A stretch of 64,000 nucleotides of DNA. It comes from Sulfolobales archaeon (GTDB taxonomy: Archaea; Thermoproteota; Thermoprotei_A; Sulfolobales; NBVN01). A program made the translations under genes and the position numbers. The stretch covers positions 14,217-78,216 of the forward strand of contig JAWBJE010000004.1 of the NCBI GenBank assembly GCA_038832865.1, written 5' to 3'. Numbering within the stretch: the first letter of the stretch is position 1; the number at the start of each line of letters is the position of its first letter. Shown piece by piece: positions 1 through 64,000 of the stretch. The notes under the pieces were generated by a model. The model saw only the letters and a list, made by a program, of their open reading frames with translations, searched no databases and was not told the DNA's origin.

Positions 1-528
1 TTTAAGCATAGACCTACTCAAACCGTTTGTCAACGAGTTGCGCAACAGAGCCTCAGGTGTGAATACAGCTAGTGTAGCGTTGTCGAAGTTAACGTCGATA
101 GCCATAACGGTTCAAGTTCTCCTCGGTTCAACCGCTCTCCTGAAGTAGACCGATACGTAAACATTGTTTTCAACTACCTTCACAGCTATCTCGTAGTTAC
201 TCCAACCCCTGAACTTTTCTACTCTCTCAGTAGATGTCAGTAGTCTCAGCTTAACCTCCCTACCATTGTGTATCTTTAGGATAAGCGTCCTATTCTCTAG
301 GTCCAGCCTGTAGTCGTACCTATCTATCCTAGCTGTTAGTCTTCTGAGAACCGGTTTCTTTCCACCGCTCTGTTTACTAGCTCTAACAACTGCTTTAGCG
401 TAGGTATATACCTGCTTAACGTGGTGTGCTCTAAAACCGTGTTTTCTCAATTCGTTGTAGAACATCTTGTGTAGAGTCTTAATTGAAGGTACCTCGTTTA
501 AACTCCACAGGTTGTTCACTACAAGCAA
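1..528 (-). pseudogene. tnpB: IS200/IS605-family TnpB (OrfB)-like gene, 5' part; interrupted by an in-frame TGA (112-114) and cut by the window edge
   Basis: ORF 112..528 has an archaeal OrfB-like N-terminal pattern (RIDRYDYRLDLENRTLILKI...VKLRLL). Reading through the TGA in the same frame gives TVMAIDVNFDNATLAVF, a RuvC-I-like xIDxN motif, and the frame stays open to base 1. Confidence 0.55.
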
Positions 529-1037
529 TATCGGAAGGCTTTGAGGTTCTGACAGCTACCGATACTATAGGATACGTTGTAGACGCAAACATCGTGAGGA
601 ACGCTAAGAGCGACATATACTGGAGAATGCCGTTTAAGAGATATTTGAGAGCTGCGAGAAAGAAGGCTGTAGTTAAGTATATAGATGCTCTCGACATGCG
701 GAGGCTTGATGTATCGAAGCTAGCGTTCCTAAAGAGGTCACTTAAGTTTCTACTGAACACTCTCCTACTGATCGTCATGATATTGACTCCAGTTGCCTAC
801 GTATCTCATTTGAGCACGTTCTACGCTTTCCTCACTATTGACTTATTGAACATGATCTTCTACCCTCTACTTAAGAGAGTAAGAGGCTATCCACTCTTGA
901 TGGGGGTTCTCAACAGGTTCAAGTTCATGGCGTTCTCTTTCTTGATGATAGTTTGGAGCTATCATGCTTACAGAGAGCTAAAGAAAAGCTCGATTGCTTT
1001 TCGACGAAAAAGCTCTACCTTAAGGACGGCTTCATAA
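483..1037 (+). CDS. hypothetical small membrane protein (true start probably internal)
   Basis: The C-terminal half has three hydrophobic helices (LLLIVMILTPVAYV, FYAFLTIDLLNMIFYPLL, FMAFSFLMIVW). The 5' end overlaps the tnpB-like ORF antisense. No family recognised. Confidence 0.3.
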   Translation: MKVPRLNSTGCSLQAISEGFEVLTATDTIGYVVDANIVRNAKSDIYWRMPFKRYLRAARKKAVVKYIDALDMRRLDVSKLAFLKRSLKFLLNTLLLIVMILTPVAYVSHLSTFYAFLTIDLLNMIFYPLLKRVRGYPLLMGVLNRFKFMAFSFLMIVWSYHAYRELKKSSIAFRRKSSTLRTAS

Positions 1038-1191
1038 TGACGAAGCTTGACGCCAACACACCGCTACGATAGTACCGGTGTTCATAAGACTAACTTCCCT
1101 AGATGAGGTTTGAGTAGGTCCAGGGAGTTATTTGTGGGCTAACTACATGCGGATGTCCCGCTTTTCTCTAAGTTCGTGAATAGCTGGCTGC

Positions 1192-2538
1192 TTAACGCAT
1201 CACTACCTTCTCCGAGTACCTTAGTGCTCGCTCTATTAGCTCTAAGTAATTCCCTAGGTAATTCGCCGGATTCACCAGCTCCCTAATTTCGTCTGCTGTT
1301 AGGTATTTCGATAAAACTTCGTGATTTCTTAATGCTTGCTCGAGGGTTTCACCAGGCTTCATGGCTCTAGTTACCTCCATGAGCATTCTATGTGCTTCAT
1401 GCCTCGGGACGCCCTTCTGGACTAACCTAATCGTTACTGCCTCAGTCATAATGGCTCCCCTAGTTAAAGCCAGGTTGTTGAGCATGGCCTCCCTATCTAT
1501 GTTGAGGACTTTGATCAGCTTGTTCGCATCTTCAAGCATCTGGTCTACGACTAGGAACGCATGGGGGACGAGTATCCTCTCGGCACTACTGTTCGTTAAG
1601 TCTCTCTCGTGCATAAGTGGGATATTCTCTAGTGCGGCAACACACAGTGACCTAGCGATCCTCGCTAAACCAGAGATCCTCTCAGCTGTAACAGGGTTTC
1701 TCTTGTGTGGCATAGCACTACTCCCAACTCTAGCTTCAGATTCGTACATCTCCCCGATCTCCGTCCTCGAGAGCTCTCTTATCTCTAGCGCAAACCTATC
1801 CAACTGCGATGCGAGTATAGCTAGTGCTGTGAACAACTCGGCGAACCCATCCCTCGGAGCTACCTGAGTAGTTATAGGGTGGGGCTCTAAGCCTAGGTAT
1901 CTGGAGGCGGCTTCTTCGACAATCAGCCCCCTTCCTAGCCAGCCGGCCATAGTACCAACAGCTCCCGAGATTTTGGACCTGACTACTCTCTTCTCGATCT
2001 CAACGAGGCGCTCATAGCTTCTGGAGAGCTCGTAGACGTAGTTAGCGAACTTGAACCCGACTGTAATGGGTAGTGCGTGCTGCCCGTGGGTCCTACCCAC
2101 CATCAGGTCCTCTTTATGGTCTCGGGCTAGCTTGGAGAGCTTCTCTATGAGCCCCCTTAGCTTAGTCCTCAATATGCCGAGGGCGTCCCTAATTATTAGG
2201 GCCCAGGCCGTGTCCACAACATCATAGCTAGTAGCACCTAAGTGCACGTACTTACCGCACTCACCGCAGCTTTCGCCTAGCATGTAGGCTAGAGAAGCTA
2301 TGTCATGACCCAGAGAAGCCTCTCTCTTATAGACCTCACCAGGGTCTAGCTTGCTTGAGCATTCGCGTATCGCATCAGCGCAACCGCGGGGAGCTAGTCC
2401 AGCCTCCTCTAGACCTACCATAATCGCTATCTCTACATCAACGTACCTTCTAACTATACTCTCGACCCTGAAAAGCCTCCTCATCTCCTCTGAGCCGTAC
2501 CTCCAGTCTAAAGGGCAGACGTAGTCCAGCTCGCTCAA
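1192..2538 (-). CDS. purB: adenylosuccinate lyase
   Basis: 448 aa with the fumarate-lyase signature GSSAMPHKRNP. The N-terminus (PLDWRYGSEEMRRLF) and length are typical of archaeal PurB. Confidence 0.93.
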   Translation of the reverse strand: MSELDYVCPLDWRYGSEEMRRLFRVESIVRRYVDVEIAIMVGLEEAGLAPRGCADAIRECSSKLDPGEVYKREASLGHDIASLAYMLGESCGECGKYVHLGATSYDVVDTAWALIIRDALGILRTKLRGLIEKLSKLARDHKEDLMVGRTHGQHALPITVGFKFANYVYELSRSYERLVEIEKRVVRSKISGAVGTMAGWLGRGLIVEEAASRYLGLEPHPITTQVAPRDGFAELFTALAILASQLDRFALEIRELSRTEIGEMYESEARVGSSAMPHKRNPVTAERISGLARIARSLCVAALENIPLMHERDLTNSSAERILVPHAFLVVDQMLEDANKLIKVLNIDREAMLNNLALTRGAIMTEAVTIRLVQKGVPRHEAHRMLMEVTRAMKPGETLEQALRNHEVLSKYLTADEIRELVNPANYLGNYLELIERALRYSEKVVMR

Positions 2539-2665
2539 CTCTAACCCCAGAATGGAGCATTAAACCGAAATATCAGCTCGTTCTCAACCTAAGCTCTAGA
2601 CGATAAACCCCCGCGGCCGTACGTCTATCCCCGCTAAACTTCAGCGGTGATGAAGGCTGGAGGCG

Positions 2666-3127
2666 TCACCCCAGTTCCGGGAGTCCTTTGGGACAGTCTC
2701 TAAGCGCTATCCTTTCCTCACAGCTTTCTGAGTAGGGTCTGATTCGCCCGTAGTTCCTCTCGAAGACTAAGTCCGGATTGAGCTTCCTTAGGACGTATCT
2801 GCACACCGGCTCCGAAACTTCTCGACACACGTACCTGGTGTCGAGACCTCTCTTTAACGCTAGAGAGAGTATTGGGCAGGGGTTTCGACATCTGGTTACC
2901 ACCTCACACTCACTCACTCTGACCACCTCGACATGTTCTCTCTGAAGCCTCAGGAAGTCCATATAGAAGGTGTTAACCACATCACCTATCGATACGACTC
3001 TCCGAGCTCTCATCAGCCATAGTCGCGCATAAGCGAAGAACAGACCTCTAGCCATAGACATGATCACTCTATCCAATAGCCTAGGCTTCCTACTATAGCC
3101 TTCTTTCACTTTACTGCGCACCACCAT
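2666..3127 (-). CDS. hypothetical Cys-containing protein (possibly ATC-hydrolase-like fold)
   Basis: 153-aa ORF in a gap between real genes, with scattered Cys (CEVVTRCRNPCP, VCREVSEPVC, CEERIALRDC). Family assignment is uncertain. Confidence 0.45.
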   Translation of the reverse strand: MVVRSKVKEGYSRKPRLLDRVIMSMARGLFFAYARLWLMRARRVVSIGDVVNTFYMDFLRLQREHVEVVRVSECEVVTRCRNPCPILSLALKRGLDTRYVCREVSEPVCRYVLRKLNPDLVFERNYGRIRPYSESCEERIALRDCPKGLPELG

Positions 3128-3181
3128 GGCATTAGCCTAGGGGAGTTGACCTGCTTCTCTTAGCTGGCAAAAGCGTTCGCG

Positions 3182-3664
3182 CTAGCGCCCGTTTTTGATT
3201 CTAAGCATCTCCACGAGGTGGTTCGGCCAAGGAGCCAGGGTGTACTTTTTCAGCCACTCCTCGTCGAAGCTCTCTTCTTTAAGCTTGCTTATAATGCTAT
3301 CGATAACTTCACGCGGAATCTTTCCAGTAGAAGCCGCCGGGCAGTCCAAGTCTAGGTAAACCACTCTCTCTCCGGTGGTGAAGTCGTAGTAGACCATTAC
3401 GGGCCACAGCCTGCAGTCAAGAGGTCTCCTAGAGTATATGGAGCATAACCCCGACTCATCTAGGTAAGGACATGGGTAACCGTTTCTGGAGCCTATCGCT
3501 CTAACCGACCCGAAGGCCGTTTTGACCTCGAAACTGCTATCCTTAAAGTCTTCCTCCTCCTCAGGGAGGAGGACTGCGTAGAACCTTTTACAGCAGTTTT
3601 CGTTACACTTAGAGCATATATCCCCAAAGTTTACGAACGCAAACCTGTCGGACTTTCTACCCAT
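3182..3664 (-). CDS. YkgJ-family (UPF0153) cysteine-cluster protein
   Basis: Has the N-terminal CxxCxxxCC cluster (CSKCNENCC) and downstream CPYL...GLCSIY...RPLDCRLWP, the characteristic layout of this family. Confidence 0.7.
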   Translation of the reverse strand: MGRKSDRFAFVNFGDICSKCNENCCKRFYAVLLPEEEEDFKDSSFEVKTAFGSVRAIGSRNGYPCPYLDESGLCSIYSRRPLDCRLWPVMVYYDFTTGERVVYLDLDCPAASTGKIPREVIDSIISKLKEESFDEEWLKKYTLAPWPNHLVEMLRIKNGR

Positions 3665-3743
3665 ATAGGGTCTAGCCCTTATCCAAGTAGACTACTTATG
3701 GCAAAAGGTATTTAAGTAGCGGCGCTATCGCATCGGCGGGCTG

Positions 3744-4961
3744 CTATCTAACCGGAACCTCCGGTGCAGACCTTCTAGCTAGGACTGATGCGATCACTCT
3801 ACCGAGAGTAGAGGCTATAAAGACCGAGTTCATCGCTAGTAGGCTCACTGAGGCTACGGAAGCACCAACCCTTGAGGCCACGGAAGCGAGCGTATTGACG
3901 GAGACGTTCAGTGTCGCTATGAAGTAGACCCTCAGTACCCTCTTCGGCAGGTAGAGGGTGTAGATGCTGTTAGCGAGGTTGTACGCAGCCCATACGAACC
4001 CTGAGTAAACCTCTAGAGCTATCTGCCCCGGAAGGCTGGGTAAGAAGATGAAGGCTGTTGGAATAGGTGACGTTAGCGCTATACCGACGTAGAGAGTCTT
4101 TTTAAGTCCTAGCCTCCTCGAAACCCTACTCCAGACTCTGAACCCTGCTGATTGGCTTAGGTTCGCTGCTATGGCCTTCATCGTCACCCACGTCTCGTTG
4201 CCCCCGAGCACGTTGAGCAGGTAGTAGTTCCACAGCGCTCCGGGCAGGTTGACGATGAAGGTAAACAGCGCGGCAACCTTAATGTAGGAAGTACAACTAC
4301 TACTTCTAGTCACGTCAGTAAAATCCTTCACTAGATCCCTAATAGACGTTCTCGAAGCCGGTGGATCGACGTCCTTCAGCATCAGCAAAAACCCGGACGA
4401 TATAGCGGAAAACGCTAGAGATGTGGAGTATGTAGCAACATATCCCTCTTCCTCAGGTAGCAAGTTGAAGAAAACCGTTGCTACAACTAGACCTAAGCTG
4501 TTAGCCACCAGGTTTGTAGAGTTAAGAGAGCTAAAGAACTTAACGGCCCTCTCCCTACCCACCAAGTCAGCACCAACGTCACCGGAAGCTACTGCGGCAA
4601 TAGAGCCGGAGAGTTGGGCTGTGGCTATAGCTGTTAAGAACGCCCAGGCTCTGTGCTCAGAAGGCAGGTTGTGAGAGAAACCCGTTAAAGCCCAAAGGCA
4701 CCTATTCAGGAGGCCCATGGCTTTCCAAAACAGTATCCGCCTATTTCTAAACACTGAGACAACTATCGATCCAAGCAAGTAGCCAACTCCGAGAGTGCCG
4801 AGGTGAACGAGTACCATAGTGCCAAGCAACTCTAGGTCGAACTTTAGTACCTTAATCGCGTATGCTTGAGCAATAGTAGTCGACATACTCATCGAGAAGT
4901 TGTATGTAGCTGCCTCCGCCCTCCAGAGAGCCAGTAGTCTAGACCTCTCGTATTCAGACAA
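3744..4961 (-). CDS. polytopic membrane transporter, MFS-like
   Basis: 405 aa, about 10-12 hydrophobic segments, no soluble domain. Substrate unknown. Confidence 0.55.
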   Translation of the reverse strand: MSEYERSRLLALWRAEAATYNFSMSMSTTIAQAYAIKVLKFDLELLGTMVLVHLGTLGVGYLLGSIVVSVFRNRRILFWKAMGLLNRCLWALTGFSHNLPSEHRAWAFLTAIATAQLSGSIAAVASGDVGADLVGRERAVKFFSSLNSTNLVANSLGLVVATVFFNLLPEEEGYVATYSTSLAFSAISSGFLLMLKDVDPPASRTSIRDLVKDFTDVTRSSSCTSYIKVAALFTFIVNLPGALWNYYLLNVLGGNETWVTMKAIAANLSQSAGFRVWSRVSRRLGLKKTLYVGIALTSPIPTAFIFLPSLPGQIALEVYSGFVWAAYNLANSIYTLYLPKRVLRVYFIATLNVSVNTLASVASRVGASVASVSLLAMNSVFIASTLGRVIASVLARRSAPEVPVR

Positions 4962-4980
4962 CTACTCAGACACCGTAGCA

Positions 4981-5745
4981 CTAAAACTCTACATCTATAT
5001 TTGGGTCTTTTGACTTAAGCTCTAGGACGACTCTCTCAAATACTGACTCGGTTTTACCGATGTTCATGATGTCCAAAATGGCGTCAAAAACGTAGTAGAA
5101 GTCTGTGACAGACCTTAGAGACAGTGAAGGCTCCGACATTAAGTCCTCCCTGACGGCACTAAGAGATGAAACAACTATCTCGCGCGCCTTAGACATGTCG
5201 TAAGATTTAGGAACTTTAACAGTCAGTCTGAGGGATAGTCCGTAAGCGCTCATTCTGTTGACAACCGTTGTGTGAGAGATCTTAGAGTAAGGAACGTAAA
5301 CCCTCTCCCTCCTCAGCGTCTCTAAGACTACACCTAGAGAACCCATCTTCATTACTCTTCCCTGGATTCCGTCTATTTCTATCCAGTCGCCCTCTCTGAA
5401 CGCCTTGATGTTTCTTACGTAAAGCTCTGAGCCCACGTTTCTCAAGACGTCCGAGAACATGACTATGATCCCGATTCCAACAGTCAGAAGTAGAGCAACA
5501 AAAACTTGAGGTTCAGCTGCTATAAAGCTTATGGCCATGAGTACTGCTATAGCATATATGATAGCCTTAAAGAACATCACGAATCTCTCTACGAACTCGT
5601 GTTCCTCTGTTTTGACTATAAGTGAAACGGCTTTATCGACGTACTTATTCACTATGTATGCTATCAAGACCACTATAGCAGCCTGTAGTACTCTAGCTAG
5701 GTATACTCCAACCCATCCGGCAAGAACCTCTAGCCAGGACGGCAT
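4981..5745 (-). CDS. small-conductance mechanosensitive channel (MscS family)
   Basis: Three N-terminal TM helices followed by the MscS beta-domain pattern (FREGDWIEIDGIQGRVMKMGSLGVVLETLRRERVYVPYSKI). Confidence 0.8.
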   Translation of the reverse strand: MPSWLEVLAGWVGVYLARVLQAAIVVLIAYIVNKYVDKAVSLIVKTEEHEFVERFVMFFKAIIYAIAVLMAISFIAAEPQVFVALLLTVGIGIIVMFSDVLRNVGSELYVRNIKAFREGDWIEIDGIQGRVMKMGSLGVVLETLRRERVYVPYSKISHTTVVNRMSAYGLSLRLTVKVPKSYDMSKAREIVVSSLSAVREDLMSEPSLSLRSVTDFYYVFDAILDIMNIGKTESVFERVVLELKSKDPNIDVEF

Positions 5746-5756
5746 CTGTAATCACC

Positions 5757-6473
5757 TTATCCAGGAGGCCTTCTTGACTCTAGTGCTGTATAAACCCTTT
5801 CGGCTAGCATAAAAAGCTTGTTTAATCTTTCGACTGCTGACCGGAGGTCTCGGTCGGTTGGTGACGCCACGACGATCAGGTCTCCCTCGGCTATGAGGTA
5901 GTCGCTAGACGTAATGTAGCTACCGTCTTTATCGTAAAGAGCTACAAGCCCTCTAACACTACTTACCTCACTAGTGATATCTCGAAGCGATATGCCAAGC
6001 CTCGCCCTCCTAAAGACCCTGTACGCCTTAATATTTATGTTTGCGAAAGAGCGTACGGGTATCTCTACCCAAGTGTCTAAACCTATTATAGAGCCTAGAG
6101 CACTCTCGACGAACTGTCCTACGTGGATCAAGAAGCTAAAGCCGCAGTCTGCATAGACTCTAGAAGCCTCTGCGGTTGCCGTAAAAGCTATTACTAGCGG
6201 GACTCCACCGCGCTTTAGATTCCTACCTAGCTCACAGGAGTTACTCGCGGACTCAAGCTGCACTATAGCTACATCGACTAGCTTGAAGTCTATTTTGCTG
6301 CTCAGCGATTCAGCTCCCTCTAAAACTTGGTCGACATTCAGCGAAGAGGCCTGTTCTACAACTTCCTTATTCGTTGCTAGTATAGTTATATGCGCCTTAC
6401 TATCGTATTTGAGTACGGCATTCACCAGAAGGAGTAAAGCGAGCTTATCACCTACTATTATTAGGTACCTCAT
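5757..6473 (-). CDS. RCK-type (TrkA-N/TrkA-C-like) regulatory domain protein
   Basis: C-terminal RCK_C pattern (LGISLRDI...GLVALYDKDGSYITSSDYLIAEGDLIVVASPTD). The N-terminal Rossmann-like part has a degenerate GxGxxG. It lies directly upstream of the MscS gene on the same strand. Confidence 0.55.
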   Translation of the reverse strand: MRYLIIVGDKLALLLLVNAVLKYDSKAHITILATNKEVVEQASSLNVDQVLEGAESLSSKIDFKLVDVAIVQLESASNSCELGRNLKRGGVPLVIAFTATAEASRVYADCGFSFLIHVGQFVESALGSIIGLDTWVEIPVRSFANINIKAYRVFRRARLGISLRDITSEVSSVRGLVALYDKDGSYITSSDYLIAEGDLIVVASPTDRDLRSAVERLNKLFMLAERVYTALESRRPPG

Positions 6474-6554
6474 ACCTATCTAGTACAATATCTGAAGGTA
6501 GCTTATATCTACAGTAAGTTTAAATCTCGTACTATAATACGGTAGGGTATCTAA

Positions 6555-7340
6555 ATGGGGAGACTAGGTATCGAGGGTTATAGGGTACTTATTACAGCCT
6601 CAACTCGTGGCATCGGCAGGGGAATAGCGGAAGTACTGCTCGAAGAGGGTGCTAGAGTCTTTATATGTGGAAGATCTAGAGAGTCTGTTGATAGAGCGGT
6701 ATCTGAGTTAAAACCTCTTGGGGAAGTTTACGGCTCTCCAGCAGACATTACAGTAAGAGAGCAGGCCGAAGGCATTGTAGATAAAGCATGCGAGGTACTA
6801 GGTGGTCTAGATGGACTAGTCTACGTTACTGGTCCACCTAGACCCGGGACGTTCATGGAGCTCGATTTAAGCGACTGGGACTACGGAGTCAAGCTACTCG
6901 TTTTAAGTGCTATATGGATAACTAGAAAGGCTATACCCTACGTAGAGAGGTCCGGAAGGGGTTCACTAGTTTATCTGACTAGTACCGCAGTTAAGGAACC
7001 CATACACAACCTAGCCCTTTCTAACGTACTTAGAGTATCGATACACAACCTAGTGAAAACTCTCTCGAGGGAGCTAGGTCCTAGAGGCATTCGTGTAAAC
7101 GCTGTCGCCCCTGGCTATATCTACACCGAGAGAACACTGCAGGTAGCGAGAGACCAGTCCGCAAGAACGGGTAAGAGCGTTGATGAGATAATTAGTGAGT
7201 GGGCTAACGACGTACCGCTTAAGAGGCTGGGTACAACTAGGGAAGTAGGTTATGCTGTGGCCTTCCTGTTGAGCCCTCTAGCTTCATATATATCCGGGGT
7301 AGTCCTACCAGTAGACGGTGGCCGTCTAAGGTCTCTCTAG
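6555..7340 (+). CDS. short-chain dehydrogenase/reductase (SDR) family oxidoreductase
   Basis: TASTRGIGRGIA cofactor motif, 261 aa, and C-terminal GVVLPVDGG, which is typical of classical SDRs. Confidence 0.88.
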   Translation: MGRLGIEGYRVLITASTRGIGRGIAEVLLEEGARVFICGRSRESVDRAVSELKPLGEVYGSPADITVREQAEGIVDKACEVLGGLDGLVYVTGPPRPGTFMELDLSDWDYGVKLLVLSAIWITRKAIPYVERSGRGSLVYLTSTAVKEPIHNLALSNVLRVSIHNLVKTLSRELGPRGIRVNAVAPGYIYTERTLQVARDQSARTGKSVDEIISEWANDVPLKRLGTTREVGYAVAFLLSPLASYISGVVLPVDGGRLRSL

Positions 7341-7346
7341 CAATAG

Positions 7347-8051
7347 GTGCTGTATTTGACGGCCAATAGGCTAGAGAGGCTTTTTCGAACGAACAGCTCG
7401 GTAAAGCTCTCAGCGTACGTGTTGCTTGCTGACGGTCTTTTCTCTCTATCTTCAGAATACGGGTGCGAGACATACGGAGACGTCGGAGATAATGAAGTGA
7501 GGGTTTACTATAGTAAATGCTCCCTAGGTCAGAACCTCTTCGAGCTTGAAGAACTGATGGAGAGAGGTGTAGCAGTCCATTTCATCAATGGGGTAAACGG
7601 TAATAGCCCCGAAAAACTACTGGAGGAAGCAAGCAGATATGCACTCGAAGTAGCAGGCGAACTAAAGTACTACTCATACTTAACTTCGCGGTCAAGAGTG
7701 GAGTACAGTCTCTTAGTGATGAAGTCTGGTGATGTGTATATAGCTGAGGGAGAAGTAGACAGGGTTTCACTACCTTACGTAAGCGATGTAATTCTTGAAG
7801 CACATACTCACCCGATTTCTTGTACTCCCTCCGGGAGAGATGTCGTTACTACCATGGTGAGATTTATGGAGGGATTATATGCGTCAGCTGTAGTTGGTCC
7901 TAGTTGCGTATTTCTGGTATACAGAGTTAGACCTCTTACTGAAGAGGACTTAGTAGCTATCAGAAGGCTCCCGGAGCTATTAGAGAGACGGAGACCCTGG
8001 GCAGGAACGATGAGTCTTGGGAGGATGAAGGTCTTGTTAGTACCATACTGA
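7347..8051 (+). CDS. hypothetical protein with C-terminal JAMM/MPN+-like metal motif
   Basis: EAHTHPISCTPSGRD (codons at 7803-7841) resembles the JAMM signature HxHx(6-7)Sx2D. The N-terminal ~140 aa are unrecognised. Confidence 0.5.
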   Translation: MLYLTANRLERLFRTNSSVKLSAYVLLADGLFSLSSEYGCETYGDVGDNEVRVYYSKCSLGQNLFELEELMERGVAVHFINGVNGNSPEKLLEEASRYALEVAGELKYYSYLTSRSRVEYSLLVMKSGDVYIAEGEVDRVSLPYVSDVILEAHTHPISCTPSGRDVVTTMVRFMEGLYASAVVGPSCVFLVYRVRPLTEEDLVAIRRLPELLERRRPWAGTMSLGRMKVLLVPY

Positions 8052-8303
8052 ACTGTACTCACCTTACGTAACTAAGTAAATGAGCGCATGCGGAGTTTCT
8101 TGAAGAGAAGCTTCAGATAAACCCTGCCGTCATCACGCTTCAGCGATCGAGGACTTCATCAACTAGTAGTTTAGCAATCTTACTCTTACTCTGCTAACAA
8201 GTAGTGACTACAGGACTTTTAAACAGACCTCGAATGGTTTCGCCTCGGTTCCCCGGTTTAATATGCGTGAGGGTTAGAGAAAGCGGGTGGTGGAGTACGT
8301 AAA

Positions 8304-9512
8304 CTATCCTGTTGCTCTCGAGACTATGTACTCTATAGTCCTCTTTACTATCTCCATTATCTGGTGCGGTAGCTTGGGTTCTTCAATGCTTAAGAAGCCC
8401 TTGATTATGGCCGCGCGAGCTTCCTCCTCAGAAAATCCCTTGCTCATGAGGTAGCTTATTTGGTCCTCGCTTATCTTACCTATGGCTGCTTCGTGAGTTA
8501 GAACTGCCTCCGGGCTCGACGAGCTTATTTCGGGCAACGACTCGATTATTGCGTTTGGACCATCAACAAGTCCTAAACACTCTATGTGCCCTCTCGATGG
8601 ACCAACAGTACCCTCGATTCGGGACCTAGCGTATATCGCCGAGTTCTCTCTACCGAGGTTTCTCGATAGTATCTCACCGGAGGACTCCCTACCCTTTAGG
8701 ATTATAGCAGAACCCACGTCGTATATGCTGCTACCGGTGCCTACGACCACCGAGTTTAGCGTGGCCTTAGCTCCATCTCGTAAGTACACTCTCGGGTAGG
8801 TTTGAAGAGACTCGACTGGCGAATAGATCACGTAGTAACTGACGTACTCGCCTCCCTCGCGAACATCTACAGCCGTCCTGGGTCTCACCACCATGTCTGG
8901 GGCCCAGGCGTGTATCATGGTGTATGTAAGCTTAGCTCCCCTTCCCACGTAAAACTCGGAGATCCCCACGTGGAGGGACTTCATCGGCTGATCTGGTACT
9001 CCGCAACCGGTGACCAAGTTCAATTCAGCACCTTCGTCGACAACGACGATATTGTGAAGTAGTTGAGCGTAGTTCCTCCTAGTTATAAAAAGGCACGTAT
9101 ATATAGGTTCTCTAACCTTAGTGCCTGGAGGTACGTAGATGAAGAACCCGGACTCCCTACCGTATAGGTAAGATGCTGCTGTGTACTTATCTACGGTCGG
9201 CTCTATCAGTTTCCACGAGTAAGAAGTTACCCAGTCGAGCTTCCTTAGGGCTTCGTAAGTAGGTAAGACTACGGCACCGTACTTAACCAGCTTTTCGCTC
9301 ATTACCTTAGCAACTATCGACTCGTTAACCTGGAGGTAGTCGACTCTCCTAGATATCTGGCTACCAAAACCGAGCCTATCGGTCATGCTTTCAACAGTTC
9401 TCTCATCGACAGGCTCAGGAACCTGGCTACCTATATCGAACCTACTCAAATCGACATCAGGACCGTAAGGCGAGGGTCTAGTGAGCGCCTTTAGCACTTC
9501 GTCTCGGTTCAA
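8304..9512 (-). CDS. Fe-S cluster assembly protein, SufB/SufD family
   Basis: 402 aa with the beta-helix-type SufBD repeat region. Its start overlaps the stop of the upstream SufC gene by 4 nt. Confidence 0.82.
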   Translation of the reverse strand: MNRDEVLKALTRPSPYGPDVDLSRFDIGSQVPEPVDERTVESMTDRLGFGSQISRRVDYLQVNESIVAKVMSEKLVKYGAVVLPTYEALRKLDWVTSYSWKLIEPTVDKYTAASYLYGRESGFFIYVPPGTKVREPIYTCLFITRRNYAQLLHNIVVVDEGAELNLVTGCGVPDQPMKSLHVGISEFYVGRGAKLTYTMIHAWAPDMVVRPRTAVDVREGGEYVSYYVIYSPVESLQTYPRVYLRDGAKATLNSVVVGTGSSIYDVGSAIILKGRESSGEILSRNLGRENSAIYARSRIEGTVGPSRGHIECLGLVDGPNAIIESLPEISSSSPEAVLTHEAAIGKISEDQISYLMSKGFSEEEARAAIIKGFLSIEEPKLPHQIMEIVKRTIEYIVSRATG

Positions 9513-10246
9513 CGTGTGTCACCCGCTAGTTTCGATAGAGCCCCAGAGAGCCCATACTTCTCGATCATTGGGACCACCTCGTCGTAAAGACCTGAGAGTA
9601 TCAGAGTCCCACCATAAAGTACGTGAACGAACCTAATGTGGTCTCGCAGTAGCTTTATCATGTGTAGCGAGTGGGTTACTAAAACTATGGATGCCCCTGA
9701 GTTAAGAGCTACCATGATGGCCTTACTCATCTTCTCTACGCTATCTATATCGACGCCGCTATCGGGCTCGTCAAGCAGAGCTACCTTAGGTCTAACGAGT
9801 AGTGTTAAAAACATCTCTAACCTCTTTCTCTCACCACCGCTCATCTTATCGAATAGGTACCTATCCAACAGATACCTAACGTCTAGAGTCTCTAAGAGAG
9901 TATCCACATAGATCTTCATAACTCCGTATCTTTTCACCAATTCATCAGCGAACCTCCCGGCTACGATACCCTTTATAGTCGGGGGGAGCTGATGCGCTAT
10001 GGCTATACCTCTCCTAGCTTTCAGGTGCGGGGGCTCTCGGGTTACGTCTGAGTCCATGAAGATCACTTGTCCATTTACGACCTCGTAGGGCTTGATCCCC
10101 ATTATAGCATTGAGTAGCGACGTCTTACCCGAGCCGTTGGGGCCTATGAGCACGTGGAGCTCCCTGGAGTCTACCTTCATGTTGATATTCGAGAGTATGG
10201 TACGGCCCCCTACGGCAACACTAACGTTTCTTAATTCCAGTAGCAT
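9509..10246 (-). CDS. sufC: Fe-S cluster assembly ATPase SufC
   Basis: Walker A GPNGSGKTS, ABC signature MSGGERKR, Walker B ALLDEPDSGVD. No TM domain, and paired with a SufBD gene. Confidence 0.9.
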   Translation of the reverse strand: MLLELRNVSVAVGGRTILSNINMKVDSRELHVLIGPNGSGKTSLLNAIMGIKPYEVVNGQVIFMDSDVTREPPHLKARRGIAIAHQLPPTIKGIVAGRFADELVKRYGVMKIYVDTLLETLDVRYLLDRYLFDKMSGGERKRLEMFLTLLVRPKVALLDEPDSGVDIDSVEKMSKAIMVALNSGASIVLVTHSLHMIKLLRDHIRFVHVLYGGTLILSGLYDEVVPMIEKYGLSGALSKLAGDTR

Positions 10247-10382
10247 TCTACGTAGTAATATGACGATCCTACTCTTAAAGATTTCACTAGTGCGACTCTC
10301 AGCTAGTTCAGTAAACCCGCACCCAATTTATTCGAGCTGGTTTGCATTTCAGGTCGGGCGCACCTTGAGGTACTGCAGTGGT

Positions 10383-11060
10383 TTGAATGAACTACTGAAA
10401 GTAGATAGCTCACTTCTACCCTTAGGAGTTTTTGTCTCGTATACCGTTGTTTGGGTGGAAGAGCCGAGACGGTTAGCATTCGAGGAAGAAGTGAGTGAGT
10501 TGGTCAAGTACCTAGGTTCCCGCTACACCCTAGACTCACTAAAGAGCGACCCCGTGTTTAGAGCTTATAGAGATTTCTTCTGGAGGATTGGCATAGACCC
10601 AACCAAAGTCAGACCCTCCAGTGAGGCTCTGGTGAGAAGATGCTTAAGAGGGTCCTTTCCCAGGATAAACACCGTTGTAGACGCCGGCAACATAGCCTCA
10701 GCATACACCGGGGTCCCCATAGGTCTCTATGACATAAGTAGGTCATCACCTCCCTATACTCTGACGCTGAGTAAAGGTGGAGAAGTTTTCAACCCGATAG
10801 GAGGAAGAATGGAGACTCTACCCAAGGGCATCCCGATTCTCATCGACAGCAAGGGATTGGTTATGCATCTCTATCCGCATAGAGATAGCGTCGAGACGTC
10901 TATACGAGATAGTACTACGGAGGTCTTCGTTTTAGGAGCTGGAGTACCTGGAGTGGAGAGAGCTTTAGTTATAAAGGCGGTGAGCAGAGTATTTGAGCTG
11001 CTATCTAAAGCAGGTTGGAAATGGTGTGGTAAGGTTCTCGTTAAAGAGCCATCGCTATAA
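10383..11060 (+). CDS. B3/B4 tRNA-binding-domain protein (PheRS beta-subunit-related)
   Basis: Pattern VFRAYRDFFWRIGIDPTKVRPSSEALVRRCL...PRINTVVDAGNIASAYTGVPIGLYD. The long ORF from 10092 runs antisense through sufC, so the start was moved to the in-frame TTG at 10383. The start remains uncertain. Confidence 0.65.
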   Translation: MNELLKVDSSLLPLGVFVSYTVVWVEEPRRLAFEEEVSELVKYLGSRYTLDSLKSDPVFRAYRDFFWRIGIDPTKVRPSSEALVRRCLRGSFPRINTVVDAGNIASAYTGVPIGLYDISRSSPPYTLTLSKGGEVFNPIGGRMETLPKGIPILIDSKGLVMHLYPHRDSVETSIRDSTTEVFVLGAGVPGVERALVIKAVSRVFELLSKAGWKWCGKVLVKEPSL

Positions 11061-11076
11061 AAACCATGCTGTCGGT

Positions 11077-12357
11077 CTAGGTGTACGTCTCCCGCGTAAG
11101 CAACTGAACGATCGTTCCTCCTATAGCTGATAGAGTGGCGCTAACTAGTACAGCGATACTGTAGCCTAACTGGGGGAGTACGCTGTTAAGAACGGCCGTT
11201 CCAAGAAACAAGACAGTGTTCATGAAAGCAACCGAAGTAGCCGCTATAGTAGGTCCGTGAGCTTCCCGCATCATAACAGATATGACTATGTGTGGACCTA
11301 GAGATACACCTAAACTTACTAAAGCGGTGCCGAGAAGTAGTGCGCTAGGGAAAGCGGACGAAGCCAGTAGCAACAACCATGAGAGAGCCATTAGGATCGA
11401 GGAAGCTGTGAGAAAGGGCTTTCTCCTCTTGACTACTTTATCGCTAAGGTACCCGGCGATCGGGCAGGAGACCGTAAATACGGTCGCTAGAATCAGTAGG
11501 TAATAGCTAACTTCGACCCTATCTAAACCAAAAGCTTTAGACAGGAATATCTGTCCCCAAGACGACTGGAAGGATAAACCCGTGCCATAGGTTGCTAGAG
11601 CACCTAAGCTAACACCCCAGCTGTGCTTGTCGGACACTACCCTACGTAGACTGCTTTTTGTCTTGGCTAGGTATTCCCCGAGGTTGCCCCCGGATCTCGT
11701 ATCTGCCGATGTCAAGTACACTGCCGCAGAGAGAAGTAGTGCAAACGCGGTTAGTAGCGTTAGTGTTCCACTTAATCCTATAGAGTCAAGAGCGCGCCTC
11801 AGGGGGTACGTCGCTACGGCTGCCGTAAGGTTTCCGACTACAAGAGCTAGTGCCGTAGCTCTTACCTGCTCCTCTGTTCTGTAGTATAGAGAAAGAGACC
11901 TTTGGTAGGAGAGAAACGCAGCGACAGACATAAATCCGACTACTGCTCTACCTAGCACCATGACTAGAGGATCTGGCACCATCATGAGCAAAGTCCCAAG
12001 AGACAGTAGAAGCAGGAAGATAGAGCCAACTCTCTTAATTCCGTAGTAATCGATGAGTGGCCCAACTACGAACTGCGATAAGGAGTAGGCGTAAAAGTAG
12101 GCTGACGAGAGGAGCGATAGGTAGAGTGCTGGGTCATAACCGTACCTCACCGAAATCGAAGCGATCTCAGCCTCCATCACCCCAGTCATTGTTCGGTGGA
12201 AGTAGACAAGGCTGTAAGAAGCCAGTAAAACAGCCAAAACGGTATTGCGCTTACTCGGAGCATTAGACGCTTCAGACTTCATACTAGCACTTGCTAGACT
12301 TAAGCTAGTGCCTCCCCTATTCAAGGACACGCACACCATCACGAAGTTTACACGCAT
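11077..12357 (-). CDS. MFS transporter
   Basis: 426 aa, 12 hydrophobic segments, with an MFS-like loop motif after TM2 (GPLIDYYGIKRV). Confidence 0.75.
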   Translation of the reverse strand: MRVNFVMVCVSLNRGGTSLSLASASMKSEASNAPSKRNTVLAVLLASYSLVYFHRTMTGVMEAEIASISVRYGYDPALYLSLLSSAYFYAYSLSQFVVGPLIDYYGIKRVGSIFLLLLSLGTLLMMVPDPLVMVLGRAVVGFMSVAAFLSYQRSLSLYYRTEEQVRATALALVVGNLTAAVATYPLRRALDSIGLSGTLTLLTAFALLLSAAVYLTSADTRSGGNLGEYLAKTKSSLRRVVSDKHSWGVSLGALATYGTGLSFQSSWGQIFLSKAFGLDRVEVSYYLLILATVFTVSCPIAGYLSDKVVKRRKPFLTASSILMALSWLLLLASSAFPSALLLGTALVSLGVSLGPHIVISVMMREAHGPTIAATSVAFMNTVLFLGTAVLNSVLPQLGYSIAVLVSATLSAIGGTIVQLLTRETYT

Positions 12358-13752
12358 AGCTATTTAGGCATCTCTGTTCTCACAAAACGATCACTACTAT
12401 AGACCGAGGAGGATGAGGCGATACAATTCTTGTGAGTAGTCCAGTCTTTGGTAGGGAAACGAGCGCCTTTTACTACTTACCACACAGTCTCAGCGCTACA
12501 ACAGGCTATGTCCTGCGCAAGAAGGCCTGCTGGGCGATACTCTCAGATTTGCTCGTTTCTGTCTGACGATATAGCCTATCACAGTGGTTGTCACCGTATT
12601 AGTCGAGTCTCTTTACGTATACGAACTCCCTCCCGTAGTACTTACCACTTGAGTGTATCGCCGGTAGAAACGCTTCGAGCTACGACACGGCTAGAGGGTC
12701 GTAAATCCCGAGAACACCCTCTATACCAGGTTAAGCAACCAACCTGTAGGTTTTGATGACTCGGTTATGCCGAGGGCATCCATAAACGGCGCGTTTACCA
12801 GCTCACCTTCTAGCTTCTTGCCTTAAACACCTTCCTGGAGTAATTCACGGTGTCGCTATAAGGAGGTATGCCCACTACCTTTTAACCTCACCTGGTTGCT
12901 AAGACACCTCATCGACATGGGTCGGCGGGTGGAGCCCCTATGGTAAGCTTAGATGTAGCTCTATCGAGCATACCCATTACAAGCGCCTGCCCAGACAGAA
13001 AGTAAACACCTGAGGGTGCTGTGAATATGGCTTTAGTTCTCTCCTACTCCGAAGAAACTCAAAAATTCTGCTTTCGTTAAGTACCACATTAATCCGCTTA
13101 GACCTTCCTTTATTGGTACTGATTATTTAGTCCATCCCGTGTATCAGGAGAACCTTCCTTCTCCGCAGTGCTAGGCTTACGTAGGCTGCGAAGTTTAAGT
13201 GGTCTCGGAGCTCTTGAGCCGCTAGTTAGGGCTAACCCCTTTCCCTACCTGAGTATACCTCCGCATACGTACTCGAAGAGTGACGTATCGCCTTTACTAT
13301 CACTGCCAACTCTAGAGATTGTAGGTAGGGTTCCATGCACTCTAGCGGGAATAGAGGAGCTTTCCGCTCGACGAAACACGTACCCAGGCTCTTTAAGAGC
13401 GTCTTCTATTAGCAGTTCTCTACATCCTTCACCTCAAAGTAGTTTTGAGGGAACAGCGAGCTTGACTGGAATCTCCACTTAAGCTCCTTTGGGGTTTATC
13501 TCGAGCCTCTCCATTAAATCAGCGTGAAATCGACTTCTCTTAGTAAAAACTAACTATATGAAACTCTCAAAAGGTTGCGCCTTAACTTAGCTAAGTAATC
13601 GAGAGACCTACTGAAGAGATTAGAACCGTTCGAAAGGTCTTAAACCTTCCTTACGCATGGGTCATCCAGTAGCTTACTCTTAGCTAAATGGTTATGTATT
13701 TCGCCTAAGGTTGTGAGACGGTCCTCACTCAACTAACAACTCACACGATATT

Positions 13753-13767
13753 AAAGCTTTATATAAA
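13753..13767 (+). promoter_or_regulatory. BRE/TATA-like promoter element (AAAGCTTTATATAAA)
   Basis: Lies 33 nt upstream of the GTG at 13800 and matches the AAAGCTTATAA-type motif seen before several genes in this window. Confidence 0.5.
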
Positions 13768-13799
13768 CAACAATCTAGATAGAGCTAGTCGTAAACGAC

Positions 13800-14222
13800 G
13801 TGGAGGGTTTAACTTTAGTTGAATCTATATACCTCGTTGCCGCAGAATTAAAAAGTGGGACTCTGTCCGAGGAAAAACCCATCAGAATGAGCATACCGAA
13901 GAGTGAAGAAGACGTGAATAAGTTAGTACAGGAGATACATAGCGCGGAGGAAGTACATTCACACAAACACGGAGAACATATGGAGGAACAAGAAGTAGAG
14001 GCTGATGTAACGTCACTACTCGCTAGTGCCGTTCACATGATGTCGCACTTTGATGGACGCCTCTCTGACTTAGCTCGCTCCATCAAGAGCTTAGACAGCA
14101 GGCTTCAAAGCATTGAGCGTTTACTCAGCGTTCTAGCAAGAATACTCCTACTTCCCGAAATCAAGAGGCAGGATTTAAGGGAAAAGCTCTTGAAAGAGAT
14201 AATAGAGAACCTTGAAGCATAA
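13800..14222 (+). CDS. hypothetical coiled-coil protein
   Basis: 140 aa with a promoter motif upstream, an acidic/His-rich centre (HSHKHGEHMEEQE) and heptad-like C-terminus. No family recognised. Confidence 0.45.
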   Translation: MEGLTLVESIYLVAAELKSGTLSEEKPIRMSIPKSEEDVNKLVQEIHSAEEVHSHKHGEHMEEQEVEADVTSLLASAVHMMSHFDGRLSDLARSIKSLDSRLQSIERLLSVLARILLLPEIKRQDLREKLLKEIIENLEA

Positions 14223-14559
14223 TAGCGTACATCATCACTTTACGAAACTCTCCATTTCCTAACGCTCTATGCTGCTCGCTCCCGTCTTTTTCATAGCGAG
14301 AGATAGCGTTTTTAGTGTAGATGTTTTAGGGACGGTATAGCCCCCGAGGTCGAGCTGAGCTGAATTGACGCTAAGTAGTGATAATAACATAAAACATGTG
14401 TCCTCGTGAAAATATGCTAGAAGTTAGATTCCTTCAGGACGCTCAAGAACCTTAAGTTGGTGCTGATGGTGGCAACTAGCCCGGAGTCCACTAGCATCAT
14501 CGCAAAAACTTACTTCAAGACCAGAGTGTTTAGTGCTGTAGTACTATCGTGTGTAGTGT

Positions 14560-15933
14560 TTATAGAGGTAGTGCTGTAAGTAGACTAACTAGAGTGGGGG
14601 CTGCTACTAGAGTCATAAAGAGCACACCCAAAGATACCCCGAGCTTCCATAGTGCTCCTGAAACTAGACTTACTACTAGTGTACCAAATATTCCAGCTAT
14701 TTTAGCGTCGTAGTAGGACAGCATGATCACTATAGCTATAAACAGCCCGTAGAGGGCTTCCGCAGGAACTCTCTTGAAGACTGCTAGCGTCAGCTTCCTC
14801 GAGTATTTTATTAAGATAGGGTAGGCTATGGAGAACGATACAGCCGTAGCTAAGAGGATCATGAGTACAATTGTCGCGTAATCGTACCTACTGAGTATGT
14901 AGTCTCGTGGTGTCATCCCGATGGAGTCTAGCTTCTGAAAGAATGGTGCGGCGGGTCCAGCTGCCATGGGTCCCGTAGGTTCTCCTATAACAAGTAAGGG
15001 GATAAGGGTTCCACCTATATACGTAGCGTTCTTGATCGCATCTCGAACCGTGTAAGCTAGAACAGCCCCTCTCGTTTTATCCTTACTGCTCTCTCTGAGT
15101 AAGTCACCTATGAGTATTGTTAAGCCTACTGGTGACATAACTGTTGCGAGTACTGAAGTTACTGCTGACCACGTAGAGCAGTGAAGAAGCTCGTCTCTAC
15201 TTAATATTTTGAGAGGATTAAGGCTTATCTTCCCGATTTTCACTAGTCTTACCTCCTTCATACCTCTACGGGCATACGCCTGCCTCAAGTCTTTATGAAG
15301 CATGGAGAGGAGCTCGAAGACCATTGGACCTATCGTTATACCTAGAAAGAAGCTCACGAATATGGGTCTTCCGTATACACCCCTCAAGCCTTGGATGAGG
15401 AGTGCGAAAGACGGTATTGAGATGAGGGCGACGTATCGGCTTCGGGAGGTGAGCGCAAGAACTGCGAGACCTGCTAGCACTAACCAGAACCACCTAGCTA
15501 CCTTAACTCCGAGCACTACATCCGCAGTTCTCAGCCACTCACCAGCCGGCATGAGGTAATACGAAATCGAGAGGGTAACTGCTAGAGCTACTACTTGACC
15601 CACTATGCTAGCTGCTATACCCTTCCTCAGTATCGTATCGGCGAGACCCCGCTCTTTAGCTACAAGTGCGTCTGGAACCTGGGGGACAGCCATGACACCA
15701 CCGGGAATACCGGCTAGAGCAACCGGGATGCTGTCAGCCATCTTGAACGCAGCAATACTCGCTATAAACCACACGAGCACTAAGAGAGGGTCTAGACCCG
15801 CCAGTAGGAGAGTTAGAGCTATTGGGGCCATAGTGGCTGTCTCGTCGGTTCCGGGCAGTATCCCAATGAATGTGTATAGAAGCGTGGAGGCTGCCGAGAG
15901 AGCTAGTACCAATAGTAGCGATAGTGGGTCCAA
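14560..15933 (-). CDS. TctA-family (DUF112) tripartite tricarboxylate transporter permease-like membrane protein
   Basis: 457 aa, polytopic. The N-terminal pattern GILPGTDETATMAPIALTL...AGIPGG resembles the TctA large subunit. Confidence 0.6.
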   Translation of the reverse strand: MDPLSLLLVLALSAASTLLYTFIGILPGTDETATMAPIALTLLLAGLDPLLVLVWFIASIAAFKMADSIPVALAGIPGGVMAVPQVPDALVAKERGLADTILRKGIAASIVGQVVALAVTLSISYYLMPAGEWLRTADVVLGVKVARWFWLVLAGLAVLALTSRSRYVALISIPSFALLIQGLRGVYGRPIFVSFFLGITIGPMVFELLSMLHKDLRQAYARRGMKEVRLVKIGKISLNPLKILSRDELLHCSTWSAVTSVLATVMSPVGLTILIGDLLRESSKDKTRGAVLAYTVRDAIKNATYIGGTLIPLLVIGEPTGPMAAGPAAPFFQKLDSIGMTPRDYILSRYDYATIVLMILLATAVSFSIAYPILIKYSRKLTLAVFKRVPAEALYGLFIAIVIMLSYYDAKIAGIFGTLVVSLVSGALWKLGVSLGVLFMTLVAAPTLVSLLTALPL

Positions 15934-15936
15934 GCT

Positions 15937-16179
15937 TCACACCTCCACGACTATTCTCTTGACCTTAGAGACCAGTACAGAGATGGCGAAGCCTACCGCA
16001 GCACCTAGAGCTCCTAGGGTAATCGATATACCAGCTGGCTGAACTCTCAGAACGGCTGATACGGTAGGAGCTAAGAAAAAGAACAGCATCGCTAAAGCTG
16101 TAGATATGAGCGCGGATATCCCGAGCTCTCTAAGAGATATGTATTCCCCGTAGAGCTCGTAGCAGAGCTCGTCCTCCAT
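15937..16179 (-). CDS. small two-TM membrane protein, possibly a TctB-like partner
   Basis: 80 aa with two hydrophobic helices, 3 nt upstream of the TctA-like gene on the same strand. Confidence 0.4.
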   Translation of the reverse strand: MEDELCYELYGEYISLRELGISALISTALAMLFFFLAPTVSAVLRVQPAGISITLGALGAAVGFAISVLVSKVKRIVVEV

Positions 16180-16297
16180 TAACTCACCGCGTTAATTCTT
16201 TGTCGGAACAATATAAGGATTCAGTCATATTGTATAAATTGGGTTCTATCAAATGCCTTAATCACGTTGCGTCCACAAGCAACAAAACTTTTTATGG

Positions 16298-18925
16298 ATG
16301 AGGCGAAAGACTAACGGTGAGACGTTGAGCACATTGGTACTTAGGTCTCACCTGCTCCTACTAGCAGCAATCTACTTAATTCTCTCTGTTCAGCCGATAA
16401 CGTTGGCTTTCTCAGCTTTTGCTAGCAGTAGTGTGGACTACTTAGTATACTATGGGGAAGACCCGCTAGTACTTGACGACCTGCTTACTCGCGGATGCAG
16501 ATTGCTGAGGTTGTACTACGCTTTCAGTATCGCATTAGTTGAGTGTCCTTATTACGTGAAGCCCGCGGACGGAGGTAGAGTCTTTCCAAACCTCGAGGTA
16601 ACTAAAGCCGAGCTAAACCTACGGGTTGTGGGCAGTTTAGACAAGCTGGGGGGTCAGAGCGGTGAGTACGTTACGGCATGGTCTTGGGCTATCAGTAGAG
16701 TTGGGGCAGACGTAGTCTGGAGTTACCTTGGGGTAGCCGGTAGTAACATAGTTGTAGCAGTCCTAGACACGGGGGTCGACCCGGAGCACCCCCTGCTGCT
16801 GAACAAACTTGTCACCGTCGACCCGCTAGACCCCACATACCCCGGTGGTTGGATCGAGTTCGATAGAAGAGGTAGACCCGTTTGCTCTAGACCTCGAGAT
16901 ACCGATGGTCACGGGACGTGGGTTAGCAGCATTATAGTAGGCGGAGACACCTCTACGTACGTCTTTGGCGTAATACCTAGCGCCAAACTCATGGTTGCCA
17001 GCGTGCTTCCTGGCGGTTACGGCACGTTCGCACAAGTGCTAGCAGGGCTAGAGTGGGTCCTCAGACCGTACGACTGTCGCAAGAGGTACATAGACGCCCC
17101 TAGACCTATCGTTGTATCTATGAGCTTCGGTGCTCTAGGCAACTACAGCAACCTGTTTCTTCCGGCAATCGAGAAGCTCTTGAGCGCTGGAATAGTGCCG
17201 GTAGCCGCTATAGGAAACGGGGGTCCGTACACTAGCTCTAACCCGGGCAACATCTGGGGCGTTATAGGTGTTGGAGCAACGGACTTCAACGACCGAGTTG
17301 CCTACTTTAGTAGCTACGAGGAGGTAGAATGGCCTTCACCACCGACTAGCTGGCCCTTTAAGGGGCAGTACCCGAAGAGCTACTCAAAGCCCGATGTTGT
17401 GGCACCCGGAGTTGAAGTGCCTGGAGCATACCCGGGCGGTCTTCTAGCTATAGGTAGTGGAACTAGTGCTTCAACGCCTCTAGTGGCAGGTATAGCAGCT
17501 CTAGTAGCTAGTGAGCTAAGGAGTAAGGGCTTGAGCGGCTCTAACCTAGTCGAAGCCGTGTACGACGCTCTTACTGCGACCGCTGTCCCCCTGGACCAGC
17601 CTGGGTCCGGATACGGAAGGGTTAGAGCGTATTTAGCTGTAGCTAATGCCATGAACATCCCGGTAAGAATAGTTCCTACGTCAGTTTCGCCCAGCAGTGC
17701 TCGACCGACCGATAGGGTAAAGATACTCGCGGGAGTTACCCCGGGTAGCCACGTTGATGTTTACATATCAGGTGTGAAAGTGTACTCAGGCTCATACCCA
17801 GTAGGGGGAGTTACGCTCACGGTCCCGCTTACTCACATAGGCGGGAACACGGTTACAGTAGTCTCAAGCGATGGGAAGTCCTATGGGGAGGCGCTAGTCT
17901 TCATAAACCCCTCGATTAACTTAGCCAGCACTATGACGTCAGGACAGTTGTATGACGTAGTTATCTCGGGGCTTGGATTGGGTAATCTCGTCGTAATCTA
18001 CGTGGCCGGAAACACTCTCTTACTTGACAGCACCAACCTCAGGGGCACTCTCCGTACTAAGGTCTTAGCTCCATACGTAAGTGAGCCGAGGAGCCTTCAG
18101 GTGGTTGCGAGAGATCTATCTATGCCTGGAGTTTACCTCACAGCACTAGTGACCGTAGTCCCACCTATGCTGAAAGTCGAAGCAGTTGAGGGCGCGGAAA
18201 TAGTCTTCAAGGTCAACGTGAAAAGCTACTACGTGGTTAACTACAAAAGCACGATTGAGGTGCTACTGCCTCACGAAGGTTTAAATGTTTCATTAAAGCA
18301 GCTCTACCCAGATTACCCCGTCCTGAAGGTTATCAACGTCTCCCGTGAAGGAAGTGTCATCGTATTTACTATTGAGGTAACCGATTACCCAAGCGAGGGG
18401 GTAATATTCGTTGAGGTTCAGGCGTGTTATGCCGGTAGGTGCGCTAAAAGTATCGAATCACTTAATGTGGTCTCGGTGGACCCGCTAAAGCATATCTCTA
18501 CCTTAGTAGCCGAGCTACAGAGAGCTATTAGTGAACTGAGGGATTCCCTAAAGTTTGAGCAGGAGAAGTCCGACGAAGTGAGGCAAGCGTTGAGCAAGCT
18601 GAATCTCACCGTAGTAGAGCTCTCCACGAGCTTGAGCAGGGTCAGCTCTATAGTAGCGGACCTAAGCCAAGCCATATACAACATGAGCCGCAGGATAGCT
18701 TATGCTGAGAGCCAGGTCGATAAGCTCATCACCGAGAACGTCGTTCAGCGGCTTGAGAGAGTAGAGGGACAAGTCGAGGAGCTGAGGACATATCACGAAA
18801 GAGCGTCCAGCGATCTGAGTAAGCTAGCTACTGCTACTTCTACTGCCTTCATAGTGTCTCTTCTGGCCTTACTCATAGCCTTACTCTCTTTAGTTAAACT
18901 ATCGAGAGCACCACTTAAACGCTAG
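16298..18925 (+). CDS. subtilisin-like (S8) serine protease with long C-terminal stalk and membrane anchor
   Basis: Catalytic triad contexts VAVLDTGVD (Asp), HGTWVSS (His) and GTSASTPLVAG (Ser). N-terminal signal/TM, a C-terminal ~110-aa heptad-repeat region, then TM helix FIVSLLALLIALLSLV. Confidence 0.9.
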   Translation: MRRKTNGETLSTLVLRSHLLLLAAIYLILSVQPITLAFSAFASSSVDYLVYYGEDPLVLDDLLTRGCRLLRLYYAFSIALVECPYYVKPADGGRVFPNLEVTKAELNLRVVGSLDKLGGQSGEYVTAWSWAISRVGADVVWSYLGVAGSNIVVAVLDTGVDPEHPLLLNKLVTVDPLDPTYPGGWIEFDRRGRPVCSRPRDTDGHGTWVSSIIVGGDTSTYVFGVIPSAKLMVASVLPGGYGTFAQVLAGLEWVLRPYDCRKRYIDAPRPIVVSMSFGALGNYSNLFLPAIEKLLSAGIVPVAAIGNGGPYTSSNPGNIWGVIGVGATDFNDRVAYFSSYEEVEWPSPPTSWPFKGQYPKSYSKPDVVAPGVEVPGAYPGGLLAIGSGTSASTPLVAGIAALVASELRSKGLSGSNLVEAVYDALTATAVPLDQPGSGYGRVRAYLAVANAMNIPVRIVPTSVSPSSARPTDRVKILAGVTPGSHVDVYISGVKVYSGSYPVGGVTLTVPLTHIGGNTVTVVSSDGKSYGEALVFINPSINLASTMTSGQLYDVVISGLGLGNLVVIYVAGNTLLLDSTNLRGTLRTKVLAPYVSEPRSLQVVARDLSMPGVYLTALVTVVPPMLKVEAVEGAEIVFKVNVKSYYVVNYKSTIEVLLPHEGLNVSLKQLYPDYPVLKVINVSREGSVIVFTIEVTDYPSEGVIFVEVQACYAGRCAKSIESLNVVSVDPLKHISTLVAELQRAISELRDSLKFEQEKSDEVRQALSKLNLTVVELSTSLSRVSSIVADLSQAIYNMSRRIAYAESQVDKLITENVVQRLERVEGQVEELRTYHERASSDLSKLATATSTAFIVSLLALLIALLSLVKLSRAPLKR

Positions 18926-19961
18926 CCTTACTCGGTATCGCGTAGCTGTGTATCTCCCTAGTGCCAACTGTGATAACGAGATCGTCATCGGGTTTCTCGA
19001 TACTCAAAACCCCCCTGACTCTAATCTCTCCACCCCTATAGAGAGGGTAGGAGTAAATGGATTCGTATGTAACTATCCTACTTACCTCGTTGTGTAAGCT
19101 AGTGCTAGAACCTCTGAGAGACCCTAATACTCTCAGGTCTAGAACTCTATCGACTCTAGCTACACCCGGGTAAAAGAGGGAGCGGCAGTCGTGCGGCTCA
19201 ACGAGAACTTTCGCTTCAACTAGTGCTACTGGGACTAGAACGCTTTCTCCATACCTTCTCCACGTGTCATCCGAAAACAGTAAGTTGACCTCTCGCTTTC
19301 TCTCACGCAGGTATAACCTCTTGTAGGGGGCTGAAATGGCTTTCACTACCTCTAGGGGAAGCCTGTATACCTCGGACATCTTTACGAGCCTTGAGGCTTC
19401 GACCTCAGTAGGTATAGATTCAAAAGAACCCTGGATAGACTCCACTACCTCAAGAGCCTCCCTACACCCGTAAACTACTAGGTCGACATCCGATACTTTC
19501 GGGTTTTGTATTCCAATAGCGATAGATCCATCAACTCCGATGCTTCCCGGGTGCACTCCCGAACACTCTCTCAACCTCTCATAAGCTATAATCGCATCGG
19601 CCTCTACGGAATCCCTAGGGTTTCTCAAGACTTCTTGAAGCCTTTCGCGAGGTCTGTAGACCGACACTATACTCCACAACCTGACTACAGGTACTGTTAC
19701 ACCGAGAGAGGGGTCGAAGACCTCCTCTTGGTATTCTCTAGCTACACTTAGAACGTGGTCCACACCGTACCTCTTCACTACCCTCTCATAGCACTGGAGT
19801 CCGCGGCACCAGTAAGTCCTGCGGTGAGTAGGCACGTACTTGAGGTACGCGATGACAGCTCCGGGAGGGTGGTTGTTGCCGACCGTCACATATATTCGCC
19901 CACTGCTGTCTTCGACATGGTCGTGGTCTAAGAAGGGCTCAGTCGGTTTGCTACCAATCAC
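18915..19961 (-). CDS. predicted nucleotidyltransferase (Pol-beta superfamily-like) of unknown function
   Basis: GVDGSIAIGIQNPKVSDVDLVVYG resembles the GS...DxD nucleotidyltransferase motif. 348 aa; family assignment is tentative. Confidence 0.45.
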   Translation of the reverse strand: MIGSKPTEPFLDHDHVEDSSGRIYVTVGNNHPPGAVIAYLKYVPTHRRTYWCRGLQCYERVVKRYGVDHVLSVAREYQEEVFDPSLGVTVPVVRLWSIVSVYRPRERLQEVLRNPRDSVEADAIIAYERLRECSGVHPGSIGVDGSIAIGIQNPKVSDVDLVVYGCREALEVVESIQGSFESIPTEVEASRLVKMSEVYRLPLEVVKAISAPYKRLYLRERKREVNLLFSDDTWRRYGESVLVPVALVEAKVLVEPHDCRSLFYPGVARVDRVLDLRVLGSLRGSSTSLHNEVSRIVTYESIYSYPLYRGGEIRVRGVLSIEKPDDDLVITVGTREIHSYAIPSKASV

Positions 19962-20028
19962 AGCTCATCCCGCTCGTGCTTCATCATACCTATTATTTTA
20001 CCGCGTAGATTACAGTTGGGTAAATAAA

Positions 20029-20877
20029 TTGAGGCTCTCAGGGGTAGTGGTGGCAGCAATCATGCTTATATCTGTTCTGCCCACAGTCAGTTGTGCGTGG
20101 AACGTCCTCGATAGGTTTAAAGGCGACACTCTCTACATGGCCTACGACATATCCTATATGGTCAGAGTTTCCGCTTCCGGCGCAAGCGGAGTCGCTCTAG
20201 GTACTTACACCCTACACATCGTCGTAGAGAAGCTCAATAGAACCCACTACGTAGTGAGTGCTCTAGCAGGCAACGTTACCTACTCTCTCACCTCCAGTAA
20301 TCTGGTCTTTCTCCACGTCTTGGCACAACTATTTATCACAAACCTATCCAAGTACTTCGTCGACCTTCTGTACGTCCCACCGACCGAGGGTGTGACCGTG
20401 GGTGTAGTTCTGCCTAAAGACTCTATCCCATTGTTCCTGAACGCCGTAGCAAGATGGTATAAGATAGTTGAAGATACCTCGGGGGAGGTTTGTCAAGAGA
20501 TTAGAGTGGGCAACATAACGGTCGGTAGTGGAGTTAGGTATAGAATGCTAACCCCTAGGGCTGAACTAGTCTACGACTGCTCGAGCGGCATCCTCGTAAG
20601 CTTAAGCGCATCCATACACGGTGGGATAGAAAGTGGGGCGGACGTCACTATGAGGGTCGAACTATCTAAGCTGAACTTCCTCAACCTCACGAGCATAAGA
20701 CTGCCCGCAGAAAAGGATGTTATCCAAGAGAGGTCGCCCACTATTCCGGTAGTCCTCCTGGCTTCATCCATCGCCGCATTTGCCGTAGTTCTTGCTCTAA
20801 CTGTGGTGGTATTTAAAAAACTTAAGGAAGTAAGGGCTGGAAGTCCTGGTTTTGCTCAAGAGTACGAGAGCCTCTAA
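20029..20877 (+). CDS. hypothetical secreted, C-terminally membrane-anchored protein
   Basis: The start was moved to the in-frame TTG at 20029, after an A/T-rich element. Signal-like RLSGVVVAAIMLISVLPTVSCA, several N-x-S/T sequons, and C-terminal TM VVLLASSIAAFAVVLALTVVVF. Confidence 0.5.
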   Translation: MRLSGVVVAAIMLISVLPTVSCAWNVLDRFKGDTLYMAYDISYMVRVSASGASGVALGTYTLHIVVEKLNRTHYVVSALAGNVTYSLTSSNLVFLHVLAQLFITNLSKYFVDLLYVPPTEGVTVGVVLPKDSIPLFLNAVARWYKIVEDTSGEVCQEIRVGNITVGSGVRYRMLTPRAELVYDCSSGILVSLSASIHGGIESGADVTMRVELSKLNFLNLTSIRLPAEKDVIQERSPTIPVVLLASSIAAFAVVLALTVVVFKKLKEVRAGSPGFAQEYESL

Positions 20878-21166
20878 GGCCGATGACACGCTTGTGTCTA
20901 GCTATCCGAGCCCCTAACTACAGTTCAGAAACAAATCTACTTTGCCCCGCGGTCTAAGTCATGGTCGCGTTACTCGAAGGCCGTCCCTCGTCGTTTGCCC
21001 CTCGGTACTCGGGTAACACTCGAATTTAATCTATAATGGCTAGTAATACTCTTGAAGCAATATATTAGTGTTGCCTCACCTTGGGGTAATACCCACTAAC
21101 GTGAGGATAGTGTTAAAGTGGCGTAAGTTTATACTTCACCGAAAGCAATTATCCGATGGTGAACGC

Positions 21167-21394
21167 TTGAAACGCTTAGGCTACTTCCTGCATAAAACCT
21201 CGTCTGGAAGACTCATCGTTAAGTTAAGTTCTCCGAAGCCTCCTAGACTAGGCTCAAAAGTACTGAGCTCACGTGGCGAGGTAATCGGAGTTCTGGTAGA
21301 CGTGATAGGTCCCGTAAGGTCTCCCTATGCTGTTGTCAAGCCGATAAAGCCGGAGGTCTCAGTAGACCCCTACGAAGAGCTCTTCGTCAGGTGA
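21167..21394 (+). CDS. gar1: H/ACA RNP protein Gar1
   Basis: KRLGYFLHKTSSGRLIVKLS...PRLGSKVLSSRGEVIGVLVDVIGPVRSPYAVVKP is the archaeal Gar1 pattern. TTG start at 21167 was chosen; the ORF is open from 21068. Confidence 0.8.
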   Translation: MKRLGYFLHKTSSGRLIVKLSSPKPPRLGSKVLSSRGEVIGVLVDVIGPVRSPYAVVKPIKPEVSVDPYEELFVR

Positions 21395-22254
21395 CATTCG
21401 TGAGCTGCCGAGAGGATATGGTGGTTTTCGACGAGTTCAGAGGCGAGTACATCTGCGCCGAAACCGGTGAGGTGATCGAGGACAGGCTCGTCGACATGGG
21501 TAAGGAGTGGAGGTCCTTCACTCCTCCAAGTAATAAGGAGCGAGGCGAGATTCCGAACACTCTCAAAGTCCATGACATGGGTTTACACACGGAGATAGAC
21601 GGGAGCTCGTGGATAGGTAGGAGGCTTGCCGAGTTAAACAGCATGAGTAGGATCGTATCTAGCGACGATAGAAAGCTGTCTAGAGCGTTGAAGCTCTCCA
21701 ATGAGGTCATAAACAAGCTTTCTATACCTAGTTCCACGAGACTTAAGGAGGAGGTGGGGCTTATCCTTAGGAGGCTCGTAAAGAGTGGAATACTCGGTCG
21801 TAGGAGGCTTGGCGCTTTTGTAGCCGCGTCGATAGTATGCGCTGCTGAAAACTTGAACATACCAATTAGCGCTAAGGACGTCGTAAACTACTGCGGCGTT
21901 ACTCTAAGCGACCTATGGGACGCGTTAATGAAGATCCGCAGGGACTTGGGGATAGCTAAGTCCAGGTCTTATGACCCGAGGACACTCGTACTAACGTACG
22001 CTCAAAAAGCCGGACTCCCGAGTCAAGTTGCAACTCTTGCTATGAGGATAGTTGAAGCGGGCAGGGTCTCCGGGAGCCTCTTGAGCAAGGGTCCGCAGGG
22101 AGTAGCTGTGGCATCTCTATATGTAGCATCTATACTTTTGGACATAAGAAAGACTCAGTCGGCTATGTCTAGAGACACTGAGGTCTCCGAGGTAACAATA
22201 AGGAATAGATACAGAGACGTAGTTGAGGGAGTTTTGATAGAAGTAGACCTATAG
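21391..22254 (+). CDS. tfb: transcription initiation factor IIB (TFB)
   Basis: FDEFRGEYICAETGEVIEDRLVDMGKEWRSF (ribbon/B-reader region) followed by two cyclin-fold repeats. The GTG start overlaps the gar1 stop (GTGA). Confidence 0.9.
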   Translation: MTFVSCREDMVVFDEFRGEYICAETGEVIEDRLVDMGKEWRSFTPPSNKERGEIPNTLKVHDMGLHTEIDGSSWIGRRLAELNSMSRIVSSDDRKLSRALKLSNEVINKLSIPSSTRLKEEVGLILRRLVKSGILGRRRLGAFVAASIVCAAENLNIPISAKDVVNYCGVTLSDLWDALMKIRRDLGIAKSRSYDPRTLVLTYAQKAGLPSQVATLAMRIVEAGRVSGSLLSKGPQGVAVASLYVASILLDIRKTQSAMSRDTEVSEVTIRNRYRDVVEGVLIEVDL

Positions 22255-22380
22255 TCCGCTGCTGTTCGGCGTCGGTTACCTCGATTGGCAATCGAAGTCG
22301 TCGAGTAGCGTGAACGCGGTACGACAGGGTCTTCATTACATGGGGTATGAGATGATCGTTCAAAACACGCAAAAGGACCC

Positions 22381-23208
22381 CTAAGCTCCAAACCTTCTTT
22401 CCCTCCTTTGGTAGTCTCTAATCGCTCTCAGCAGGTCTATAGTCCTAAACTCGGGCCAGTACACCTCGCAGAAGTAGAGTTCGCTGTACGCTATCTGCCA
22501 CAGTAGGAAATTACTAATCCGTACCTCACCGGAGGTCCTTATGACTAAGTCCGGGTCGCCGAGCTCACCAAGATGTGATGTGTATAGATACGACATGAAG
22601 GTCCTTTCGTCTATGCTATCGAGAGCAATCCTACCAGAAATCGCGTCTCTAACTAGCTCTCTAACGGCTCTCAGTATTTCCTCGCGACCACCGTAGCATA
22701 AGGCTACGTTGAGCACTCCATTATCGTAGCCCTCCGTTTTAGCTTCTATCTCGCGAATCTTAGACACCAGAGACTTCGGAATCAAGTCCAGTCTGCCGAA
22801 AACCTTAATTCTCACTCTCCTCGCGTCTAGTTCGCCGCTACTCTCGAGCTCATCGATAGCCCTTTCGATCAGGCTGAAGATGTGTTCTCTCTCTGCTGGG
22901 TCTCTCTTGGTGCAGTTCTCAGTAGACATAGCGTATACCGTCACTACCTTAACTCCAAGCTTCCACAGGACATCCAAGACTTCCCTGAGCTTCTTGTACC
23001 CGTACTCATGCCCTTGAATGGGGCTCATACCAAGCTCTCTAGCCCACCTTCTATTGCCATCGGGTATTATAGCGACATGCCTCGGCAGAGGACCCGACTT
23101 CACCTGGTCCCACAATATTCCCTCGTAGAGTCTGTACAGGGGTCTAACCAGCAACTTCAACGGTCCCTGGAGTAATCTGTTGACCAGTTTAGCTAACATT
23201 CTTCCCAC
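22381..23208 (-). CDS. uppS: undecaprenyl (cis-prenyl) diphosphate synthase
   Basis: HVAIIPDGNRRWA and the RTSGEVRISNFLLWQIAYSELYF motifs. Confidence 0.92.
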   Translation of the reverse strand: MGRMLAKLVNRLLQGPLKLLVRPLYRLYEGILWDQVKSGPLPRHVAIIPDGNRRWARELGMSPIQGHEYGYKKLREVLDVLWKLGVKVVTVYAMSTENCTKRDPAEREHIFSLIERAIDELESSGELDARRVRIKVFGRLDLIPKSLVSKIREIEAKTEGYDNGVLNVALCYGGREEILRAVRELVRDAISGRIALDSIDERTFMSYLYTSHLGELGDPDLVIRTSGEVRISNFLLWQIAYSELYFCEVYWPEFRTIDLLRAIRDYQRRERRFGA

Positions 23209-23352
23209 TGCATGCAGAAATTCGAACGCCCATTATAAGAAACACCGTATATCGCGAGACAGCATTAGAGTGCACCATAGACTTCTCAAAAAGTAGTGAT
23301 CAGCAAGCTCTTTTACCCCACCTCGCATGCAGACGTCGGTGAAATCGACTTG

Positions 23353-24450
23353 ATGAGAGTTAGCGCGCCATACATTACCGAAGACGATATAGAGGCTGTT
23401 GTGAGTGTTCTGCGGTCTGGCATGCTTGCCTTCGGCCGAGTTGGAGAAGAGTTTGAAAAGCAGTTAGCTAGATACTTGGGGGTAAAGCACGTTGTCGCGG
23501 TCTCCAATGGTACCGCAGCCCTCTACCTCTCGCTTAAGGCTTTAGGGGTTGGTCAAGGAGATGAAGTCATAGTTCCGGACTTCACCTTCTTTGCTACAGC
23601 TTCAACCGCTCTACTCGCCGGCGCTACCCCCGTACTGGTCGACATCGAGCTGGAGACCTACACTATCGACCCGGACCAGTTGCGCAAAGCTGTCAGCAAT
23701 AAGACTAAGGTCGTAGTGCCCGTACACCTTTACGGCCACCCAGCGGATATGGACAGAGTGACTGAAATCGCTAGTGAGAGGCAGCTCTACATCGTGGAGG
23801 ACTGTGCTCAGGCACTAGGAGCGGAAATCAGAGGCAGGAAAGTGGGTAGCTTAGGCCATGTGGCAGCGTTCAGCTTCTACCCGACGAAGAGTATAACCAC
23901 GGGCGAGGGAGGCGCTGTAGCTACAGATTCAGATGATGTGGCAGACCTTGTAAGACTGCTCAGAAACCACGGTCAGAAGTCCCGCTACTACCATGTTGAG
24001 CTCGGGTGGAACATGAGGATTACGGATGTGCAAGCAGCTCTAGGGCTCTCGCAGCTTAAGAGACTAGACGAGATGAATGAGAAGAGGAGGAGGCTAGCTA
24101 GAGTTTACTTAGAGGAGCTAGCGTCCGTCCCCCAAATTAGGTTGCCGATAGAGAAGCCCGGGGTTAAACACGTCTACAACCTGTTTACTATATGGGTCGA
24201 AGGCGATGGAGCTCGAGACAGGTTAGCGAGGTACCTGAGGGACAGGGGTATTGAGACAGCGGTCCACTATCCGATTCCCCTACATAGGCAGCCCGCGCTC
24301 GCTGGAGCTAAGAGGTCGCCCGGGTGTTGCCCTAACTCAGATATCGCTTCAAGGCATGTGCTCTCCCTTCCACTACACCCGGGTCTAAGCGAGAGCGACG
24401 TCATAGCTGTCGCTAGGCTCGTTAAGAGCTTTTTCGGCGAACGTCCCTGA
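23353..24450 (+). CDS. DegT/DnrJ/EryC1/StrS-family PLP-dependent sugar aminotransferase
   Basis: Family pattern throughout, including FYPTKSITTGEGGAV (PLP lysine context). ATG at 23353 is preferred over the GTG at 23296. Confidence 0.88.
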   Translation: MRVSAPYITEDDIEAVVSVLRSGMLAFGRVGEEFEKQLARYLGVKHVVAVSNGTAALYLSLKALGVGQGDEVIVPDFTFFATASTALLAGATPVLVDIELETYTIDPDQLRKAVSNKTKVVVPVHLYGHPADMDRVTEIASERQLYIVEDCAQALGAEIRGRKVGSLGHVAAFSFYPTKSITTGEGGAVATDSDDVADLVRLLRNHGQKSRYYHVELGWNMRITDVQAALGLSQLKRLDEMNEKRRRLARVYLEELASVPQIRLPIEKPGVKHVYNLFTIWVEGDGARDRLARYLRDRGIETAVHYPIPLHRQPALAGAKRSPGCCPNSDIASRHVLSLPLHPGLSESDVIAVARLVKSFFGERP

Positions 24451-24523
24451 TCGCCTCATTGCTTACCTCAGTGGCTAGCTAGCTCAGCATAGTTAAAGCT
24501 ATTTAAGTTGTCGCCTCTAGCGT

Positions 24524-24865
24524 ATGTGGCTGATTGGAGTGAGCAAGACCCAGGAAAAGGTAGCTAAGGTAGATAGCGGTGAACTTAGGGTGGTATCCGA
24601 GAGATACAATGGTCTAGTTCGCAGACTCGAAGTGGAGGCCGTCGTAAGTCACCAGGGACTGCCCACTCCTAGTAGGAAGTCTCTGGTCGAAGCACTGAGC
24701 AGGATTTACTCGCGCAGCCCGGAACTCGTGGTCATAAGGAAGATTGAGAGCGAGTACGGCATTGGGCTATCGAGGGTTTATGCCCACGTGTACGACAGCT
24801 TGGATAGACTCAAGAGCTTCGAGCCGGGGCACATTCTCAAGAGGCATGGCTTTGGGGTGCAGTAG
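24524..24865 (+). CDS. rps24e: 30S ribosomal protein S24e
   Basis: VVSERYNGLVRRLEVEAVVSHQGLPTPSRKSLVEAL...VVIRKIESEYGIG. Promoter-like AAAGCTATTTAAG at 24495-24507. The start may be the GTG at 24539. Confidence 0.85.
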   Translation: MWLIGVSKTQEKVAKVDSGELRVVSERYNGLVRRLEVEAVVSHQGLPTPSRKSLVEALSRIYSRSPELVVIRKIESEYGIGLSRVYAHVYDSLDRLKSFEPGHILKRHGFGVQ

Positions 24866-25045
24866 TTGAGCAAGGAGGGGAAGAGGTTTAGGAGCGCGCT
24901 CTACGATATAGACCCGCAGAAGGGTGTAATAAGACTTAAGAATAGGCTGTGCCCTAAGTGTGGTAGAATTATGGCGCTACATAGGCACCCGGTCCCAAGG
25001 TGGCAATGCGGCTACTGCAGTTACGTCGAGATAGTGAGGTCTTAG
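24866..25045 (+). CDS. rps27ae: 30S ribosomal protein S27ae (59 aa, below the ORF-track cutoff)
   Basis: Hand translation from the TTG at 24866 gives LSKEGKRFRSALYDIDPQKGVIRLKNRLCPKCGRIMALHRHPVPRWQCGYCSYVEIVRS*. This is a CxxC...CxxC zinc ribbon in the conserved position after S24e. Confidence 0.8.
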   Translation: MSKEGKRFRSALYDIDPQKGVIRLKNRLCPKCGRIMALHRHPVPRWQCGYCSYVEIVRS

Positions 25046-25053
25046 GTGGTTTA

Positions 25054-26043
25054 GTGGTAATCGTCCTCGGCATAGAGTCGACGGCACACACTTTCGGTAT
25101 CGGGATAGTTTCTGATGAGCCAAGAATTCTGGCGGACTCCAGGTTTAATTACACCCCTGAGAAGGGGGGTATCCACCCGAGGGAAGCCGCCGAGAGCTTT
25201 ATTAGGAGCGGGCCTAACGTCCTAAGGGAAGCTTTAGACCAAGCTGGACTCACCCTTCAATCGGTTGACGCAATCGCGGTAGCACTCGGCCCAGGGCTAG
25301 GTCCCTGCCTCAGGGTGGGTGCTACTACCGCTAGAGCTCTTGCGTCATACTATAAGAAGCCTCTAATTCCAGTAAACCACGCTGTTGCCCACATCGAGAT
25401 AGGCAAGATGCTTACCGGGGCTAGAGACCCCCTAGTGGTGTACATATCAGGTGGTAACACAGTTATCACTGCCAAATACGGTGGGAGGTACAGAGTATTC
25501 GGTGAGACGCTAGATATAGCTCTCGGGAACTTCATGGATACCCTAGTTAGGGAGCTGGGTTTGGCACCACCTTACGTTGTCGAAGGTGTACACGCCCTAG
25601 ACAGGTGCTCGGAGGGGGGTAAGTACATAGACCTACCATACGTCGTCAAGGGTCAGGACACTTCTTACTCAGGTCTCCTAACTGCGGCTCTAAGGGCCGT
25701 GAGGAATGGTGCTAGAATCGAAGACGTGTGCTTTAGTGCCAGAGAGATAGCTTACTCTTCCCTCGTAGAGGTTGCTGAAAGGGGGGTAGCTCAGCTCGGG
25801 AAGACCGAGATCCTATTAGTAGGTGGCGTAGCTGCCAGTCGATACTTAGTCGAGAAGTTTAGGGTGCTGGCAGAACACAGAGGATTGAACCTCTACGTAA
25901 CGCCCCCTAAGTACGCAGTAGATAACGGCGTTATGATAGCTTGGACCGGTGTTCTCTTGTTTAAGCATGGAGTCACCATTGACCCAGAAAAAGCCACGGT
26001 AAGACAGAGGTGGAGGTTGGACAGTGTCGATATCTATTGGTAG
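25054..26043 (+). CDS. kae1: tRNA N6-adenosine threonylcarbamoyltransferase Kae1
   Basis: VLGIESTAHTFGIGIV N-terminus, HAVAHIE metal motif, VDNGVMIAW C-terminal motif. The GTG at 25054 lies just after the S27ae stop. Confidence 0.9.
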   Translation: MVIVLGIESTAHTFGIGIVSDEPRILADSRFNYTPEKGGIHPREAAESFIRSGPNVLREALDQAGLTLQSVDAIAVALGPGLGPCLRVGATTARALASYYKKPLIPVNHAVAHIEIGKMLTGARDPLVVYISGGNTVITAKYGGRYRVFGETLDIALGNFMDTLVRELGLAPPYVVEGVHALDRCSEGGKYIDLPYVVKGQDTSYSGLLTAALRAVRNGARIEDVCFSAREIAYSSLVEVAERGVAQLGKTEILLVGGVAASRYLVEKFRVLAEHRGLNLYVTPPKYAVDNGVMIAWTGVLLFKHGVTIDPEKATVRQRWRLDSVDIYW

Positions 26044-26701
26044 GATTGAGAGAGTTATTTACTTGGGCGCGGAGGCCTTAGTAGCTGAAGGTGAGTTTCT
26101 GGGATATAGAGCCGTATTCAAGCAGAGGCTTAGAAAGCCGTATCGAGTCCCAGAGCTAGACCAGGAGATAGTGAGCAAGAGGACTGTTGCTGAAGCTAGA
26201 GCTCTAGTAAATCTTCGACAGCACGGTGTTAGAGTACCGAGGGTCCTCTTCGTCGACCCCCTGGCCGGTCTCATAGTTATGGAGAAGATAGATGGGGTAG
26301 TCCTACGGGATGCCCTACAAACTCTTAATAGAGAATTATCTTGTTATGCCATGTCCTCCCTCGGTGAGGAGGTAGGCAAGATGCACAAGCTTGGAGTAGC
26401 TCACGGAGATGTAACTACGTCTAACGCTATACTAGCCTCCGATGGCTTGGTCTACCTAGTGGACTTAGGTCTCTCGAAGCACGTTGAAGATGTAGAGGAT
26501 ATGGCTGTTGACGTACACTTACTGATTAGAGTACTAGAGAGCTCTCACTATGCGTGTAGAGAGGAGCTACTAAAGTGCTTTCTAAAAGGGTATAGGAAAC
26601 TTCTCGGGGACGAAGAAGTCAGAGGTGTTATGGATAAGGTCGCAGAGATAAGGATGAGGGGTAGGTATGTCGAAGAGAGGAGGATTAGAAAGTCTAACTA
26701 A
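26024..26701 (+). CDS. bud32: Kae1-associated kinase Bud32
   Basis: Small atypical kinase: GAEALV...FKQR (Lys), HGDVTTSNAIL catalytic loop, VDLGLS. Overlaps kae1 by 20 nt. Confidence 0.85.
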   Translation: MSISIGRIERVIYLGAEALVAEGEFLGYRAVFKQRLRKPYRVPELDQEIVSKRTVAEARALVNLRQHGVRVPRVLFVDPLAGLIVMEKIDGVVLRDALQTLNRELSCYAMSSLGEEVGKMHKLGVAHGDVTTSNAILASDGLVYLVDLGLSKHVEDVEDMAVDVHLLIRVLESSHYACREELLKCFLKGYRKLLGDEEVRGVMDKVAEIRMRGRYVEERRIRKSN

Positions 26702-26727
26702 TAATTAAGGACTTCGATAACTATAGT

Positions 26728-26738
26728 AAAGCTTATAA
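26728..26738 (+). promoter_or_regulatory. BRE/TATA promoter element AAAGCTTATAA
   Basis: Ends 31 nt upstream of the peroxiredoxin ATG. The identical 11-mer precedes alba. Confidence 0.55.
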
Positions 26739-26768
26739 ACTCTGAGTATACCAATTCTTGGTGACAGT

Positions 26769-27464
26769 ATGCCTATCCAAATTCCGGCTATAGGTGAGAA
26801 GTTCCCCGAGATGACCGTAGTTACAACCCACGGAGTCAAGAAGCTACCCGATGATTATAGTGGTAAGTGGCTAGTACTCTTCAGTCACCCAGCAGACTTT
26901 ACACCAGTGTGTACAACAGAGTTTTACGCTTTCGCTAAGCGTTACGAGGACTTCAAGAAGCTGAACGTCGAACTCCTGGGTCACAGCGTCGACAGTGTCT
27001 TCAGCCACATCAAGTGGGTTGAGTGGATCGAGAAGAACTTAGGTATGAAGATACCATTCCCAATAATAGCGGACCCCGGTGCCGAGGTAGCTAAGAAGCT
27101 AGGATTTCTGCACGCTCAAAGCGCTACACACACTGTAAGAGCCGTCTTCATCATTGACCCGAACGGTGTCATAAGAGCTATACTGTACTACCCGCAAGAG
27201 CTCGGTAGAAACATCGACGAGATACTCAGAGCTATAGTAGCTATGCAGGTTGGCGACAAGCTTAAGGCAGCTATGCCGGCTAACTGGCCTAACAATGAGT
27301 TAGTTGGAGATAGAGTGATAGTGCCTCCGGCGAGAACTGTTGATGAAGCAGCGGAGAGAATGAAGCACTACACGTGCTACGACTGGTGGATGTGCCATAA
27401 AGAGGGTTCACCGGCGGACGCAGAGCTAGCTCGGTCGTTCTTAAAGAGAGCGGCTGGAGTTTAG
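26769..27464 (+). CDS. peroxiredoxin (Prx6/1-Cys-type thiol peroxidase)
   Basis: [14 protein letters not shown] peroxidatic-Cys motif and a C-terminal extension containing Cys residues (YTCYDWWMC). Confidence 0.92.
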
Positions 27465-27505
27465 GTAGCTACGACTACACAGTAAGTATTTGTTTTTAAC
27501 TCGAG

Positions 27506-28738
27506 TTACTGCTTAAGTAAGCTAACACCTCTTTCTCCAGGTCCTACGTGACCATACCTTGTTTGAACTATCACTGTCTTTAGACCTACACTCTCTAGAG
27601 CCCTCTTGACACTAAGCATCTCGCTAGCTGTAGGGCGCCTTATCTCCCTTCTTCTGAATGCTGGAAAGTAGTCTAGCACGGTCACTTGGATCCCTGAGTC
27701 TATGGATGCTATCCTCTCACCTGCTTCACATATCTCCTCTATCGATACGAGGTCCGCGTTGTAGACTAAGCCTACTCCGAGGTAGACTCTACCTGCGTAG
27801 TTCTCGTATACGTACTCTATAGACCGCCAAGACGTCTCGAGGTACCGAGACGCTAGTCTCTCGTCGGAAACACCGGTGATTTTCATGTAGGTCTCTACTC
27901 GAGCACACTTAGGCTCTATGCCTATGTTGTTGCAGCCGGCTTCAACGAGCTCGTCTATGTAGTCGCGGGTTAGTACGGTCCCGTTACTGTCTAAGTGCTT
28001 TCGCACACTGGGCTTAACCCTCTTATTTACTTCCTTAAAGAATTCTATTAGCCACCTTCTGTTTATTGCCGGCTCTCCACCACTTACAGCAATGCCCTTA
28101 GTTGAGTAAGCTCTATGGCACTCTACTGCTAGTTTAGCTGCTTTAGCGGGGTCTAGTGGTGTAGTAGTGTTATCGTAGGTTACGTGATAGTTCTGGCACT
28201 GGGGACACCTAAGGTTACAGCCCGCAACCCAGATTGCCGCTTCTACGTAGTTAACGTAGTCAACCTCCCACCACGGTGTAGCCTTACCACCGACGGTGTG
28301 TGGCTCGGGTCCGTGAACTATCCTCAAGGGATTACGCCTCTCTACGTCGGTCTCGATTCTCATCCCGCTTCGGACTGGTGTAATGCAGGATCTCTCAATA
28401 GACCCGTCTATGATTACCGCACAGCTCCAGCATCCTCCAGTCTTACACGCGAGACTGGGCTTCTTCGAGCTCGGCTCGTCAAAGGTGTACCCTAGGTACT
28501 CTAGAGCCCTTGCCACAGTGACTCCGCTAGGTACTCTAGTCTTCACACCGTTGACGCTTACGTCTACTAACTCTACCCTTTTCTCCTCCTCAACGACGTA
28601 CCTAGCACTATAAGGGCAAGCCCAGAAGCAGGACAGACAGCCGCAGCAAGACGCAGGAGAGTGACAGGTGTTAACGTAGGTGCAGAAACCGCATCCAGCA
28701 CACTTGGAGTAATCTACTTCAACGCGTTTGACCCTCAC
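27506..28738 (-). CDS. radical SAM enzyme with N-terminal ferredoxin-like Cys-rich domains
   Basis: CNLRCPQCQNY (CxxxCxxC) plus GIAVSGGEP. N-terminus has CAGCGFC...CGCLSCFWACP and CKTGGCWSCAV...C (2Fe-2S-ferredoxin-like). Confidence 0.8.
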   Translation of the reverse strand: MRVKRVEVDYSKCAGCGFCTYVNTCHSPASCCGCLSCFWACPYSARYVVEEEKRVELVDVSVNGVKTRVPSGVTVARALEYLGYTFDEPSSKKPSLACKTGGCWSCAVIIDGSIERSCITPVRSGMRIETDVERRNPLRIVHGPEPHTVGGKATPWWEVDYVNYVEAAIWVAGCNLRCPQCQNYHVTYDNTTTPLDPAKAAKLAVECHRAYSTKGIAVSGGEPAINRRWLIEFFKEVNKRVKPSVRKHLDSNGTVLTRDYIDELVEAGCNNIGIEPKCARVETYMKITGVSDERLASRYLETSWRSIEYVYENYAGRVYLGVGLVYNADLVSIEEICEAGERIASIDSGIQVTVLDYFPAFRRREIRRPTASEMLSVKRALESVGLKTVIVQTRYGHVGPGERGVSLLKQ

Positions 28739-28975
28739 TTAGCACTTACCCGCCGAGTAGCTGGCGAGAGCGTTAATTAACTCAAGCCCCGGTCACTCCG
28801 CGATACGTGATGTAACTCTCCTCGGTGAGCCTACCTGATTCGGTTAACGTTAACACTGTAAACCCTGTGGAGAGTTTTCCGCAATCAGTTCGGTAAGCCT
28901 GACTGGTGGGAGTAGATGCCGCTCGGGCTTCGAGGGTATATACGAACCCTTCGCCTTCGTTGCCGCTTTATTGGC

Positions 28976-30042
28976 TTAGGAACCGGTCGTTACGCCTCCT
29001 TGCTCTTGTCTTTTCTTCCAACTCTTCGGGTAAACACCCCTCTCCATAACCACGCGTACCGTCTTGAACGCTACTCCTCGGTTGTTTGCTAGTACTTCTT
29101 CGGTTGACATGAGTGCTTCAGCTAGCGCCACCAGCTCCCCCTTGAGTGTTAGTAGCGCCACCAGCTCCCCCCTCTTTATTCCCTCTGGGATTACTGAGAC
29201 TCCCGGTACAGCCAGGTCGGCACCGTAGGATACGGCTGCCGCAGCGCCGTCAAAGATGAGGACCTTAGGTAGATGCGACACTATATACTCCTGCGGTAGT
29301 ATCATGGACTTCAGCCTGTCTTCGCGACCAAGCTCTCTGTACATGTATACGGCTTCCGAGAGGTCATGCATTCTTACGGACCCCTCCTCTCTAAAGGGTC
29401 CAGTCCTCACTCTCCTAAGCTCCCTCATGTGAGCTCCAACGCCTAGAACTTCACCGATATCGTGTATGAGCTTCCTAACGTACGTCCCATGCTGGCAGGC
29501 CACTCTCATTAGTGCGTAAACCCCCTCGAACTCGAGCACCTCGATGCTGTACACCTCCTTGACCCTAAGCACTCTCTTGACGGACGACCTAACGGGTGGT
29601 TTCTGGTATATCCTCCCCACGAACTCTCTTACCACTTCCTCAAACTTCTCTCTAGATACTTGAGAGTGTAGTTGAGCGAGAGCTACGTACTCCTTACTAG
29701 AGTGAGATATCACCCCGATCAGCTTAGTGGCTCTATCTAAAGCTATAGGTAAAACACCGGATACCTTGGGGTCTCCCCGCCCCGTCGGGGCTCTAGGGTA
29801 CCCCCGTGACCAGCTTTAGGCACACGCAGGAGGTTCTTAACCCAAGCAACAACCTCATGACTAGTAGGTCCGGGAGGCTTGTCTAAGTTTATTATACCGT
29901 ACCTAAGGAGCTCGTCGATTGTTCTGGAAGTAGGTGGCTTACCGTAGCTAGGATCAGTCTCTCCCTCCCTCTTTACTACGTACTTCCTCTCGATACCGGC
30001 GAACCTGTCTAACTCCATGATGAATCTCAAAGCGTTCTCCAA
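28976..30042 (-). CDS. cbf5: tRNA/rRNA pseudouridine synthase Cbf5 (TruB family), split by a 20-nt intron (exon 1 29793..30042, exon 2 28976..29772)
   Basis: The two ORFs (29743..30042 and 28976..29713) carry the N- and C-terminal halves. Removing 29773..29792 restores [29 protein letters not shown], including the catalytic GTLDP motif. The combined length of 1047 nt gives 348 aa. An alternative start is the ATG at 30018. Confidence 0.88.
29773..29792 (-). other. bulge-helix-bulge (BHB) mini-intron in cbf5 pre-mRNA
   Basis: In the RNA, a 4-bp central helix CCCU/GGGG is flanked by two AGA bulges on opposite strands, with an inner hairpin GCCCC-GAC-GGGGC. Cleavage after the 2nd bulge nucleotide removes exactly 20 nt. 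The junction is ambiguous by up to 2 nt because of the repeated AG. Confidence 0.75.
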
Positions 30043-30114
30043 GCTATCACCAAGACATAACTTTAGGACAAGGTATTTAGATGCACTAAGCCTAAAATGG
30101 GGGCAGGTAAACAG

Positions 30115-30444
30115 TCACTCTCTAGATACCAGTGTAGAGACTACCATAAGCTCTTTCCGTCCGACCCTTACTTTCTCCTTCATGAAGTCTACGAGTCCGG
30201 CGGCCTCAATAGCCTTAAGCACCTCTTCGTCGGAGGCCCCCTTAGGTATCTCGACCTTCTTATCTAAGATCTCGATGTGCTTAACGTTAACCCTCCTCCT
30301 CTTGACACCCGTAAGGCTCTTAGGACCCGTAACTACGACGAAGTTGTCGTCAACCAAGTCCACTATGACGGCCTTTCTCCCAGCTTCTCTCCCAGCGATC
30401 TTAACGCATATCCTACCAACTTCTACCACGGGCACCGCCACCAC
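30115..30444 (-). CDS. rpl14e: 50S ribosomal protein L14e
   Basis: [23 protein letters not shown] (KOW motif). The start was placed at one of three GTGs (30444/30441/30435), downstream of a TATA-like CTTTTAAG at 30466-30478. The ORF is open from 30486. Confidence 0.85.
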
Positions 30445-30947
30445 CTCGTAGAAGTGAGAGCATGAGCTTAAAAGTTCTTCAAGCATTACGCACAGGGGAA
30501 CGGCGAACCGACTAACGGGAATTCACTCGCTACATACGGTCGCGACAAATCATGCAGAAGCACATCACTGGTATTGGGGTCTGTAAGGTCGAGTGAGGCG
30601 TACGTCAAGCAGGCCCTTAGCAACAATGCTCGCATTGGTTACGACGAACCCAGTACTGGAACTAGCCGTGCTATGTAGTACAACACCCCCAGGATACATT
30701 CAAATTTAAAGACATGCTGAGGTGGATGAAGAGTTCGGTAGAGTATGATGCTGGTAGGGTCTGAAGGTTGAGATGAAGACGTATATAGCTGCTCTTTGAT
30801 GAAGATGAAGTAGAAGCGGAGGAGGCTCAAATAAATGCTGCAAGAGGCAGGTATATCGAGTCTGTCGACTTGAGGACGAAACTCTTAAAGATTGTTGAAA
30901 CTTCTAAAGGGAGCCTACACCGTAGCACATCGGGTCCGTCTCTTCAT

Positions 30948-32339
30948 TTATACTGGTTTCACGTACCCCCACTTCTCTAGGGCTTTCCTTAGCTCTACGT
31001 GGTCTTCGGCGTACTGGTCTAGAGGTATTCCCTTCGAAGCCGCTTCGATGGCTTGCCTGACAGCTGCTGCACCAGCTCTAGGTCCCTCGGGGTGACCTAC
31101 CACACCACCGCCTACCTGTATCACTATGTCTAAACCCATGTGTCTTATCACCTCTGGTAGGGTTCCTGGGTGAAGACCTCCGGAGGCTACTGGAATAGCT
31201 GGCTTTATGTGATAGAAGGGCTGAGGTAGGTGAGTGAGATCGTCAGCGGCCGGCTTAAAGTATCTGTCTCTGAGTACAGAGCAGTTCAGTATTACGTCAG
31301 CTGTTTTAGCTTCGAGCTTACCTACTTCAGGTGTACCCACGTGTAGCTGGTCTACACCTACTACCCTGAATAGTTTGGCTAGAGTAAACATGGAGATCCC
31401 GTGGTCAGGGTTTCTGGTCATAGCTGCGTGCATTGCTCTATGAGCGTGAATCGCTAGTCCGTACTCCTCAGCTAGGTCCCGAACGTAAGTCAGCGACGAC
31501 CAGCCCGCTATAACTACGTCAACCATCACGTAGGGGTTTCCGTAGTCCGCGACTAACTTCATTCTTCTAGCCATCTCTCTAACGTCGGCCGTTACGTTGG
31601 CGAACCAAACCTTCCTCTCACCCGTCTCTTTCTCAGCTTTATCTATAGCCTTCATAACGCTCTTCGCTCTGGCCTCAAAAGTGCAGAACTTAGGGCTCGC
31701 CAGGTTTTCATCGTCTTTGACGTAGTCTAGACCGCCCACTAGTATTTCGTAAGCTAGCTTCTCTACTTCCTCCGGTGAGTAGCCAACTTTCGGCTTGGGT
31801 ACGGTTCCAACTACTGGTCTATCGAACACTTTAAGAATCTCTCTCACACCGTTCAGCCCCTTAAGCGGCCCCTTGAAGAACTCGAGGAACTTCTTAGGCA
31901 AGTAGATGTCCTCTATCCTCAACCACTTAACCCTCCTCATACCGAATATGTTTCCAGCCACCGAAGCTAGAAACGCCGGGATGTTTCCCTCCTCGAATAG
32001 CTCCACGGGGTATGCTACTCTCACTAAAAAGCTGCTACCTAAGTTAAGCATTTCGTACGCTCTACCCATAAGCCTTAATAGCCTAGACTCATCGTACCAG
32101 GCATAGAGGGTCGTCCAAGTTCCGACACTACTTTCAGCAGCAACTCCACCGGCAGCATCCTCGATAGTAAAGCCGGGGGCTGGAACAATCTTAAAGTTGA
32201 CGATCACGAACTCTTCCGGGTCCGGTCTAAAGCTTTTGTCTACGAATAGGTGGTACGGCTCAAACTCTTTCTGAGTCACATTTATCTCCGATACCGGGTC
32301 TGCGCCACCTATATAAGGTTTCGAGGAACTATTACGCAT
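30948..32339 (-). CDS. rbcL: ribulose-1,5-bisphosphate carboxylase/oxygenase, form III large subunit
   Basis: Collinear with archaeal form III RbcL: AAESSVGTWTT, GNIFGM, VPKPKVGYSP, YVKDDENL (carbamylated Lys), HAHRAMHAA, ASGGLHPG, QVGGGVVGHP. The likely true start is the GTG at 32279, which gives MTQKEFEPY. Confidence 0.95.
   Translation of the reverse strand: MRNSSSKPYIGGADPVSEINVTQKEFEPYHLFVDKSFRPDPEEFVIVNFKIVPAPGFTIEDAAGGVAAESSVGTWTTLYAWYDESRLLRLMGRAYEMLNLGSSFLVRVAYPVELFEEGNIPAFLASVAGNIFGMRRVKWLRIEDIYLPKKFLEFFKGPLKGLNGVREILKVFDRPVVGTVPKPKVGYSPEEVEKLAYEILVGGLDYVKDDENLASPKFCTFEARAKSVMKAIDKAEKETGERKVWFANVTADVREMARRMKLVADYGNPYVMVDVVIAGWSSLTYVRDLAEEYGLAIHAHRAMHAAMTRNPDHGISMFTLAKLFRVVGVDQLHVGTPEVGKLEAKTADVILNCSVLRDRYFKPAADDLTHLPQPFYHIKPAIPVASGGLHPGTLPEVIRHMGLDIVIQVGGGVVGHPEGPRAGAAAVRQAIEAASKGIPLDQYAEDHVELRKALEKWGYVKPV
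32309..32318. promoter_or_regulatory. shared palindromic TATA element (CTATATAAGG) between divergent rbcL and e2b2 genes
   Basis: About 30 nt from the rbcL GTG at 32279 on the minus strand and about 41 nt from the TTG at 32358 on the plus strand. It is the only A/T-rich element in the 78-bp spacer. Confidence 0.5.
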
Positions 32340-32357
32340 GAAGCCGGTGTGTAGAGG

Positions 32358-33353
32358 TTGGATTGCTCGGAGGCCTTAAGAGCTTACGAGAGAACGTTGG
32401 TTGAAGCCAGAGAGTTCAGGATACTGGGCTCTACGGAAGTAGCAGTAGAAGTGATGAGAGCTCTAGCGAGAGTGGTCGGTTCCTGCCACAAGCAACCGAT
32501 AAACATGGAGGGGCTAGTGCGCTCGGCCATAAGTGCGAGACCTACTTCTCAAGCGGTGCGCAATCTATTAATGCTCTTCTTCGAGAAACTGCTAGAAAAG
32601 GCTTCTACACCAAGCGAGATAGCTGCGGAAGTAGGTGAGGTGGTTAGAGAAGTCGAGAACTACGTAGCTAGAGCGAGGGACACCGTCTCCGAGCTCGCAT
32701 CTAGGAGGATAGAGGACGGGGACACCGTAATGACGCACTCCTATAGTACTACAGTACTTAAGGTATTAACTAAGGCTTTAGAGAGAGGTCTCAATATCTC
32801 CGCCTACGTAACGGAGTCTAGACCCGGTGGAGAGGGTAAGCTAACAGCGTCTCACCTAGGGAGGATGGGGGTCAAGACCTTCCTCGTAGTCGACTCCGCC
32901 GCAAGGTACGTTATGAAGGGTGTAGACAAAGTGATTGTGAGCGCTGAAGCGATAGCGGCCAACGGGGCCGTGGTAAACAAGGTCGGTACCTCTGCTCTAG
33001 CACTAGCCGCCAAAGAAGCGAGAGTTAGAGTATACGTAGTATCGGGACTCTACAAGTTCGGTACCGAGACCCTCTTTGGGGAACTCGTAACTATAGAGGA
33101 GATAGAGAAACCCGACTTCATAATCCCTAGCGAGAGAATTGGTGAGCTGGCACCGTTTATAGGTAGAAACCTCCACGTTAGAACGCCGCTGTATGACGTG
33201 ACACCACCTGAGTACATTGATGCTATAGTTACCGAGAGAGGGCTTATAGCCCCTCAAGCGGCTATATACCTCGCTCGTGAACTCGTCGGGTGGCCTAAAG
33301 CCCGCAGGTCCCTTGATGTAGTCTTGGCAGAGGTGGCCTCACTATGGAGGTAG
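32358..33353 (+). CDS. eIF-2B alpha/beta/delta-family protein, divergent e2b2 paralog lacking the catalytic Cys and Asp
   Basis: Family motifs TESRPGGEG and ANGAVVNKVGT are present. However, it has THSYS (Ser128) and SAEAI (Glu196) where the downstream paralog has THCHS and GADAV. Confidence 0.8.
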   Translation: MDCSEALRAYERTLVEAREFRILGSTEVAVEVMRALARVVGSCHKQPINMEGLVRSAISARPTSQAVRNLLMLFFEKLLEKASTPSEIAAEVGEVVREVENYVARARDTVSELASRRIEDGDTVMTHSYSTTVLKVLTKALERGLNISAYVTESRPGGEGKLTASHLGRMGVKTFLVVDSAARYVMKGVDKVIVSAEAIAANGAVVNKVGTSALALAAKEARVRVYVVSGLYKFGTETLFGELVTIEEIEKPDFIIPSERIGELAPFIGRNLHVRTPLYDVTPPEYIDAIVTERGLIAPQAAIYLARELVGWPKARRSLDVVLAEVASLWR

Positions 33354-34336
33354 CCGGTTGTAGAGTACCCGATGAAGTAGTTAGCATCAGGGAGGGTATT
33401 AGGAGCATGAAGATCCGTGGAGCTGGCAATATAGCTAGAAACGGGGCTCTGGCCCTGGCTATAGCCGCAGAAAAGTTCTGCGGTAAAGACCTAGAGGAGT
33501 TCTCAAGATACATGAGGGCTGTCGCCGACTTTATCCGGTCCGCTAGACCAACCGCCGTCTCCCTACCTAACTCCATATCCTACGTTATGAGCAGACTCGA
33601 GAAGAGCAACCCTCGGTCTGTAGAGGAAGCTAGAGAAGCAGTTATTAAAGCAGCAAAAGACTTTATCTCCTACTCGGAAAAAGCCGTAAAAGTTATTGCT
33701 CAGCTGGGTGCGAAAAGAATCGAGAAAGGAGACACCATAATGACCCACTGCCACAGTACTGCGTCAGTGGCTGTAATCCTTGAAGCCCAGAGACAGGGAA
33801 AAATAGCGAGAGTATTCGTTAAAGAGACGAGACCAGCACTGCAGGGGCTGATAACAGCTAGAGAGCTAGCTAGGGAGGGAGTTGAGGTCGTTCTAATACC
33901 GGACTCAGCTGTAAGGTACTACATGAAGAAAGTAGATAAAGTCGTCGTCGGAGCCGATGCTGTAGCGGCCAACGGAGCCGTCGTCAACAAGATTGGGACC
34001 TCTCTCGTTGCTCTAGCAGCTAAGGAGGCTAGATCCAGAGTTTATGTAGCTAGCGAGTCCTACAAGTTTAGTCCGTATACCATCGTCGGGGAGCTAGTCC
34101 CGATAGAGGTGCGAGACCCTACTGAAATAGTAGACCGAGAGTGGTTAACCGAAAACCGAAACGTCCAAGTACTTAACCCGGTATTCGATGTTACACCACC
34201 GGAGTACATTGACGCTATCATTACCGAAGTCGGTGTTATCCCACCTCAAGCAGCCGTGCTAATACTAATGGAGGAGTACGGGATAACGCCATTAACCGTC
34301 GAACATCTACCGGCCATCCATCTCGACGCCGATTAA
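33344..34336 (+). CDS. ribose-1,5-bisphosphate isomerase (e2b2 / aIF-2B-II family)
   Basis: MKIRGAGNIA, THCHS (Cys136), VKETRP, VVGADAVAANGAVVNKIGT (Asp205). The Cys-Asp spacing of 69 equals the Cys133/Asp202 spacing I recall for the Thermococcus kodakarensis enzyme. Overlaps the upstream paralog by 10 nt. Confidence 0.85.
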   Translation: MEVAGCRVPDEVVSIREGIRSMKIRGAGNIARNGALALAIAAEKFCGKDLEEFSRYMRAVADFIRSARPTAVSLPNSISYVMSRLEKSNPRSVEEAREAVIKAAKDFISYSEKAVKVIAQLGAKRIEKGDTIMTHCHSTASVAVILEAQRQGKIARVFVKETRPALQGLITARELAREGVEVVLIPDSAVRYYMKKVDKVVVGADAVAANGAVVNKIGTSLVALAAKEARSRVYVASESYKFSPYTIVGELVPIEVRDPTEIVDREWLTENRNVQVLNPVFDVTPPEYIDAIITEVGVIPPQAAVLILMEEYGITPLTVEHLPAIHLDAD

Positions 34337-34764
34337 AGGTAAACAAAGCAGAACTACCCCCCGAACTCTTTAAGAGTTAACCTACGAGGACCTACTTGGC
34401 CTAATTCGGTAGCATGAGCTTCAAGCCTCGCTATTGCTTCGGGTTTCAGCCTTTACGCTGTTGGTGTTGATGGAACTCCTATAGGTATCCCAGTCACTTC
34501 GTACGCGGGAGTGACTCGATGAGGGGCTAAGAGTCTATGGGTTCTCCCAAGCCACTCGAGACGCGGGAATGCCTTGTCTAACAAGGTCCGAGCGGGATAC
34601 TGGGGAACGGAGAGAGGCAACGGAGTCGATATAAACCCATATAAAAGTCGAACCCCTAGAGTGCTACGCAAGGCATAACTAGCTTTGAAACCGACTGTAG
34701 CTCGTTGAGCGCAAACCATGGGAAGAGCACATATATGTTGAGGGTGTGCCAGTACTATTGAGAG

Positions 34765-35673
34765 GTGATAGCAGTGATAGTGTTGGGGGGTTCGGAGGGA
34801 GCACACGTAGGCTTCGAGCTGTCGAAGCACCTAAGAACGAGCTACTACGATGTTGAAGTAAAGGAGTTCCCCGACGGCGAAATATACGTTAGGATCCCAG
34901 TTGATGTGAACGGTCTAGACGTCATTTACGTAAACTCTCTAGCTAGACGCCCGAACGACCTCCTCGTGGAGGCCGTTCTAACTTTGGAGACTATCGCCGA
35001 CCTAGGTGCTAGAACCATCTACTCCGTACTTACGTATATTCCGTACGCAAGGCAGGACTCTAGGTTTAACCCGGGCGAGGCCGTCAGTGCTTTAGTAATA
35101 GCTAAGCTCCTGAAGTCGTTGCGGGTAGACCGCATATACACTTTCGACCTCCACTTACATAGGTTTAGAGACCCGAAGCGCGTTTTTGGTGATAACTTCG
35201 TAAACCTGACAGCAGTCAGAGACTTGGTAAAATACGTTAGCACGTACCACAAGCTCGGCGACTGCGTTATCGTAGGTCCTGACGAAGAGTCTGAGCAGTG
35301 GGCTAAAATAGCATCAGAGGAGCTCGGAGGCGCCCCGTATACAGTCATGGAGAAAAAGAGGGTCAGTGCGTCAGAGGTCGTAATAGAGCCCCGAGATCCC
35401 GACGTAGTTAGAGGGAGGACGGCCGTTGTAGTAGACGACATTATAAGTACGGGTGGTACTGTGGTTGAGACGGTTAGAGTGCTGAGAAGCTTGGGGGTAA
35501 GAGACGTTTACGTTGCTGTAACGCACGCTATATTGGCCGGTAGAGCGTATAGCAGACTTGTCCAACTCGAGCTAAGAGACCTCGTGGCATCCGATACGGT
35601 ATTAAGCCCGATTAGCAGAGTGCGCACGGCTCCGATATTAGCTAGGTCCATCCTGACCTCGAATGGCCCGTAA
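34765..35673 (+). CDS. prs: ribose-phosphate pyrophosphokinase (PRPP synthetase)
   Basis: FPDGEIYVRI, YARQDSRF and the PRPP-binding loop VVVDDIISTGGT. Confidence 0.9.
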   Translation: MIAVIVLGGSEGAHVGFELSKHLRTSYYDVEVKEFPDGEIYVRIPVDVNGLDVIYVNSLARRPNDLLVEAVLTLETIADLGARTIYSVLTYIPYARQDSRFNPGEAVSALVIAKLLKSLRVDRIYTFDLHLHRFRDPKRVFGDNFVNLTAVRDLVKYVSTYHKLGDCVIVGPDEESEQWAKIASEELGGAPYTVMEKKRVSASEVVIEPRDPDVVRGRTAVVVDDIISTGGTVVETVRVLRSLGVRDVYVAVTHAILAGRAYSRLVQLELRDLVASDTVLSPISRVRTAPILARSILTSNGP

Positions 35674-35789
35674 GGTACGCACATAACCTCGGATTTCAGG
35701 CGGAGACCTCGCGTTATGTGAAGAAGTAGAAAGCGTCTTTAAGCTCTTCCCGCTTTTTATACTGCTCTCGTTATACGCTTAAGGGTTAT

Positions 35790-36632
35790 GTGGTGGGGCT
35801 GGGTAAGGTCTATGTAGGAACCGCCGGGATACCTAATTCGACGAAGCGGAAGAACACTATTGAGGGAATCAAGAGAGTAGCTGAGCTAGGTCTTAACGCT
35901 ATGGAGTTAGAGTTCGTTAGGGGTATAAACATAAGCCTTGAGACGGCCGCTAAAGCGCGTGAGATATCTAAGGAGCTTGGCGTTATTCTAACGGCTCATG
36001 CCCCATACTTCATCAACCTCCTCTCGGATAGGGTTGAGGTGAGAAAGGCATCTATAGAGAGAATAGTGGAGTCAGCTAAGGTGGCTTACATGGCTGGAGC
36101 GTGGTCTGTAGTATTCCACCCTGGTTATTACGGAAAATACGGGTCCGAGGAGGCCGTCAGAGTAGTTAAAGACTCCCTAAAGAACGTCGTAAAGACTCTT
36201 GCCGACATGGGAGTAAGAGTGTGGGTGAGGCCTGAGACTATGGGTGGGTTAGCTGAAGTCGGCTCCCTAGATGAAGTTCTATCGATAGTCGAGGGTTTAG
36301 ACATGGCTCTACCGGCTATAGACTTCGCTCACCTCTACGCTAGAAGCATAGGTAAGATAAATAGCGCGGAAGGCTTCAGGGAGATCTTAGCGGAAGTAGA
36401 GAAGAGGCTAGGGTCCGAAGCTCTAAAGAACTCCCACGTTCACATGTCAGGTATAACATACGGGGAGAGAGGTGAGAGAGCTCACTTGAACTTCGACGAA
36501 TCAGAGTTCAACTGGGTTGCCGCTATTGAGGTGCTTAAGGAGTTCGGTGTCGAAGGAGTCGTAATATCCGAGTCACCTAACTTAGAGGAAGACGCCATGA
36601 AGATCCTCAACGTTCTAAGAGCAGGCAAGTAG
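35790..36632 (+). CDS. endonuclease IV-like / xylose-isomerase-like TIM-barrel protein
   Basis: Metal-ligand contexts spaced as in Endo IV: TAHAPYFINL, VVFHPG, PETMGG, IDFAHLYA, HVHMSG, ISESPN. Confidence 0.65.
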   Translation: MVGLGKVYVGTAGIPNSTKRKNTIEGIKRVAELGLNAMELEFVRGINISLETAAKAREISKELGVILTAHAPYFINLLSDRVEVRKASIERIVESAKVAYMAGAWSVVFHPGYYGKYGSEEAVRVVKDSLKNVVKTLADMGVRVWVRPETMGGLAEVGSLDEVLSIVEGLDMALPAIDFAHLYARSIGKINSAEGFREILAEVEKRLGSEALKNSHVHMSGITYGERGERAHLNFDESEFNWVAAIEVLKEFGVEGVVISESPNLEEDAMKILNVLRAGK

Positions 36633-36693
36633 TAGAGCGAGTCAGCAGTCTAGGACTGCTTTAGGGTGCCTCCGCTCGATATATAGGACCTGG

Positions 36694-38328
36694 CTAGCTT
36701 TGGTCACCTTGCGGCTCGAGCTCGCTAAGTACTGATAAGTCCTTTCTCTTCTTCGCGTGCAGTTCCTCAGCTGTCCCCTTGGTTATTATTTCGTAAAGTC
36801 TAGCGACCTTCCCCGGGCTAGGCCTAAGAAGCCTACCAAGCCTCTGTACAAACTGCCTAGGCGAGGAAGTCCCGGCAACTAGGATGCCGACAGTTGCGTC
36901 CGGTATATTCAACCCCTCGTCCCCTACTGTGGTAACGACTAAGACCCCCTCCTGTTTCTCTCGAAAACTCCTTAGGATCTCTTCACGCTTAGGTCCTTCT
37001 GTGTCGCCAGTTAGAAGATACCCGCCGACTTCTTCAGCTATCCTTCGGGCAAGGTCTACGTAGTGGGCAAAGATTATGATCTTAGCGCCTTTCTCTTTTT
37101 CAACTATTTCCTTAACCTTTTCGACCTTTGAGTCGCTCATTTGAACGATCTTCCTCATCTCCGCGACCAACTTGAGAGCCTCTATGGCTCTTCGGTCACC
37201 TCTTCTAGCAGCTTCTAGAACGTCTTCGAACCTCGCCCCGTTTACTAAGTCCCGATACATCCTCTTTAGCTCGAGGTACTTCCTTCTTTCGTCAGGCTTG
37301 AGGCCTACCCTCACCGTTATGATCTCGTATTGGGCCAGATAGCCTGCTTCGGCTAGCTCCGCCGGTAGCTTGTAGTAGACTACGCCCCCCATCAGTGGGA
37401 ATAGCTCCACGTGCTTACCGTCCTCTCTGTACGGAGTTGCCGATAAACCAAGTCTTTTAGGTGCCGGGGAACCTAGCGCGATCGTCTTGAACTTTTCTGC
37501 GGGCAGATGATGCACCTCGTCGATAACCAAGAGGCCGAAATGCGGGGCCAACCTGCTTATGTACCTAGACGCAGACTGATAAGTGGTTATAGTGATGGGA
37601 GCCAGTCTCTTTTCCTCTGAGTAGTAGAAACCTATCATCTCCGGAGGTACATCTGTTGCTTTGAGGAATTCCTCATACCACTGCTTAACGTGGTCTTTTG
37701 TTACGACGACTACTAGCGCCCTTTCTCCGGTTTCCGCTATTGCTGCTATAGCGACTAAGGTCTTTCCCGAGCCGGTTGGAAGTGCGACCACCCCTCTATG
37801 GCCGTTTTTAACCCACCTATCGATAGCCTCCCTCTGATAGTCCCTTAAGGTTACCTTCAGTGAAATCCGGGCACCGAGCTCCACTCTCGTTAGAAAACCG
37901 GTCTTATCGACCACTTTAATACCACGATTTCTTAATGCCTCTACGAAGGAGCTGTAGTAATACGGGTAGATGGCAAAGAGCCTATCCTCACGCCTGTACT
38001 TCAACCTGAACTCGGATAGCGCCTCCCTCAGTCCCTCGCTGAGAAAGAAGTTAAACCTCACGTACACGTATTTCCCATCATACGTTAGCTCAGCGACTCT
38101 ACTAGGTGGAAACAAGTCTTTAAGAGAATCCTCGTCGAACTCTGCCCCCACATCGCTTAGTAGAGCAACTAACTCTTCTACATCAACCCTTTCTCTAGCT
38201 ACCTTGCTTTTGTTAACCCTAAATACCGAGCAACCACCTTCGCGTCCTACGTAGTCTGCGTACTTAACTAACTCCTTGAACTCTTCCTCAGACAGCCACT
38301 TACACACGCGTACTTCTAGAGATTTCAA
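36694..38328 (-). CDS. XPB/Rad25-type SF2 DNA helicase
   Basis: LRDYQREAI, Walker A PTGSGKT, DEVHH, the RED motif in SATPYREDG, and QRLGRLLR (motif VI). Confidence 0.85.
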   Translation of the reverse strand: MKSLEVRVCKWLSEEEFKELVKYADYVGREGGCSVFRVNKSKVARERVDVEELVALLSDVGAEFDEDSLKDLFPPSRVAELTYDGKYVYVRFNFFLSEGLREALSEFRLKYRREDRLFAIYPYYYSSFVEALRNRGIKVVDKTGFLTRVELGARISLKVTLRDYQREAIDRWVKNGHRGVVALPTGSGKTLVAIAAIAETGERALVVVVTKDHVKQWYEEFLKATDVPPEMIGFYYSEEKRLAPITITTYQSASRYISRLAPHFGLLVIDEVHHLPAEKFKTIALGSPAPKRLGLSATPYREDGKHVELFPLMGGVVYYKLPAELAEAGYLAQYEIITVRVGLKPDERRKYLELKRMYRDLVNGARFEDVLEAARRGDRRAIEALKLVAEMRKIVQMSDSKVEKVKEIVEKEKGAKIIIFAHYVDLARRIAEEVGGYLLTGDTEGPKREEILRSFREKQEGVLVVTTVGDEGLNIPDATVGILVAGTSSPRQFVQRLGRLLRPSPGKVARLYEIITKGTAEELHAKKRKDLSVLSELEPQGDQS

Positions 38329-38365
38329 CAGCTATACCATTATATCGTGTGAGTGCGGATATTAT

Positions 38366-38713
38366 TTAAACACTCAGCTGGTCGACACCTTCTCTTCTGA
38401 CTACTACGTCGCCGTCGCTCAACAGCACCAGCGGCTCTTCTATTTCGACTTCGGTACTCGACTCAACAGATGTCCTCAGCACTAAGGTCAGTATGAGATA
38501 GTCGCCTACCTTACTGACCTTCACCTTCCTAACTACAGCACGGGTTAGAACATCGGATACGACATCGCTCTTCTTTGCCTGTCGCAGCGAGCTTGTAGCG
38601 CCTCTAGCTATACCGAGAACTCTAGGCGATAGTGGCTTGCTTAAGCTAACTAGAGCGACCAAGAAGGCCAGTAGTACTAGAGTGAGCACTACCGCGTACT
38701 CCAGTCCAAACAC
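38366..38713 (-). CDS. hypothetical N-terminally membrane-anchored protein
   Basis: 115 aa with one N-terminal TM (AVVLTLVLLAFLVALVSL). Lies 37 nt upstream of XPB on the same strand. Confidence 0.4.
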   Translation of the reverse strand: MFGLEYAVVLTLVLLAFLVALVSLSKPLSPRVLGIARGATSSLRQAKKSDVVSDVLTRAVVRKVKVSKVGDYLILTLVLRTSVESSTEVEIEEPLVLLSDGDVVVRREGVDQLSV

Positions 38714-39050
38714 CTGATAAACTGCTACGAGTACCTTTGCTTTAAAGCAATCAGTTAAATCACTTAAGTAACGCAGGTCACCGAGTCTTATCCCAAATCT
38801 CCATCGTAGTAGGGTTTAGAGAGACCGCACTAACCCAATATCATCTCAAAATCTCCACTGTAATAAAGAGGACATAATGCTGCATAACAAGCGAGAAGAA
38901 GTCCTCGCTTAATCTAAGAGTTCGATTGGGGATCAAGCTTGAAACCGTAGGGGTAGACGTTAGTCGACAACTCGAGCCCTATGGGTAGACCTAGAAGACC
39001 ACTAGCTGAGCTAGGGGGTTTAGCTCTTATACAAGCTTACGTTAGTCGAT

Positions 39051-39143
39051 GCCATCGCCTCACTCCTTCCCGCGTTACACCCGGGACCCCGCCGGGCTCG
39101 GTACCTCAGGGAGAGGCTCGACCCCTCGTCGAGGCGCTTCACG
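39051..39143. ncRNA. GC-rich island with three consecutive perfect hairpins; candidate small structured RNA (identity and strand unknown)
   Basis: Visibly more GC-rich than its flanks. Hairpins: CCCGG-7nt-CCGGG (39080-39096), CCTC-5nt-GAGG (39104-39116), CTCGAC-5nt-GTCGAG (39117-39133). The only ORF here (38981..39169) translates to Arg/Pro/Gly-rich junk. Confidence 0.25.
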
Positions 39144-39300
39144 TACACTGCTGTATAGAGCGCTCATGAGAGTCTCCGTCATACTAGCCGATGCGAGCGA
39201 TGAGAAAATTGAAATAGCTACATAAGGCGTCAGCAACATCAAGTAATGTTGAGCCAGGACCCACTTAGGTTAAGATATCTGTCTGACCAAAGGTTTTAGA

Positions 39301-39311
39301 AAAGCTTATAA
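39301..39311 (+). promoter_or_regulatory. BRE/TATA promoter element AAAGCTTATAA
   Basis: Upstream of alba, 35-44 nt from the GTG/ATG. It is the identical 11-mer found at 26728-26738. Confidence 0.55.
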
Positions 39312-39354
39312 GGTCATACTAGTTTATCCACATGAAACAATTCGGGTGATAGGA

Positions 39355-39651
39355 ATGAGTGGTCCGACACCCGCGGCTACAAACGTAGTCCTAGTCGGCA
39401 AGAAGCCGGTAATGAACTACGTAATGGCTACGCTAACCCTGCTACACCAGGGAGTTCCCGAAATCGTTATAAAGGCTAGAGGAAGAGCTATCAGTAAGGC
39501 TGTAGATGCCGTAGAGATCGTAAGAAGCAGGTTCCTGCCCGACAGGGTTGAGATAAAAGACATAAAGATCGGGAGCCAGGTGCTAACTACTAGCGACGGC
39601 AGACAGTCTAGAGTCTCTACGATCGAGATCGTACTAGCGAAGAAAGGTTAA
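39355..39651 (+). CDS. albA: chromatin protein Alba
   Basis: [21 protein letters not shown]...[24 protein letters not shown]...[12 protein letters not shown] at 39355; the ORF is open from the GTG at 39346. Confidence 0.92.
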
Positions 39652-39707
39652 GCACTACGTAATACGGCAAAGTAATACGGCAAATGAAGGCTAATCAGTG
39701 TTTTTAG

Positions 39708-40385
39708 ATGAAGATAAAGGAGTTGAAACTCCCCGCGCTTCAAGTCGCGCTGGACTTTACTTCTCTCGATAAAGCCATAAGCATTTTGAGTAGGATCCGC
39801 GACCTAGAGATAGGTATAATCGAAGTCGGGACCCCTTTAATAAAGTCTGAGGGGGCGAGAAGCATATCGAGAATTAGGGAGCTGGTCGGTAGGACACCGG
39901 TTCTAGCCGATACCAAGACTGTCGACGTAGGCGCTCTAGAAGCAGAAATAGCCATTAGGGCAGGCGCGGACTTTATGACTGCCTTAGCGTCAGCGGACGA
40001 CGCTGTTATAGAGTCCGCCGCTAGAGCAGCTTGGGAACTCGGGGGCGACCTCGTAGTAGACTTCATAGGGTTTAAGGGAGATATAGTGAGTAGAGCTAGA
40101 GAGCTGAGTGAAGCCGGCATATCGTCGGTAAACATTCATGTAGGCATAGACGTTCAGAGAAGACTCGGGGTTACGGCTGCCGACATGCGCAGTCTAGTGA
40201 AGCGGCTTTCAGCCGAGTTTAGCGATCTGGTCATATCTGTGAGCGGTGGGATCAAGCCTGAAGACATACCTCAGCTTGTGGACGCCGGAGCGCAAGTAGT
40301 CGTGGTTGGTGGAGCCATAACGAGGTCTCCCGACCCGCGGGAAGCAGTAGTGAGGTGCTTGAAGGCTCTCGGGAGGTCTAGCTAG
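39708..40385 (+). CDS. 3-hexulose-6-phosphate synthase-like (OMP decarboxylase superfamily)
   Basis: LQVALDFTSLDKA...IIEVGTPLIKSEG...VLADTKTVDVG...GADFMT is the HPS pattern. This is a stand-alone 225-aa protein, not fused to Phi or Fae. Confidence 0.75.
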   Translation: MKIKELKLPALQVALDFTSLDKAISILSRIRDLEIGIIEVGTPLIKSEGARSISRIRELVGRTPVLADTKTVDVGALEAEIAIRAGADFMTALASADDAVIESAARAAWELGGDLVVDFIGFKGDIVSRARELSEAGISSVNIHVGIDVQRRLGVTAADMRSLVKRLSAEFSDLVISVSGGIKPEDIPQLVDAGAQVVVVGGAITRSPDPREAVVRCLKALGRSS

Positions 40386-40524
40386 CGCGCTGTTCCTCAT
40401 GGCCTGCTCTAGAGCTTTAAGACCCTGGGTGGCTTCATTAATATCGCCCTAACACAAAGGAGGAGCCAGCTCGTAGACTCAAGGGTCCGGCTAAAAATAT
40501 ATTGCTGGAACCAAATTTAGTTGT

Positions 40525-40860
40525 GTGTCAACTATGGCCAAACTGAGTAAGCTGATACTGGTAACAGCTGACCACCACCCACTCCACAAGTACTTCAAGG
40601 AGATAGCGGAGGAGTTGAGCAAGAAGTACGGTGTTCCTTTAGACATTAGGGTGGAGGACTATTTGTTCCTAATCCAGCACGGAGATACCGACGAATACGG
40701 AATGGCTTGGTTACCTCAACTACTCGCAGAGCTAGATTCCGGAAAGATAGTCAAGGTACTGACAAAGCCTGTTCTAGACTCCATGGGGAACATAAGCAGG
40801 GACAACGATATAAGCGCTTCAGTAGCGAACATCGAGAAAGCTATTGCCGAAAAAGAGTAA
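40525..40860 (+). CDS. hypothetical protein
   Basis: 111-aa ORF in its own intergenic slot. No motif recognised. Confidence 0.4.
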   Translation: MSTMAKLSKLILVTADHHPLHKYFKEIAEELSKKYGVPLDIRVEDYLFLIQHGDTDEYGMAWLPQLLAELDSGKIVKVLTKPVLDSMGNISRDNDISASVANIEKAIAEKE

Positions 40861-40885
40861 AACCTTTTTACAGCATACTATAGCA

Positions 40886-41446
40886 CTACGCGGCGTACTT
40901 ACTGCCGAACCTGTTTAAGTAGACTATCTCCTCTAGCGGCTTTCTCGGCCTAGGCTGAGGCCTCTCCGCAGGATAGCCTAGAGCTACTATAGCTATGGGA
41001 ATATAGTTCTCGGGAAGCTCGAGCAACTTCTGGATTTCTTCGACGTTTCTGAGGGTCTGGAGCCACACTGTGCCTAAGCCTAGCGCATGTGCTGCGAACA
41101 TTACGTACATAGTTGCATTAGCGCAGTCAACCTGGTAGGATATTGGAGACTGGTTCTTATCGCATGCCACGACTATCCCAACTGGTGCCCTGAGGAGTGG
41201 TGAAGTGCCTGAGTGTAAGCCGGCTAATCTATCCTTTAGCTCTCTGTCTTTTACCACTACGAAGATCCAGGGTTGTCTATTACCAGCACTTGGAGCAAAC
41301 CTAGCTATATCGACTATCTTCAGTATCAGGTCGTCCGGCACCGGGTCCGGCTTGAACTGCCTAATGCTCCTTCTCGTAAGGAGAAACTCGATTATATCCT
41401 CACTCCTGCAACTCACGGCAACCACAATATATCTTGCTACGAGCAA
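40886..41446 (-). CDS. nitroreductase-family flavoprotein
   Basis: LLTRRSIRQFKPDPVP...ARFAPSAGNRQPW. Size is typical of the family. Confidence 0.85.
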   Translation of the reverse strand: MLVARYIVVAVSCRSEDIIEFLLTRRSIRQFKPDPVPDDLILKIVDIARFAPSAGNRQPWIFVVVKDRELKDRLAGLHSGTSPLLRAPVGIVVACDKNQSPISYQVDCANATMYVMFAAHALGLGTVWLQTLRNVEEIQKLLELPENYIPIAIVALGYPAERPQPRPRKPLEEIVYLNRFGSKYAA

Positions 41447-41487
41447 GTATTTAAAGTCTCTGGAGCCTATCTGCGTATTGATGAAAT

Positions 41488-42522
41488 ATGGAGGTCAATC
41501 CGTACCTCAGGGATAGGCTCGAGTCCGTAGACGTCAAGTCTAGGAAGCTGGGTGAGCTACTGCGGTCGATGTCTAAAACAGCTTATCAAGGCAGAAAGCT
41601 TGGGGAAGTCTATGAGATCTTGCTGAAGATGTTTGAGGACCCCAACGTCACGGTGTTCATGGGGTTAGCTGGGTCTATGGCTCCGGGGGGTATGTGGAAG
41701 ATAGTGAAGTGGTTTATCGATGAAGGATTCGTAGACGTCTTAGTGTCTACAGGAGCCAACATCTCAGAAGACATAGTTGAAGCTATGGGGTTCAGCTACT
41801 ACAGGGGGTCGCCGTGCGTTGACGACTACGACCTCCTAAAGCACAAGGTTGATAGGTTCTACGACGTCTACGTCTCAGAGCTCGACTACCGAGCTATGGA
41901 GAACCTAATCCTTGATTTCATGAAGAGTCTACCTAATGGTATCTACTCAACGGCAGAGTTTCTCTACCTCTTTGGGAAGTTCCTCAGCGAGAAGAAAATA
42001 GATTCGATAGTTTCGTCTGCCTATAAGTGGGGTGTTCCCGTATTTTCTCCAGCGCTAGTAGACTCAGGTTACGGAATAGCTGCTGTTCTAGCTTTGAGGG
42101 AAGGAAAGAGAGTTGTCATCGACATGGTTAAAGACTTTAACCAACTAGTCAAGCTGGCCGAGCATTCTCAAGATTCCGCTGTAATTTACATTGGAGGTGG
42201 AGTACCGAAAGACACGATAAACTTAGTTACAGTTGCTCAAACCTTGATTGCTGAGAAGTCGGGTAGGCACGACTACTACAAGCCACACAAGCTAGCTGTT
42301 CAAATAACTACAGACCTACCCCAGTGGGGAGGCCTCTCTGGTGCTACTCTCGAGGAAGCAGTGAGCTGGGGGAAAACCTCTCCGTGGGGCTATAAAGCTA
42401 CAGTACATGTGGATGCCACAATAGCTCTACCAATAATAGCGCACGCACTTGCTGAAGAAGTCACCACTAAGAGACCTAGAAAGAAGCTCGTAGAGCTGAT
42501 ACTACCCGAGCTGGGTAAGTAA
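41488..42522 (+). CDS. dys: deoxyhypusine synthase
   Basis: VFMGLAGSM, VLVSTGANISEDI, IYIGGGVPKD, and the EAVSWGK C-terminal motif with the catalytic Lys context. Confidence 0.9.
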   Translation: MEVNPYLRDRLESVDVKSRKLGELLRSMSKTAYQGRKLGEVYEILLKMFEDPNVTVFMGLAGSMAPGGMWKIVKWFIDEGFVDVLVSTGANISEDIVEAMGFSYYRGSPCVDDYDLLKHKVDRFYDVYVSELDYRAMENLILDFMKSLPNGIYSTAEFLYLFGKFLSEKKIDSIVSSAYKWGVPVFSPALVDSGYGIAAVLALREGKRVVIDMVKDFNQLVKLAEHSQDSAVIYIGGGVPKDTINLVTVAQTLIAEKSGRHDYYKPHKLAVQITTDLPQWGGLSGATLEEAVSWGKTSPWGYKATVHVDATIALPIIAHALAEEVTTKRPRKKLVELILPELGK

Positions 42523-42686
42523 TAGTAAACTGTATAATAACGAGTTTTTGGGTAAGCACTACGCACTTCCACCTCACGGGTAAGCTTCTGGCGACCAACG
42601 TCTAGACTAAGGGGTCTCAGAGCCGATACTGAAGCCACCTAACATCTTCGGCTACTATCAAACAAGTGGAGAGGTTTATGAGGGGG

Positions 42687-43850
42687 CTACGATGCTACGA
42701 TAGATGCGATAACGTGACCTATCATGGAGAATGCGAGAAGGTACTCAATGCCGAAGTTTGAAGCGAGGATTCCGCCTACGATCGAACCTACAGCACTACC
42801 TAACTCAACTGCTACTCCGTAGAGAAACGTTCTCTGTCCTGAGGTAGACGTTATGTATACGTTATAACTAGAGGTATTGAATACGTTGAAGAGAATAGCT
42901 GTAGCAAGAAGGTAGATTACGGCTTGCTCTACTCCAGTAATACACGTAACTAGCGGAATTAAGAGCGCTCTAGCTAGACCTGAGATTAAGCTAGTGAGCC
43001 TACCCTTGGAAACCCTAGAAATAGCTACTAAGGCAAGCGCTGAAGCTAGAGAAGATATTCCGTAAACCAGTAGAGTCTGCCCTCTACCTATGTAGTTAGA
43101 GAGCAACCTCGGAACTATTATGAAGAGAGCATCAGAGCTAGCAACTAAAATGAAAGCCCCTAGTAGAGGCCTGTAACTAGCGACTTCTTTCTCGATGTTC
43201 CACCTCAACTCTAGTGCTCCTGAAGCAGTTAGTCCGGTATCCACTATTTCAGGGAGTATAGATGTAAACTTCATGTACGCGTACACTTTATCCAGCTGCT
43301 TAGCCAGTCTATAAAGAGTCCTCTCAACTGGGAGAACGACCGAGGGTAGGGTTAGGGCGTACACGATCGATACCGCTAGTGTGAGTAAAAGCAACGTTGT
43401 AGGGGTAATTAACCCGAGGTAAACCAGTATGAGCAGTAACCCTCTCACTGAGAGAGTTACGTAGTTAAAGAAGTAGTTATACCTCGACCAAGCTTCATAG
43501 TTGACGTATTCGAGTAACGTGACGTTAACAGCTGTACGACCTAGAGAGGCTGAAACAGCGTGCAGTAGAGCATATCCTGCTGCTACCCCTATGACTTCTT
43601 TAGAGTTGACCGTGGTGAAGACGGATAGGCAAAGCAAGATAGATGAAATAAAAGCAGCTACTCTATTGAGTCCTTCCTCTACAAACCTCCCGAACAAGAT
43701 GTTAGAGGCGACAAAGACTATACTCCATAACGAGCTCGCTAATCCCAGCGTGAGCGGGTCGGCCCCGAGGTATATCGCTAAGTATAGAAACAACCACGTA
43801 TCTGTAAGCGATAGAAAAGCGAGGTATACTGATGACGCAGCCAGCCACAC
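42687..43850 (-). CDS. polytopic membrane transporter, MFS-like
   Basis: 387 aa, about 12 hydrophobic segments. No soluble domain. Confidence 0.55.
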   Translation of the reverse strand: MWLAASSVYLAFLSLTDTWLFLYLAIYLGADPLTLGLASSLWSIVFVASNILFGRFVEEGLNRVAAFISSILLCLSVFTTVNSKEVIGVAAGYALLHAVSASLGRTAVNVTLLEYVNYEAWSRYNYFFNYVTLSVRGLLLILVYLGLITPTTLLLLTLAVSIVYALTLPSVVLPVERTLYRLAKQLDKVYAYMKFTSILPEIVDTGLTASGALELRWNIEKEVASYRPLLGAFILVASSDALFIIVPRLLSNYIGRGQTLLVYGISSLASALALVAISRVSKGRLTSLISGLARALLIPLVTCITGVEQAVIYLLATAILFNVFNTSSYNVYITSTSGQRTFLYGVAVELGSAVGSIVGGILASNFGIEYLLAFSMIGHVIASIVAS

Positions 43851-43980
43851 TCGCGACCCTATCGAGCTCTCTCCTTTATTTCAAATTTAAGCTAAGAAGC
43901 GCTTACTATAGCATAAATAAGGTTTCCCGCAATGAAGGTTGGTGTCCTAGCTGAGTTTCACTCAAATTGTTTCGAGATAT

Positions 43981-44823
43981 TTGGGGCTTGCCTGCTACTC
44001 TACTGCTGCCCTACTCGCAGGGTTACTCATTACTGCTGCCCTACTCGATAGCGTTACCCTCTGGTCACTACTCTCCGCGCTTGGAGAAGAGCCTGCTTAC
44101 ATAGGGTTAACGCTTGTGCTGATGTACCTAGTGAGCCCTGAGTTAGGGATTACGACACTAGTAGCAGTACTGTTTTCCGGTTCGTTAAACGTGTTCTTGA
44201 AGTACTTACTCGGCGTCCCACGTCCACCTCCAGAGCTGTGGAGAGTCCCGGCGTCGGGTCCGGGTCTACCAAGTGGACACGCGCAGGTCTCCACTACGTT
44301 TTGGTCTAGCGTTTCAGTTAGTTTAAAGAGAAAACACATTGCGACCCTATCGGCAATAGTAGTTCTATCTGTAGCAACTTCAAGAATCGGCCTCAGAGTT
44401 CACAGTGTTTACGACGTTATAGCAGGTGCAGCGATAGGACTCGCCGTGGGCTACGCTTCTGTGATACTGCGCAAGCGCCTTGGAGTAGAAAAGGCGGCTC
44501 TATTGCTAGCTCTAGCTAGTGCTGCGATATCCTACCGAAACGTGGTCTTAGACTACGAGAGTGGTGTTTCAGCTTCTCTCCTAGGGCTCGGAGTCGGGAT
44601 AGCTATGTCGTCACCCCTACTAAAACGATCCGCACGGATCCTCGAGGTCCTTACCCTAAAGGGGAGGTCTTTCCTACTGCTTCTCGTTGTCGCTATCTCG
44701 GTAGCGACAACTGTACTTACGAAGAGCACTCCGCCGTGGTTAAAGGCGGTGGCACATACAGCATTGGGCTTCTTCATAGTTTCCACTCCCCTAATTAAGA
44801 GAGCGGTACAACACCCCTTCTGA
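43981..44823 (+). CDS. PAP2-family (type 2 phosphatidic acid / undecaprenyl-PP) phosphatase
   Basis: The three PAP2 motifs are present: KYLLGVPRPP, PSGH and SRIGLRVHSVYDV. Confidence 0.8.
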   Translation: MGLACYSTAALLAGLLITAALLDSVTLWSLLSALGEEPAYIGLTLVLMYLVSPELGITTLVAVLFSGSLNVFLKYLLGVPRPPPELWRVPASGPGLPSGHAQVSTTFWSSVSVSLKRKHIATLSAIVVLSVATSRIGLRVHSVYDVIAGAAIGLAVGYASVILRKRLGVEKAALLLALASAAISYRNVVLDYESGVSASLLGLGVGIAMSSPLLKRSARILEVLTLKGRSFLLLLVVAISVATTVLTKSTPPWLKAVAHTALGFFIVSTPLIKRAVQHPF

Positions 44824-44882
44824 GAGATAAGCGAGATTGAACTATTTAACCTAGTGGAAATCCACCTAGGGTGCGATAGAAC

Positions 44883-45342
44883 ATGATCGTAGACACACGT
44901 AACCTTCCGGAGTATAAGGTTCCCAAGCCTTACGAGAGGTCGTTGAAGGTAGTCCTCGACCCTAGGTTGGGTAACTACGATAAAGCCACAGTTCTCTCGG
45001 TCACGATCGAGCCCGGCGGTACCACCGGGCTCCATCAGCACGTATCCGATGAGATAATATACGTTATATCTGGTTGAGATAATATACGTTATATCTGGTA
45101 AAGGAACCTCTGTTCTAGTTGACGGAGATAGTGTCGTAGAGTCAGAAGTAGAGGAAGGGTACCTGGTGCTTGCGAGAGCTAGCGTTAAGCACGAAATGAA
45201 AAACACGGGTAGTGAACCACTAAAGCTATACTGCGTCTTTATCCCACCACTCCCAGCAGAAGGCTACTTTGCTGAAGCTCTTAGAGTAGCCACTAAGAGA
45301 AGTCGAGTCCTTACATCAGTGTGCTCTAGTCACTCCCAGTAG
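44883..45342 (+). pseudogene. cupin-domain protein gene disrupted by a 25-bp tandem duplication
   Basis: ORF 44883..45077 ends in ...TGLHQHVSDEIIYVISG* (cupin motif 1). Deleting one 25-nt copy continues it as GKGTSVLVDGDSVVESEVEEGYLVLARASVKHEMKNTGSEPLKLYCVF... (cupin motif 2) to the TAG at 45340-45342. Confidence 0.75.
45050..45099 (+). repeat. perfect 2 x 25-bp tandem duplication TGAGATAATATACGTTATATCTGGT
   Basis: Positions 45050-45074 and 45075-45099 are identical base for base. The second copy brings a TGA into frame. Confidence 0.97.
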
Positions 45343-45409
45343 GTTAGGTCAGCATCGATGACCGCTGATAGAGAGCTGAATATTACCGAGGCCCTATGAG
45401 TTTAAAGTA

Positions 45410-45700
45410 CTACTCTTTACGTAGCACTATCCTTAAGTACTGGTAGTTCTCGAGGTATTCTACACCGATTAAGCGGGAAACTTCTGCACTTAGTTCAGTC
45501 ATTAATAGCTCACCCCGCTCGATCAACTTCTCGGCTACATCCGCCGGCATCTCACTAAGGCTGTAGATACCTCTAGATACACACTTAGAAACTGCCGCAT
45601 ACACGTGCCTGTATGTCGAGAGCTCGGGGACATCGACAACGCAGATGTATACCTCAGCCTTCAGACGCAACCACCTCAACTCTCTTTGACTTCTGCTCAA
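45410..45700 (-). CDS. hypothetical protein, last gene of the hydrogenase cluster
   Basis: 96 aa. The 5' end overlaps the HycG-like gene by 47 nt. No motif recognised. Confidence 0.4.
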   Translation of the reverse strand: MSRSQRELRWLRLKAEVYICVVDVPELSTYRHVYAAVSKCVSRGIYSLSEMPADVAEKLIERGELLMTELSAEVSRLIGVEYLENYQYLRIVLRKE

Positions 45701-46163
45701 CTAACCCTAGAAGTAGGAGCATCCCATATATTATAGCCTCGGGTCTAACTGGACAGCCTGGGACGTACACGACTCTATCTACTTCTACACCATTCTCTCT
45801 AAGTATTTCTTCAAGCTTCTTGAAGCCTCCTAGTGTTGAGTACGTGTCCCACCAGATACCTCCCCCAACTCCGCACGACCCTAGAACTAGGATAAGCCTG
45901 GGTCTCGGCATGGCCTTAATGGTCTTTACGACCTTCGGCAGGGACTCCCTCGTTACGGGACCTGTGAACAGTATTACGTCGGCATGCCTAGGGGAACCCA
46001 CGAGCTTTATCCCGAACCTCTCTACGTCAAAGTATGGAGTTAGCGCATCTAGAACTTCTATATCGCACGCATTGCAGGAGCCGCTGTTGAGGTGGTATGC
46101 CCACACACTCCTCTTGATGGCCCTCAAAGCCCTAGCTATGTTAACACTACTCACTTCCAGCAC
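45654..46163 (-). CDS. [NiFe]-hydrogenase small subunit, NuoB/HycG/MbhJ-like
   Basis: Proximal-cluster Cys contexts: SGSCNACDIE, LGSCGVGGG, VPGCPVRPEA. Confidence 0.88.
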   Translation of the reverse strand: MLEVSSVNIARALRAIKRSVWAYHLNSGSCNACDIEVLDALTPYFDVERFGIKLVGSPRHADVILFTGPVTRESLPKVVKTIKAMPRPRLILVLGSCGVGGGIWWDTYSTLGGFKKLEEILRENGVEVDRVVYVPGCPVRPEAIIYGMLLLLGLVEQKSKRVEVVASEG

Positions 46164-46662
46164 CCAGCCTGAGCATAGCGGCTCTTGCGAACTTCTCCTT
46201 TCTGCACTTTGGACAGACCAGGTAGTACTCTTCAGCTATCGGTGACGACTTAACTACAGTTCTGAGCTCGGCCTCAGTCCATATGGGCGCCCCGCATATC
46301 GAGCATCGAGCCAGTCTATGGATAACTCTAGACTTAAGGTCCTCTAGTGAGGTTGCTGAAAGCTCGAACTCCTTAGTTACCTCTATAGCCTTAGCTGGAC
46401 ATACTTCAGCACACATACCGCAGAATATGCACCTACCCACGAAGTACTCGAGTGTAGCTTCCTTTCCAGCTGGCTTGAGAGTTAGAGCGTTGGGTGGGCA
46501 GACCTTCACACACGCTCCACAACCCCAGCACTTCGATGGATCGATCTTCACAGCACCTCTAAACTCGGGAGTAAGTAGAGGAGGTTCATACGGGTACCTC
46601 CTAGTGACCCGACCGGTTCTTAAGGCAATCTCTAGGATCCTAGCTACAGACATTCTAAACAC
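46147..46662 (-). CDS. 2x[4Fe-4S] subunit, NuoI/HycF/MbhN-like, with extra C-terminal CxxC...CxxC tail
   Basis: CWGCGACVKVCP and CIFCGMCAEVCP, plus CSICG(x26)CPKC at the C-terminus. Confidence 0.85.
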   Translation of the reverse strand: MFRMSVARILEIALRTGRVTRRYPYEPPLLTPEFRGAVKIDPSKCWGCGACVKVCPPNALTLKPAGKEATLEYFVGRCIFCGMCAEVCPAKAIEVTKEFELSATSLEDLKSRVIHRLARCSICGAPIWTEAELRTVVKSSPIAEEYYLVCPKCRKEKFARAAMLRLGAGSE

Positions 46663-48277
46663 CCTGCTTTAGCCTAATGAAGCTCTTCCTACCAGACCTT
46701 ACGTCCAACACCGTAACCCTATCGGTACAGGAGAAGCAGGGGTCTATACTGGCTATCGTGAGCGGCGCGTCAGCTAGGGGAGCGCCTCTCAGCATAGCTC
46801 TTAGCGCCGGAATGTTCTGGTACGTCGGTGCCCGAACTCTCCACCTGTACGGCCTACCGACTCCAGTAATTATGAAGTGCACGTCTTCTCCTCTCGGTGC
46901 CTCGATAGCTGCTACAGCCCTTCTACCCGGAGGTATGTCGTACTCCTCGACTACTACGCTACCCCCCGGAAGCATGTCTATGAGTTGCTTGATTATCTCG
47001 ATGCTCTCAAACACCTCATCAACTCTAACAAGCAGTCTAGCTAGATTGTCTCCCTCAGTATACAGCGGAACCTTGAACGATACCCTCTTGTAGGCTAGAT
47101 ACGGATAGTCTTTTCTTACGTCTCTGTAGAGACCCGAAGCTCTAGCGACCGGGCCCACAACACTGAGGGCTCTAGCTTCGGCCTTGGTCAGAACTCCGGT
47201 ACCAGAAGCCCTCGACTTGATCTGCGGTACGGCCAGAATAGCCTTAACTAGCTCGGTAAACTCCTTTCTTAAGTCAGTAATTGTTTTGAGGGCCTTATCG
47301 ATCTTTTCCGTGTTTACGTCTTTCCTTACGCCTCCGATTAAGTTGATCCCGTAAGTCTTTCTAGAACCAGTTAAGTACTCGGCCAGCACCATAACCCGCT
47401 CGCGGATCCTCCAAGCGTGCATAAACCCCGCATCGTAACCCAGCAAGTGGGCTGCAACTCCGAGCCAGAGCAGGTGACTGTGGAGCCTCTCGACCTCGAG
47501 TACTATCGACCTAATGAACTCGGCCCTCTCAGGGATGACTATGCCAGCGGCCTTCTCGACTGCCATTACGTAGCAGGAAGAGTGGACGAACCCGCATATA
47601 CCGCATATCCTCTCGGCTAAAAACGGAATTTGCTTGTAGGTGAATCTCTGCGACTCTGCTAACTTCTCGATACCTCTATGGACGTGGAACCCTCTATACG
47701 CTACATCTACTACTCTCTCACCTTCTACGTATAGCTCGAAGTACTCTGGTTCGTGAAGTGCCGGATGATAAGGTCCAACTGGAATACCGGCTTCCTCCGG
47801 TAGCTCCCCCCGTAAGACTCTGGGAGGTTTTTCATCGTACTTAAACTCCTTTCTCAGCGGGTAAACACCCTCCGGCCAGTCCTCGGGTAGGACCAACCTC
47901 TTAGTTAACCTGCCTCTAAAGTCTATCCCCAGCAGGTCGCGGACTTCGAGCTCACACCAGTCTGCTGCTGGAACATCTGGAACTACGGAGATTGTCCAAG
48001 GGTCGTCCTGGGGAACTAAAACCCTTAAGACAGCGTCTACTCCATGATCGTCTAAACCGAAAATGTAATAAATAGCGAACAGCCCACTGAGTTCTCTCTC
48101 ATCAACACCGGCGCAAGTCTTAAGGTAGGCCCCTAAGCTGTAGAGAGCTCTAGCTGCGGCTCTAACGTTCTCCCTGGTAACTCTGAAGTATACTTCAGAG
48201 TTTCTCACCTCTTCAACGAAAGCCCCAATCCCTTCTAGAGCTTTAACAATAATTGAGAGTGGCGAATCTCTCTTCAT
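46655..48277 (-). CDS. group-4 [NiFe]-hydrogenase large subunit fused to a NuoC-like domain (HycE / MbhK+L-like)
   Basis: N-terminal 30-kDa (NuoC) domain, then a NuoD-like domain with both Ni-Fe ligand pairs retained: ERICGICGFVHSSC and DPCFSCTDR, followed by a short C-terminal extension. Confidence 0.92.
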   Translation of the reverse strand: MKRDSPLSIIVKALEGIGAFVEEVRNSEVYFRVTRENVRAAARALYSLGAYLKTCAGVDERELSGLFAIYYIFGLDDHGVDAVLRVLVPQDDPWTISVVPDVPAADWCELEVRDLLGIDFRGRLTKRLVLPEDWPEGVYPLRKEFKYDEKPPRVLRGELPEEAGIPVGPYHPALHEPEYFELYVEGERVVDVAYRGFHVHRGIEKLAESQRFTYKQIPFLAERICGICGFVHSSCYVMAVEKAAGIVIPERAEFIRSIVLEVERLHSHLLWLGVAAHLLGYDAGFMHAWRIRERVMVLAEYLTGSRKTYGINLIGGVRKDVNTEKIDKALKTITDLRKEFTELVKAILAVPQIKSRASGTGVLTKAEARALSVVGPVARASGLYRDVRKDYPYLAYKRVSFKVPLYTEGDNLARLLVRVDEVFESIEIIKQLIDMLPGGSVVVEEYDIPPGRRAVAAIEAPRGEDVHFIITGVGRPYRWRVRAPTYQNIPALRAMLRGAPLADAPLTIASIDPCFSCTDRVTVLDVRSGRKSFIRLKQGV

Positions 48278-49128
48278 AGCCCCAACCCGAAAGAGAGAAC
48301 TAGAGTTGACGACAAGAAGAAGAGTAAAACATATAGGAACCTTACCGCTAGGTCCACCCTACTTCTTCCAAGTATAGTGCTAACTACTGTATGAACCACC
48401 CATACAACTGGGGTTGCGGCAACTACGGTTGCGAGGGAGCTCAAACCACTCAGTCCAGCAAAAGAGATGAGGGCTAGAGCTGTTAGAGTAGCAGAAACGA
48501 GCTTCTTTAAAACAGAAGAAATTGTTGCCAACCCTAGTAATGGTCCAGCGAGCTCTATGTTTACACCGGAAGCCAGCTCCGGCTCGGCTTCAGCTATGTC
48601 GTACGGTACTCTACCGCTAATGACGTATGAAGATACTGCTAACACAGCTGTTGCGATACTCCTTGAGGCTAGAGAGCCGGCACCTGAGGCGAGAAAAAGA
48701 AAGGATACGGCTAGAAATGGTTCTGCCGAGAGCATCAGGGAGAACTCTCTAAAGCCACCTACTACAGAAAATACGTTGTTTTGAGATACGGCTCTAACGA
48801 TCGCTAGAGTTGCTACAACACTAGTTAGCACTATGAAAGCCACAGACTCTGGGAGAGTTGCGTGACCTAGACCGTAGCTCGATATGTGGTACAAGATAGC
48901 CGAGGACGCTATTAGCGCCAACAATTCTAGCGCTGTCACTAGAGTGCACCAAGCACCACCTACCGGCACAACGATCTCCTTCGTGAAGAGCTTGAGTATG
49001 TCGTACCACGTCTGGAGGATCGGTGGACCGATCCTCGTGTGAATAGCTGCTCTAATCTTTCTCTCCAGTCCGTCATATACTGGTGCCAGCGCGAGAGACA
49101 AGACTGCGGCAGCTACGCTATACAGCAC
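48274..49128 (-). CDS. membrane subunit NuoH/HycD/MbhM-like
   Basis: DGLERKIRAAIHTRIGPP...YDILKLFTKE N-terminal pattern. About 8 TM segments. Confidence 0.85.
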   Translation of the reverse strand: MLYSVAAAVLSLALAPVYDGLERKIRAAIHTRIGPPILQTWYDILKLFTKEIVVPVGGAWCTLVTALELLALIASSAILYHISSYGLGHATLPESVAFIVLTSVVATLAIVRAVSQNNVFSVVGGFREFSLMLSAEPFLAVSFLFLASGAGSLASRSIATAVLAVSSYVISGRVPYDIAEAEPELASGVNIELAGPLLGLATISSVLKKLVSATLTALALISFAGLSGLSSLATVVAATPVVWVVHTVVSTILGRSRVDLAVRFLYVLLFFLSSTLVLSFGLGL

Positions 49129-49441
49129 CCCTCAACACCACAACCACTAGCATTGCTATAGTGGTTAGGACTCCAGCTAGTAGAGACGAAAAAGCTACTG
49201 ACGTCTCGAGAGACCGCCTAAACCACTCGAGGTACCTGATTGCGATAGTTGCGTACTTCCTAAAGTCGAACTCTACGATAGCGAAGTACTGCGGAAGGTT
49301 TATTATCGACCTCATGACTTTGGCGAAGACGTAGCTGGCTCTAGACCCTTTTTGCTCTACTAGTGGACCACTTAGCTCAGTAACTCGATCGAAGAAGACG
49401 GAGCTATCTACAAACATGAGCTTCTTAATGTACTCTTCCAT
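49118..49441 (-). CDS. hypothetical small subunit with C-terminal TM helix
   Basis: 107 aa, wedged between the HycC-like and HycD-like genes and overlapping the latter by 11 nt. No motif recognised. Confidence 0.45.
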   Translation of the reverse strand: MEEYIKKLMFVDSSVFFDRVTELSGPLVEQKGSRASYVFAKVMRSIINLPQYFAIVEFDFRKYATIAIRYLEWFRRSLETSVAFSSLLAGVLTTIAMLVVVVLRGAV

Positions 49442-49470
49442 TCTCCTTACTACGCTCGACCTAACGTGGC

Positions 49471-50979
49471 TCAGGGTCTAGCACCCCCTAGCCAAACTTC
49501 GTCTTTTCTACCACGCTTTAGGACTATGTAGGTAATCCATCCAGCGATGCCGAATAGAGCACTAAATAGAGTGAGTAGAGCAAGTACTTGCGGAACTAGG
49601 TCGACTATTGGACCGGGTGCTAGGCTCCCGACTACGTAGTACGTAAGGACTAGTGACGACACTGATAGAGATAATACGTAAGGAACTAGCTTCATACCGG
49701 ACGGGTCTAGCTCCTCGTATCTGTAAGTCGGGTTGCCCATGTGTGCTAGAAGGTACCTAACGCTATACCCTATAGATAGCGCTACTTCAAAAGCTACGAC
49801 CAACGTGATAGCTAGGTAGACCCAGGATACCGGTATGTGGCTAGCTAGCGTCATGAAGACTACGAGCTTGTTTAGAAAGCCAAGTGTCGGAGGAACACCA
49901 ACTAGTGAGAGAACAGACATTAACGCAGAAAGAGTCTCGCCGGGGGCTACTCTAGATACGTACCCGAGTTTCTCGAGCGTTCTAGTGTGGGTCAGTAGCT
50001 CTATCACGCCGGAGTCCATAAACAGGGATGCTTTGTAGATAGCGTGAGCAGCGGCATATATGGTGACTGCCGTCAGAAAGTCTGAGGACCCGGACATCAC
50101 GTATAGCCCTATGAGTAGAGTCATAGTGCTCGTATGGGATACGGTGCTGTAAGCCAAGATCCTCTTGATATCCGACTGGACGAGGGCTTGAAGGCCTCCG
50201 TAGATAGCCGTTAAGGACCCGAACACGAGGCATGTCACTGCGGCAACGCCTACATCAACCGCGTGCGACAATGCCAACCTGACTAAACCGTACACCCCCA
50301 TCTTAACCATGAGGCCCGAGAGGACTGCCGACCCGGGCGATGGGGCCATAGAGTGAGCATCCGGGAGCCAGAAGTGAAGTGGGGCTACAGCCGCCTTCGC
50401 CATGAAGCCCAGCATGGCGATAACCGTTAGAACGGGCGACCTCAGGTCGATCGCTATCGATGTGAGTGGGGTGCTCATGGATGGGCCAAGGCCGGCAAGA
50501 GCTAGCAGTAGGAGCAGGGAGAGGTCCGCCGGAACCATAGACACGATAAGGTATCTTAGTCCGGCCGACCAAGCCCTAGGATTTGTTCCTACTATAGCGT
50601 CGTAAACTACAACGAAGAAACCTAACATTTCGGCTATCAACCATAGGGCGACCAGCTCTATTAGGTACTTAGACGTGAACACTAATGCTGTAGAGAGAGT
50701 AAAGAAGTCTACTAGCAGCTGCAGAGCTCCAGTACCGTACTTCCTGTACGAGTACCCGAACGTGTACAAAGTGACTAGAGAAGCGGTAACGACCGAAACC
50801 ACCAAGAGTACCGATGGAAACGCCTCCAGGTACCAGTCGTGGAGCAGTAGCAAGAGAACTAGAAAACCGAGGACTCTCAGTGTGGCACCTACTCTACTTG
50901 CCCTAGTGAAACCTAGGTTGCCGAGGAAGAGTAGCGACATCGAGGCAGCATAGATGGAGTACCTCGAGAGGTCTATCAC
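49471..50979 (-). CDS. antiporter-like membrane subunit, NuoL/HycC-like
   Basis: Proton_antipo_M pattern HFWLPDAHSMAPSPGSAVLSGLMVKMGVYG. 502 aa, polytopic. Confidence 0.85.
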   Translation of the reverse strand: MIDLSRYSIYAASMSLLFLGNLGFTRASRVGATLRVLGFLVLLLLLHDWYLEAFPSVLLVVSVVTASLVTLYTFGYSYRKYGTGALQLLVDFFTLSTALVFTSKYLIELVALWLIAEMLGFFVVVYDAIVGTNPRAWSAGLRYLIVSMVPADLSLLLLLALAGLGPSMSTPLTSIAIDLRSPVLTVIAMLGFMAKAAVAPLHFWLPDAHSMAPSPGSAVLSGLMVKMGVYGLVRLALSHAVDVGVAAVTCLVFGSLTAIYGGLQALVQSDIKRILAYSTVSHTSTMTLLIGLYVMSGSSDFLTAVTIYAAAHAIYKASLFMDSGVIELLTHTRTLEKLGYVSRVAPGETLSALMSVLSLVGVPPTLGFLNKLVVFMTLASHIPVSWVYLAITLVVAFEVALSIGYSVRYLLAHMGNPTYRYEELDPSGMKLVPYVLSLSVSSLVLTYYVVGSLAPGPIVDLVPQVLALLTLFSALFGIAGWITYIVLKRGRKDEVWLGGARP

Positions 50980-51470
50980 TAGGTCTCACCTAGCTGAACT
51001 ATGCGCGCTAGTGCCCTCTTCTTTATCTCGTCTCCTACGGCCTTGGGTCCGCCCATTAGTATAGCCCTACTGGGGCACATCGCCACGCAGGCCGGAGTCA
51101 ATCCGTCGCTCCTTAGCGCTCTACACAGATCGCACTTTATCGACGTTTTCGTAACCTCGCTGTAGTCAGGTATACCGAACGGACAAGCGTACAGGCAGGC
51201 CATGCAGCCGATGCACCTAGACAGCTCAACGTATACTGCTCCCTGCGAGTCCCTCCTCATAGCACCGGTCGGGCAGGCCTCAACGCAAGGAGCTTTACTA
51301 CAGTGGAAGCACGATATAGGTCTTTTGACTCCTCCCCAAAGCTCGTAGAGCTTTATGAACGGACCTAGCTCGTGCACAAACTCGCATACAGCTTCGCAGG
51401 TTCCGCAACCCATGCACTTCGAGTAGTCTATTACCCTTAGTAGAACTCCGGAGTCGGGCACTCTCATCAC
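50979..51470 (-). CDS. 4x[4Fe-4S] electron-transfer subunit, HycB/DmsB-type
   Basis: 16 Cys in four motifs: CMGCGTCEAVC, CFHCSKAPCVEACP, CIGCMACLYACP and CDLC...CVAMCP. Confidence 0.85.
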   Translation of the reverse strand: MMRVPDSGVLLRVIDYSKCMGCGTCEAVCEFVHELGPFIKLYELWGGVKRPISCFHCSKAPCVEACPTGAMRRDSQGAVYVELSRCIGCMACLYACPFGIPDYSEVTKTSIKCDLCRALRSDGLTPACVAMCPSRAILMGGPKAVGDEIKKRALARIVQLGET

Positions 51471-52537
51471 CTCGCTACGAGGGTCTTAACAGACAAAAAC
51501 TTGTCCACCTCCTTTGCCGCGAGTAATCCCAGCCTAACGGCCTGACCTATCTTCGAAGGACCTGTTACCACATCTCCAGCAGCAAATATGTTAGTACCCG
51601 GCACTCGATATGTCCTATCCACAATCATCCTGCCGTCCTTACCTACGTACTTACCTATACCACCACACTCGGAAGCCACCGGAGGCGTGGGGATCTCACC
51701 TATAGCTGCTATAACCAGGTCGGCTGCTACCTCGAACTCGCTACCAGGGATGGGGACAGGCCTCGGCCTGCCCGTCTCGTCCGGTTCCCCAAGCTTCATC
51801 CTCTGGAATACTACTCCCCTAGCGATACCGTTCTCGACTACGATACTCTTTGGTGCGGCGAGCTCTATCCAGTTCACACCTAGTCTCATTAGCCTCCTTA
51901 TTTCATATTCTCCGGCTGGTGCCTCCTTTATAGTCCTTCGGTAGACTAGGTACACCTCTTGAGCCCCCTTCATTAAGCTCTCTTCAGCAGCATCTATAGC
52001 ACTGAGACCCCCGCCTACAATCACGACCCTCCTCAGGCTACCCAAGTGACTGGCCCTGAGGCCTAGCTCCTCGAGATGTAAGTCGAGTAGGAACTCTAGT
52101 GCCGACATAACGTTCTTAGCGTCGTCCCCAGGGATGCCGAGCCGCCTAGAGCGCCACGTCCCGGTAGCAACGAGTACTGCGTCGTAGCCTTCAGCGAGCT
52201 TGAGCATGTCTAGCGAGTTTGTGGCCAGCTCGTCACCCTCGTCCCTCCTCTCACCACAAAATACTTTAGTAGATAGAGTAAACTTTACGCCGAACTTGCC
52301 TTTGAGTTCCTCTACCCCCTCCATGATGCTGTCTAGCGGGATCCTGTACTTGGGGATGGCGAAAGTCATCATACCGCCAGGCATCGGTAGCTTTTCGTAG
52401 ACGTCGACCTCGTAACCCCTACACACGAGAAAACCTGCCGCAGATAGCCCTGCAGGTCCGGCACCGATGATCGCTACCTTATGGTGAGAGGCGCCGGGCC
52501 TCTGCCGGCAAAGGAATGCGAACCTCATTTTCTCCAC
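51467..52537 (-). CDS. GltD/SudA-like FAD- and NAD(P)H-binding oxidoreductase lacking the N-terminal Fe-S domain
   Basis: VAIIGAGPAGLSAAGFL...YEKLPMPGG (FAD), VVIVGGGLSAIDAAEE (NAD(P)H), AAGDVVTGP. Only 356 aa. Overlaps the HycB-like gene by 4 nt. Confidence 0.8.
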   Translation of the reverse strand: MEKMRFAFLCRQRPGASHHKVAIIGAGPAGLSAAGFLVCRGYEVDVYEKLPMPGGMMTFAIPKYRIPLDSIMEGVEELKGKFGVKFTLSTKVFCGERRDEGDELATNSLDMLKLAEGYDAVLVATGTWRSRRLGIPGDDAKNVMSALEFLLDLHLEELGLRASHLGSLRRVVIVGGGLSAIDAAEESLMKGAQEVYLVYRRTIKEAPAGEYEIRRLMRLGVNWIELAAPKSIVVENGIARGVVFQRMKLGEPDETGRPRPVPIPGSEFEVAADLVIAAIGEIPTPPVASECGGIGKYVGKDGRMIVDRTYRVPGTNIFAAGDVVTGPSKIGQAVRLGLLAAKEVDKFLSVKTLVAR

Positions 52538-52554
52538 TCCTCAGTTGTTCTAAC

Positions 52555-52566
52555 CTTTTTAAATAC
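52555..52566 (-). promoter_or_regulatory. candidate internal promoter (minus-strand GTATTTAAAAAGG) ahead of the gltD-like gene
   Basis: An A/T-rich TATA-like box in the 68-bp gap after the MrpD-like gene. Its centre is about 22 nt from the GTG at 52537 and about 32 nt from the ATG at 52528. Confidence 0.35.
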
Positions 52567-52605
52567 GCCATGCGACTGCTTATATTGTATAAACGAGGCA
52601 CAGCC

Positions 52606-54153
52606 TCATGCGCCCATGACAGCTCTAACGTAGCTGACGTAGTCCATTGCTGCTCTACCGGCATCCGCTATGATGCTACTCACTTCAGGTACAGCTATAA
52701 CCGCAACTCCGAGTATGACTAGCGCTAGAGTCGTTATAGCTATGACCACCTTAGGTACCCAGCAGCTACGCAGTCTTGGGTCCTCCCTAGTCTTTGGTGC
52801 CGACTTAGCGAGGTAGTTCATGAGCCTAACGTAGCCTACCCCCGATATACCCGTTGATACTACGAGCACTACCGCACTCGCCAGGTAGCCTACCTCTAGG
52901 ACGGCCATGAATATGAACAACTTGCTCCAGAAGCCTACGAGTAGTGGTACTATGCCGAAGAGGTTAAGGAGTCCCACCACGAAGGCTGTAGACGCCAGCT
53001 TACTCCTTCTTAAAGCACCGAGGCTGTCTAGGGACCTACCCGCAGCTACTATCGCTATGCCGGCCGCATAAAAGAGAAGGGCTTCACTGAGGGAGTTGGA
53101 GATGAGCTGGAGTACCGCTGCCGAAACGCCTCTCTCAGTACCGGTAGTAGTAGCCATGAACGCCAGACCCATGTGACTGATCGTGCTATAGGCGATGAAT
53201 TTCTTGATGTCTGTTTGGACGAGCAATAGTAAGGCCCCGACGAGAGCCGAGAGAGCCCCCAACCCGTGGAGTAGCAACAGGATGTCGCACCTTAAGGCCT
53301 CTATGACGCTTCCCGCACCGAATAGCGTGTAGAGAAACCTCATGACTCCGTAGGCACCTATTAAGTCGATAACGGCTACGAAGAGGGCCGAGACGGGTGT
53401 CGGAGCCTCCGGGTTAGCGTCCGGAAGCCAGAAGTGGTTGGGGAATATGGCGGCCTTAAAGGTAAAGGTCCAGGCAGATAAAGCTATCGCTACAGCTGTA
53501 GAAAAAGCTATGTTGCCGAAGACACCGCCACTATAAGCAACTACCGCTTCCGGATGCCTCGACTTCATGGCTATGTCTGCCATATTGAGGGTTCCGTAGG
53601 AGCCGTACACTACGAACGCTGCCAATAGGTACAGCGAAGTAGCTACCATACCAACTATCGCATACCTGATTGACGCCTCTATAGCCCTGGGGTTGTCTCT
53701 GTAGAAGGAGACCAGGACGTAGGCTGAAAGAGACAGAACTTCAAGCATTACGAAGAAGTTAAATACGTCGCCAGTATATAGACAGCCTACCGACCCCGCA
53801 CCTAGTGTCAGCATGAACGTGTAATATAAGTATTCGTTGCGCGACCTAACCATCCATGTGCTGTATAGAGTGGACATAGTGAGTATGAACATAGATAAGA
53901 GAGCTAGAGTGCTGCTCAGGGAGTCTATAGTGTAAACTATGCCGAGCGGCGGCCTGAAGCCCCCGAACCAGTAGGTAACCACTCTGCCTCCGCTGGTCTC
54001 TAGAGCCACGGCTAGCGCCATGAATAAACCGACTATACACACGGCTATTGAATAGGCACGGAAGAACTTGGGGTTCTTGATTACTAGAGAGAGTCCTGGC
54101 AGGAGGAACGCTGCGCCCACTAGGAATAAGGGGAGTAGTCCAGCCAACAACAC
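52606..54153 (-). CDS. antiporter-like subunit MrpD/MnhD/NuoN (MbhH-like)
   Basis: HFWLPDANPEAPTPVSALFVAVIDLIGAYG. 515 aa, polytopic. Confidence 0.88.
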   Translation of the reverse strand: MLLAGLLPLFLVGAAFLLPGLSLVIKNPKFFRAYSIAVCIVGLFMALAVALETSGGRVVTYWFGGFRPPLGIVYTIDSLSSTLALLSMFILTMSTLYSTWMVRSRNEYLYYTFMLTLGAGSVGCLYTGDVFNFFVMLEVLSLSAYVLVSFYRDNPRAIEASIRYAIVGMVATSLYLLAAFVVYGSYGTLNMADIAMKSRHPEAVVAYSGGVFGNIAFSTAVAIALSAWTFTFKAAIFPNHFWLPDANPEAPTPVSALFVAVIDLIGAYGVMRFLYTLFGAGSVIEALRCDILLLLHGLGALSALVGALLLLVQTDIKKFIAYSTISHMGLAFMATTTGTERGVSAAVLQLISNSLSEALLFYAAGIAIVAAGRSLDSLGALRRSKLASTAFVVGLLNLFGIVPLLVGFWSKLFIFMAVLEVGYLASAVVLVVSTGISGVGYVRLMNYLAKSAPKTREDPRLRSCWVPKVVIAITTLALVILGVAVIAVPEVSSIIADAGRAAMDYVSYVRAVMGA

Positions 54154-54159
54154 TCTTCA

Positions 54160-54675
54160 TCACCCGAAGATCTTCTGTGCGTACTTCTCGAACTCTGCCG
54201 ATATCTCCTCCCTGGCTTTAGCTGGCTCGTAGGTGGTTGCTGTGAGCCAGTGCACGAAGAAAACCTTCCTCTTAGTATCTACTTGAACTACTACAGTGCC
54301 TGGGGTATTCGTTATGGAGCCCGCTATTAGAGTCATACCATAGCTCGTACCAACGTAGTATGGAACCTCGACGATCGCCGGTGAGATCTTAATCTTCCTA
54401 CTCAATACTATCCTAGCTATTCTGACGTGTGCCTTTACTTCTGCTACCAGCATGTAGTAGAAGTAGTAGGCTACGAGGTAGAACAGCCGAATTGCGTCGG
54501 ATACCTTAAGGTCCCGAGAGATCAGCACTGGCTTAACGACGACCGACGCTACTGCGGAAGCTATAACTCCTAAAACTAAGCTGAAGGCAGAGGTAGCTCC
54601 AGTAAAGACCATATAAAACGAGTATATCATAGAGAACACAGCTAGGTAGCTGAAGACCCTACCCAACGGAACCAC
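54160..54675 (-). CDS. MrpE/MnhE-like subunit (MbhA-like)
   Basis: Two N-terminal TM helices and the MnhE-type ITNTPGTVVV motif. Confidence 0.75.
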   Translation of the reverse strand: MVPLGRVFSYLAVFSMIYSFYMVFTGATSAFSLVLGVIASAVASVVVKPVLISRDLKVSDAIRLFYLVAYYFYYMLVAEVKAHVRIARIVLSRKIKISPAIVEVPYYVGTSYGMTLIAGSITNTPGTVVVQVDTKRKVFFVHWLTATTYEPAKAREEISAEFEKYAQKIFG

Positions 54676-55081
54676 CCTCCATAATTCTTACGTGAGTCGT
54701 TTTGTAGTGTCTGTAGTACATAACTATCAGACCAACTAAAAACATGTAGACAGCTAAACCGATGACTATAGCAGTTAGAACTAGAGCCTGCGGTACGGGG
54801 TCGACTGCGGTCTCAGCAAATGTGGCTAGCTCACTGAGGTCTTCCGGCACAGAGCTGAGTACAGCTATTGACGGATAGGTGTCGCTCACGCGTCTAAACC
54901 CGATCGCGATAGCGAAGCTGTTTAGGGTATCTGAGAATATGGTTAAGCATATGAACTTCTTCACTAGAGAGGGCCTCGTGAAGACTCCGTATAGTGATAT
55001 CCCAATGTTAACTACTAACGAGAGAACTACTACAGTATAGAGAGTTATCACTAAGTCACTCATACCACTCACTCTCCCCAA
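54659..55081 (-). CDS. MrpC/MnhC / NuoK-like subunit (MbhG-like)
   Basis: Three TM helices. ALVLTAIVIGLAV is typical of MnhC/NuoK. Confidence 0.75.
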   Translation of the reverse strand: MGRVSGMSDLVITLYTVVVLSLVVNIGISLYGVFTRPSLVKKFICLTIFSDTLNSFAIAIGFRRVSDTYPSIAVLSSVPEDLSELATFAETAVDPVPQALVLTAIVIGLAVYMFLVGLIVMYYRHYKTTHVRIMEGGSVG

Positions 55082-55868
55082 GAGCTTCCTCTACTTCACT
55101 CTCCCTTAGGGAGAGCACTAGGAACGCTAGCGAAAGTCCGGCAGCAACAGCTAGTGCTTCAAATAGGTTAAAGAAGAGTAAAGTACCACCAGTTGGGCGA
55201 TCGAGTAGCCAGGAAGGCATCGATAGAGGTGAACCCTCTCTAGCCATGTTTTGGAATATGTAGGCGTGAGTCCCTAGTATGATGCCTAGTACTACTAGAG
55301 CTACTGAAGTAGAAAGTACACCAACTAACCCGATAGACCTGAGCATGAGGAGTTTACTACTCGTAAGACCGCTCCCTATGACGAAGTCTAGGGAGAAGAC
55401 CACAGACATTAGTACTAGCAGTACAGCTATGAAGGACCCTCCCTGAAACCCACCTCCCGGTGTGAGATGACCGTGGATGGCTATAGAGATTCCAGCTATG
55501 AGTATGAGGGGTGTGAGAACTCTCGTGGAGGTCCTGACTATCTCGGACAAACCCCTCCCACCTAAGCCTAGCTTTTCTCGGTATCCTCTAAACACGAGAG
55601 CGACACCTACGATTGACACGAATAGCACGGATGTCTCGAAGAACGTATCGAGACCTCTATAGTCCCAGACTATTGCTGTAACGGCCTCTAAAGATAGAGC
55701 ACTCTTAGTGATGTTCCAAGGATTGTACGTGTTGATTAGGTAGGATACCGCTAAGTCCCTAAGCCTACTTGGAGCGATGGGACCTAATCCCCCGGCCCCT
55801 ATGGTGTAAGCTAAAAGAGCGATCATTAAGGCTATAGAGACAGCTATTACTGCTTCCCGCAGGTTCAA
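55056..55868 (-). CDS. MrpB/MnhB-like subunit (MbhE/F-like)
   Basis: MnhB signature GHLTPGGGFQGG. Polytopic. Confidence 0.8.
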   Translation of the reverse strand: MNLREAVIAVSIALMIALLAYTIGAGGLGPIAPSRLRDLAVSYLINTYNPWNITKSALSLEAVTAIVWDYRGLDTFFETSVLFVSIVGVALVFRGYREKLGLGGRGLSEIVRTSTRVLTPLILIAGISIAIHGHLTPGGGFQGGSFIAVLLVLMSVVFSLDFVIGSGLTSSKLLMLRSIGLVGVLSTSVALVVLGIILGTHAYIFQNMAREGSPLSMPSWLLDRPTGGTLLFFNLFEALAVAAGLSLAFLVLSLRESEVEEALGESEWYE

Positions 55869-56116
55869 CTCTCATACCTCTCGGTCTTCTTTATTAAGAG
55901 GACTGTGACTGCTGGCAGTATTCCCACGGAGACAGGGATATACACTAACACTATGTCTGGAGCCATTAGGACGTAGTAGATTAGTGCGTACGCAGTACTC
56001 TGGACAGCTGAAAAAACTACTGCGGCAAGCATGTCTCTAGATCTAACAGCTAGGTATGTCGCTATCACCGATAAGAGAGCGGCTACCGCAGCAATCGATA
56101 TCGGTACAACTTCCAC
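55865..56116 (-). CDS. small MbhD-like membrane subunit (MnhB N-terminal-domain-like)
   Basis: 83 aa, three TM helices, LMAPDIVLVY-type motif. Position is as in mbh operons. Confidence 0.6.
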   Translation of the reverse strand: MEVVPISIAAVAALLSVIATYLAVRSRDMLAAVVFSAVQSTAYALIYYVLMAPDIVLVYIPVSVGILPAVTVLLIKKTERYES

Positions 56117-56490
56117 TACTCACCACCCCTATCTTTGAGGGCGTCGTGTAGTATGGGCTCCCTCGGTGCCTCACCGGAGATGTAGGCTGCTCTCGCGATA
56201 GCGTGCGACCCAGCTTGAGCTAAGACCATCAGTAGTATGCTACTCGCAAAGGCTGCTCCCGCAAGGAAGAACCTGGGAGGACCCAGGTAGTCCGCACCGA
56301 GAGCTACGAGAGCGGACCCTATCATAGGGACTACAGCACCTCCTATAGCACCAGCAGTAGCTGCGTGAAGCCTCGTGTAAAAGTTTGGCAACCTAAGTAG
56401 ACCTATAGCACCCACGAAGTCGTAAAAGACTCCGATCGAGATGAGGGTTAACCCTGCAACCACTAAGACCAGGTCTATCACTTCACTCAC
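56116..56490 (-). CDS. MrpG/MnhG-like subunit (MbhC-like)
   Basis: LLRLPNFYTRLHAATAG is the MnhG signature region. Confidence 0.8.
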   Translation of the reverse strand: MSEVIDLVLVVAGLTLISIGVFYDFVGAIGLLRLPNFYTRLHAATAGAIGGAVVPMIGSALVALGADYLGPPRFFLAGAAFASSILLMVLAQAGSHAIARAAYISGEAPREPILHDALKDRGGE

Positions 56491-56767
56491 CCATTTCTTT
56501 AGCTTCTAGGTACTTCGCTACGTAGATATCGAATGCGTAAACCCATAGAGCTAGGGCTAGACCCGACACGACCATGAGAGGGGATTTAAGGAGGATGGAT
56601 AGAACGACCATAAACGCCGCCAGGTCGTACCCTAGGGAGTCTACAGCCAGCACTCTATCCGGGATAGTAGGTCCTTTAATAACGCGAACCACGTAGAGCA
56701 AGAACGACACAACGTATATCGGGATGAGTACTGTCAGTACTGAAGTGACCAAGGCCTCTACGACCAT
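56483..56767 (-). CDS. MrpF/MnhF-like subunit (MbhB-like)
   Basis: IKGPTIPDRVLAVDSLG is the MnhF signature region. This is the first gene of the cluster. Confidence 0.8.
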   Translation of the reverse strand: MVVEALVTSVLTVLIPIYVVSFLLYVVRVIKGPTIPDRVLAVDSLGYDLAAFMVVLSILLKSPLMVVSGLALALWVYAFDIYVAKYLEAKEMGE

Positions 56768-56802
56768 ACGTGGACTACCGCAATCAAGCTACAGCCTAAA
56801 GC

Positions 56803-56813
56803 ATATAAGCTTT
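56803..56813 (-). promoter_or_regulatory. BRE/TATA promoter element (minus-strand AAAGCTTATAT) for the mrp-hydrogenase cluster
   Basis: 36-46 nt upstream of the MrpF-like ATG (56767). Embedded in the inverted repeat CTAAAGC-ATATAA-GCTTTAG (56796-56815). Confidence 0.5.
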
Positions 56814-57108
56814 AGAGCTCCAGCAACGAGGTAGTTACGAACGGTCGTTGAGCAGGTGGTTAGACCGCTGAATACGGCCGACATCACCCTAAAGTCGTTC
56901 GATTTACAGAGCACAACTTCGTACTCGTGCTATGACGCGAGTCATGCTAAGTAAACTACGTATTTATGCTTTACACTTACGCTTTTAGGGGAACAAATCG
57001 GCTAGAACCGTTGAAGTCTATACCTTCGGGTACGTAGAAAAGGATGCTCTAGACTCGGTACTAGAGTCCATACCGAAGGTTCTGGGCTTCAGCTCTCGCT
57101 ACGCTGGG

Positions 57109-57540
57109 ATGATCACCCTACCTGAAGAGGTCTTTGATAGAGCCCGAGGCCAGTATATGGCTGAAGCTGCTACGAGGCTAGTAGCGTACCGAAAGAGCCC
57201 GCAGTCTATAGGCCTTCTACTAGCCGACGCCGACGCCTACATAGTTGGACTCAACTTCGTATTCGGTCTAGCCATCCCGGAACTAGAGGTTGCGTCTGTC
57301 TTCCTCAGGAGGCTGAGGGTGTGGACAGATAGGAGAAACTACGTTGCGAGGGTCGTTAAGGAGGTGCTCCACGAACTCGGTCACGTTCTGGGGTTGAAGC
57401 ATTGCAAGAACAGAGAGTGCGTAATGAGCTTCAGTAACAACGTGTTTGACGTGGACAGAAAGCTCGGGATGTTCTGCCGCAACTGCGCCCATACTCTGAG
57501 CAAATCGGGTATAGAGCTTCCAAAAGAGTACATTATCTAG
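57109..57540 (+). CDS. amzA: archaemetzincin (peptidase M54)
   Basis: HELGHVLGLKHCKNRECVMSF...CRNC zinc-binding signature. The frame is open upstream to 56989 and encodes a family-like N-terminus (RTVEVYTFGYVEKDALDSVLESIPKVLGF) with no ATG/GTG/TTG. Confidence 0.85.
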   Translation: MITLPEEVFDRARGQYMAEAATRLVAYRKSPQSIGLLLADADAYIVGLNFVFGLAIPELEVASVFLRRLRVWTDRRNYVARVVKEVLHELGHVLGLKHCKNRECVMSFSNNVFDVDRKLGMFCRNCAHTLSKSGIELPKEYII

Positions 57541-58039
57541 GCAATTCCTCTAACTCCAGGGTAGAGCCGCAGCGTGGACAGCTCCCGGGAGTAACCCCAA
57601 TGTGACCACAGCTTCTGCACCTATACGAGTACCTACTCGGTCTTCTCTTCTCTGCGTACTTTATCCCGCGGACTTGGATCCCGAGGGATAGAGCCACGTC
57701 TTGAACAAGCCTGTCGTCTGTGTAAAGGATGGCGTTACCGCACTTCTTCTTGACGTACTCTGCCAGCGCTAAAACTTCGATATCCGTGCGAGAAAGCTCA
57801 TCGAGCAGGCCTAGCTCCCTAGCCTTAGACTTTACAGACGCCACGTGTTCGCCCGGTGGAGAGAGCACTACTAGCTTACCCGACGCTTGAGCGAACTCTA
57901 GCCGCATCCTGCTAACACTATCTAAAACCTCTCTTAAGACTCCCTCGGTTGTATAAAAGAGTCCGTAGCTCAACTCGACCCCAGCAAACATCGCAGCCGA
58001 GTCTAGTACTATAGTGCTTCTCCCGCAGTCTACAGGCAT
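57533..58039 (-). CDS. nob1: Nob1-like endoribonuclease (PIN domain + C-terminal zinc ribbon)
   Basis: PIN acidic residues (VLDSAAM..., YTDDRLVQDVA) and CRSCGH...CPRCGS. Confidence 0.78.
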   Translation of the reverse strand: MPVDCGRSTIVLDSAAMFAGVELSYGLFYTTEGVLREVLDSVSRMRLEFAQASGKLVVLSPPGEHVASVKSKARELGLLDELSRTDIEVLALAEYVKKKCGNAILYTDDRLVQDVALSLGIQVRGIKYAEKRRPSRYSYRCRSCGHIGVTPGSCPRCGSTLELEELPR

Positions 58040-58788
58040 CTCTCGAATACCTTCGAGAAGTAATCTTCGGTGAAGAACCTGATGACTTTAGCGGGCTTAG
58101 GTGCCTTCGACACCAGTATCGTGTCGCCAGGCTCGAGTCTCGAGATCAGTACCCCGTCTACGAATAGCTCGACTGGGTGTGAATCGCCTTCAACCTCAAC
58201 AGACACCTTAACGTGGTCAGGTAGAACTACCGGTCTAGAGCATAATGAGATTGGTGCTAAGGGTGTGATCACTATGGCCCTCATGAGGGGATCCACGATC
58301 GGCCCCCCGGCGGCTAAGCTATAGGCAGTCGAGCCTACGGGTGTAGACGTTATCACCCCATCACCTACCACCGTGAGTACTCTCTCTGGTACACCTCCCT
58401 GGGAGTACTTCATGACCCTAAGCCTACAAACCTTACCCCTAGAATCCGAAGATGTAGTTACCACTGCGTCATTAAGTGCGTAGGGTATGTTGTCTACTCT
58501 CTCTGTCTGCACTGCCAACCTCATGTACTCGTGTAGCGAGTACACACCGCTGAGCAGCCTGTCGATCGCTAGTGCGAAATCGTGGGGTGGAACGTCGGCA
58601 AGAAACCCCCTCTTCCCGTGCCTGATAGTTAAAATGGGTATCTCTAGGTCTCCGAGTAGGTGCATAGTCCTTAAGATAGTGCCGTCTCCGCCGACGACAG
58701 CGATTACGTCTACTTCATCCACCCCGAGACTGAAGTACCTTAGCCAGTCGATGAGGCCCCTGGTACGGGAGTCCATGTACACCTTCAA
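58030..58788 (-). CDS. nadK: NAD kinase
   Basis: VVGGDGTILR, ALNDAVV, GVITSTPVGSTAYSLAAGGPIV. The frame is open upstream to 58944 and encodes a family-like N-terminus with no canonical start. Confidence 0.88.
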   Translation of the reverse strand: MKVYMDSRTRGLIDWLRYFSLGVDEVDVIAVVGGDGTILRTMHLLGDLEIPILTIRHGKRGFLADVPPHDFALAIDRLLSGVYSLHEYMRLAVQTERVDNIPYALNDAVVTTSSDSRGKVCRLRVMKYSQGGVPERVLTVVGDGVITSTPVGSTAYSLAAGGPIVDPLMRAIVITPLAPISLCSRPVVLPDHVKVSVEVEGDSHPVELFVDGVLISRLEPGDTILVSKAPKPAKVIRFFTEDYFSKVFERCL

Positions 58789-58888
58789 ACCCTTGTGTTC
58801 AGCGTACTCGGCTATTCTAGAGGCTAGTCTGAGAGCCTCGGCACTATTGAGCTTCGGGACTATCCCTAAGGACCTGAGCCGGCTAGCA

Positions 58889-59104
58889 CTAGGCAGAGTT
58901 GACAGAGTTCCAGCCCCGTAGCACCTCCGAGATTGAGGTCTCAGCTAAGTACCCCGATACCTTAACGTTGAAACGCCGTTCGCACAACAGCTCTTGTACC
59001 CTCTCGGCTCTTCTATTCCCCCTAGGCGACATAGTGAGGGCGAAACCATCAACGACGCCCTTCGAAGACGTCGAGACTTTTAACCACTCACCAGCTCCTA
59101 CCAC
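58889..59104 (-). CDS. hypothetical small ORF upstream of nadK (doubtful)
   Basis: 71 aa. Unrecognised, and may be non-coding. Confidence 0.2.
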   Translation of the reverse strand: MVGAGEWLKVSTSSKGVVDGFALTMSPRGNRRAERVQELLCERRFNVKVSGYLAETSISEVLRGWNSVNSA

Positions 59105-59319
59105 CGCTCCGTCATCAATAAGTCGAGTGCGATATGACCTTATAAACGTTACCGCTACGTGCTGAGGCTGAAGTAGAATAGTCCAACGCGTCGAGCCTCA
59201 TTAGCGAGCAGTGGAGAGGTCTGAGGTGCCACACCCCGAGAGCGCGGCGAAAAATTTTGGGTCCTAGTTGTGTTGGCGGAAATAAGTCTCAGTAGAACCT
59301 ATTGTGCGGTAGCTAGCCG

Positions 59320-60366
59320 TTGACGCAGGAGACAGGCAGGTTAGCTGAGTGTGTAGAAGTCGAGAGCGTGAGCGCTGATATAGCTATTCCACTGTTGCGG
59401 AACTACGGTCTCCTCTTACCTACCTACTCAGTGAAGAGCGACCGCTTGCGTAAAGTTGTAAGAGTCCCGGTGGTGGAAGGCTCTACTTCGCAGGCCGTCG
59501 AGATCCTACGAAAGCTCGGTATTTCCTCAGCACCTTGCGTCGACTTTTTTAAAGCTCGCTCCAGGGGGGTACGCTTTATCGACCTGCTCCGTGGCGTCCT
59601 CCCCGAGGACGTCTTACGCAGAATCCCCAGGTCCTACCAGTTGGTAGGCAGTATAGCCATTATACACCTTCCGGAAGACCTCCTAAGCTACGGTCCTTTA
59701 GTTGGTGAAGCGATAGCTAAAGTGTCGTCAGGTGTGAGAACCGTTTATACTTCGACAGCAACCGAAGGTGAGTTCAGGGTCAGGAGGTTGATCAAGATAT
59801 GGGGCGAGGACGTCCCGGAGACCGTACACACCGAGTACGGGGTCAAGATGTGTGTGGACGTAAAGAGGGTATACTTCAATCCATCACTATCCTACGAGCA
59901 CTGGAGAGTCTCCGAGGAGGTCAAAGATGGTGAGAGAGTGCTAGACCTGTTTTCCGGCATCGGACCTTACTCCCTTCACATAGCGTCGAAAAGAAGCGCT
60001 ACGTGCTTTGCTGTAGACTCTAACCCGTGGGCGATAGTCTACTTGGCTAAGTCCATAAGCTTAAACAAGCTAAAGGGTAGAGTAGTACCCGTGTTATCTA
60101 GGGTTGAGGAGTTTCTAGAGCTAGTAAGCGAAAGAACCTTTAGTAGGGTAATAGTAGACCTACCGCATAGGTCTCTTGAGTACTTAAGCGACGTGCTGAA
60201 CGTTCTCTCGTGCGGTGGTGTAGGACACGTGTACGCCGTGGGTGGGGAGGAACCCCCAAAACTAGAGCCTCTTAAAAACGCTTATCTCGCCGAGGTCAGA
60301 AGAGTCCTAGAGTACGCACCCAGAAAGTACATCTACGGATTGAAGATAGTTAAAACGTGCAGTTAG
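59320..60366 (+). CDS. Trm5/Taw2-type (Met-10+ family) tRNA methyltransferase
   Basis: YQLVGSIAIIHL, VYFNPSLSYEHWRV, VLDLFSGIGPYSLHIA (SAM motif I), VIVDLPH. Confidence 0.8.
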   Translation: MTQETGRLAECVEVESVSADIAIPLLRNYGLLLPTYSVKSDRLRKVVRVPVVEGSTSQAVEILRKLGISSAPCVDFFKARSRGVRFIDLLRGVLPEDVLRRIPRSYQLVGSIAIIHLPEDLLSYGPLVGEAIAKVSSGVRTVYTSTATEGEFRVRRLIKIWGEDVPETVHTEYGVKMCVDVKRVYFNPSLSYEHWRVSEEVKDGERVLDLFSGIGPYSLHIASKRSATCFAVDSNPWAIVYLAKSISLNKLKGRVVPVLSRVEEFLELVSERTFSRVIVDLPHRSLEYLSDVLNVLSCGGVGHVYAVGGEEPPKLEPLKNAYLAEVRRVLEYAPRKYIYGLKIVKTCS

Positions 60367-60585
60367 CGCCAGACAAGCCTATGCTGTTCCCCACTCCAAC
60401 GTTTTCCGTGCGCTCCCCGAGGTAGCATACCACCGCCTCCTCAAGCCCCCGCAGACCGCGTAGGTCTCGGGGTCTCCGGCTGCGGTCCGCGGGCGCGAGT
60501 GCCGCTCGGTCGCCCAGGGGCTCGGCGCCACGGGGGGCTACTGGAAGCCGAAGAAGGGGGCGGCCATCAAACCCCAAGCCCTATA
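60366..60585. ncRNA. ~220-nt, ~70% GC block: candidate stable structured RNA (SRP RNA / RNase P RNA / other; strand unresolved)
   Basis: GC content is far above the ~50% window average. Many mutually compatible helices, for example AGCCCCC/GGGGGCT, GACCGC/GCGGTC and CCGCC/GGCGG. The only ORF (60350..60577, minus) is Arg/Gly/Pro-rich junk. Confidence 0.4.
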
Positions 60586-60714
60586 AAGCAGCAGAGTTAA
60601 GAAGGACTACTTAATCCGGGCTAAACCTAAATGCTGGCCGTGAAAGTGTTGTGACCGACTGTCATGCTTACTTAAATCCACGTGCGGGGGCTTGAACTAA
60701 AAAGCCGTCGAGTT

Positions 60715-61176
60715 TTATGAAGTGAGGTATTCAAGTATCTTCTTAAACTTCCTCAGTTCCTCTATTTCCTCCTTTAGGTACTCGAGTCCGTACTCACTGA
60801 TGCTGTAGAGCTTTCTTGCGGCTCCCCTCTCACTCGTCTCCCACTTGGATAACACCATACCTTTCTCCTCGAGAATCGAGAGTATGGTGTACACGGCTGA
60901 ACTGGGAACATCGATACCTAGCTTACTCTTAAGGGTTTCTCTTATTTCACTACCGTGAAGAGGTTTCTCCTCTAGTAGCTTCAAGACTAGTAGGTGTAGT
61001 GGTCCTCGAACGGGGAAGTGCTTGTGGTGCCTATGGTGTTTGTGGTGCCAGTGGTGGTGGCAACCGTGGTGTCCTTTGTGGTGCTCGAAGAACTCCTCTT
61101 GCTCTTCCCCAAGTTCCTCTGGTTTCTCCTCTTCGTGATGTTCTTCGTGGTGCTCGAAGTGTTCTTTTTCGTGCAT
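60715..61176 (-). CDS. PadR-family transcriptional regulator with extremely His/Glu-rich N-terminal tail
   Basis: wHTH core LLVLKLLEEKPLHGSEIRETL...AVYTILSILEEKGMVLSKWE...RKLYSISEYG. The first ~57 aa contain roughly 20 His (HHKGHHGCHHHWHHKHHRHHKH). Confidence 0.85.
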   Translation of the reverse strand: MHEKEHFEHHEEHHEEEKPEELGEEQEEFFEHHKGHHGCHHHWHHKHHRHHKHFPVRGPLHLLVLKLLEEKPLHGSEIRETLKSKLGIDVPSSAVYTILSILEEKGMVLSKWETSERGAARKLYSISEYGLEYLKEEIEELRKFKKILEYLTS

Positions 61177-61351
61177 GGTTACACCAAATATAGTAAGTTA
61201 CTGGAGTTAATAAATTTTTTGACACAGTAAGTTACTTATCACCATGGTGATTACGAAGTCGGTTTCCTCTTCTACTGCTCTGCTTTAGTGAATGCTTAAA
61301 GAAGGTAGCGGGCTTTTATTTAACGGAGTTAATAGTTCATAGTGATTACAG

Positions 61352-63142
61352 ATGGAAGTGAGTAAGGCGTCCGAGTTTTTGATTAGTGATAGAGTCATTA
61401 AGATCGCTGATAGAGTCGTAGCTGTCGGCGGCCCTATCCCGAAGCTCAAGGGTGGAGAAAAGCTAGTGAGATACACAAACTCTATTTGTCCTTACTGTAA
61501 CGCTCTCCTCCCAGCTGTTATTGTCGAGAGAGATGGTAAGTGGTTCATTAGGAAGATCTGTCCCGAGCACGGTGAAGTAGAGGACGTCTATCAGGGGGAT
61601 GCCGAGTACGCTAGAAGGTTGGAGAGGTTCTTTATTGAGGGGAGAGGACCTCGGTACACGTATACCGACCTCACGGCGCCGTGTCCGTACAGCTGCGGGC
61701 TCTGCCCTATACACATGAGTCACACGGCTATAGCTAACTTAGTAGCCACGAATAGGTGTGACTTAGACTGCTGGTTCTGCTTCTTTTACGCAGAAAAAAG
61801 CGGCTTTGTTTACGAGCCGGACTTGAGTCAGATCAAATACATGGTTGAGCAGCTACTTAAGCAGAAGGTAACGCCCGTGATTCAGGTGACTGGCGGTGAG
61901 CCTACGGTAAGGGAGGACCTGCCGGAGATCATAAGCTTACTTAAGAGTATGGGTGTTAAGCACATACAGCTCAACACGCACGCTATAACTTTCGCAAGAC
62001 TGTACGTAGATAAAGGTCCTGAAGCGGCTGCATCATACGCACGCGACTTGAGGACCAGGGGAGTAAATACCGTATACATGAGCTTCGACGGTGTGTCACC
62101 GAGAGCTAACCCCAAGAACCACTGGGAGGCTCCTTACGCCCTAGAGGCCTTTAGAGCTGGCGGTATGACTAGCGTAGTTCTGGTCCCGGTGGTCATAAAG
62201 GATGTGAACACCGACGAGCTGGGAGACATACTGAGGTTCGCCGCTCTAAACCAGGACGTAGTGCGTGGCGTAAACTTCCAGCCCGTATCCCTTACTGGGA
62301 TGATCAGGAGAGCCGAAAGAGAGAAGCTGAGGATAACAATATCGGATGCCGTGAGGCTTATCGAAGAGCAGACCCGTGGTCAGATCAAGAAGGAGGACTG
62401 GTTCCCGGTGCCGGCATCAGTCCCCATATCGGAGTTCATCGAGAGACTAGCCGGGGAGTTCAAGTTCGAGATGGCTAACCATCCGCAGTGCGGTGTAGCT
62501 ACGTACGTCTACACGAGGATTCTAGACAGAGAGAGTGCTGAAGTGGAGTTCATACCTATAACTAGGTTTATCGACGTCTACGGGCTCCTCGACTACCTAG
62601 TGGAGAAATCAGAAGAGCTTAGAGAAGGTGGGTTCAGACCTTTCGTAGGGCTTAAGCTGATAGCCAACATAGTCTCTAAGTACGTCAGGTGGGGTGAAGT
62701 ACCGAGGGAGCTGAGGAGCGCATTACCGAAGATGCTGGCGAACATATTCATTAAGAGGTCTTACGAGGCCCTCGGCGAGTGGCACTACAAGATGCTGTTT
62801 TTAGGTATGATGCACTTCATGGACCTCTACAACTATGACGTCGAGAGAGTAATGAGGTGCAACGTGCACTACCTCATGCCTGACGGAAGGGTCATACCGT
62901 TCTGTACGTTCAACGTCATGAGTGATGTCTATAGGGACTACGTACAGAAGAAGTACGTGCTCCCACTAGAAGAATGGAAGTCCAAGATGGGGAGTAGTTC
63001 ACTAGAGTCGATAAAGTACAGGAGGAGCGCCGAACTCATAAAGAGGCTAACCACCGGAGAACCCTACATCAGAACCTACAGACCGTGGCTACACAGGTGG
63101 GTTGACCTCTACCCATGGATTAAGGAGTACTCCTCGAGCTAG
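61352..63142 (+). CDS. large radical SAM enzyme, tetraether lipid synthase (Tes/GDGT-MAS)-like
   Basis: CDLDCWFC (CxxxCxxC), QVTGGEPT, N-terminal CPYC...CPEHG zinc-ribbon-like and CPYSCGLCPIH Cys cluster. 596 aa. The Tes assignment is from memory of the family layout and has not been searched. Confidence 0.6.
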   Translation: MEVSKASEFLISDRVIKIADRVVAVGGPIPKLKGGEKLVRYTNSICPYCNALLPAVIVERDGKWFIRKICPEHGEVEDVYQGDAEYARRLERFFIEGRGPRYTYTDLTAPCPYSCGLCPIHMSHTAIANLVATNRCDLDCWFCFFYAEKSGFVYEPDLSQIKYMVEQLLKQKVTPVIQVTGGEPTVREDLPEIISLLKSMGVKHIQLNTHAITFARLYVDKGPEAAASYARDLRTRGVNTVYMSFDGVSPRANPKNHWEAPYALEAFRAGGMTSVVLVPVVIKDVNTDELGDILRFAALNQDVVRGVNFQPVSLTGMIRRAEREKLRITISDAVRLIEEQTRGQIKKEDWFPVPASVPISEFIERLAGEFKFEMANHPQCGVATYVYTRILDRESAEVEFIPITRFIDVYGLLDYLVEKSEELREGGFRPFVGLKLIANIVSKYVRWGEVPRELRSALPKMLANIFIKRSYEALGEWHYKMLFLGMMHFMDLYNYDVERVMRCNVHYLMPDGRVIPFCTFNVMSDVYRDYVQKKYVLPLEEWKSKMGSSSLESIKYRRSAELIKRLTTGEPYIRTYRPWLHRWVDLYPWIKEYSSS

Positions 63143-63989
63143 ACCTCTTTTTACTCAGCATGTCTAGCAACTTACTGAGCTCATCGGGGGGCATCCTGAA
63201 GTAGTGTCTTTCCTCGGGGAAGGAGCCGGTTCTCACTTCATCAGCGTAGGACTTGAGGGCGTTCTTGAATATCTCGTACCCTTCGGCATACTTCTTTACG
63301 AAAGGCGGCGGACTCTTGTTCAAGCCTACGAGGTCGTGGAAGACGAGTATCTGACCGTCGCAGTGGGGGCCTGCCCCGATACATATCGTGGGTACCTTGA
63401 GTGATTTAGTAACTTCCGCTGCTACTTCGGATGTAGTAAACTCTATTACCACCGAGAACACTCCGGCCTCCTCGAGAGCCTTAGAGTCTTCGTAAACCCT
63501 TATGCCGTCGTCCGCCGTCTTACCCCTAACTCTCATACCTAAGACTAGGTACCTCTGGGGGTTGAGCCCCACGTGACCCATGACTGGGATACCTGCTTTC
63601 ACCATCGCTTCAACTTTATCTACTATCTCTACACCTCCCTCAACTTTAACGGCGTCGGCCCCCAGCTTGATGTACTTACCAGCGTTTCTAACGGCTTCCT
63701 CGCGGCTTACTTCGTAAGTTAGAAACGGCATGTCAGCGACGACTAGGGCTCTAGGTGATGCTGACACGACTGCTTTAAGGTGGTGGGCGACGTCTTGGAA
63801 GGTAACTGGCAGCGTCGACCTGTAGCCCATGACTACCATCCCGAGGGAGTCCCCGACGAGAATACCATCGACTCCAGCTTCATCGGCTAACTTAGCGTGC
63901 ACGTACTCGTATGCCGTAACCATGACTATCTTCTTTCCCTCTCTCTTCAGCTTTATAAAGTGATGGGGTGTTACTTTGTCTCTAGACAC
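63120..63989 (-). CDS. panB: 3-methyl-2-oxobutanoate hydroxymethyltransferase
   Basis: MVTAYEY...GVDGILVGDSLGMVVMGY, VVADMPF, VKVEGG, GHVGLNPQ. Confidence 0.92.
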   Translation of the reverse strand: MSRDKVTPHHFIKLKREGKKIVMVTAYEYVHAKLADEAGVDGILVGDSLGMVVMGYRSTLPVTFQDVAHHLKAVVSASPRALVVADMPFLTYEVSREEAVRNAGKYIKLGADAVKVEGGVEIVDKVEAMVKAGIPVMGHVGLNPQRYLVLGMRVRGKTADDGIRVYEDSKALEEAGVFSVVIEFTTSEVAAEVTKSLKVPTICIGAGPHCDGQILVFHDLVGLNKSPPPFVKKYAEGYEIFKNALKSYADEVRTGSFPEERHYFRMPPDELSKLLDMLSKKRSSSRSTP

Positions 63990-64000
63990 GCCTACACACC

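Follow-up and report, generated by a model that had tools for sequence, protein, structure and literature searches.

A 20-nt relaxed bulge-helix-bulge intron proposed within the catalytic aspartate codon of cbf5 in an uncultured Sulfolobales archaeon

A cbf5 gene in two reading frames

The window analysed here is a 64,000-nt stretch of a Sulfolobales genome, and the cbf5 gene on its minus strand is divided between two open reading frames in different frames, as a first-pass annotation of the same DNA had described. Exon 1 (29793–30042, minus strand) starts with TTG at 30042, with an alternative in-frame ATG downstream at 30018, and its product comprises the DKCLD domain and the first part of TruB_N; the last residues are ...AGHGGTL, after which comes the G that opens the codon for the catalytic Asp. 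Read without splicing, this frame goes on as EPRRGGETPRYPVFYL and meets a stop at 29743. Exon 2 (28976–29772, minus strand) lies in another frame and opens with AC CCC AAG, the first two bases completing the Asp codon; it runs to the end of the stop codon and encodes the remainder of TruB_N, TruB_C_2 and the PUA domain. The two exons are separated by the 20 nt of the proposed bulge-helix-bulge (BHB) intron, AGCCCCGACGGGGCGGGGAG (29773–29792, minus strand). When 29792 to 29773 are deleted, G29793 meets A29772 and the codon G|AC is rebuilt as the catalytic Asp of GTLDP, giving GTLDPKVSG within one joined frame of 1047 nt, that is, 348 amino acids plus stop. The predicted spliced junction is ...GGUACCCUAG joined to ACCCCAAGG, with 20 nt removed, and the gene should be annotated as join(30042..29793, 29772..28976), minus strand.

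The interrupted gene is cbf5, which encodes the archaeal H/ACA pseudouridine synthase. A domain search of the spliced product returned DKCLD, TruB_N, TruB_C_2 and PUA in this order. The product scored 442 bits against the NCBIfam Cbf5 equivalog NF003280 (cut-off 242; model positions 2–322 of 323) and 417 bits, above the cut-off and over the full length, against TIGR00425. The assembly, a metagenome-assembled genome (MAG) of 1.28 Mb in 28 contigs and ~81% complete, contains only one cbf5; at this completeness, a second copy without the intron is conceivable in the unassembled part. The upstream neighbour (30115–30486, minus strand) is a KOW-domain or ribosomal protein L14e-like gene with weak matches to KOW and Ribosomal_L14e, both below the Pfam cut-offs, and the same L14e-like neighbour stands beside cbf5 at a related locus (L034).

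The predicted RNA fold and its cut sites

The RNA of 29798–29768 (minus strand) reads, in order, CCCU, AGA, GCCCC, GAC, GGGGC, GGGG, AGA and CCCC; both this string and the ...AGHGGTL end of exon 1 were found exactly as first reported. The central helix H is formed by CCCU in exon 1 (29795–29798, minus strand; codons ACC CUA) and GGGG within the intron (29775–29778, minus strand), a pairing drawn from the fold and from relatives. Bulge 1, AGA (29792–29794, minus strand), carries the predicted 5' cut between G29793 and A29792. It is followed by the inner hairpin h' (29779–29791, minus strand), in which GCCCC and GGGGC enclose a GAC loop in the minimum-energy fold. Bulge 2, also AGA (29772–29774, minus strand), carries the predicted 3' cut between G29773 and A29772, the latter being the first base of exon 2. 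The outer helix h joins GGGG in the Gly codons of exon 1 (29801–29804, minus strand) to CCCC in the Asp and Pro codons of exon 2 (29768–29771, minus strand; fold and relatives), with UA (29800–29799, minus strand) left unpaired between the outer and central helices.

The minimum-energy fold of 29815–29755 (−31.2 kcal/mol) includes the 4-bp CCCU/GGGG helix and the 5-bp GCCCC/GGGGC hairpin, both as previously proposed, together with bulge 1. In the same fold, the outer helix takes the register GGGGU/ACCCC with a 1-nt A bulge, and A29772 pairs with U29800, which leaves bulge 2 with 2 nt; in the alternative register, GGGG/CCCC, bulge 2 becomes a 3 × 2 internal loop. The first-pass annotation had drawn two 3-nt AGA bulges, of which the first is retained in full in this fold. 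It had also called the outer helix imperfect and the motif a relaxed BHB, and this holds, whereas its outer register, GGGG/CCCC with the UA unpaired, is not that of the minimum-energy fold. The motif is a relaxed BHB in either register, because the outer helix is imperfect. It lies outside the strict hBHBh' definition, in which both 3-nt bulges are closed outside by uninterrupted helices: bulge 1 is properly closed by h', and the interruption sits on the outer-helix side.

The intron borders obtained from the bulge rule, with cuts between the second and third bulge nucleotides, are the same as the borders that restore the frame; in other species, cDNA has verified this rule. The earlier claim that cuts placed in this way remove 20 nt and restore GTLDP and a single 348-aa frame was thus reproduced by computation. 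Since AG is repeated at both borders of the intron, four cut registers yield an identical spliced sequence, and AG|A was chosen at both sites by the bulge rule. Compared with 200 shuffles of this G+C-rich stretch, the fold has a z score of −2.0, and 7 of the 200 shuffles were as good. Taken alone, the fold of this sequence thus exceeds the shuffles by a small margin, and the case against chance rests on comparison with relatives.

Junctions in related genomes and the splicing enzymes

We used the spliced protein as a query in 40 related genomes and, in addition, performed a pattern search with one genome per GTDB species, taking as the junction of each locus the deletion that restores G-x-GTL-DP-xxx-G. 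Among 76 distinct cbf5 junctions, an insert of 12–47 nt occupies the same nucleotide position in 42, and the other 34 lack one; a comparison of intron position and length with other cbf5 genes had been proposed with the original prediction, and this result agrees with it. Exon-1 matches in the relatives end at query residues 85–92. In all 42 inserts, the 4 bases before bulge 1 pair at 4/4 positions with the 4 bases before bulge 2. Bulge 1 is AGA in 36 of these distinct junctions, AGU in three and UGA in three, and bulge 2 is A-N-A in 40 of the 42. The terminal stem between the helices is very variable in sequence and length. Across the 42 junctions, the constrained elements are the central helix, the bulges and the base of the hairpin, and the free elements are the hairpin interior and the total length (12–47 nt). 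The Thr-Leu codons that supply the exon strand of the central helix are ACC CUA in every intron-bearing gene of the Desulfurococcales type; in the 34 intron-less genes they are free (ACG CTG, ACT CTA, ACA TTA and others).

Of the species in the window's genus, six have a 20-nt intron, two an intron of 22–23 nt and one an intron of 47 nt, which contains a 15-bp hairpin. In the nearest relative (L004; 93% protein identity), the hairpin is GCCCU/AGGGC vs GCCCC/GGGGC in the window, a double compensatory change. Covariation was evaluated on a core alignment of fixed length, comprising 39 distinct sequences, whose columns were set solely by distance from the splice borders. In this alignment, 94.1% of the cells were paired, as compared with 85.4% in shuffles (0 of 500 shuffles as high), and 40 cells were changed on both sides, as compared with a shuffled mean of 8.3. 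When the partners were slid by 1–3 columns, only 39–64% were paired. The central helix H was paired in 100% of cases in the 39 sequences, and the inner hairpin h' in 96.9% of its cells, with compensatory changes in five of five tested pairs. The outer-helix register GGGG/CCCC was 84.6% paired across the relatives, and the register differs between lineages.

The nearest named relatives of the organism are Desulfurococcaceae, Desulfurococcales and Sulfolobales MAGs from hot springs. In a tree of Cbf5, the window falls in a family clade of 31 members, every one with the intron, which is nested in an order-level clade of 37 intron-bearing and three intron-less members. The Thermoproteales are uniformly intron-less on this tree and are separate from the well-supported clade of the window. 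Intron presence on the tree requires at least five changes, three of which are forced by well-supported branches.

The genome also encodes the enzymes that such an intron would need, namely an RNA ligase and an (αβ)2 EndA that has the Crenarchaea-specific loop. Two proteins with the tRNA_int_endo domain are present: EndA α (175 aa), the catalytic one, with S. tokodaii 2cv8 and A. pernix 3p1z_B as its best PDB matches, and EndA β (190 aa), with A. pernix 3p1z_A and 3ajv_A as best matches and weak scores against the NCBIfam subunit-beta models. EndA α aligns without gaps with the A. pernix protein, placing K31/R33 on K44/R46 of the Crenarchaea-specific loop. Experiments have shown that this loop enables the enzyme to cleave motifs that are relaxed or misplaced (Hirata et al. 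2011, PMC3241643). An intact RtcB ligase is present as well (587 bits).

We propose the following scheme. The cbf5 gene would be transcribed as a single RNA, in which CCCU at the end of exon 1 pairs with GGGG close to the 3' border of the insert. The GCCCC/GGGGC hairpin would stack on one side of this helix and the imperfect exon-exon GGGG/CCCC helix on the other, so that the two AGA bulges may be displayed on opposite strands, 4 bp apart. The (αβ)2 tRNA-splicing endonuclease would cut after the second nucleotide of each bulge, that is, after G29793 and after G29773, and RtcB would ligate the exons, creating the G|AC catalytic aspartate codon and the 348-aa Cbf5. Unspliced RNA could yield just a 99-aa fragment without the catalytic residue. 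For the transcript of the window, cutting and ligation are proposed by analogy with Aeropyrum, Sulfolobus, Desulfurococcus, Staphylothermus, Acidianus and Ignisphaera, for which cDNA and in-vitro cleavage were reported (PMC2738675). Any regulatory role of the intron would likewise be putative.

Alternatives to RNA excision

The DNA presents two ORFs in different frames, and gene callers treat cbf5 as broken. Among 5.8 billion proteins searched, all matches at or above 79% identity are 239–265-aa exon-2 products without the N-terminal DKCLD domain, in keeping with the earlier expectation that automated annotation would split the gene. Close relatives are recorded solely in this form, one such exon-2-only product being named Cbf5 by NCBI; for close relatives, the same collection contains no spliced product of full length, and full-length Cbf5 matches begin at about 60% identity. 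These records would fit a pseudogene, or two independently translated polypeptides of ~99 aa and ~245 aa; a search for contig records encoding the 245-aa exon-2 ORF returned none. We consider a broken gene very improbable, since this cbf5 is the only one in the assembly and the catalytic Asp in its GTLDP context is absent from either fragment. Decay is further contradicted by exons that are stop-free across at least 40 genomes, with the break always at the same nucleotide, and by an insert under RNA-pairing constraint, which a decaying lesion would not be. An artefact of sequencing or assembly, such as a spurious 20-nt insertion at the GC-rich hairpin, deserves mention because the genome is a metagenome-assembled draft in 28 contigs and because the cbf5 of the closest relative (G002) is divided between two contigs at the same spot. 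We regard this as the most improbable reading of all, excluded for practical purposes because independent assemblies from different studies and sites, as well as Sanger-sequenced isolates, share this exact insertion point, while the inserted sequences differ by lineage. The insert is likewise present in genomes of the same order that are assembled into one and two contigs (G038 and G027).

The insert could alternatively stay in the RNA, with the ribosome changing frame (−1/+2) or hopping over the 20 nt by translational bypass. Owing to the AG repeat, an intact GAC directly follows the insert, and a frame change inside the insert would still reach ...GDPKVSG. A frameshift would, however, lengthen the catalytic motif by 6–7 residues, placed between GTL and DP. 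The homologous inserts fall into all three length classes modulo 3 (13 distinct cases in class 0, 11 in class 1 and 18 in class 2), with an in-frame stop in all 13 of class 0, a pattern that no one rule of recoding accommodates. Conservation is seen in the base pairing, with its compensatory changes, and not in a slippery site or a pair of take-off and landing codons, and RNA splicing has been seen in the cDNA of related species. Recoding of this kind is thus extremely improbable, slightly more so than a broken gene. We also searched JGI metagenome contigs with a degenerate 35-nt pattern of the spliced junction, with 0 matches; the unspliced pattern also gave 0, the genus being absent there. 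Taken together, excision from the RNA would explain the conservation of the insert, its length classes and its stops, which frameshifting and decay do not. We conclude, with a probability of roughly 0.9, that the 20 nt are an archaeal BHB intron of the cbf5 pre-mRNA and the ortholog of the one described in the Desulfurococcales and Sulfolobales.

Known introns and a possible wider distribution

Introns of 16–44 bp that interrupt the codon for the catalytic Asp are known from cbf5 of the Desulfurococcales and Sulfolobales (Yokobori et al. 2009, PMC2738675). The BHB motifs are unconventional in most of them, and the predicted cuts fall between the second and third bulge residues; splicing was confirmed by cDNA in several species; 20-bp introns occur in Acidianus ambivalens and A. 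infernus; and the intron has been lost in the Pyrodictiaceae and Ignicoccus (PMC2738675). The cbf5 intron was also described by Watanabe 2002, as cited in PMC2738675. The first-pass annotation had presented the phenomenon as known, naming these two works, and both citations are right in substance, the 2009 paper giving the same codon, size range and lineage. Reviews of 2020 and 2023 still give cbf5 as the coding-sequence example.

The intron of the window shares with the published ones the gene, the site in the Asp codon, the relaxed BHB, the cut rule, the host clade and the (αβ)2 EndA; its 20 nt lie within the 16–44 bp range and contain no ORF. It differs in its host, an uncultured hot-spring MAG genus outside the 43 species surveyed, in its lineage-specific hairpin sequence, and in the range of 20–47 nt within the genus, slightly above the published maximum. 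Splicing of several published introns was confirmed by cDNA, whereas that of the window's intron is predicted from its sequence anatomy, its relatives, the enzymes and experimental precedent. As it fits every point of Yokobori et al. 2009, it is a further example of the known cbf5 intron, a fresh instance of a textbook rarity and no new kind of element.

The BHB and non-canonical BHL introns in tRNA and rRNA of Crenarchaeota (Marck and Grosjean 2003, as cited in PMC7714728; Hirata et al. 2011, PMC3241643) have the same geometry, with a 4-bp helix between two 3-nt bulges, and the same enzymes, EndA with the Crenarchaea-specific loop followed by RtcB. The cbf5 substrate differs from them in being the coding sequence of an mRNA, which places the exon strands of its helices under codon constraint as well, and it has no tRNA body aiding recognition. 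In Haloferax volcanii, the intron of HVO_1309 (Schwarz et al. 2020, PMC7714728) is likewise a case of an mRNA cut at a BHB by the tRNA splicing endonuclease, which is described as the α2 type in this species (PMC10485636). Unlike the cbf5 intron of the window, it lies in the untranslated 5' leader of a euryarchaeal gene and interrupts no codon.

A genome-wide scan with a BHB descriptor and ORF merging, which is unspecific, gave 791 raw and 158 filtered candidates, recovered cbf5 and revealed no convincing second mRNA intron. The joined translations of the ten best other candidates look like junctions of neighbouring genes and not like split genes; examples are an oxidoreductase followed by a small translation-factor-like gene, neighbouring subunits of a membrane complex, and the L14e-like gene followed by cbf5. 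No RNA genes were detected in the window by Rfam at gathering thresholds or by ARAGORN.

Inserts at the same nucleotide of the Asp codon were also observed in more distant genomes. Four Hecatellales/Bathyarchaeia MAGs have inserts of 21–23 nt with near-canonical hBHBh' motifs and outer helices of 7–8 bp, and one Parvarchaeum and one Nanoarchaeota MAG have inserts of 12 nt with a stop inside and BHB geometry. At slightly less than even odds, the intron of the window may belong to a family that occupies this one nucleotide well outside the Desulfurococcales and Sulfolobales. If the Hecatellales- and DPANN-type inserts are truly spliced, the published single origin in the ancestor of the Desulfurococcales and Sulfolobales would be incomplete, and the intron would have either a much greater age, with numerous losses, or a history of repeated gains at one site.

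The intron of the window leaves knowledge of the mechanism unchanged. For annotation, gene callers that miss it produce a truncated Cbf5 without the N-terminal domain and the context of the catalytic motif. For the biology of the lineage, an uncultured hot-spring genus probably joins the short list of archaea with protein genes that need tRNA-type splicing.

Insertions at the Asp codon outside the reported lineages

The catalytic Asp codon of cbf5 was interrupted at the same nucleotide as in the window in four Hecatellales/Bathyarchaeia MAGs, hosts that lie outside the lineages for which a cbf5 intron is reported in the literature consulted. The insert was 23 nt long at three of these cbf5 loci (L056:169-191, L069:1094-1116 and L079:1401-1423) and 21 nt long at the fourth (L058:1403-1423), where it has an in-frame length and contains a TAA. 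The inserts have a near-canonical hBHBh' geometry with an outer helix of 7-8 bp, as exemplified by the junction GGGGGGA-CCUU-AGA-hairpin-GGGG-AAA-UCCCCCC.

A 12-nt insert was found at the same nucleotide in one Parvarchaeum MAG and one Nanoarchaeota MAG (L072:1412-1423 and L073:1412-1423; AAGAUUGAAGAA and AAGCCUGAAGAA). Both inserts carry an in-frame TGA and form the central helix CUUU/GAAG with the bulges AGA and AAA, and a 5-nt loop replaces the inner hairpin. The cbf5 genes of their nearest relatives in the Cbf5 tree (L071, L074 and L077) have no insert.

A long intron and a contig break within close relatives

Within the window's own genus, one species harbors a 47-nt cbf5 intron (L008:1452-1498, equivalent to L036:1395-1441), which exceeds the 44-bp maximum of the 2009 survey (PMC2738675). 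Its inner hairpin extends to 15 bp, and the BHB core is unchanged. In the closest relative, G002, cbf5 is split over two contigs exactly at the intron, with the pieces located at the end of contig C3 (about 100709-100750) and at the start of contig C8 (3-346), and it seems that the assembly stopped at or near the G+C-rich hairpin.

Genes surrounding cbf5 in the window

Directly downstream of cbf5 (27506-28738, minus strand) lies a gene for a radical SAM protein of 410 aa, in which a 2Fe-2S (Fer2_4) domain at the N-terminus is accompanied by a 4Fe-4S cluster domain. A 463-aa ORF (30948-32339, minus strand) that neighbors the L14e-like gene contains GGLDYVKDDENL and resembles a RuBisCO large subunit, a putative assignment based on its sequence. 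The approximately 460 nt between the L14e-like and RuBisCO-like genes (30487-30947) include no notable ORF, and neither Rfam, at gathering thresholds, nor ARAGORN returned a match there.

Uninterrupted cbf5 genes in the same order

Within the same order, three genomes from families f2 and f9 encode cbf5 without the intron, with the uninterrupted junctions at L011:1741/1742, L015:1744/1745 and L019:2273/2274. Their Thr-Leu codons (ACG CTG, ACG CTC and ACT CTA) differ from the ACC CTA of the intron-bearing Desulfurococcales-type genes. The intron's secondary loss from cbf5 has been described for Pyrodictiaceae and Ignicoccus (PMC2738675), to which the three genomes may belong, and the intron-less genes with their different Thr-Leu codons are consistent with such secondary losses.

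Follow-up and report, generated by a model that had tools for sequence, protein, structure and literature searches.

The window, a stretch of 64,000 nucleotides from a Sulfolobales archaeon (contig JAWBJE010000004.1), carries two PF01008 genes in tandem, here called paralog I and paralog II, which are adjoined by a divergent type III RuBisCO gene (rbcL) and followed by prs (Table 1). Paralog II encodes a canonical ribose-1,5-bisphosphate (R15P) isomerase. In archaea this enzyme catalyses the reaction that leads into type III RuBisCO and, to our knowledge, has been characterised only from Thermococcales, as a homohexamer. The gene boundaries and the 10-nt overlap between the paralogs are as the first-pass annotation of this DNA had given them. 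The rbcL product scores 621 bits against NCBIfam TIGR03326 (cut-off 497) and contains the Pfam domains RuBisCO_large and RuBisCO_large_N; judging from the position of the TATATAA element, the actual rbcL start is probably the GTG at 32279, and the element itself is a candidate bidirectional promoter box for rbcL and paralog I. Within the 3' end of paralog I lies a Shine-Dalgarno-like motif, and a GGAGGTG-type motif is also found 5' of the paralog II start in many other such pairs. The prs product was identified by a Pfam match and by NCBIfam TIGR01251 (234 bits). Among sequencing runs, the sequence was seen only in hot-spring DNA metagenomes and in no RNA run, and no proteome data were found.

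Table 1. Features of the rbcL–paralog I–paralog II–prs locus, in window coordinates.
Feature	Coordinates	Strand	Remark
rbcL, type III RuBisCO large subunit	30948..32339	-	divergent from e2b2 pair
TATATAA element, short rbcL/paralog I intergenic region	32310..32316	.	read from sequence
Paralog I, Cys-less e2b2-like protein	32358..33353	+	331 aa, TTG start
Leu23-Gly24-Ser25-Thr26 codons	32424..32435	+	replace Arg-Gly-Ala-Gly phosphate-binding loop of R15P isomerase
TCC, Ser128	32739..32741	+	catalytic Cys position (Tk Cys133 / Ph Cys135); HMMER alignment
GAG, Glu159	32832..32834	+	position of 1-phosphate ligand Gln166
GAA, Glu197	32946..32948	+	catalytic Asp position (Tk Asp202 / Ph Asp204); HMMER alignment
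AGAGGTG, Shine-Dalgarno-like	33329..33335	+	within paralog I 3' end, 8 nt 5' of paralog II ATG
Paralog I/II overlap, ATGGAGGTAG	33344..33353	+	10 nt, paralog II start codon through paralog I stop codon
Paralog II, canonical ribose-1,5-bisphosphate isomerase	33344..34336	+	330 aa, ATG start
prs, ribose-phosphate diphosphokinase	34765..35673	+	428 nt 3' of paralog II, same strand

The products of the two genes share 45% identity over 256 aa (BLASTP, E 4e-63), and no gene conversion between them was detected here, the best common stretch being 97 nt at 71%. All R15P-isomerase residues are present in paralog II, whose R-G-C-Q-D signature is intact and whose motifs read IRGAG, THCHS (Cys136) and VVGADAV (Asp205), the latter two as previously annotated; it matches the PDB entries 3a11 and 5yfj with E ~1e-99 and scores 389.9 bits against the R15P isomerase equivalog TIGR00511, above the cut-off of 314.1. 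Against the same model paralog I reaches 247.6 bits, below the cut-off, and its motifs are ILGST, THSYS (Ser128) and IVSAEAI (Glu197). HMMER alignment to the solved P. horikoshii R15P isomerase placed Ser128 on Cys135 and Glu197 on Asp204. The sequence statements of the first-pass annotation, including the absence of IRGAG and the presence of the fold-level motifs TESRPGGEG and ANGAVVNKVGT in paralog I, hold except for one residue number, the Glu at the Asp position being residue 197 and not 196. The top PDB match of paralog I is 5yfs, the inactive C135S mutant of the P. horikoshii enzyme, which has no activity but still binds R15P (PMC5789824). Based on the residue roles described in that work, in which Arg22, Arg65, Gln166 and Lys215 are the 1-phosphate ligands, paralog I has lost two of these four (Arg22 to Leu23 and Gln166 to Glu159) and kept Arg65 and Lys215; its 5-phosphate and sugar ligands Ser130, Lys233 and Asn207, equivalent to Ser137, Lys240 and Asn214, are all present. 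Paralog I also scores well below the cut-offs of the MtnA models (TIGR00512, 113.4 vs 279 bits; NF004326, 134.7 vs 271 bits), and its assignment as MtnA or as a PH0440-type aIF2B was rejected on profile and alignment scores.

The substitutions recur throughout the relatives of paralog I. The catalytic Cys is absent, with S, T or G instead, in 120/120 closest homologues, so that Ser128 and Glu197 are not the result of chance or error. We counted residues in 121 I-type and 121 II-type sequences. R-G-C-Q-D was kept in all 121 of the II type, whereas the Cys position of the I family held S in 113, T in 5 and G in 3 sequences, with Gly, Ala or Thr occurring there in some family members. At the Gln166 position we found E in 117/121 I-family sequences vs Q in 121/121 of the II family; at the Arg22 position, R in every II-type sequence and L, Y, P, F, Q or I in the I family; and at the Gly25 position, Thr in 120/121 I-family sequences. 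The catalytic Asp behaves differently: of the 121 I-family sequences, 77 have E at the Asp204 position and the other 44 have D, and the earlier claim that both catalytic residues are lost stands for the Cys, whose loss is universal, but is overstated for the Asp, since the change to Glu is conservative. Equivalents of Arg65, Ser137, Lys215, Lys240 and Asn209 are retained across the I family, with the 5-phosphate and sugar ligands as S in 121/121, K in 118/121 and N in 102/121 (Ser137, Lys240 and Asn214 positions). For the Cys/Asp pair elsewhere in paralog I that the first-pass annotation had named among the observations that would count against its view, no candidate Cys emerged from the alignments. 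In the column survey of the 121 sequences Cys was enriched only at residues 3 and 43, both in the distal part of the N-terminal helix bundle, and after these no column exceeds 6/121; since the surroundings of the pocket contain no further conserved Cys, a compensating one is ruled out. By these residue counts the Cys-less state is a family trait and not the mark of a decaying copy.

We found the Cys-less gene directly 5' of an RGCQD gene, on the same strand, in 59 of the 62 loci that carry it. The two genes overlap in 38/58 pairs and are separated by no more than 10 nt in 53/58, counts for which the paralog II start was taken as the candidate nearest the paralog I stop, which biases gaps to small values where there are several candidates. 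The adjacent pair is also present in the cultured Thermofilum pendens (CP000505.1), Infirmifilum lucidum (CP062310.1) and Thermogladius calderae (CP003531.1). Three Cys-less genes have no adjacent partner, one of them on a contig of 2.4 kb. The neighbourhood of paralog I recurrently includes prs, which in Thermofilaceae lies directly 5' of the paralog I gene, and a phosphoribosyltransferase gene; no link to translation genes was seen in the gene context of the loci examined. In the phylogeny, a check that had been proposed together with the alignment, 61 Cys-less genes all fell on one side of a branch with SH-aLRT 99, and 56 paired catalytic genes of Thermoproteota formed a clade (98) whose internal order is similar to that of the Cys-less side. 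This similarity of order indicates that the paired genes diverged together, and paralog I is best described as a member of a conserved family, sister to R15P isomerase, that has no catalytic Cys. The reading frame is intact in 62/62 Cys-less genes, which come from several orders of Thermoproteota and some Bathyarchaeia. Comparison of the window with its 89% relative gave dN/dS values of 0.13 for paralog I and 0.094 for paralog II at dS ~0.45; paralog I is under purifying selection, and it is less conserved than paralog II in 99.9% of 1653 genome pairs.

Paralog I is predicted to keep the R15P-isomerase fold, an N-terminal helix bundle followed by a Rossmann-like C-terminal domain. It matches PF01008 with 220.5 bits, its residues 24-299 aligning to positions 4-280 of the 280-position profile, and its AF2 model is confident (pLDDT 88.3, pTM 0.87). 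Foldseek aligned the model to 5yfs, 5yft, 5yfj and 3vm6 with TM scores of 0.83-0.87, the best structural matches being the closed form of R15P isomerase. The AMP site of this enzyme is formed between three protomers (PMC5789824). In paralog I, equivalents of the AMP-site residues Arg124, Arg190, Lys194, Arg229 and Asp290, of the dimer residues Glu160 and Arg162 and of the hexamer residues Glu287 and Tyr288 are all kept; with Asn209, the AMP-site and hexamer set is complete, and it is conserved in paralog I at least as well as in the paired paralog II genes. At least one "chain A" AMP-site residue has been lost from paralog II in 21/59 pairs, as in T. pendens, whose paralog II has V, G, D and T at these positions, and paralog I keeps the AMP-site Arg, Arg and Asp in 56/59 pairs. 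In the window itself both paralogs have the full AMP site, so the argument for a division of labour rests on other lineages.

A Cys-less look-alike that, in heat-loving archaea, stands nearly always directly 5' of the active gene, and usually overlaps it, is probably a non-catalytic subunit of the same enzyme. We therefore lean, without strong confidence, towards the view that the R15P isomerase is heteromeric and that paralog I is its non-catalytic, and probably regulatory, subunit. The first-pass annotation had left the choice between a pseudo-enzyme or regulatory partner and a protein of different activity; the loss of the Cys, the gene pairing, the selection and the retained interface and AMP residues favour the former. 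By analogy with the published C135S mutant, paralog I is probably catalytically inactive and would be unable to convert R15P to RuBP. Paralogs I and II would be made from one transcript through coupled translation, and the gene arrangement and residue patterns lead us to infer that they assemble into a hetero-oligomer, which would be built like the known homohexamer, as a trimer of dimers. Catalysis in such a complex would come from paralog II, and paralog I would contribute structure and, in the regulatory role that we infer for it, the sensing of ligands at two places: the AMP activator site between subunits, and the remodelled pocket, which would fit a ribose-5-phosphate moiety and no longer bind the 1-phosphate. 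A new ligand or novel chemistry could likewise account for the strong conservation of this pocket (Thr26, Ser128, Glu159). A full-text literature search, from which subscription papers were mostly absent, returned no description of a Cys-less R15P isomerase partner, an absence that is not proof. When the three PF01008 proteins of Haloferax were examined by pull-down, no support emerged for their forming a complex (PMC8576121); they belong to subfamilies different from those of paralogs I and II.

The most serious competing explanation, although we regard it as unlikely, is that paralog I works as an enzyme in its own right and has acquired a new activity, its substrate being a related ribose-5-phosphate compound from the same pathway, for example PRPP, ribose-1-phosphate or an ADP-ribose-derived sugar. 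It would use Thr26, Ser128, Glu159 and Glu/Asp197 and would share an operon with paralog II only because the two steps are consecutive. The substituted residues are indeed conserved (Thr in 120/121, Glu159 in 117/121, Ser128 in 113/121), the linkage to prs and a phosphoribosyltransferase gene is recurrent, and in other archaea a related e2b2 domain lacking the Cys occurs as a fusion with a NUDIX hydrolase (HVO_1934, PMC8576121). However, S, T, G and A are tolerated at the position of the catalytic base, which speaks against a chemical role there, and the Asp204 position alternates between D and E. A new activity would also leave unexplained why paralog I retains the AMP-site and hexamer contacts and why paralog II shows complementary losses. 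Furthermore, we know of no PF01008 enzyme that works without the Cys, which again argues against this explanation. It is more improbable still that paralog I acts alone as an aIF2B-like ligand-binding or translation-related protein, binding for instance aIF2-alpha and not assembling with paralog II. Non-catalytic members of the fold do exist in eIF2B alpha, beta and delta and in archaeal aIF2B (PMC4787765), eIF2B delta and alpha are the best PDB sequence matches of paralog I after R15P isomerase (101-105 bits), and paralog I scores against MtnA about half as high as paralog II does. Yet paralog I scores ~200 bits to R15P isomerase and 88.9 bits to P. horikoshii aIF2B (1vb5), its gene is linked to those for the isomerase, RuBisCO and prs and not to translation genes, and an aIF2B role is better matched by degenerate e2b2-like genes that form a clade of their own in TACK archaea, in GNAT and CDC48_N context.

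The two remaining possibilities carry little weight with us. Residual R15P or MTR-1-P isomerase activity through Ser128 and Glu197 is very unlikely: the fold and most substrate-binding residues are kept and Glu is chemically near Asp, but the C135S mutant of the P. horikoshii enzyme is inactive (PMC5789824), family members have Gly, Ala or Thr at the Cys position, two of the four 1-phosphate ligands are gone, and the TIGR00511 and MtnA scores are all below their cut-offs. The faster evolution of paralog I relative to paralog II might suggest that it is a duplicate on its way to becoming a pseudogene, which we consider scarcely credible; the dN/dS of 0.13 and the phylum-wide conservation rule out a pseudogene, and the frames intact in every Cys-less gene and the confident AF2 model point the same way.

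Compared with the R15P isomerases of T. kodakarensis (TK0185; 3a11, 3vm6) and P. horikoshii (PH0208; 5yfj), paralog I is alike in fold, length, 5-phosphate and sugar ligands, AMP-site, dimer and hexamer residues and in its type III RuBisCO pathway neighbourhood. It differs in the missing Cys, the Asp-to-Glu change, the replacement of Arg22 and Gln166 and the score below TIGR00511; and it is nearly always encoded beside a canonical copy, whereas TK0185 and PH0208 form homohexamers from a single gene. The eIF2B complex, alpha2(beta-delta)2, offers another comparison. It is a hexamer that, like paralog I, involves PF01008 paralogs without the catalytic Cys and with ligand pockets retained, and it establishes that proteins of this fold can form hetero-hexamers, including ones with a purely regulatory role (PMC4787765). 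Like eIF2B and aIF2B, paralog I has kept the fold while losing residues needed for isomerase catalysis, and eIF2B delta has Glu at the Gln166 position in 12/12 sequences examined, as paralog I does. In contrast, eIF2B has no isomerase-active subunit and works in translation, while the partner of paralog I is a fully equipped enzyme of pentose-bisphosphate metabolism. Archaeal aIF2B (P. horikoshii PH0440, 1vb5) is non-catalytic, as paralog I is presumed to be, but it is the more distant relative by the bit scores above, is shorter (276 aa) and lacks helix alpha12 (PMC4787765), and pairing with an isomerase gene is not known for it; against NCBIfam NF006210 paralog I scores 104.9 bits (cut-off 339). 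The NUDIX-eIF2B-domain fusions (Haloferax volcanii HVO_1934; Helarchaeota NVM03456.1) share Ser for Cys and Glu for Gln166 with paralog I, their signature being S-S-E-D, but they form a separate clade beside a Gln22-type catalytic group, carry the fused hydrolase and, as far as seen, are not paired with an R15P isomerase gene.

In a quick tree, the archaeal Cys-less clades enclosed 12 eIF2B delta sequences (SH-aLRT 99). When the search was constrained to keep delta out of these clades, it yielded a tree better by 49 lnL units (p-AU 0.88), and because of this we claim no link between the I family and eIF2B delta. The Gln166-to-Glu change common to both and the unstable tree placement nevertheless leave a slim chance that the Cys-less partner family exemplifies, in living organisms, the transition through which the regulatory core of eIF2B arose. 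The corresponding scenario, which we hold to be improbable, is that the gene of an R15P-isomerase hexamer was duplicated, that one copy remained catalytic while its duplicate took on a purely ligand-sensing role within a hetero-hexamer, and that eIF2B beta/delta-type subunits descend from, or are sister to, such non-catalytic TACK-archaeal subunits.

Members of the I family are currently annotated in the sources as "ribose 1,5-bisphosphate isomerase", "initiation factor 2B" or "hypothetical protein". If the Thermoproteota enzyme is a heteromer in which one subunit is dedicated to a non-catalytic role, the automatic annotation of the 5' gene is wrong or empty, and pathway reconstructions that count "two e2b2 copies" would need correction. 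The cultured carriers of the pair, T. pendens, I. lucidum and T. calderae, are accessible sources of both proteins. A heteromeric enzyme would also mean that the AMP regulation of nucleotide-ribose catabolism may fall to a separate subunit, and it would provide a prokaryotic precedent for the catalytic-to-regulatory transition postulated for eIF2B.

The first-pass annotation reported that paralog I, a Cys-less e2b2-like gene, has lost both catalytic residues of the adjoining paralog II, a catalytic-type ribose-1,5-bisphosphate (R15P) isomerase gene, and we found this observation to be real. The two proteins share 45% identity across 256 residues (E 4e-63), and the curated R15P-isomerase model TIGR00511 scores II at 389.9 bits, above its 314.1 cut-off, and I at 247.6 bits, under it. 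In a HMMER alignment with the solved P. horikoshii enzyme, Ser128 of I occupies the position of Cys135, confirming that the catalytic Cys is absent. Glu does stand at the catalytic position Asp204, but as residue 197 rather than 196, the only detail of the original observation that had to be corrected. No other cysteine can take the place of the missing one: Cys-rich columns in the I family are confined to residues 3 and 43, in the distal part of the N-terminal helix bundle. The best PDB match of I is the inactive C135S mutant; in P. horikoshii, C135S has no activity and retains R15P binding (PMC5789824).

The catalytic Cys is missing in all 120 best homologues of I. In P. horikoshii structures the 1-phosphate is held by Arg22, Arg65, Gln166 and Lys215 and the 5-phosphate by Ser137 and Lys240, and the sugar is contacted by Asp204, Asn214 and Lys215 (PMC5789824). 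Set against these roles, the residue counts imply that the base and half of the 1-phosphate ligands are gone from the I family, and that new residues, Thr26 and Glu159, are fixed in its altered site. Judged from these alignments, the substitutions in I are a family signature and not an accident.

Residues at active-site positions in the I and II families (121 sequences each, the window's own protein included; P. horikoshii numbering)
Position	Role	I family	II family
Cys135	catalytic	S 113, T 5, G 3	C 121
Asp204	catalytic	E 77, D 44	D 121
Arg22	1-phosphate	L/Y/P/F/Q/I...	R 121
Gly25	5-phosphate (backbone)	T 120	G 120
Gln166	1-phosphate	E 117	Q 121

Other residues of the protein vary no more in I than in II: Arg65, Ser137, Lys215 and Lys240, the dimer pair Glu160/Arg162, the hexamer contacts Glu287/Tyr288, and Arg124, Arg190, Lys194, Asn209, Arg229 and Asp290 of the AMP activator site. 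Modelled with AlphaFold2 (pLDDT 88.3, pTM 0.87), I matches ligand-bound R15P isomerase most closely (TM 0.83-0.87), with eIF2B alpha and delta as the next-best structural matches. The N-terminal-domain cysteines of the I family, in the window Cys3 (32364-32366) and Cys43 (32484-32486), with Cys6 and Cys46 of II in neighbouring columns, co-vary among the 121 sequences (both in 52, neither in 59, one only in 10), a pattern suggestive of a structural disulfide at the far end of the helix bundle. Just two of the 121 II-type sequences, including the window's II, have Cys at both of these neighbouring columns.

AMP in the P. horikoshii hexamer is bound between three protomers, by Arg124, Arg229, Trp231 and Asp290 of chain A, Asn209 of chain B, and Arg190 and Lys194 of chain D (PMC5789824). 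We found that the catalytic II lacks at least one chain-A residue in 21 of 59 tandem pairs (Val, Gly, Asp and Thr in T. pendens; in I. lucidum Leu for Arg124, Gly for Arg229 and Thr for Asp290), and that the Cys-less I retains the Arg, Arg and Asp of chain A in 56 of 59. Chain B and chain D residues are retained in both proteins, as is the whole AMP site in the window. Loss in II with retention in I hints at a single shared hexamer, in which this pattern would be expected if the AMP site lay on I; two separate complexes would hardly account for it.

In the window, paralogs I and II lie head to tail and overlap by 10 nt, counted from the ATG of II to the stop of I (ATGGAGGTAG). The names of the nearest homologues put the source organism with hot-spring archaea of the Sulfolobales/Desulfurococcales. 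The long rbcL ORF (ATG 32339) would span a TATATAA box at 32310-32316; GTG 32279 is an alternative start, which gives an N-terminus (VTQKEFEPYHLFVDK...) as long as that of the T. kodakarensis enzyme and leaves a 78-nt divergent rbcL/paralog I spacer with one TATA element. The stretch between II and prs (34337-34764) holds no credible ORF, and the corresponding spacing in close relatives (L003, L005) is ~235 nt.

Features of the paralog I/II locus in the window
Feature	Position	Strand	Details
Paralog I	32358-33353	+	PF01008 gene, TTG start, 331 aa
Paralog II	33344-34336	+	PF01008 gene, ATG start, 330 aa
Shine-Dalgarno-like AGAGGTG	within I, 8 nt 5' of II ATG
Type III RuBisCO gene (rbcL)	30948-32339	divergent to I/II	TIGR03326, 621 bits
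Ribose-phosphate diphosphokinase gene (prs)	428 nt 3' of II

We scanned one genome per GTDB species with the I-family alignment and retained the best 80 loci which, together with the window and two loci found by exact look-up, gave 83 sources. The tandem pair is kept in relatives: in 59 of the 83 sources a Cys-less gene lies directly 5', on the same strand, of a gene with the R-G-C-Q-D catalytic signature. Pairs occur in Desulfurococcaceae, Zestosphaera, Thermofilaceae, Thermoproteales, Conexivisphaera, a Nitrososphaerales MAG and three Bathyarchaeia, and in the cultured species Thermofilum pendens, Infirmifilum lucidum and Thermogladius calderae. A lone catalytic gene was found in 21 sources (Thermococcus, Methanosarcinaceae, Hadesarchaea, Asgard, Methanomethylicia and most Bathyarchaeia). 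The genes overlap in 38 of 58 pairs, most commonly by 4 nt (ATGA type, 18 pairs; 10 nt in the window's clade), and the gap is at most 10 nt in 53 of 58, figures biased to small gaps because the II start nearest the I stop was taken where several were possible. Within 8 kb, RuBisCO accompanies 7 pairs and prs 12; therefore the constant element is the I-II pair and not the RuBisCO neighbourhood.

In Thermofilaceae/Thermoproteales (L002, L090, L032, L033, L048, L053) prs lies directly 5' of the Cys-less gene, overlapping it in T. pendens (L002 5124-8564, CP000505.1). In T. pendens and I. lucidum (L090 4052-7630) a phosphoribosyltransferase gene follows II, and this prs-I-II-PRTase order connects the pair with PRPP metabolism, not with RuBisCO. 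Three Cys-less genes lack an adjoining partner (L039, L045 and L025, the last on a 2.4-kb contig). In L039 (4159-6001, Geoarchaeota) the gene shares an overlap with the end of a gene for spermidine synthase, the enzyme producing methylthioadenosine, with which the MtnA pathway begins; downstream of the one in L045 (7959-10978) come genes for a metallo-beta-lactamase-fold protein and a PfkB-family sugar kinase.

A phylogeny of 141 genes puts the 61 that lack the Cys on one side of a branch (SH-aLRT 99) and the 56 paired catalytic genes of Thermoproteota in a clade (98) with zero unpaired members; sub-clades repeat in both halves. Mean identity is 0.43 for I versus 0.60 for II over 1653 genome pairs, with I below II in 99.9% of them; thus I evolves faster. 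No gene-conversion tract was found between the window's I and II.

An exhaustive search (105 clusters at 50% identity, E up to 1e-30) revealed two further Cys-less archaeal groups. The S-S-E-D clade, separate from the I family, includes ~440-450 aa proteins with a C-terminal Cys-less e2b2 domain (P0378, Helarchaeota NVM03456.1; P0271, Methanobacteriota RLG71332.1; P0303, P0315, P0330); the source names a NUDIX domain for one, and the NUDIX-e2b2 fusion architecture is known from H. volcanii HVO_1934. The other, degenerate clade (Nezhaarchaeales, Aigarchaeota, Nitrososphaeria; L083-L088, P0292, P0402, P0406) has E/A/G/D for Cys and I/R/V/A for Asp; a GNAT acetyltransferase gene lies 3' in all loci examined, a small CDC48_N-domain gene also follows in most, and no isomerase partner was found near L083-L088. 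An intermediate form, the P0261 cluster (14 members, JGI metagenomes) with L077/L080 (Bathyarchaeota), keeps Cys with Glu at Gln166 and Asp204, and clusters with the 5' members of the Bathyarchaeia pairs. The eIF2B regulatory core is a hexamer of the composition alpha2(beta-delta)2; it shares homology with the R15P isomerase hexamer and is regarded as descended from an enzyme of this kind (PMC4787765). The Gln166-to-Glu change is common to eIF2B delta (12/12 sequences) and the I family. A quick tree nested eIF2B delta among archaeal Cys-less clades; a constrained search excluding this nesting gave a better tree (+49 lnL, p-AU 0.88).

Taken together, the comparative evidence supports the original proposal that I is a pseudo-enzyme or regulatory partner of II, and we consider it on balance probable that I is a non-catalytic subunit of a heteromeric R15P isomerase. 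Made in step with II via coupled translation, I would contribute interface and AMP binding to the heteromer, and might also provide a second sensor pocket, one that accepts a ribose-5-phosphate compound. It is unlikely that I is an enzyme in its own right that performs new chemistry on a related sugar phosphate, a reading favoured by the conservation of new residues in the I family and by the prs linkage, and weakened by a base position that tolerates S, T, G or A. A stand-alone aIF2B-like binder is less likely still, and a still-active isomerase is highly improbable. Paralog I is under purifying selection (dN/dS against an 89% relative 0.13, and 0.094 for II; dS ~0.45), and we give a pseudogene almost no credence.

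We found no description of a Cys-less partner of R15P isomerase in the literature searched, and automatic annotations call I-family proteins 'hypothetical', 'initiation factor 2B' or 'ribose 1,5-bisphosphate isomerase'. Paralog I appears to be a conserved paralog of the pseudoenzyme type that is coupled to its active counterpart. The proposed role of I is directly testable with proteins of cultured species, and the finding has a moderate bearing on pentose-bisphosphate metabolism in archaea and on how the eIF2B regulatory subunits arose.

Follow-up and report, generated by a model that had tools for sequence, protein, structure and literature searches.

A cluster of 16 co-directional genes on the minus strand (56767 to 45410) codes for seven Mrp-type subunits, a short GltD/NfnB/SudA-like flavoprotein, a polyferredoxin, homologues of HycC/D/E/F/G and two small clade-specific ORFs. 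All parts are intact and carry complete cofactor motifs (ORF listing, Pfam, NCBIfam, Cys lists). With moderate confidence, we infer that these proteins form one membrane complex, a [NiFe] hydrogenase of group 4b type (FHL-like, Mrp-linked) in which an NADPH-binding FAD flavoprotein on a HycB-type polyferredoxin would be the substrate module. Most likely, it would work as a reversible NADPH:H+ oxidoreductase that couples this reaction to the translocation of H+/Na+. The host is a heat-loving archaeon; the window, i.e. the whole stretch that was analysed, comprises 64,000 nt from a Sulfolobales archaeon (NBVN01; GCA_038832865.1, contig JAWBJE010000004.1, 14,217-78,216 of the forward strand).

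Gene order and hydrogenase core

The features of the cluster are:
56483-56767, minus strand: MrpF-like membrane subunit, 94 aa, opening the cluster (PF04066 MrpF_PhaF, E=1.3e-12)
56116-56490, minus strand: MrpG-like membrane subunit, 124 aa (PF03334 PhaG_MnhG_YufB, E=7e-17)
55865-56116, minus strand: MbhD-like membrane subunit, 83 aa (PF13244 MbhD, E=2e-13)
55056-55868, minus strand: MnhB-like membrane subunit, 270 aa (PF04039 MnhB, E=4e-19)
54659-55081, minus strand: MrpC/NuoK-like subunit, 140 aa (PF00420 Oxidored_q2, E=6e-19)
54160-54675, minus strand: MrpE-like subunit, 171 aa (PF01899 MNHE, E=2e-34)
52606-54153, minus strand: MrpD-like antiporter subunit, 515 aa (PF00361, E=3e-51; NCBIfam Na+/H+ antiporter subunit D models)
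52538-52605, minus strand: widest intergenic gap of the cluster, 68 nt (read directly from the sequence)
51467-52537, minus strand: short GltD/NfnB/SudA-like FAD + NAD(P)H flavoprotein, 356 aa (PF07992 Pyr_redox_2)
50979-51470, minus strand: HycB/CooF-type polyferredoxin, 163 aa (PF13247 Fer4_11)
49471-50979, minus strand: HycC-like antiporter-type membrane subunit, short form, 502 aa (PF00361)
49118-49441, minus strand: small membrane-anchored protein, 107 aa, clade-specific (HMM of positional homologues)
48274-49128, minus strand: HycD/NuoH-like membrane subunit, 284 aa (PF00146, E=5e-34)
46655-48277, minus strand: [NiFe] large subunit, 540 aa, HycE-type fused NuoC-NuoD (PF00329, PF00346, PF00374)
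46147-46662, minus strand: HycF/NuoI-like 2x[4Fe-4S] subunit, 171 aa (NCBIfam NF009053 formate hydrogenlyase Fe-S subunit, E=2e-37)
45654-46163, minus strand: HycG/NuoB-like small subunit, 169 aa (PF01058)
45410-45700, minus strand: small soluble protein, 96 aa as listed, clade-specific (jackhmmer)

An earlier note on this DNA had described 16 co-directional, mostly overlapping minus-strand genes, and the ORF listing and Pfam confirm this: adjacent genes share 1-47 nt, except at three gaps of 6 nt (MrpE/MrpD), 68 nt (MrpD/flavoprotein) and 29 nt (HycC/107-aa ORF). From the span given there (45410-56815), the end at 45410 stands but 56815 does not, as the first usable start codon of the MrpF gene is at 56767, 48 nt inside. 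Pfam agrees with the assignment of the first seven genes as MrpF-, G-, MbhD-, B-, C-, E- and D-like, and tblastn searches using hyc proteins of E. coli recover the previously recognized hycB-C-D-E-F-G order, with identities of 29, 31, 28, 46, 35 and 46%, respectively.

The large subunit had been called that of a true hydrogenase, which its motifs and similarity to HycE support. Both Ni-Fe cysteine pairs are kept in RICGICGFVH (Cys225/228) and DPCFSCTDR (Cys514/517), a 20-aa HycE-type C-terminal maturation extension follows the latter, and the bit score is 461 for E. coli HycE (7z0s_E), compared to 248 for MbhL and 183 for MbsL. The HycG-like subunit has its proximal-cluster cysteines at Cys30/33/97/137, and the HycF-like subunit carries an additional C-terminal CxxC...CxxC (Cys list). 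The HycC-like gene matches NCBIfam models for hydrogenase 4 subunit B and hydrogenase membrane subunits, but lacks the C-terminal tail of 67-88 aa found in long HycC.

The 107-aa protein, which has an amphipathic N-terminal part and a single C-terminal TM helix and matches no Pfam or NCBIfam model, may stand in for this absent tail (hhalign shows a weak match to it, Prob 26%). In 11 loci, an HMM of positional homologues detects it in this place, flanked by HycC and HycD. The 96-aa ORF corresponds to 86 aa in relatives, where it is found immediately 3' of HycG every time (12 loci, jackhmmer); in loci L082/L083 it is 62% identical and absent from the gene calls (tblastn). Its AF2 model reaches a pLDDT of 78 in just one of five models, and Foldseek returned no PDB match.

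The earlier note had seen no formate dehydrogenase, CODH or hyp gene in the flanks, and this extends to the whole 64 kb, where no homologues of Hyp, HycI, HycH, FdhA, CooS, CooC or AOR were found; hycA does not occur near the cluster. That the maturation genes hyp and hycI are missing nearby is a point against the hydrogenase complex proposed here.

The flavoprotein and polyferredoxin pair

The likely start codon of the flavoprotein gene is the ATG at 52528, which gives 353 aa, the length found in relatives. It matches NCBIfam NF009409/PRK12770 over its full length (455 bits, cut-off 343) and aligns with residues 155-472 of NfnI-L (5jca_L), with 190-498 of StnC and with GltD, covering their FAD + NADPH domains (E=1e-40 to 1e-56; 5jca_L E=2e-51). 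The N-terminal 2x[4Fe-4S] domain of these proteins, about 120-150 residues, is missing, and therefore an external cluster partner is needed. Presumably, the clusters are supplied by the separate HycB-type polyferredoxin, which has 16 Cys in four [4Fe-4S] motifs and 29% identity to E. coli HycB. In relatives this polyferredoxin is in every case next to the flavoprotein or, in paralogues, fused with it in proteins of 527-550 aa; E. coli AegA and YgfT combine both domain types as well.

The motifs GxGxAG, GGGxSAxDAAE and YRR..APAG are invariant, and so is R65, equivalent to NfnB R201/StnC R239. GxGxAG, YRR and this Arg are shared with NfnI-L/SudA, GltD (2vdc_G, 6s6s_G) and the GltD-like domain of StnC (8oh5_C), which have the same FAD + NADPH two-Rossmann fold but differ in their N-terminal domain; the NfnA-type partner is absent here. 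The YRR after the second Rossmann strand is what we take to be an NADPH-type signature, and on this motif reading NADPH rather than NADH would be the substrate. The only conserved cysteines are the scattered C10 and C39, and there is no CxxxxC or CoADR-type redox pair.

The earlier note had proposed that the flavoprotein occupies the slot of a formate or CO dehydrogenase and had suggested a survey of gene neighbourhoods. We found the GltD-like gene conserved beside the hyc-like genes: the pair adjoins the large-subunit clade in nearly all loci with sufficient flank, and its adjacency is kept through four different gene orders. Large subunits with a linked flavoprotein form one NJ clade, while its sister clades carry CooF-CooS-CooC or FdhA-HycB at the equivalent position, so that the slot picture is right. 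Taken together, the linkage in four orders, the fusion and the CooS/FdhA genes of the sister clades uphold the reading of a swapped input module. Homologues from Zestosphaera have been assigned to group 4b (PMC11467010).

The flavoprotein of the window clusters with paralogues linked to AOR-family genes and not with other hydrogenase-linked flavoproteins; paralogues of the whole pair adjoin AOR-family genes in Korarchaeia and Ignisphaera. In principle, its partner could be other than the hydrogenase.

Proposed electron path and alternatives

In the proposed complex, NADPH would reduce FAD, and the flavoprotein would convert two-electron to one-electron transfer. Electrons would then pass through the four [4Fe-4S] clusters of the HycB-like protein, the two clusters of HycF and the single cluster of HycG to the Ni-Fe site of the HycE-like subunit, yielding H2. 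Where HycE, HycG and HycD meet, redox turnover would be coupled to the movement of H+ and Na+ by way of HycD, the HycC-like antiporter-type protein and all seven subunits of Mrp type, comparable to Mbh and to Thermococcus Fdh-Mfh-Mnh. The earlier argument that NAD(P)H to H2 is uphill at standard potentials is reasonable: our rough estimate of dG for NADPH to H2 is +18 kJ/mol at standard conditions and -9 to -23 kJ/mol at 1e-4 atm H2. With the reaction near equilibrium, its direction would depend on conditions. At low H2 pressure and with a reduced NADP pool, NADPH electrons would leave as H2 and ions would be exported, while at high H2 pressure the reaction would be reversed, or H2 evolution would need to be driven by the ion gradient.

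It is rather unlikely that the hydrogenase is driven by ferredoxin and has a side branch to NADP+. In that case, reduced ferredoxin would deliver electrons via the HycB/HycF clusters to H2 or via the flavoprotein to NADP+, and the complex would act as a redox valve, an ion-pumping ferredoxin:NADP+/H+ oxidoreductase. Four-cluster polyferredoxins can offer solvent-exposed entry points, the 2-oxoacid and GAP oxidoreductases of Desulfurococcaceae yield reduced ferredoxin (PMC2678158, PMC7143981), and ferredoxin oxidation with NAD(P)H formation has been proposed for Smar_1057-1071 of S. marinus (PMC2678158). However, the HycB/CooF proteins of E. coli FHL and of Thermococcus Fdh/Codh-Mfh/Mch wire a dedicated dehydrogenase and not free ferredoxin, no ferredoxin gene occurs within the cluster (Pfam), and separate Mbh- and Mbx-type ferredoxin clusters exist in the same genomes (PMC3035292).

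We consider it improbable that an NfnB-like flavin couples NADPH and a second carrier, e.g. reduced ferredoxin, to H2 formation or the reverse, although a branched, NADPH-linked architecture of group 4b has been put forward for bacteria (PMC13582414). Such electron confurcation or bifurcation would be in line with the homology to bifurcating NfnI-L and the equivalent Arg. However, the cluster contains no NfnA-like subunit or second electron exit path (Pfam), and GltD shares the fold but is a simple NADPH dehydrogenase. StnC has the same Arg, yet does not bifurcate: its GltD-type NADPH domain passes electrons one at a time to an Fe-S chain (PMC10482914), a precedent for the path proposed here.

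Slightly less probable again is an ion-translocating H2:sulfur oxidoreductase, in which the SudA-like flavoprotein would reduce polysulfide or disulfide with electrons from H2 or NADPH. SudA of P. furiosus has polysulfide reductase activity in vitro, but SudAB is now viewed as NfnI in vivo. Homologues are annotated as NADPH-dependent polysulfide reductase (PMC4711178), S. marinus requires sulfur and has no other known sulfur reductases (PMC2678158), and sulfur as acceptor has been allowed for (PMC3035292). In contrast, T. aggregans retains the cluster despite being inhibited by sulfur (PMC3035292), a redox Cys pair is absent from the flavoprotein, and the intact Ni-Fe site favours H2 chemistry.

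The last alternative concerns the Mrp genes. The N-terminus of the MnhB-like subunit is weakly MbhE-like (PF20501 MbhE stays under the Pfam cut-off), the MrpC/NuoK-like subunit has 134 aa in relatives (gene calls, L081-L083), and Pfam detects no MrpA in the set. About 40 nt before the MrpF gene there is a TATA-like CTTATATG. In the 68-nt gap, the ATG of the flavoprotein gene is preceded by a TATA-like TTTAAAAA box at a distance of about 30 nt and by GAGGAG at about 10 nt; this may be an internal promoter, and the cluster could split into two transcripts. Two independent neighbours, with the Mrp genes forming a cation/proton antiporter of their own beside a distinct flavoprotein-linked hydrogenase, would be consistent with this gap and with the Mrp-less hydrogenase versions, but are very improbable given that MrpA is lacking, that the MbhD/MnhB layout is typical of hydrogenase-attached modules, that in three of the four orders, across lineages, Mrp genes adjoin those of the hydrogenase and that the order F-G-(MbhD)-B-C-E-D is that of the FHL-linked set of P. 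abyssi (PMC2678158).

Relation to known systems

The earlier note implied that the architecture is new, which does not hold. Such gene clusters were described in Staphylothermus marinus in 2009 (PMC2678158), and in 2010 for Thermosphaera aggregans and Desulfurococcus, where a sudA homologue replaces fdhA; S. marinus also has Mrp genes, and a link to NADPH dehydrogenase was proposed for T. aggregans (PMC3035292). This "dehydrogenase-linked MBX complex" of Desulfurococcaceae is predicted from genomes (Tagg_0050-0059, D. kamchatkensis, Smar_1055-1071 and D. amylolyticus Desfe_1134-1141; PMC3035292, PMC2678158, PMC7143981), and we found no expression, purification or activity data in the literature for any hydrogenase of this kind. 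It shares with the window the short SudA/GltD-like flavoprotein, the 4Fe-4S protein, the HycC/D/E/F/G-like subunits and, in S. marinus, the Mrp genes, and large subunits carrying the names of these genera are 60-66% identical to ours. It differs in having two HycC-like genes instead of one and a flavoprotein of another paralogue lineage. The gene order differs as well: in the window Mrp comes first and the pair is between Mrp and HycC, whereas Mrp is last in S. marinus, the pair is last in Ignisphaera and upstream of the hydrogenase genes on a D. amylolyticus-type contig. As Mrp genes are missing from the versions in T. aggregans and Desulfurococcus, ion coupling via Mrp is not universal.

Fdh2-Mfh2-Mnh2 and Codh-Mch-Mnh3 of Thermococcus onnurineus are characterised Mrp-linked group 4b hydrogenases respiring formate or CO. 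They resemble the window in the fused HycE-type large subunit (49-51% identity for Thermococcus loci L019 and L034), the HycB/CooF wiring and the Mrp order, but have FdhA or CooS at the position of the flavoprotein and one long HycC instead of the short HycC with the 107-aa ORF. E. coli formate hydrogenlyase Hyd-3 (7Z0S) is collinear for hycB-C-D-E-F-G (28-46% identity); the window differs from it by the missing FdhH partner, the lack of hycA, hycH, hycI and hyp nearby, the extra Mrp module and the two additional small ORFs. In P. furiosus Mbh (6CFW) a Mrp-type module (MbhD, MnhB, NuoK-like, MrpD-like) is likewise attached to a group 4 hydrogenase; Mbh uses ferredoxin directly, has separate NuoC and NuoD subunits and lacks the HycB-type and flavoprotein subunits of the window, whose large subunit is closer to HycE than to MbhL (461 vs 248 bits).

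Aromatoleum aromaticum AorABC combines a W-enzyme with a 4x[4Fe-4S] subunit and an NAD+-reducing FAD subunit (PMC6365974, PMC12318220). Here also, a four-cluster polyferredoxin joins the catalytic subunit, a tungstoenzyme instead of a hydrogenase, to an FAD subunit with a pyridine nucleotide as its electron-exchange partner. AorC is not among the PDB sequence matches of the flavoprotein at E<=1e-5, and is thus an analogue for which homology is not demonstrated.

New in the present cluster are the lineage-specific gene order, the grouping of the flavoprotein with paralogues beside AOR-family tungstoenzyme genes, and the conservation of both small ORFs throughout the clade.

The gene cluster and its hydrogenase

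The cluster runs from 56767 to 45410 on the minus strand and consists of 16 genes in one direction, the majority of which overlap by a few bases. Gaps are found between MrpE and MrpD (6 nt), at 52538-52605 (68 nt) and at 49442-49470 (29 nt). With their Pfam assignments, the genes are, in order of transcription:

Genes 1-7, minus strand: MrpF, MrpG, MbhD, MnhB, NuoK/MrpC-like protein, MrpE, MrpD-type antiporter subunit
Gene 8, 51467-52537, minus strand: Pyr_redox_2 flavoprotein, 356 aa
Gene 9, 50979-51470, minus strand: Fer4_11 protein (HycB-like polyferredoxin), 163 aa
Gene 10, minus strand: antiporter-like protein (HycC-like), 502 aa
Gene 11, 49118-49441, minus strand: 107-aa ORF, no family match
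Gene 12, minus strand: NuoH-like protein (HycD-like)
Gene 13, minus strand: fused NuoC-NuoD protein (HycE-like large subunit), 540 aa, with a NiFeSe_Hases match
Gene 14, 46147-46662, minus strand: 2x[4Fe-4S] protein (HycF-like)
Gene 15, minus strand: NuoB-like protein (HycG-like)
Gene 16, 45410-45700, minus strand: 96-aa ORF, no family match

HycB, C, D, E, F and G from E. coli match the cluster collinearly in tblastn (29, 31, 28, 46, 35 and 46% identity, respectively). Together with the ORFs, the Pfam assignments and the cysteine motifs, this confirms the gene arrangement that had been read from the sequence in the earlier note, small coordinate caveats apart.

The large subunit carries both Ni-Fe CxxC pairs (RICGICGF with Cys225/228 and DPCFSC with Cys514/517), and these columns are invariant in an alignment of 20 relatives. 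The NuoD-like fold is accompanied by NuoB-, NuoH-, NuoI- and NuoL/M/N-like partners (PF00346, PF00374, PF01058, PF00146, PF00361), in agreement with the PDB sequence matches, and the joint occurrence of PF00329 and PF00346 in a single protein reveals a fused NuoC-NuoD large subunit, as in FHL-type enzymes of groups 4a/4b. Among solved structures, E. coli HycE scores highest (461 bits over residues 45-535, including the C-terminal extension), followed by MbhL of P. furiosus (248 bits) and MbsL (183 bits). Judged by these motifs and scores, the large subunit is a HycE-type (FHL-like) enzyme and not a derivative of Mbh, Mbs or Nuo; the earlier claim of a true hydrogenase is thus upheld. The 20 residues beyond DPCFSCTDR align with the HycE extension, the part that a HycI-type protease would remove. 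No hycI homologue was detected in the window by tblastn, and E. coli HypA-E, HycI, HycH and HycA all had zero matches across the 64 kb.

The seven Mrp-type genes are located directly upstream of the hydrogenase part, a linkage that is repeated in relatives. They supply F, G, B, C, E and D-like subunits plus MbhD, while an MrpA-length NuoL-like subunit, as would be required for a complete MrpA-G set, was not found in the cluster by Pfam or NCBIfam. A partner of the FdhA, CooS or CooC type, which is a group 4b trait in the HydDB sense, is absent from the 64 kb, its position being held by the flavoprotein: tblastn with FdhA, CooS, CooC and AOR sequences of related loci had zero matches. The flanks are therefore, as had been noted previously, devoid of formate dehydrogenase, CODH and hyp genes. 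The closest large subunits are from MAGs labelled 'Sulfolobales archaeon' (96% and 82% identity), followed by those from Zestosphaera, Ignisphaera, Desulfurococcus, Thermosphaera, Staphylothermus and Thermogladius (60-70%), which marks the source of the window as a hyperthermophilic crenarchaeote of Desulfurococcaceae type. A large subunit from Zestosphaera sp. is 70% identical, and the antiporter-linked Zestosphaera cluster has been called group 4b (PMC11467010). As the HydDB supplements contain no occurrences of the relevant genera, subgroup placement follows such published statements and relative scores.

The HycB-like protein has 16 cysteines in four [4Fe-4S] motifs (Cys19-29, 54-66, 86-96, 113-132; PF13247). 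HycF has eight cluster cysteines and an additional CxxC...CxxC, while HycG has four cysteines. The additional HycF cysteines (Cys120/123/150/153) are C-terminal, outside the two [4Fe-4S] motifs, show a weak Cys_rich_KTR match and may represent a zinc ribbon or a further metal site.

Housekeeping genes flank the cluster (PIN_6, NAD kinase, archaemetzincin, TYW2-type methyltransferase, PadR, radical SAM protein, PanB, PAP2, deoxyhypusine synthase). The NAD kinase gene (58030-58788, minus strand) is about 2 kb or less away, as it is in the close relatives L081-L083, and a D. amylolyticus-type contig has a divergent copy close to the cluster (L088, 12975-14108); in the remaining loci no such gene is nearby. 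We considered this proximity as support for a link to NADP and rejected it: being kept only in close relatives and one unrelated case, it is probably due to chance. The 68-nt gap ahead of the flavoprotein gene contains TTTATA and TTTAAAAA boxes plus GAGGAG, and is a candidate internal archaeal promoter with ribosome-binding site.

The flavoprotein and its polyferredoxin partner

The flavoprotein matches NCBIfam NF009409 (PRK12770, 'putative glutamate synthase subunit beta', short form) with 455 bits against a cut-off of 343, and the match is full-length (residues 1-351 on profile positions 1-353 of 360). Residues 18-350 align with P. furiosus NfnI-L/SudA 155-472, StnC 190-498 and GltD 124-446. 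The PDB matches 5jca_L, 4ylf_B and 2vdc_G are aligned across both dinucleotide-binding domains, for FAD and for NAD(P)H, which agrees with the GltD-like FAD/NAD(P)H protein of the earlier note. Since the alignment is restricted to this range, both nucleotide-binding domains are present and the N-terminal domain for two [4Fe-4S] clusters is missing: the protein begins at the equivalent of NfnI-L residue 155 or GltD residue 124, and its four cysteines are scattered. Smar_1055 of S. marinus is likewise '120 amino acids shorter' (PMC2678158). GxGxAG, GGGxSAxDAAE, YRR and APAG are invariant in 17 family members. We take YRR, which follows the second Rossmann strand, to be an NADPH-type signature.

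Conservation of the neighbourhood was analyzed by large-subunit alignment with one genome per species, yielding 80 loci (designated by L-numbers) whose ORFs were annotated against the 16 window proteins. Where the large subunit is at least 57% identical and sufficient flank is available, the flavoprotein and HycB-like genes are found together beside the hydrogenase in nearly all loci, and the same linkage occurs in six further contigs that were looked up. The association claimed for the window is thus conserved in relatives, in four gene orders.

Table. Gene orders of flavoprotein-linked hydrogenase clusters. "Pair" stands for the flavoprotein and HycB-like genes.
Order A: pair-HycC(x2)-small ORF-HycD-E-F-G-small ORF, no Mrp; Thermosphaera/Desulfurococcus type; L007, L008, L013, L086, L088, L089, probably L001 (single HycC)
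Order B: as order A, then Mrp; Staphylothermus type; L005, L006
Order C: Mrp-HycC...HycG-small ORF-pair; Ignisphaera/Zestosphaera type; L010-L012
Order D: Mrp-pair-HycC...HycG-small ORF; window, L081 (96% identity), L082 and L083 (82%)

Throughout these orders the pair relocates as one unit. About one-third of the flavoprotein homologues listed are 527-550 aa long and include the polyferredoxin as a C-terminal fusion, and AegA and YgfT of E. coli also unite both domain types. Because the pair moves together, fused forms occur and AegA/YgfT combine both domains, we see strong evidence, drawn from gene and domain arrangement, that the two proteins would physically work together.

The exceptions to this linkage are L002/L003, L009 and L014. 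In L014, only the HycB-like gene is found, at the contig end. In the 13-kb contig of L009 the pair was not found and the Mrp genes are divergent. A 312-aa ORF after its large subunit (7577-8515) matches HycG, with no separate match to HycF, which points to a possible fusion of HycF with HycG or to a frameshift. L002 (3538-6183) and L003 (9484-12117) carry an orphan HycE-like large subunit (66-69% identical to that of the window) and HycF, without HycG, HycD and HycC. These genes lie next to CooF-CooS, divergently oriented, and ahead of them is a gene for a 158-aa protein in which the 107-aa ORF domain occurs twice.

NJ analysis unites the flavoprotein-linked large subunits in a single clade. 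In sister lineages the HycB/CooF-type gene has a different neighbour, while the HycC-D-E-F-G(-Mrp) core downstream is the same: CooF-CooS-CooC is found in L021, L064 and L022, and the Thermococcus locus L034 has a molybdopterin FdhA. This supports the view, proposed from the window alone, that the flavoprotein takes the place of Fdh or CODH.

Paralogues of the pair adjoin genes for AOR-family (AFOR_N/AFOR_C) tungstoenzymes in Korarchaeum (L085, 9001-12404), Methanodesulfokora (L022, 13910-18570) and Ignisphaera (L087, 7119-11653). The Korarchaeia pairs are accompanied by radical SAM/SPASM and ThiS-like genes, while the Ignisphaera pair is one fused 550-aa protein. This suggests that archaea have NAD(P)-linked tungsten oxidoreductases analogous to bacterial AorABC. 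In NJ trees (100 bootstraps), the window flavoprotein groups with the AOR-linked forms (94% and 100%). The window polyferredoxin joins a polyferredoxin that is linked to a hydrogenase (98%), and those linked to AOR are placed in a separate clade (100%). As the two trees disagree, these distance analyses suggest that the flavoprotein has been swapped between hydrogenase and AOR modules in the lineage of the window.

A proposed reversible NADPH:H+ hydrogenase and its alternatives

We favour a single complex that interconverts NADPH and H2. Electrons would pass from NADPH via FAD to the HycB-like protein with its four clusters, then through HycF (two clusters) and HycG (one cluster) to the Ni-Fe site. 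By analogy to E. coli FHL, Mbh and the Thermococcus Fdh/Codh complexes, turnover would be coupled to H+/Na+ movement through HycD, HycC and the Mrp module. Rough estimates for 85 °C, based on 25 °C midpoint potentials, are +18 kJ/mol for NADPH to H2 under standard conditions and -9 to -23 kJ/mol at 1e-4 atm H2, depending on the NADPH/NADP+ ratio. From these values, either direction is possible, and so is energy conservation at low H2.

Mbh depends on ferredoxin and the Thermococcus complexes on formate or CO, and soluble SHI is devoid of ion coupling; we know of no characterised respiratory hydrogenase in which the NADP(H) pool has a direct link both to H2 and to a membrane ion gradient. A ferredoxin-fed complex in which NADP+ would be served by a side branch is a weaker explanation than direct use of NADPH. 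The same applies to confurcation. Flavoprotein R65 corresponds to NfnB R201 and StnC R239, close to flavin N5, but StnC retains R239 and does not bifurcate (PMC10482914), so that this residue is uninformative on bifurcation. A sulfur-linked role is also a weaker reading, and so is the view that the Mrp module and the flavoprotein-linked hydrogenase are two unrelated systems that happen to be neighbours. The architecture had been published before. Anderson et al. 2009 listed the SudA-like Smar_1055 beside Smar_1057-1071 (PMC2678158). The name 'dehydrogenase-linked MBX complex' was used by Spring et al. 2010 for T. aggregans, D. kamchatkensis and S. marinus, of which only S. marinus has antiporter genes; these authors proposed a link to an NADPH dehydrogenase with protons or sulfur as acceptor (PMC3035292).

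Further reports concern a D. amylolyticus cluster without fdh (PMC7143981) and, as related ideas, a gltD-linked mbx-like operon in Thermotoga (PMC4758237) and bacterial group 4b clusters with SHI-type NADPH subunits (PMC13582414). A biochemical characterisation of the architecture was not found in the literature searched. Thus the modular interpretation of the earlier note stands, given the linkage of the pair and its position beside the hydrogenase genes, while its claim of novelty does not: the architecture was published in 2009-2010, and the window adds only a further gene order and lineage.

Should the proposed coupling be real, the complex would tie the NADP(H) pool directly to H2 and the membrane ion gradient and would account for the re-oxidation of NADPH in fermentative Desulfurococcaceae. 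It would be another clear case of module swapping, with FdhA, CooS and the flavoprotein as alternatives on one membrane chassis, and the flavoprotein-polyferredoxin pair would be a portable unit common to this hydrogenase and AOR-type enzymes. Several carriers are in culture, so that the question of an NADPH-linked ion-translocating hydrogenase is directly testable there. More speculative, and in our view rather doubtful, is the idea that Mrp-linked group 4b hydrogenases use NADPH for 'simple respiration', as a third substrate beside formate and CO. At low H2 pressure, NADPH would be oxidised with protons as terminal acceptor and Na+/H+ exported, and fermentative Desulfurococcaceae would gain ATP from the disposal of NADPH. 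As an 'NADPH plug' that can be exchanged freely, the flavoprotein would serve AOR-type tungstoenzymes as well.

Two small clade-specific ORFs

The 107-aa ORF belongs to a family of 93-129 aa proteins with an amphipathic N-terminal part and one C-terminal TM helix. It is located between HycC and HycD and occurs in the flavoprotein-linked clade only (window, L001, L004, L005, L007-L014, L086, L088, L089). In this clade HycC has about 505 aa, versus 604-660 aa in other clades, where an additional tail of 67-88 aa shows the same layout of amphipathic segment and terminal TM helix. Profile similarity between family and tail is weak (hhalign Prob 26%), and the family HMM has no match in long HycC. 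That the ORF is a split-off C-terminal tail of HycC is thus a weak hypothesis.

The 96-aa ORF has only two database homologues by word search, and shows no similarity to E. coli HycH. Only one of five AF2 runs yielded a confident model of it, and a Foldseek search against PDB was empty at E<=0.001. Using jackhmmer, a family of soluble proteins (about 86-96 aa) was found directly after HycG in 12 loci (L001, L005-L008, L010-L012, L014, L081-L083), which cover every gene order; the homologue in L082 and L083 had been missed by gene calling.
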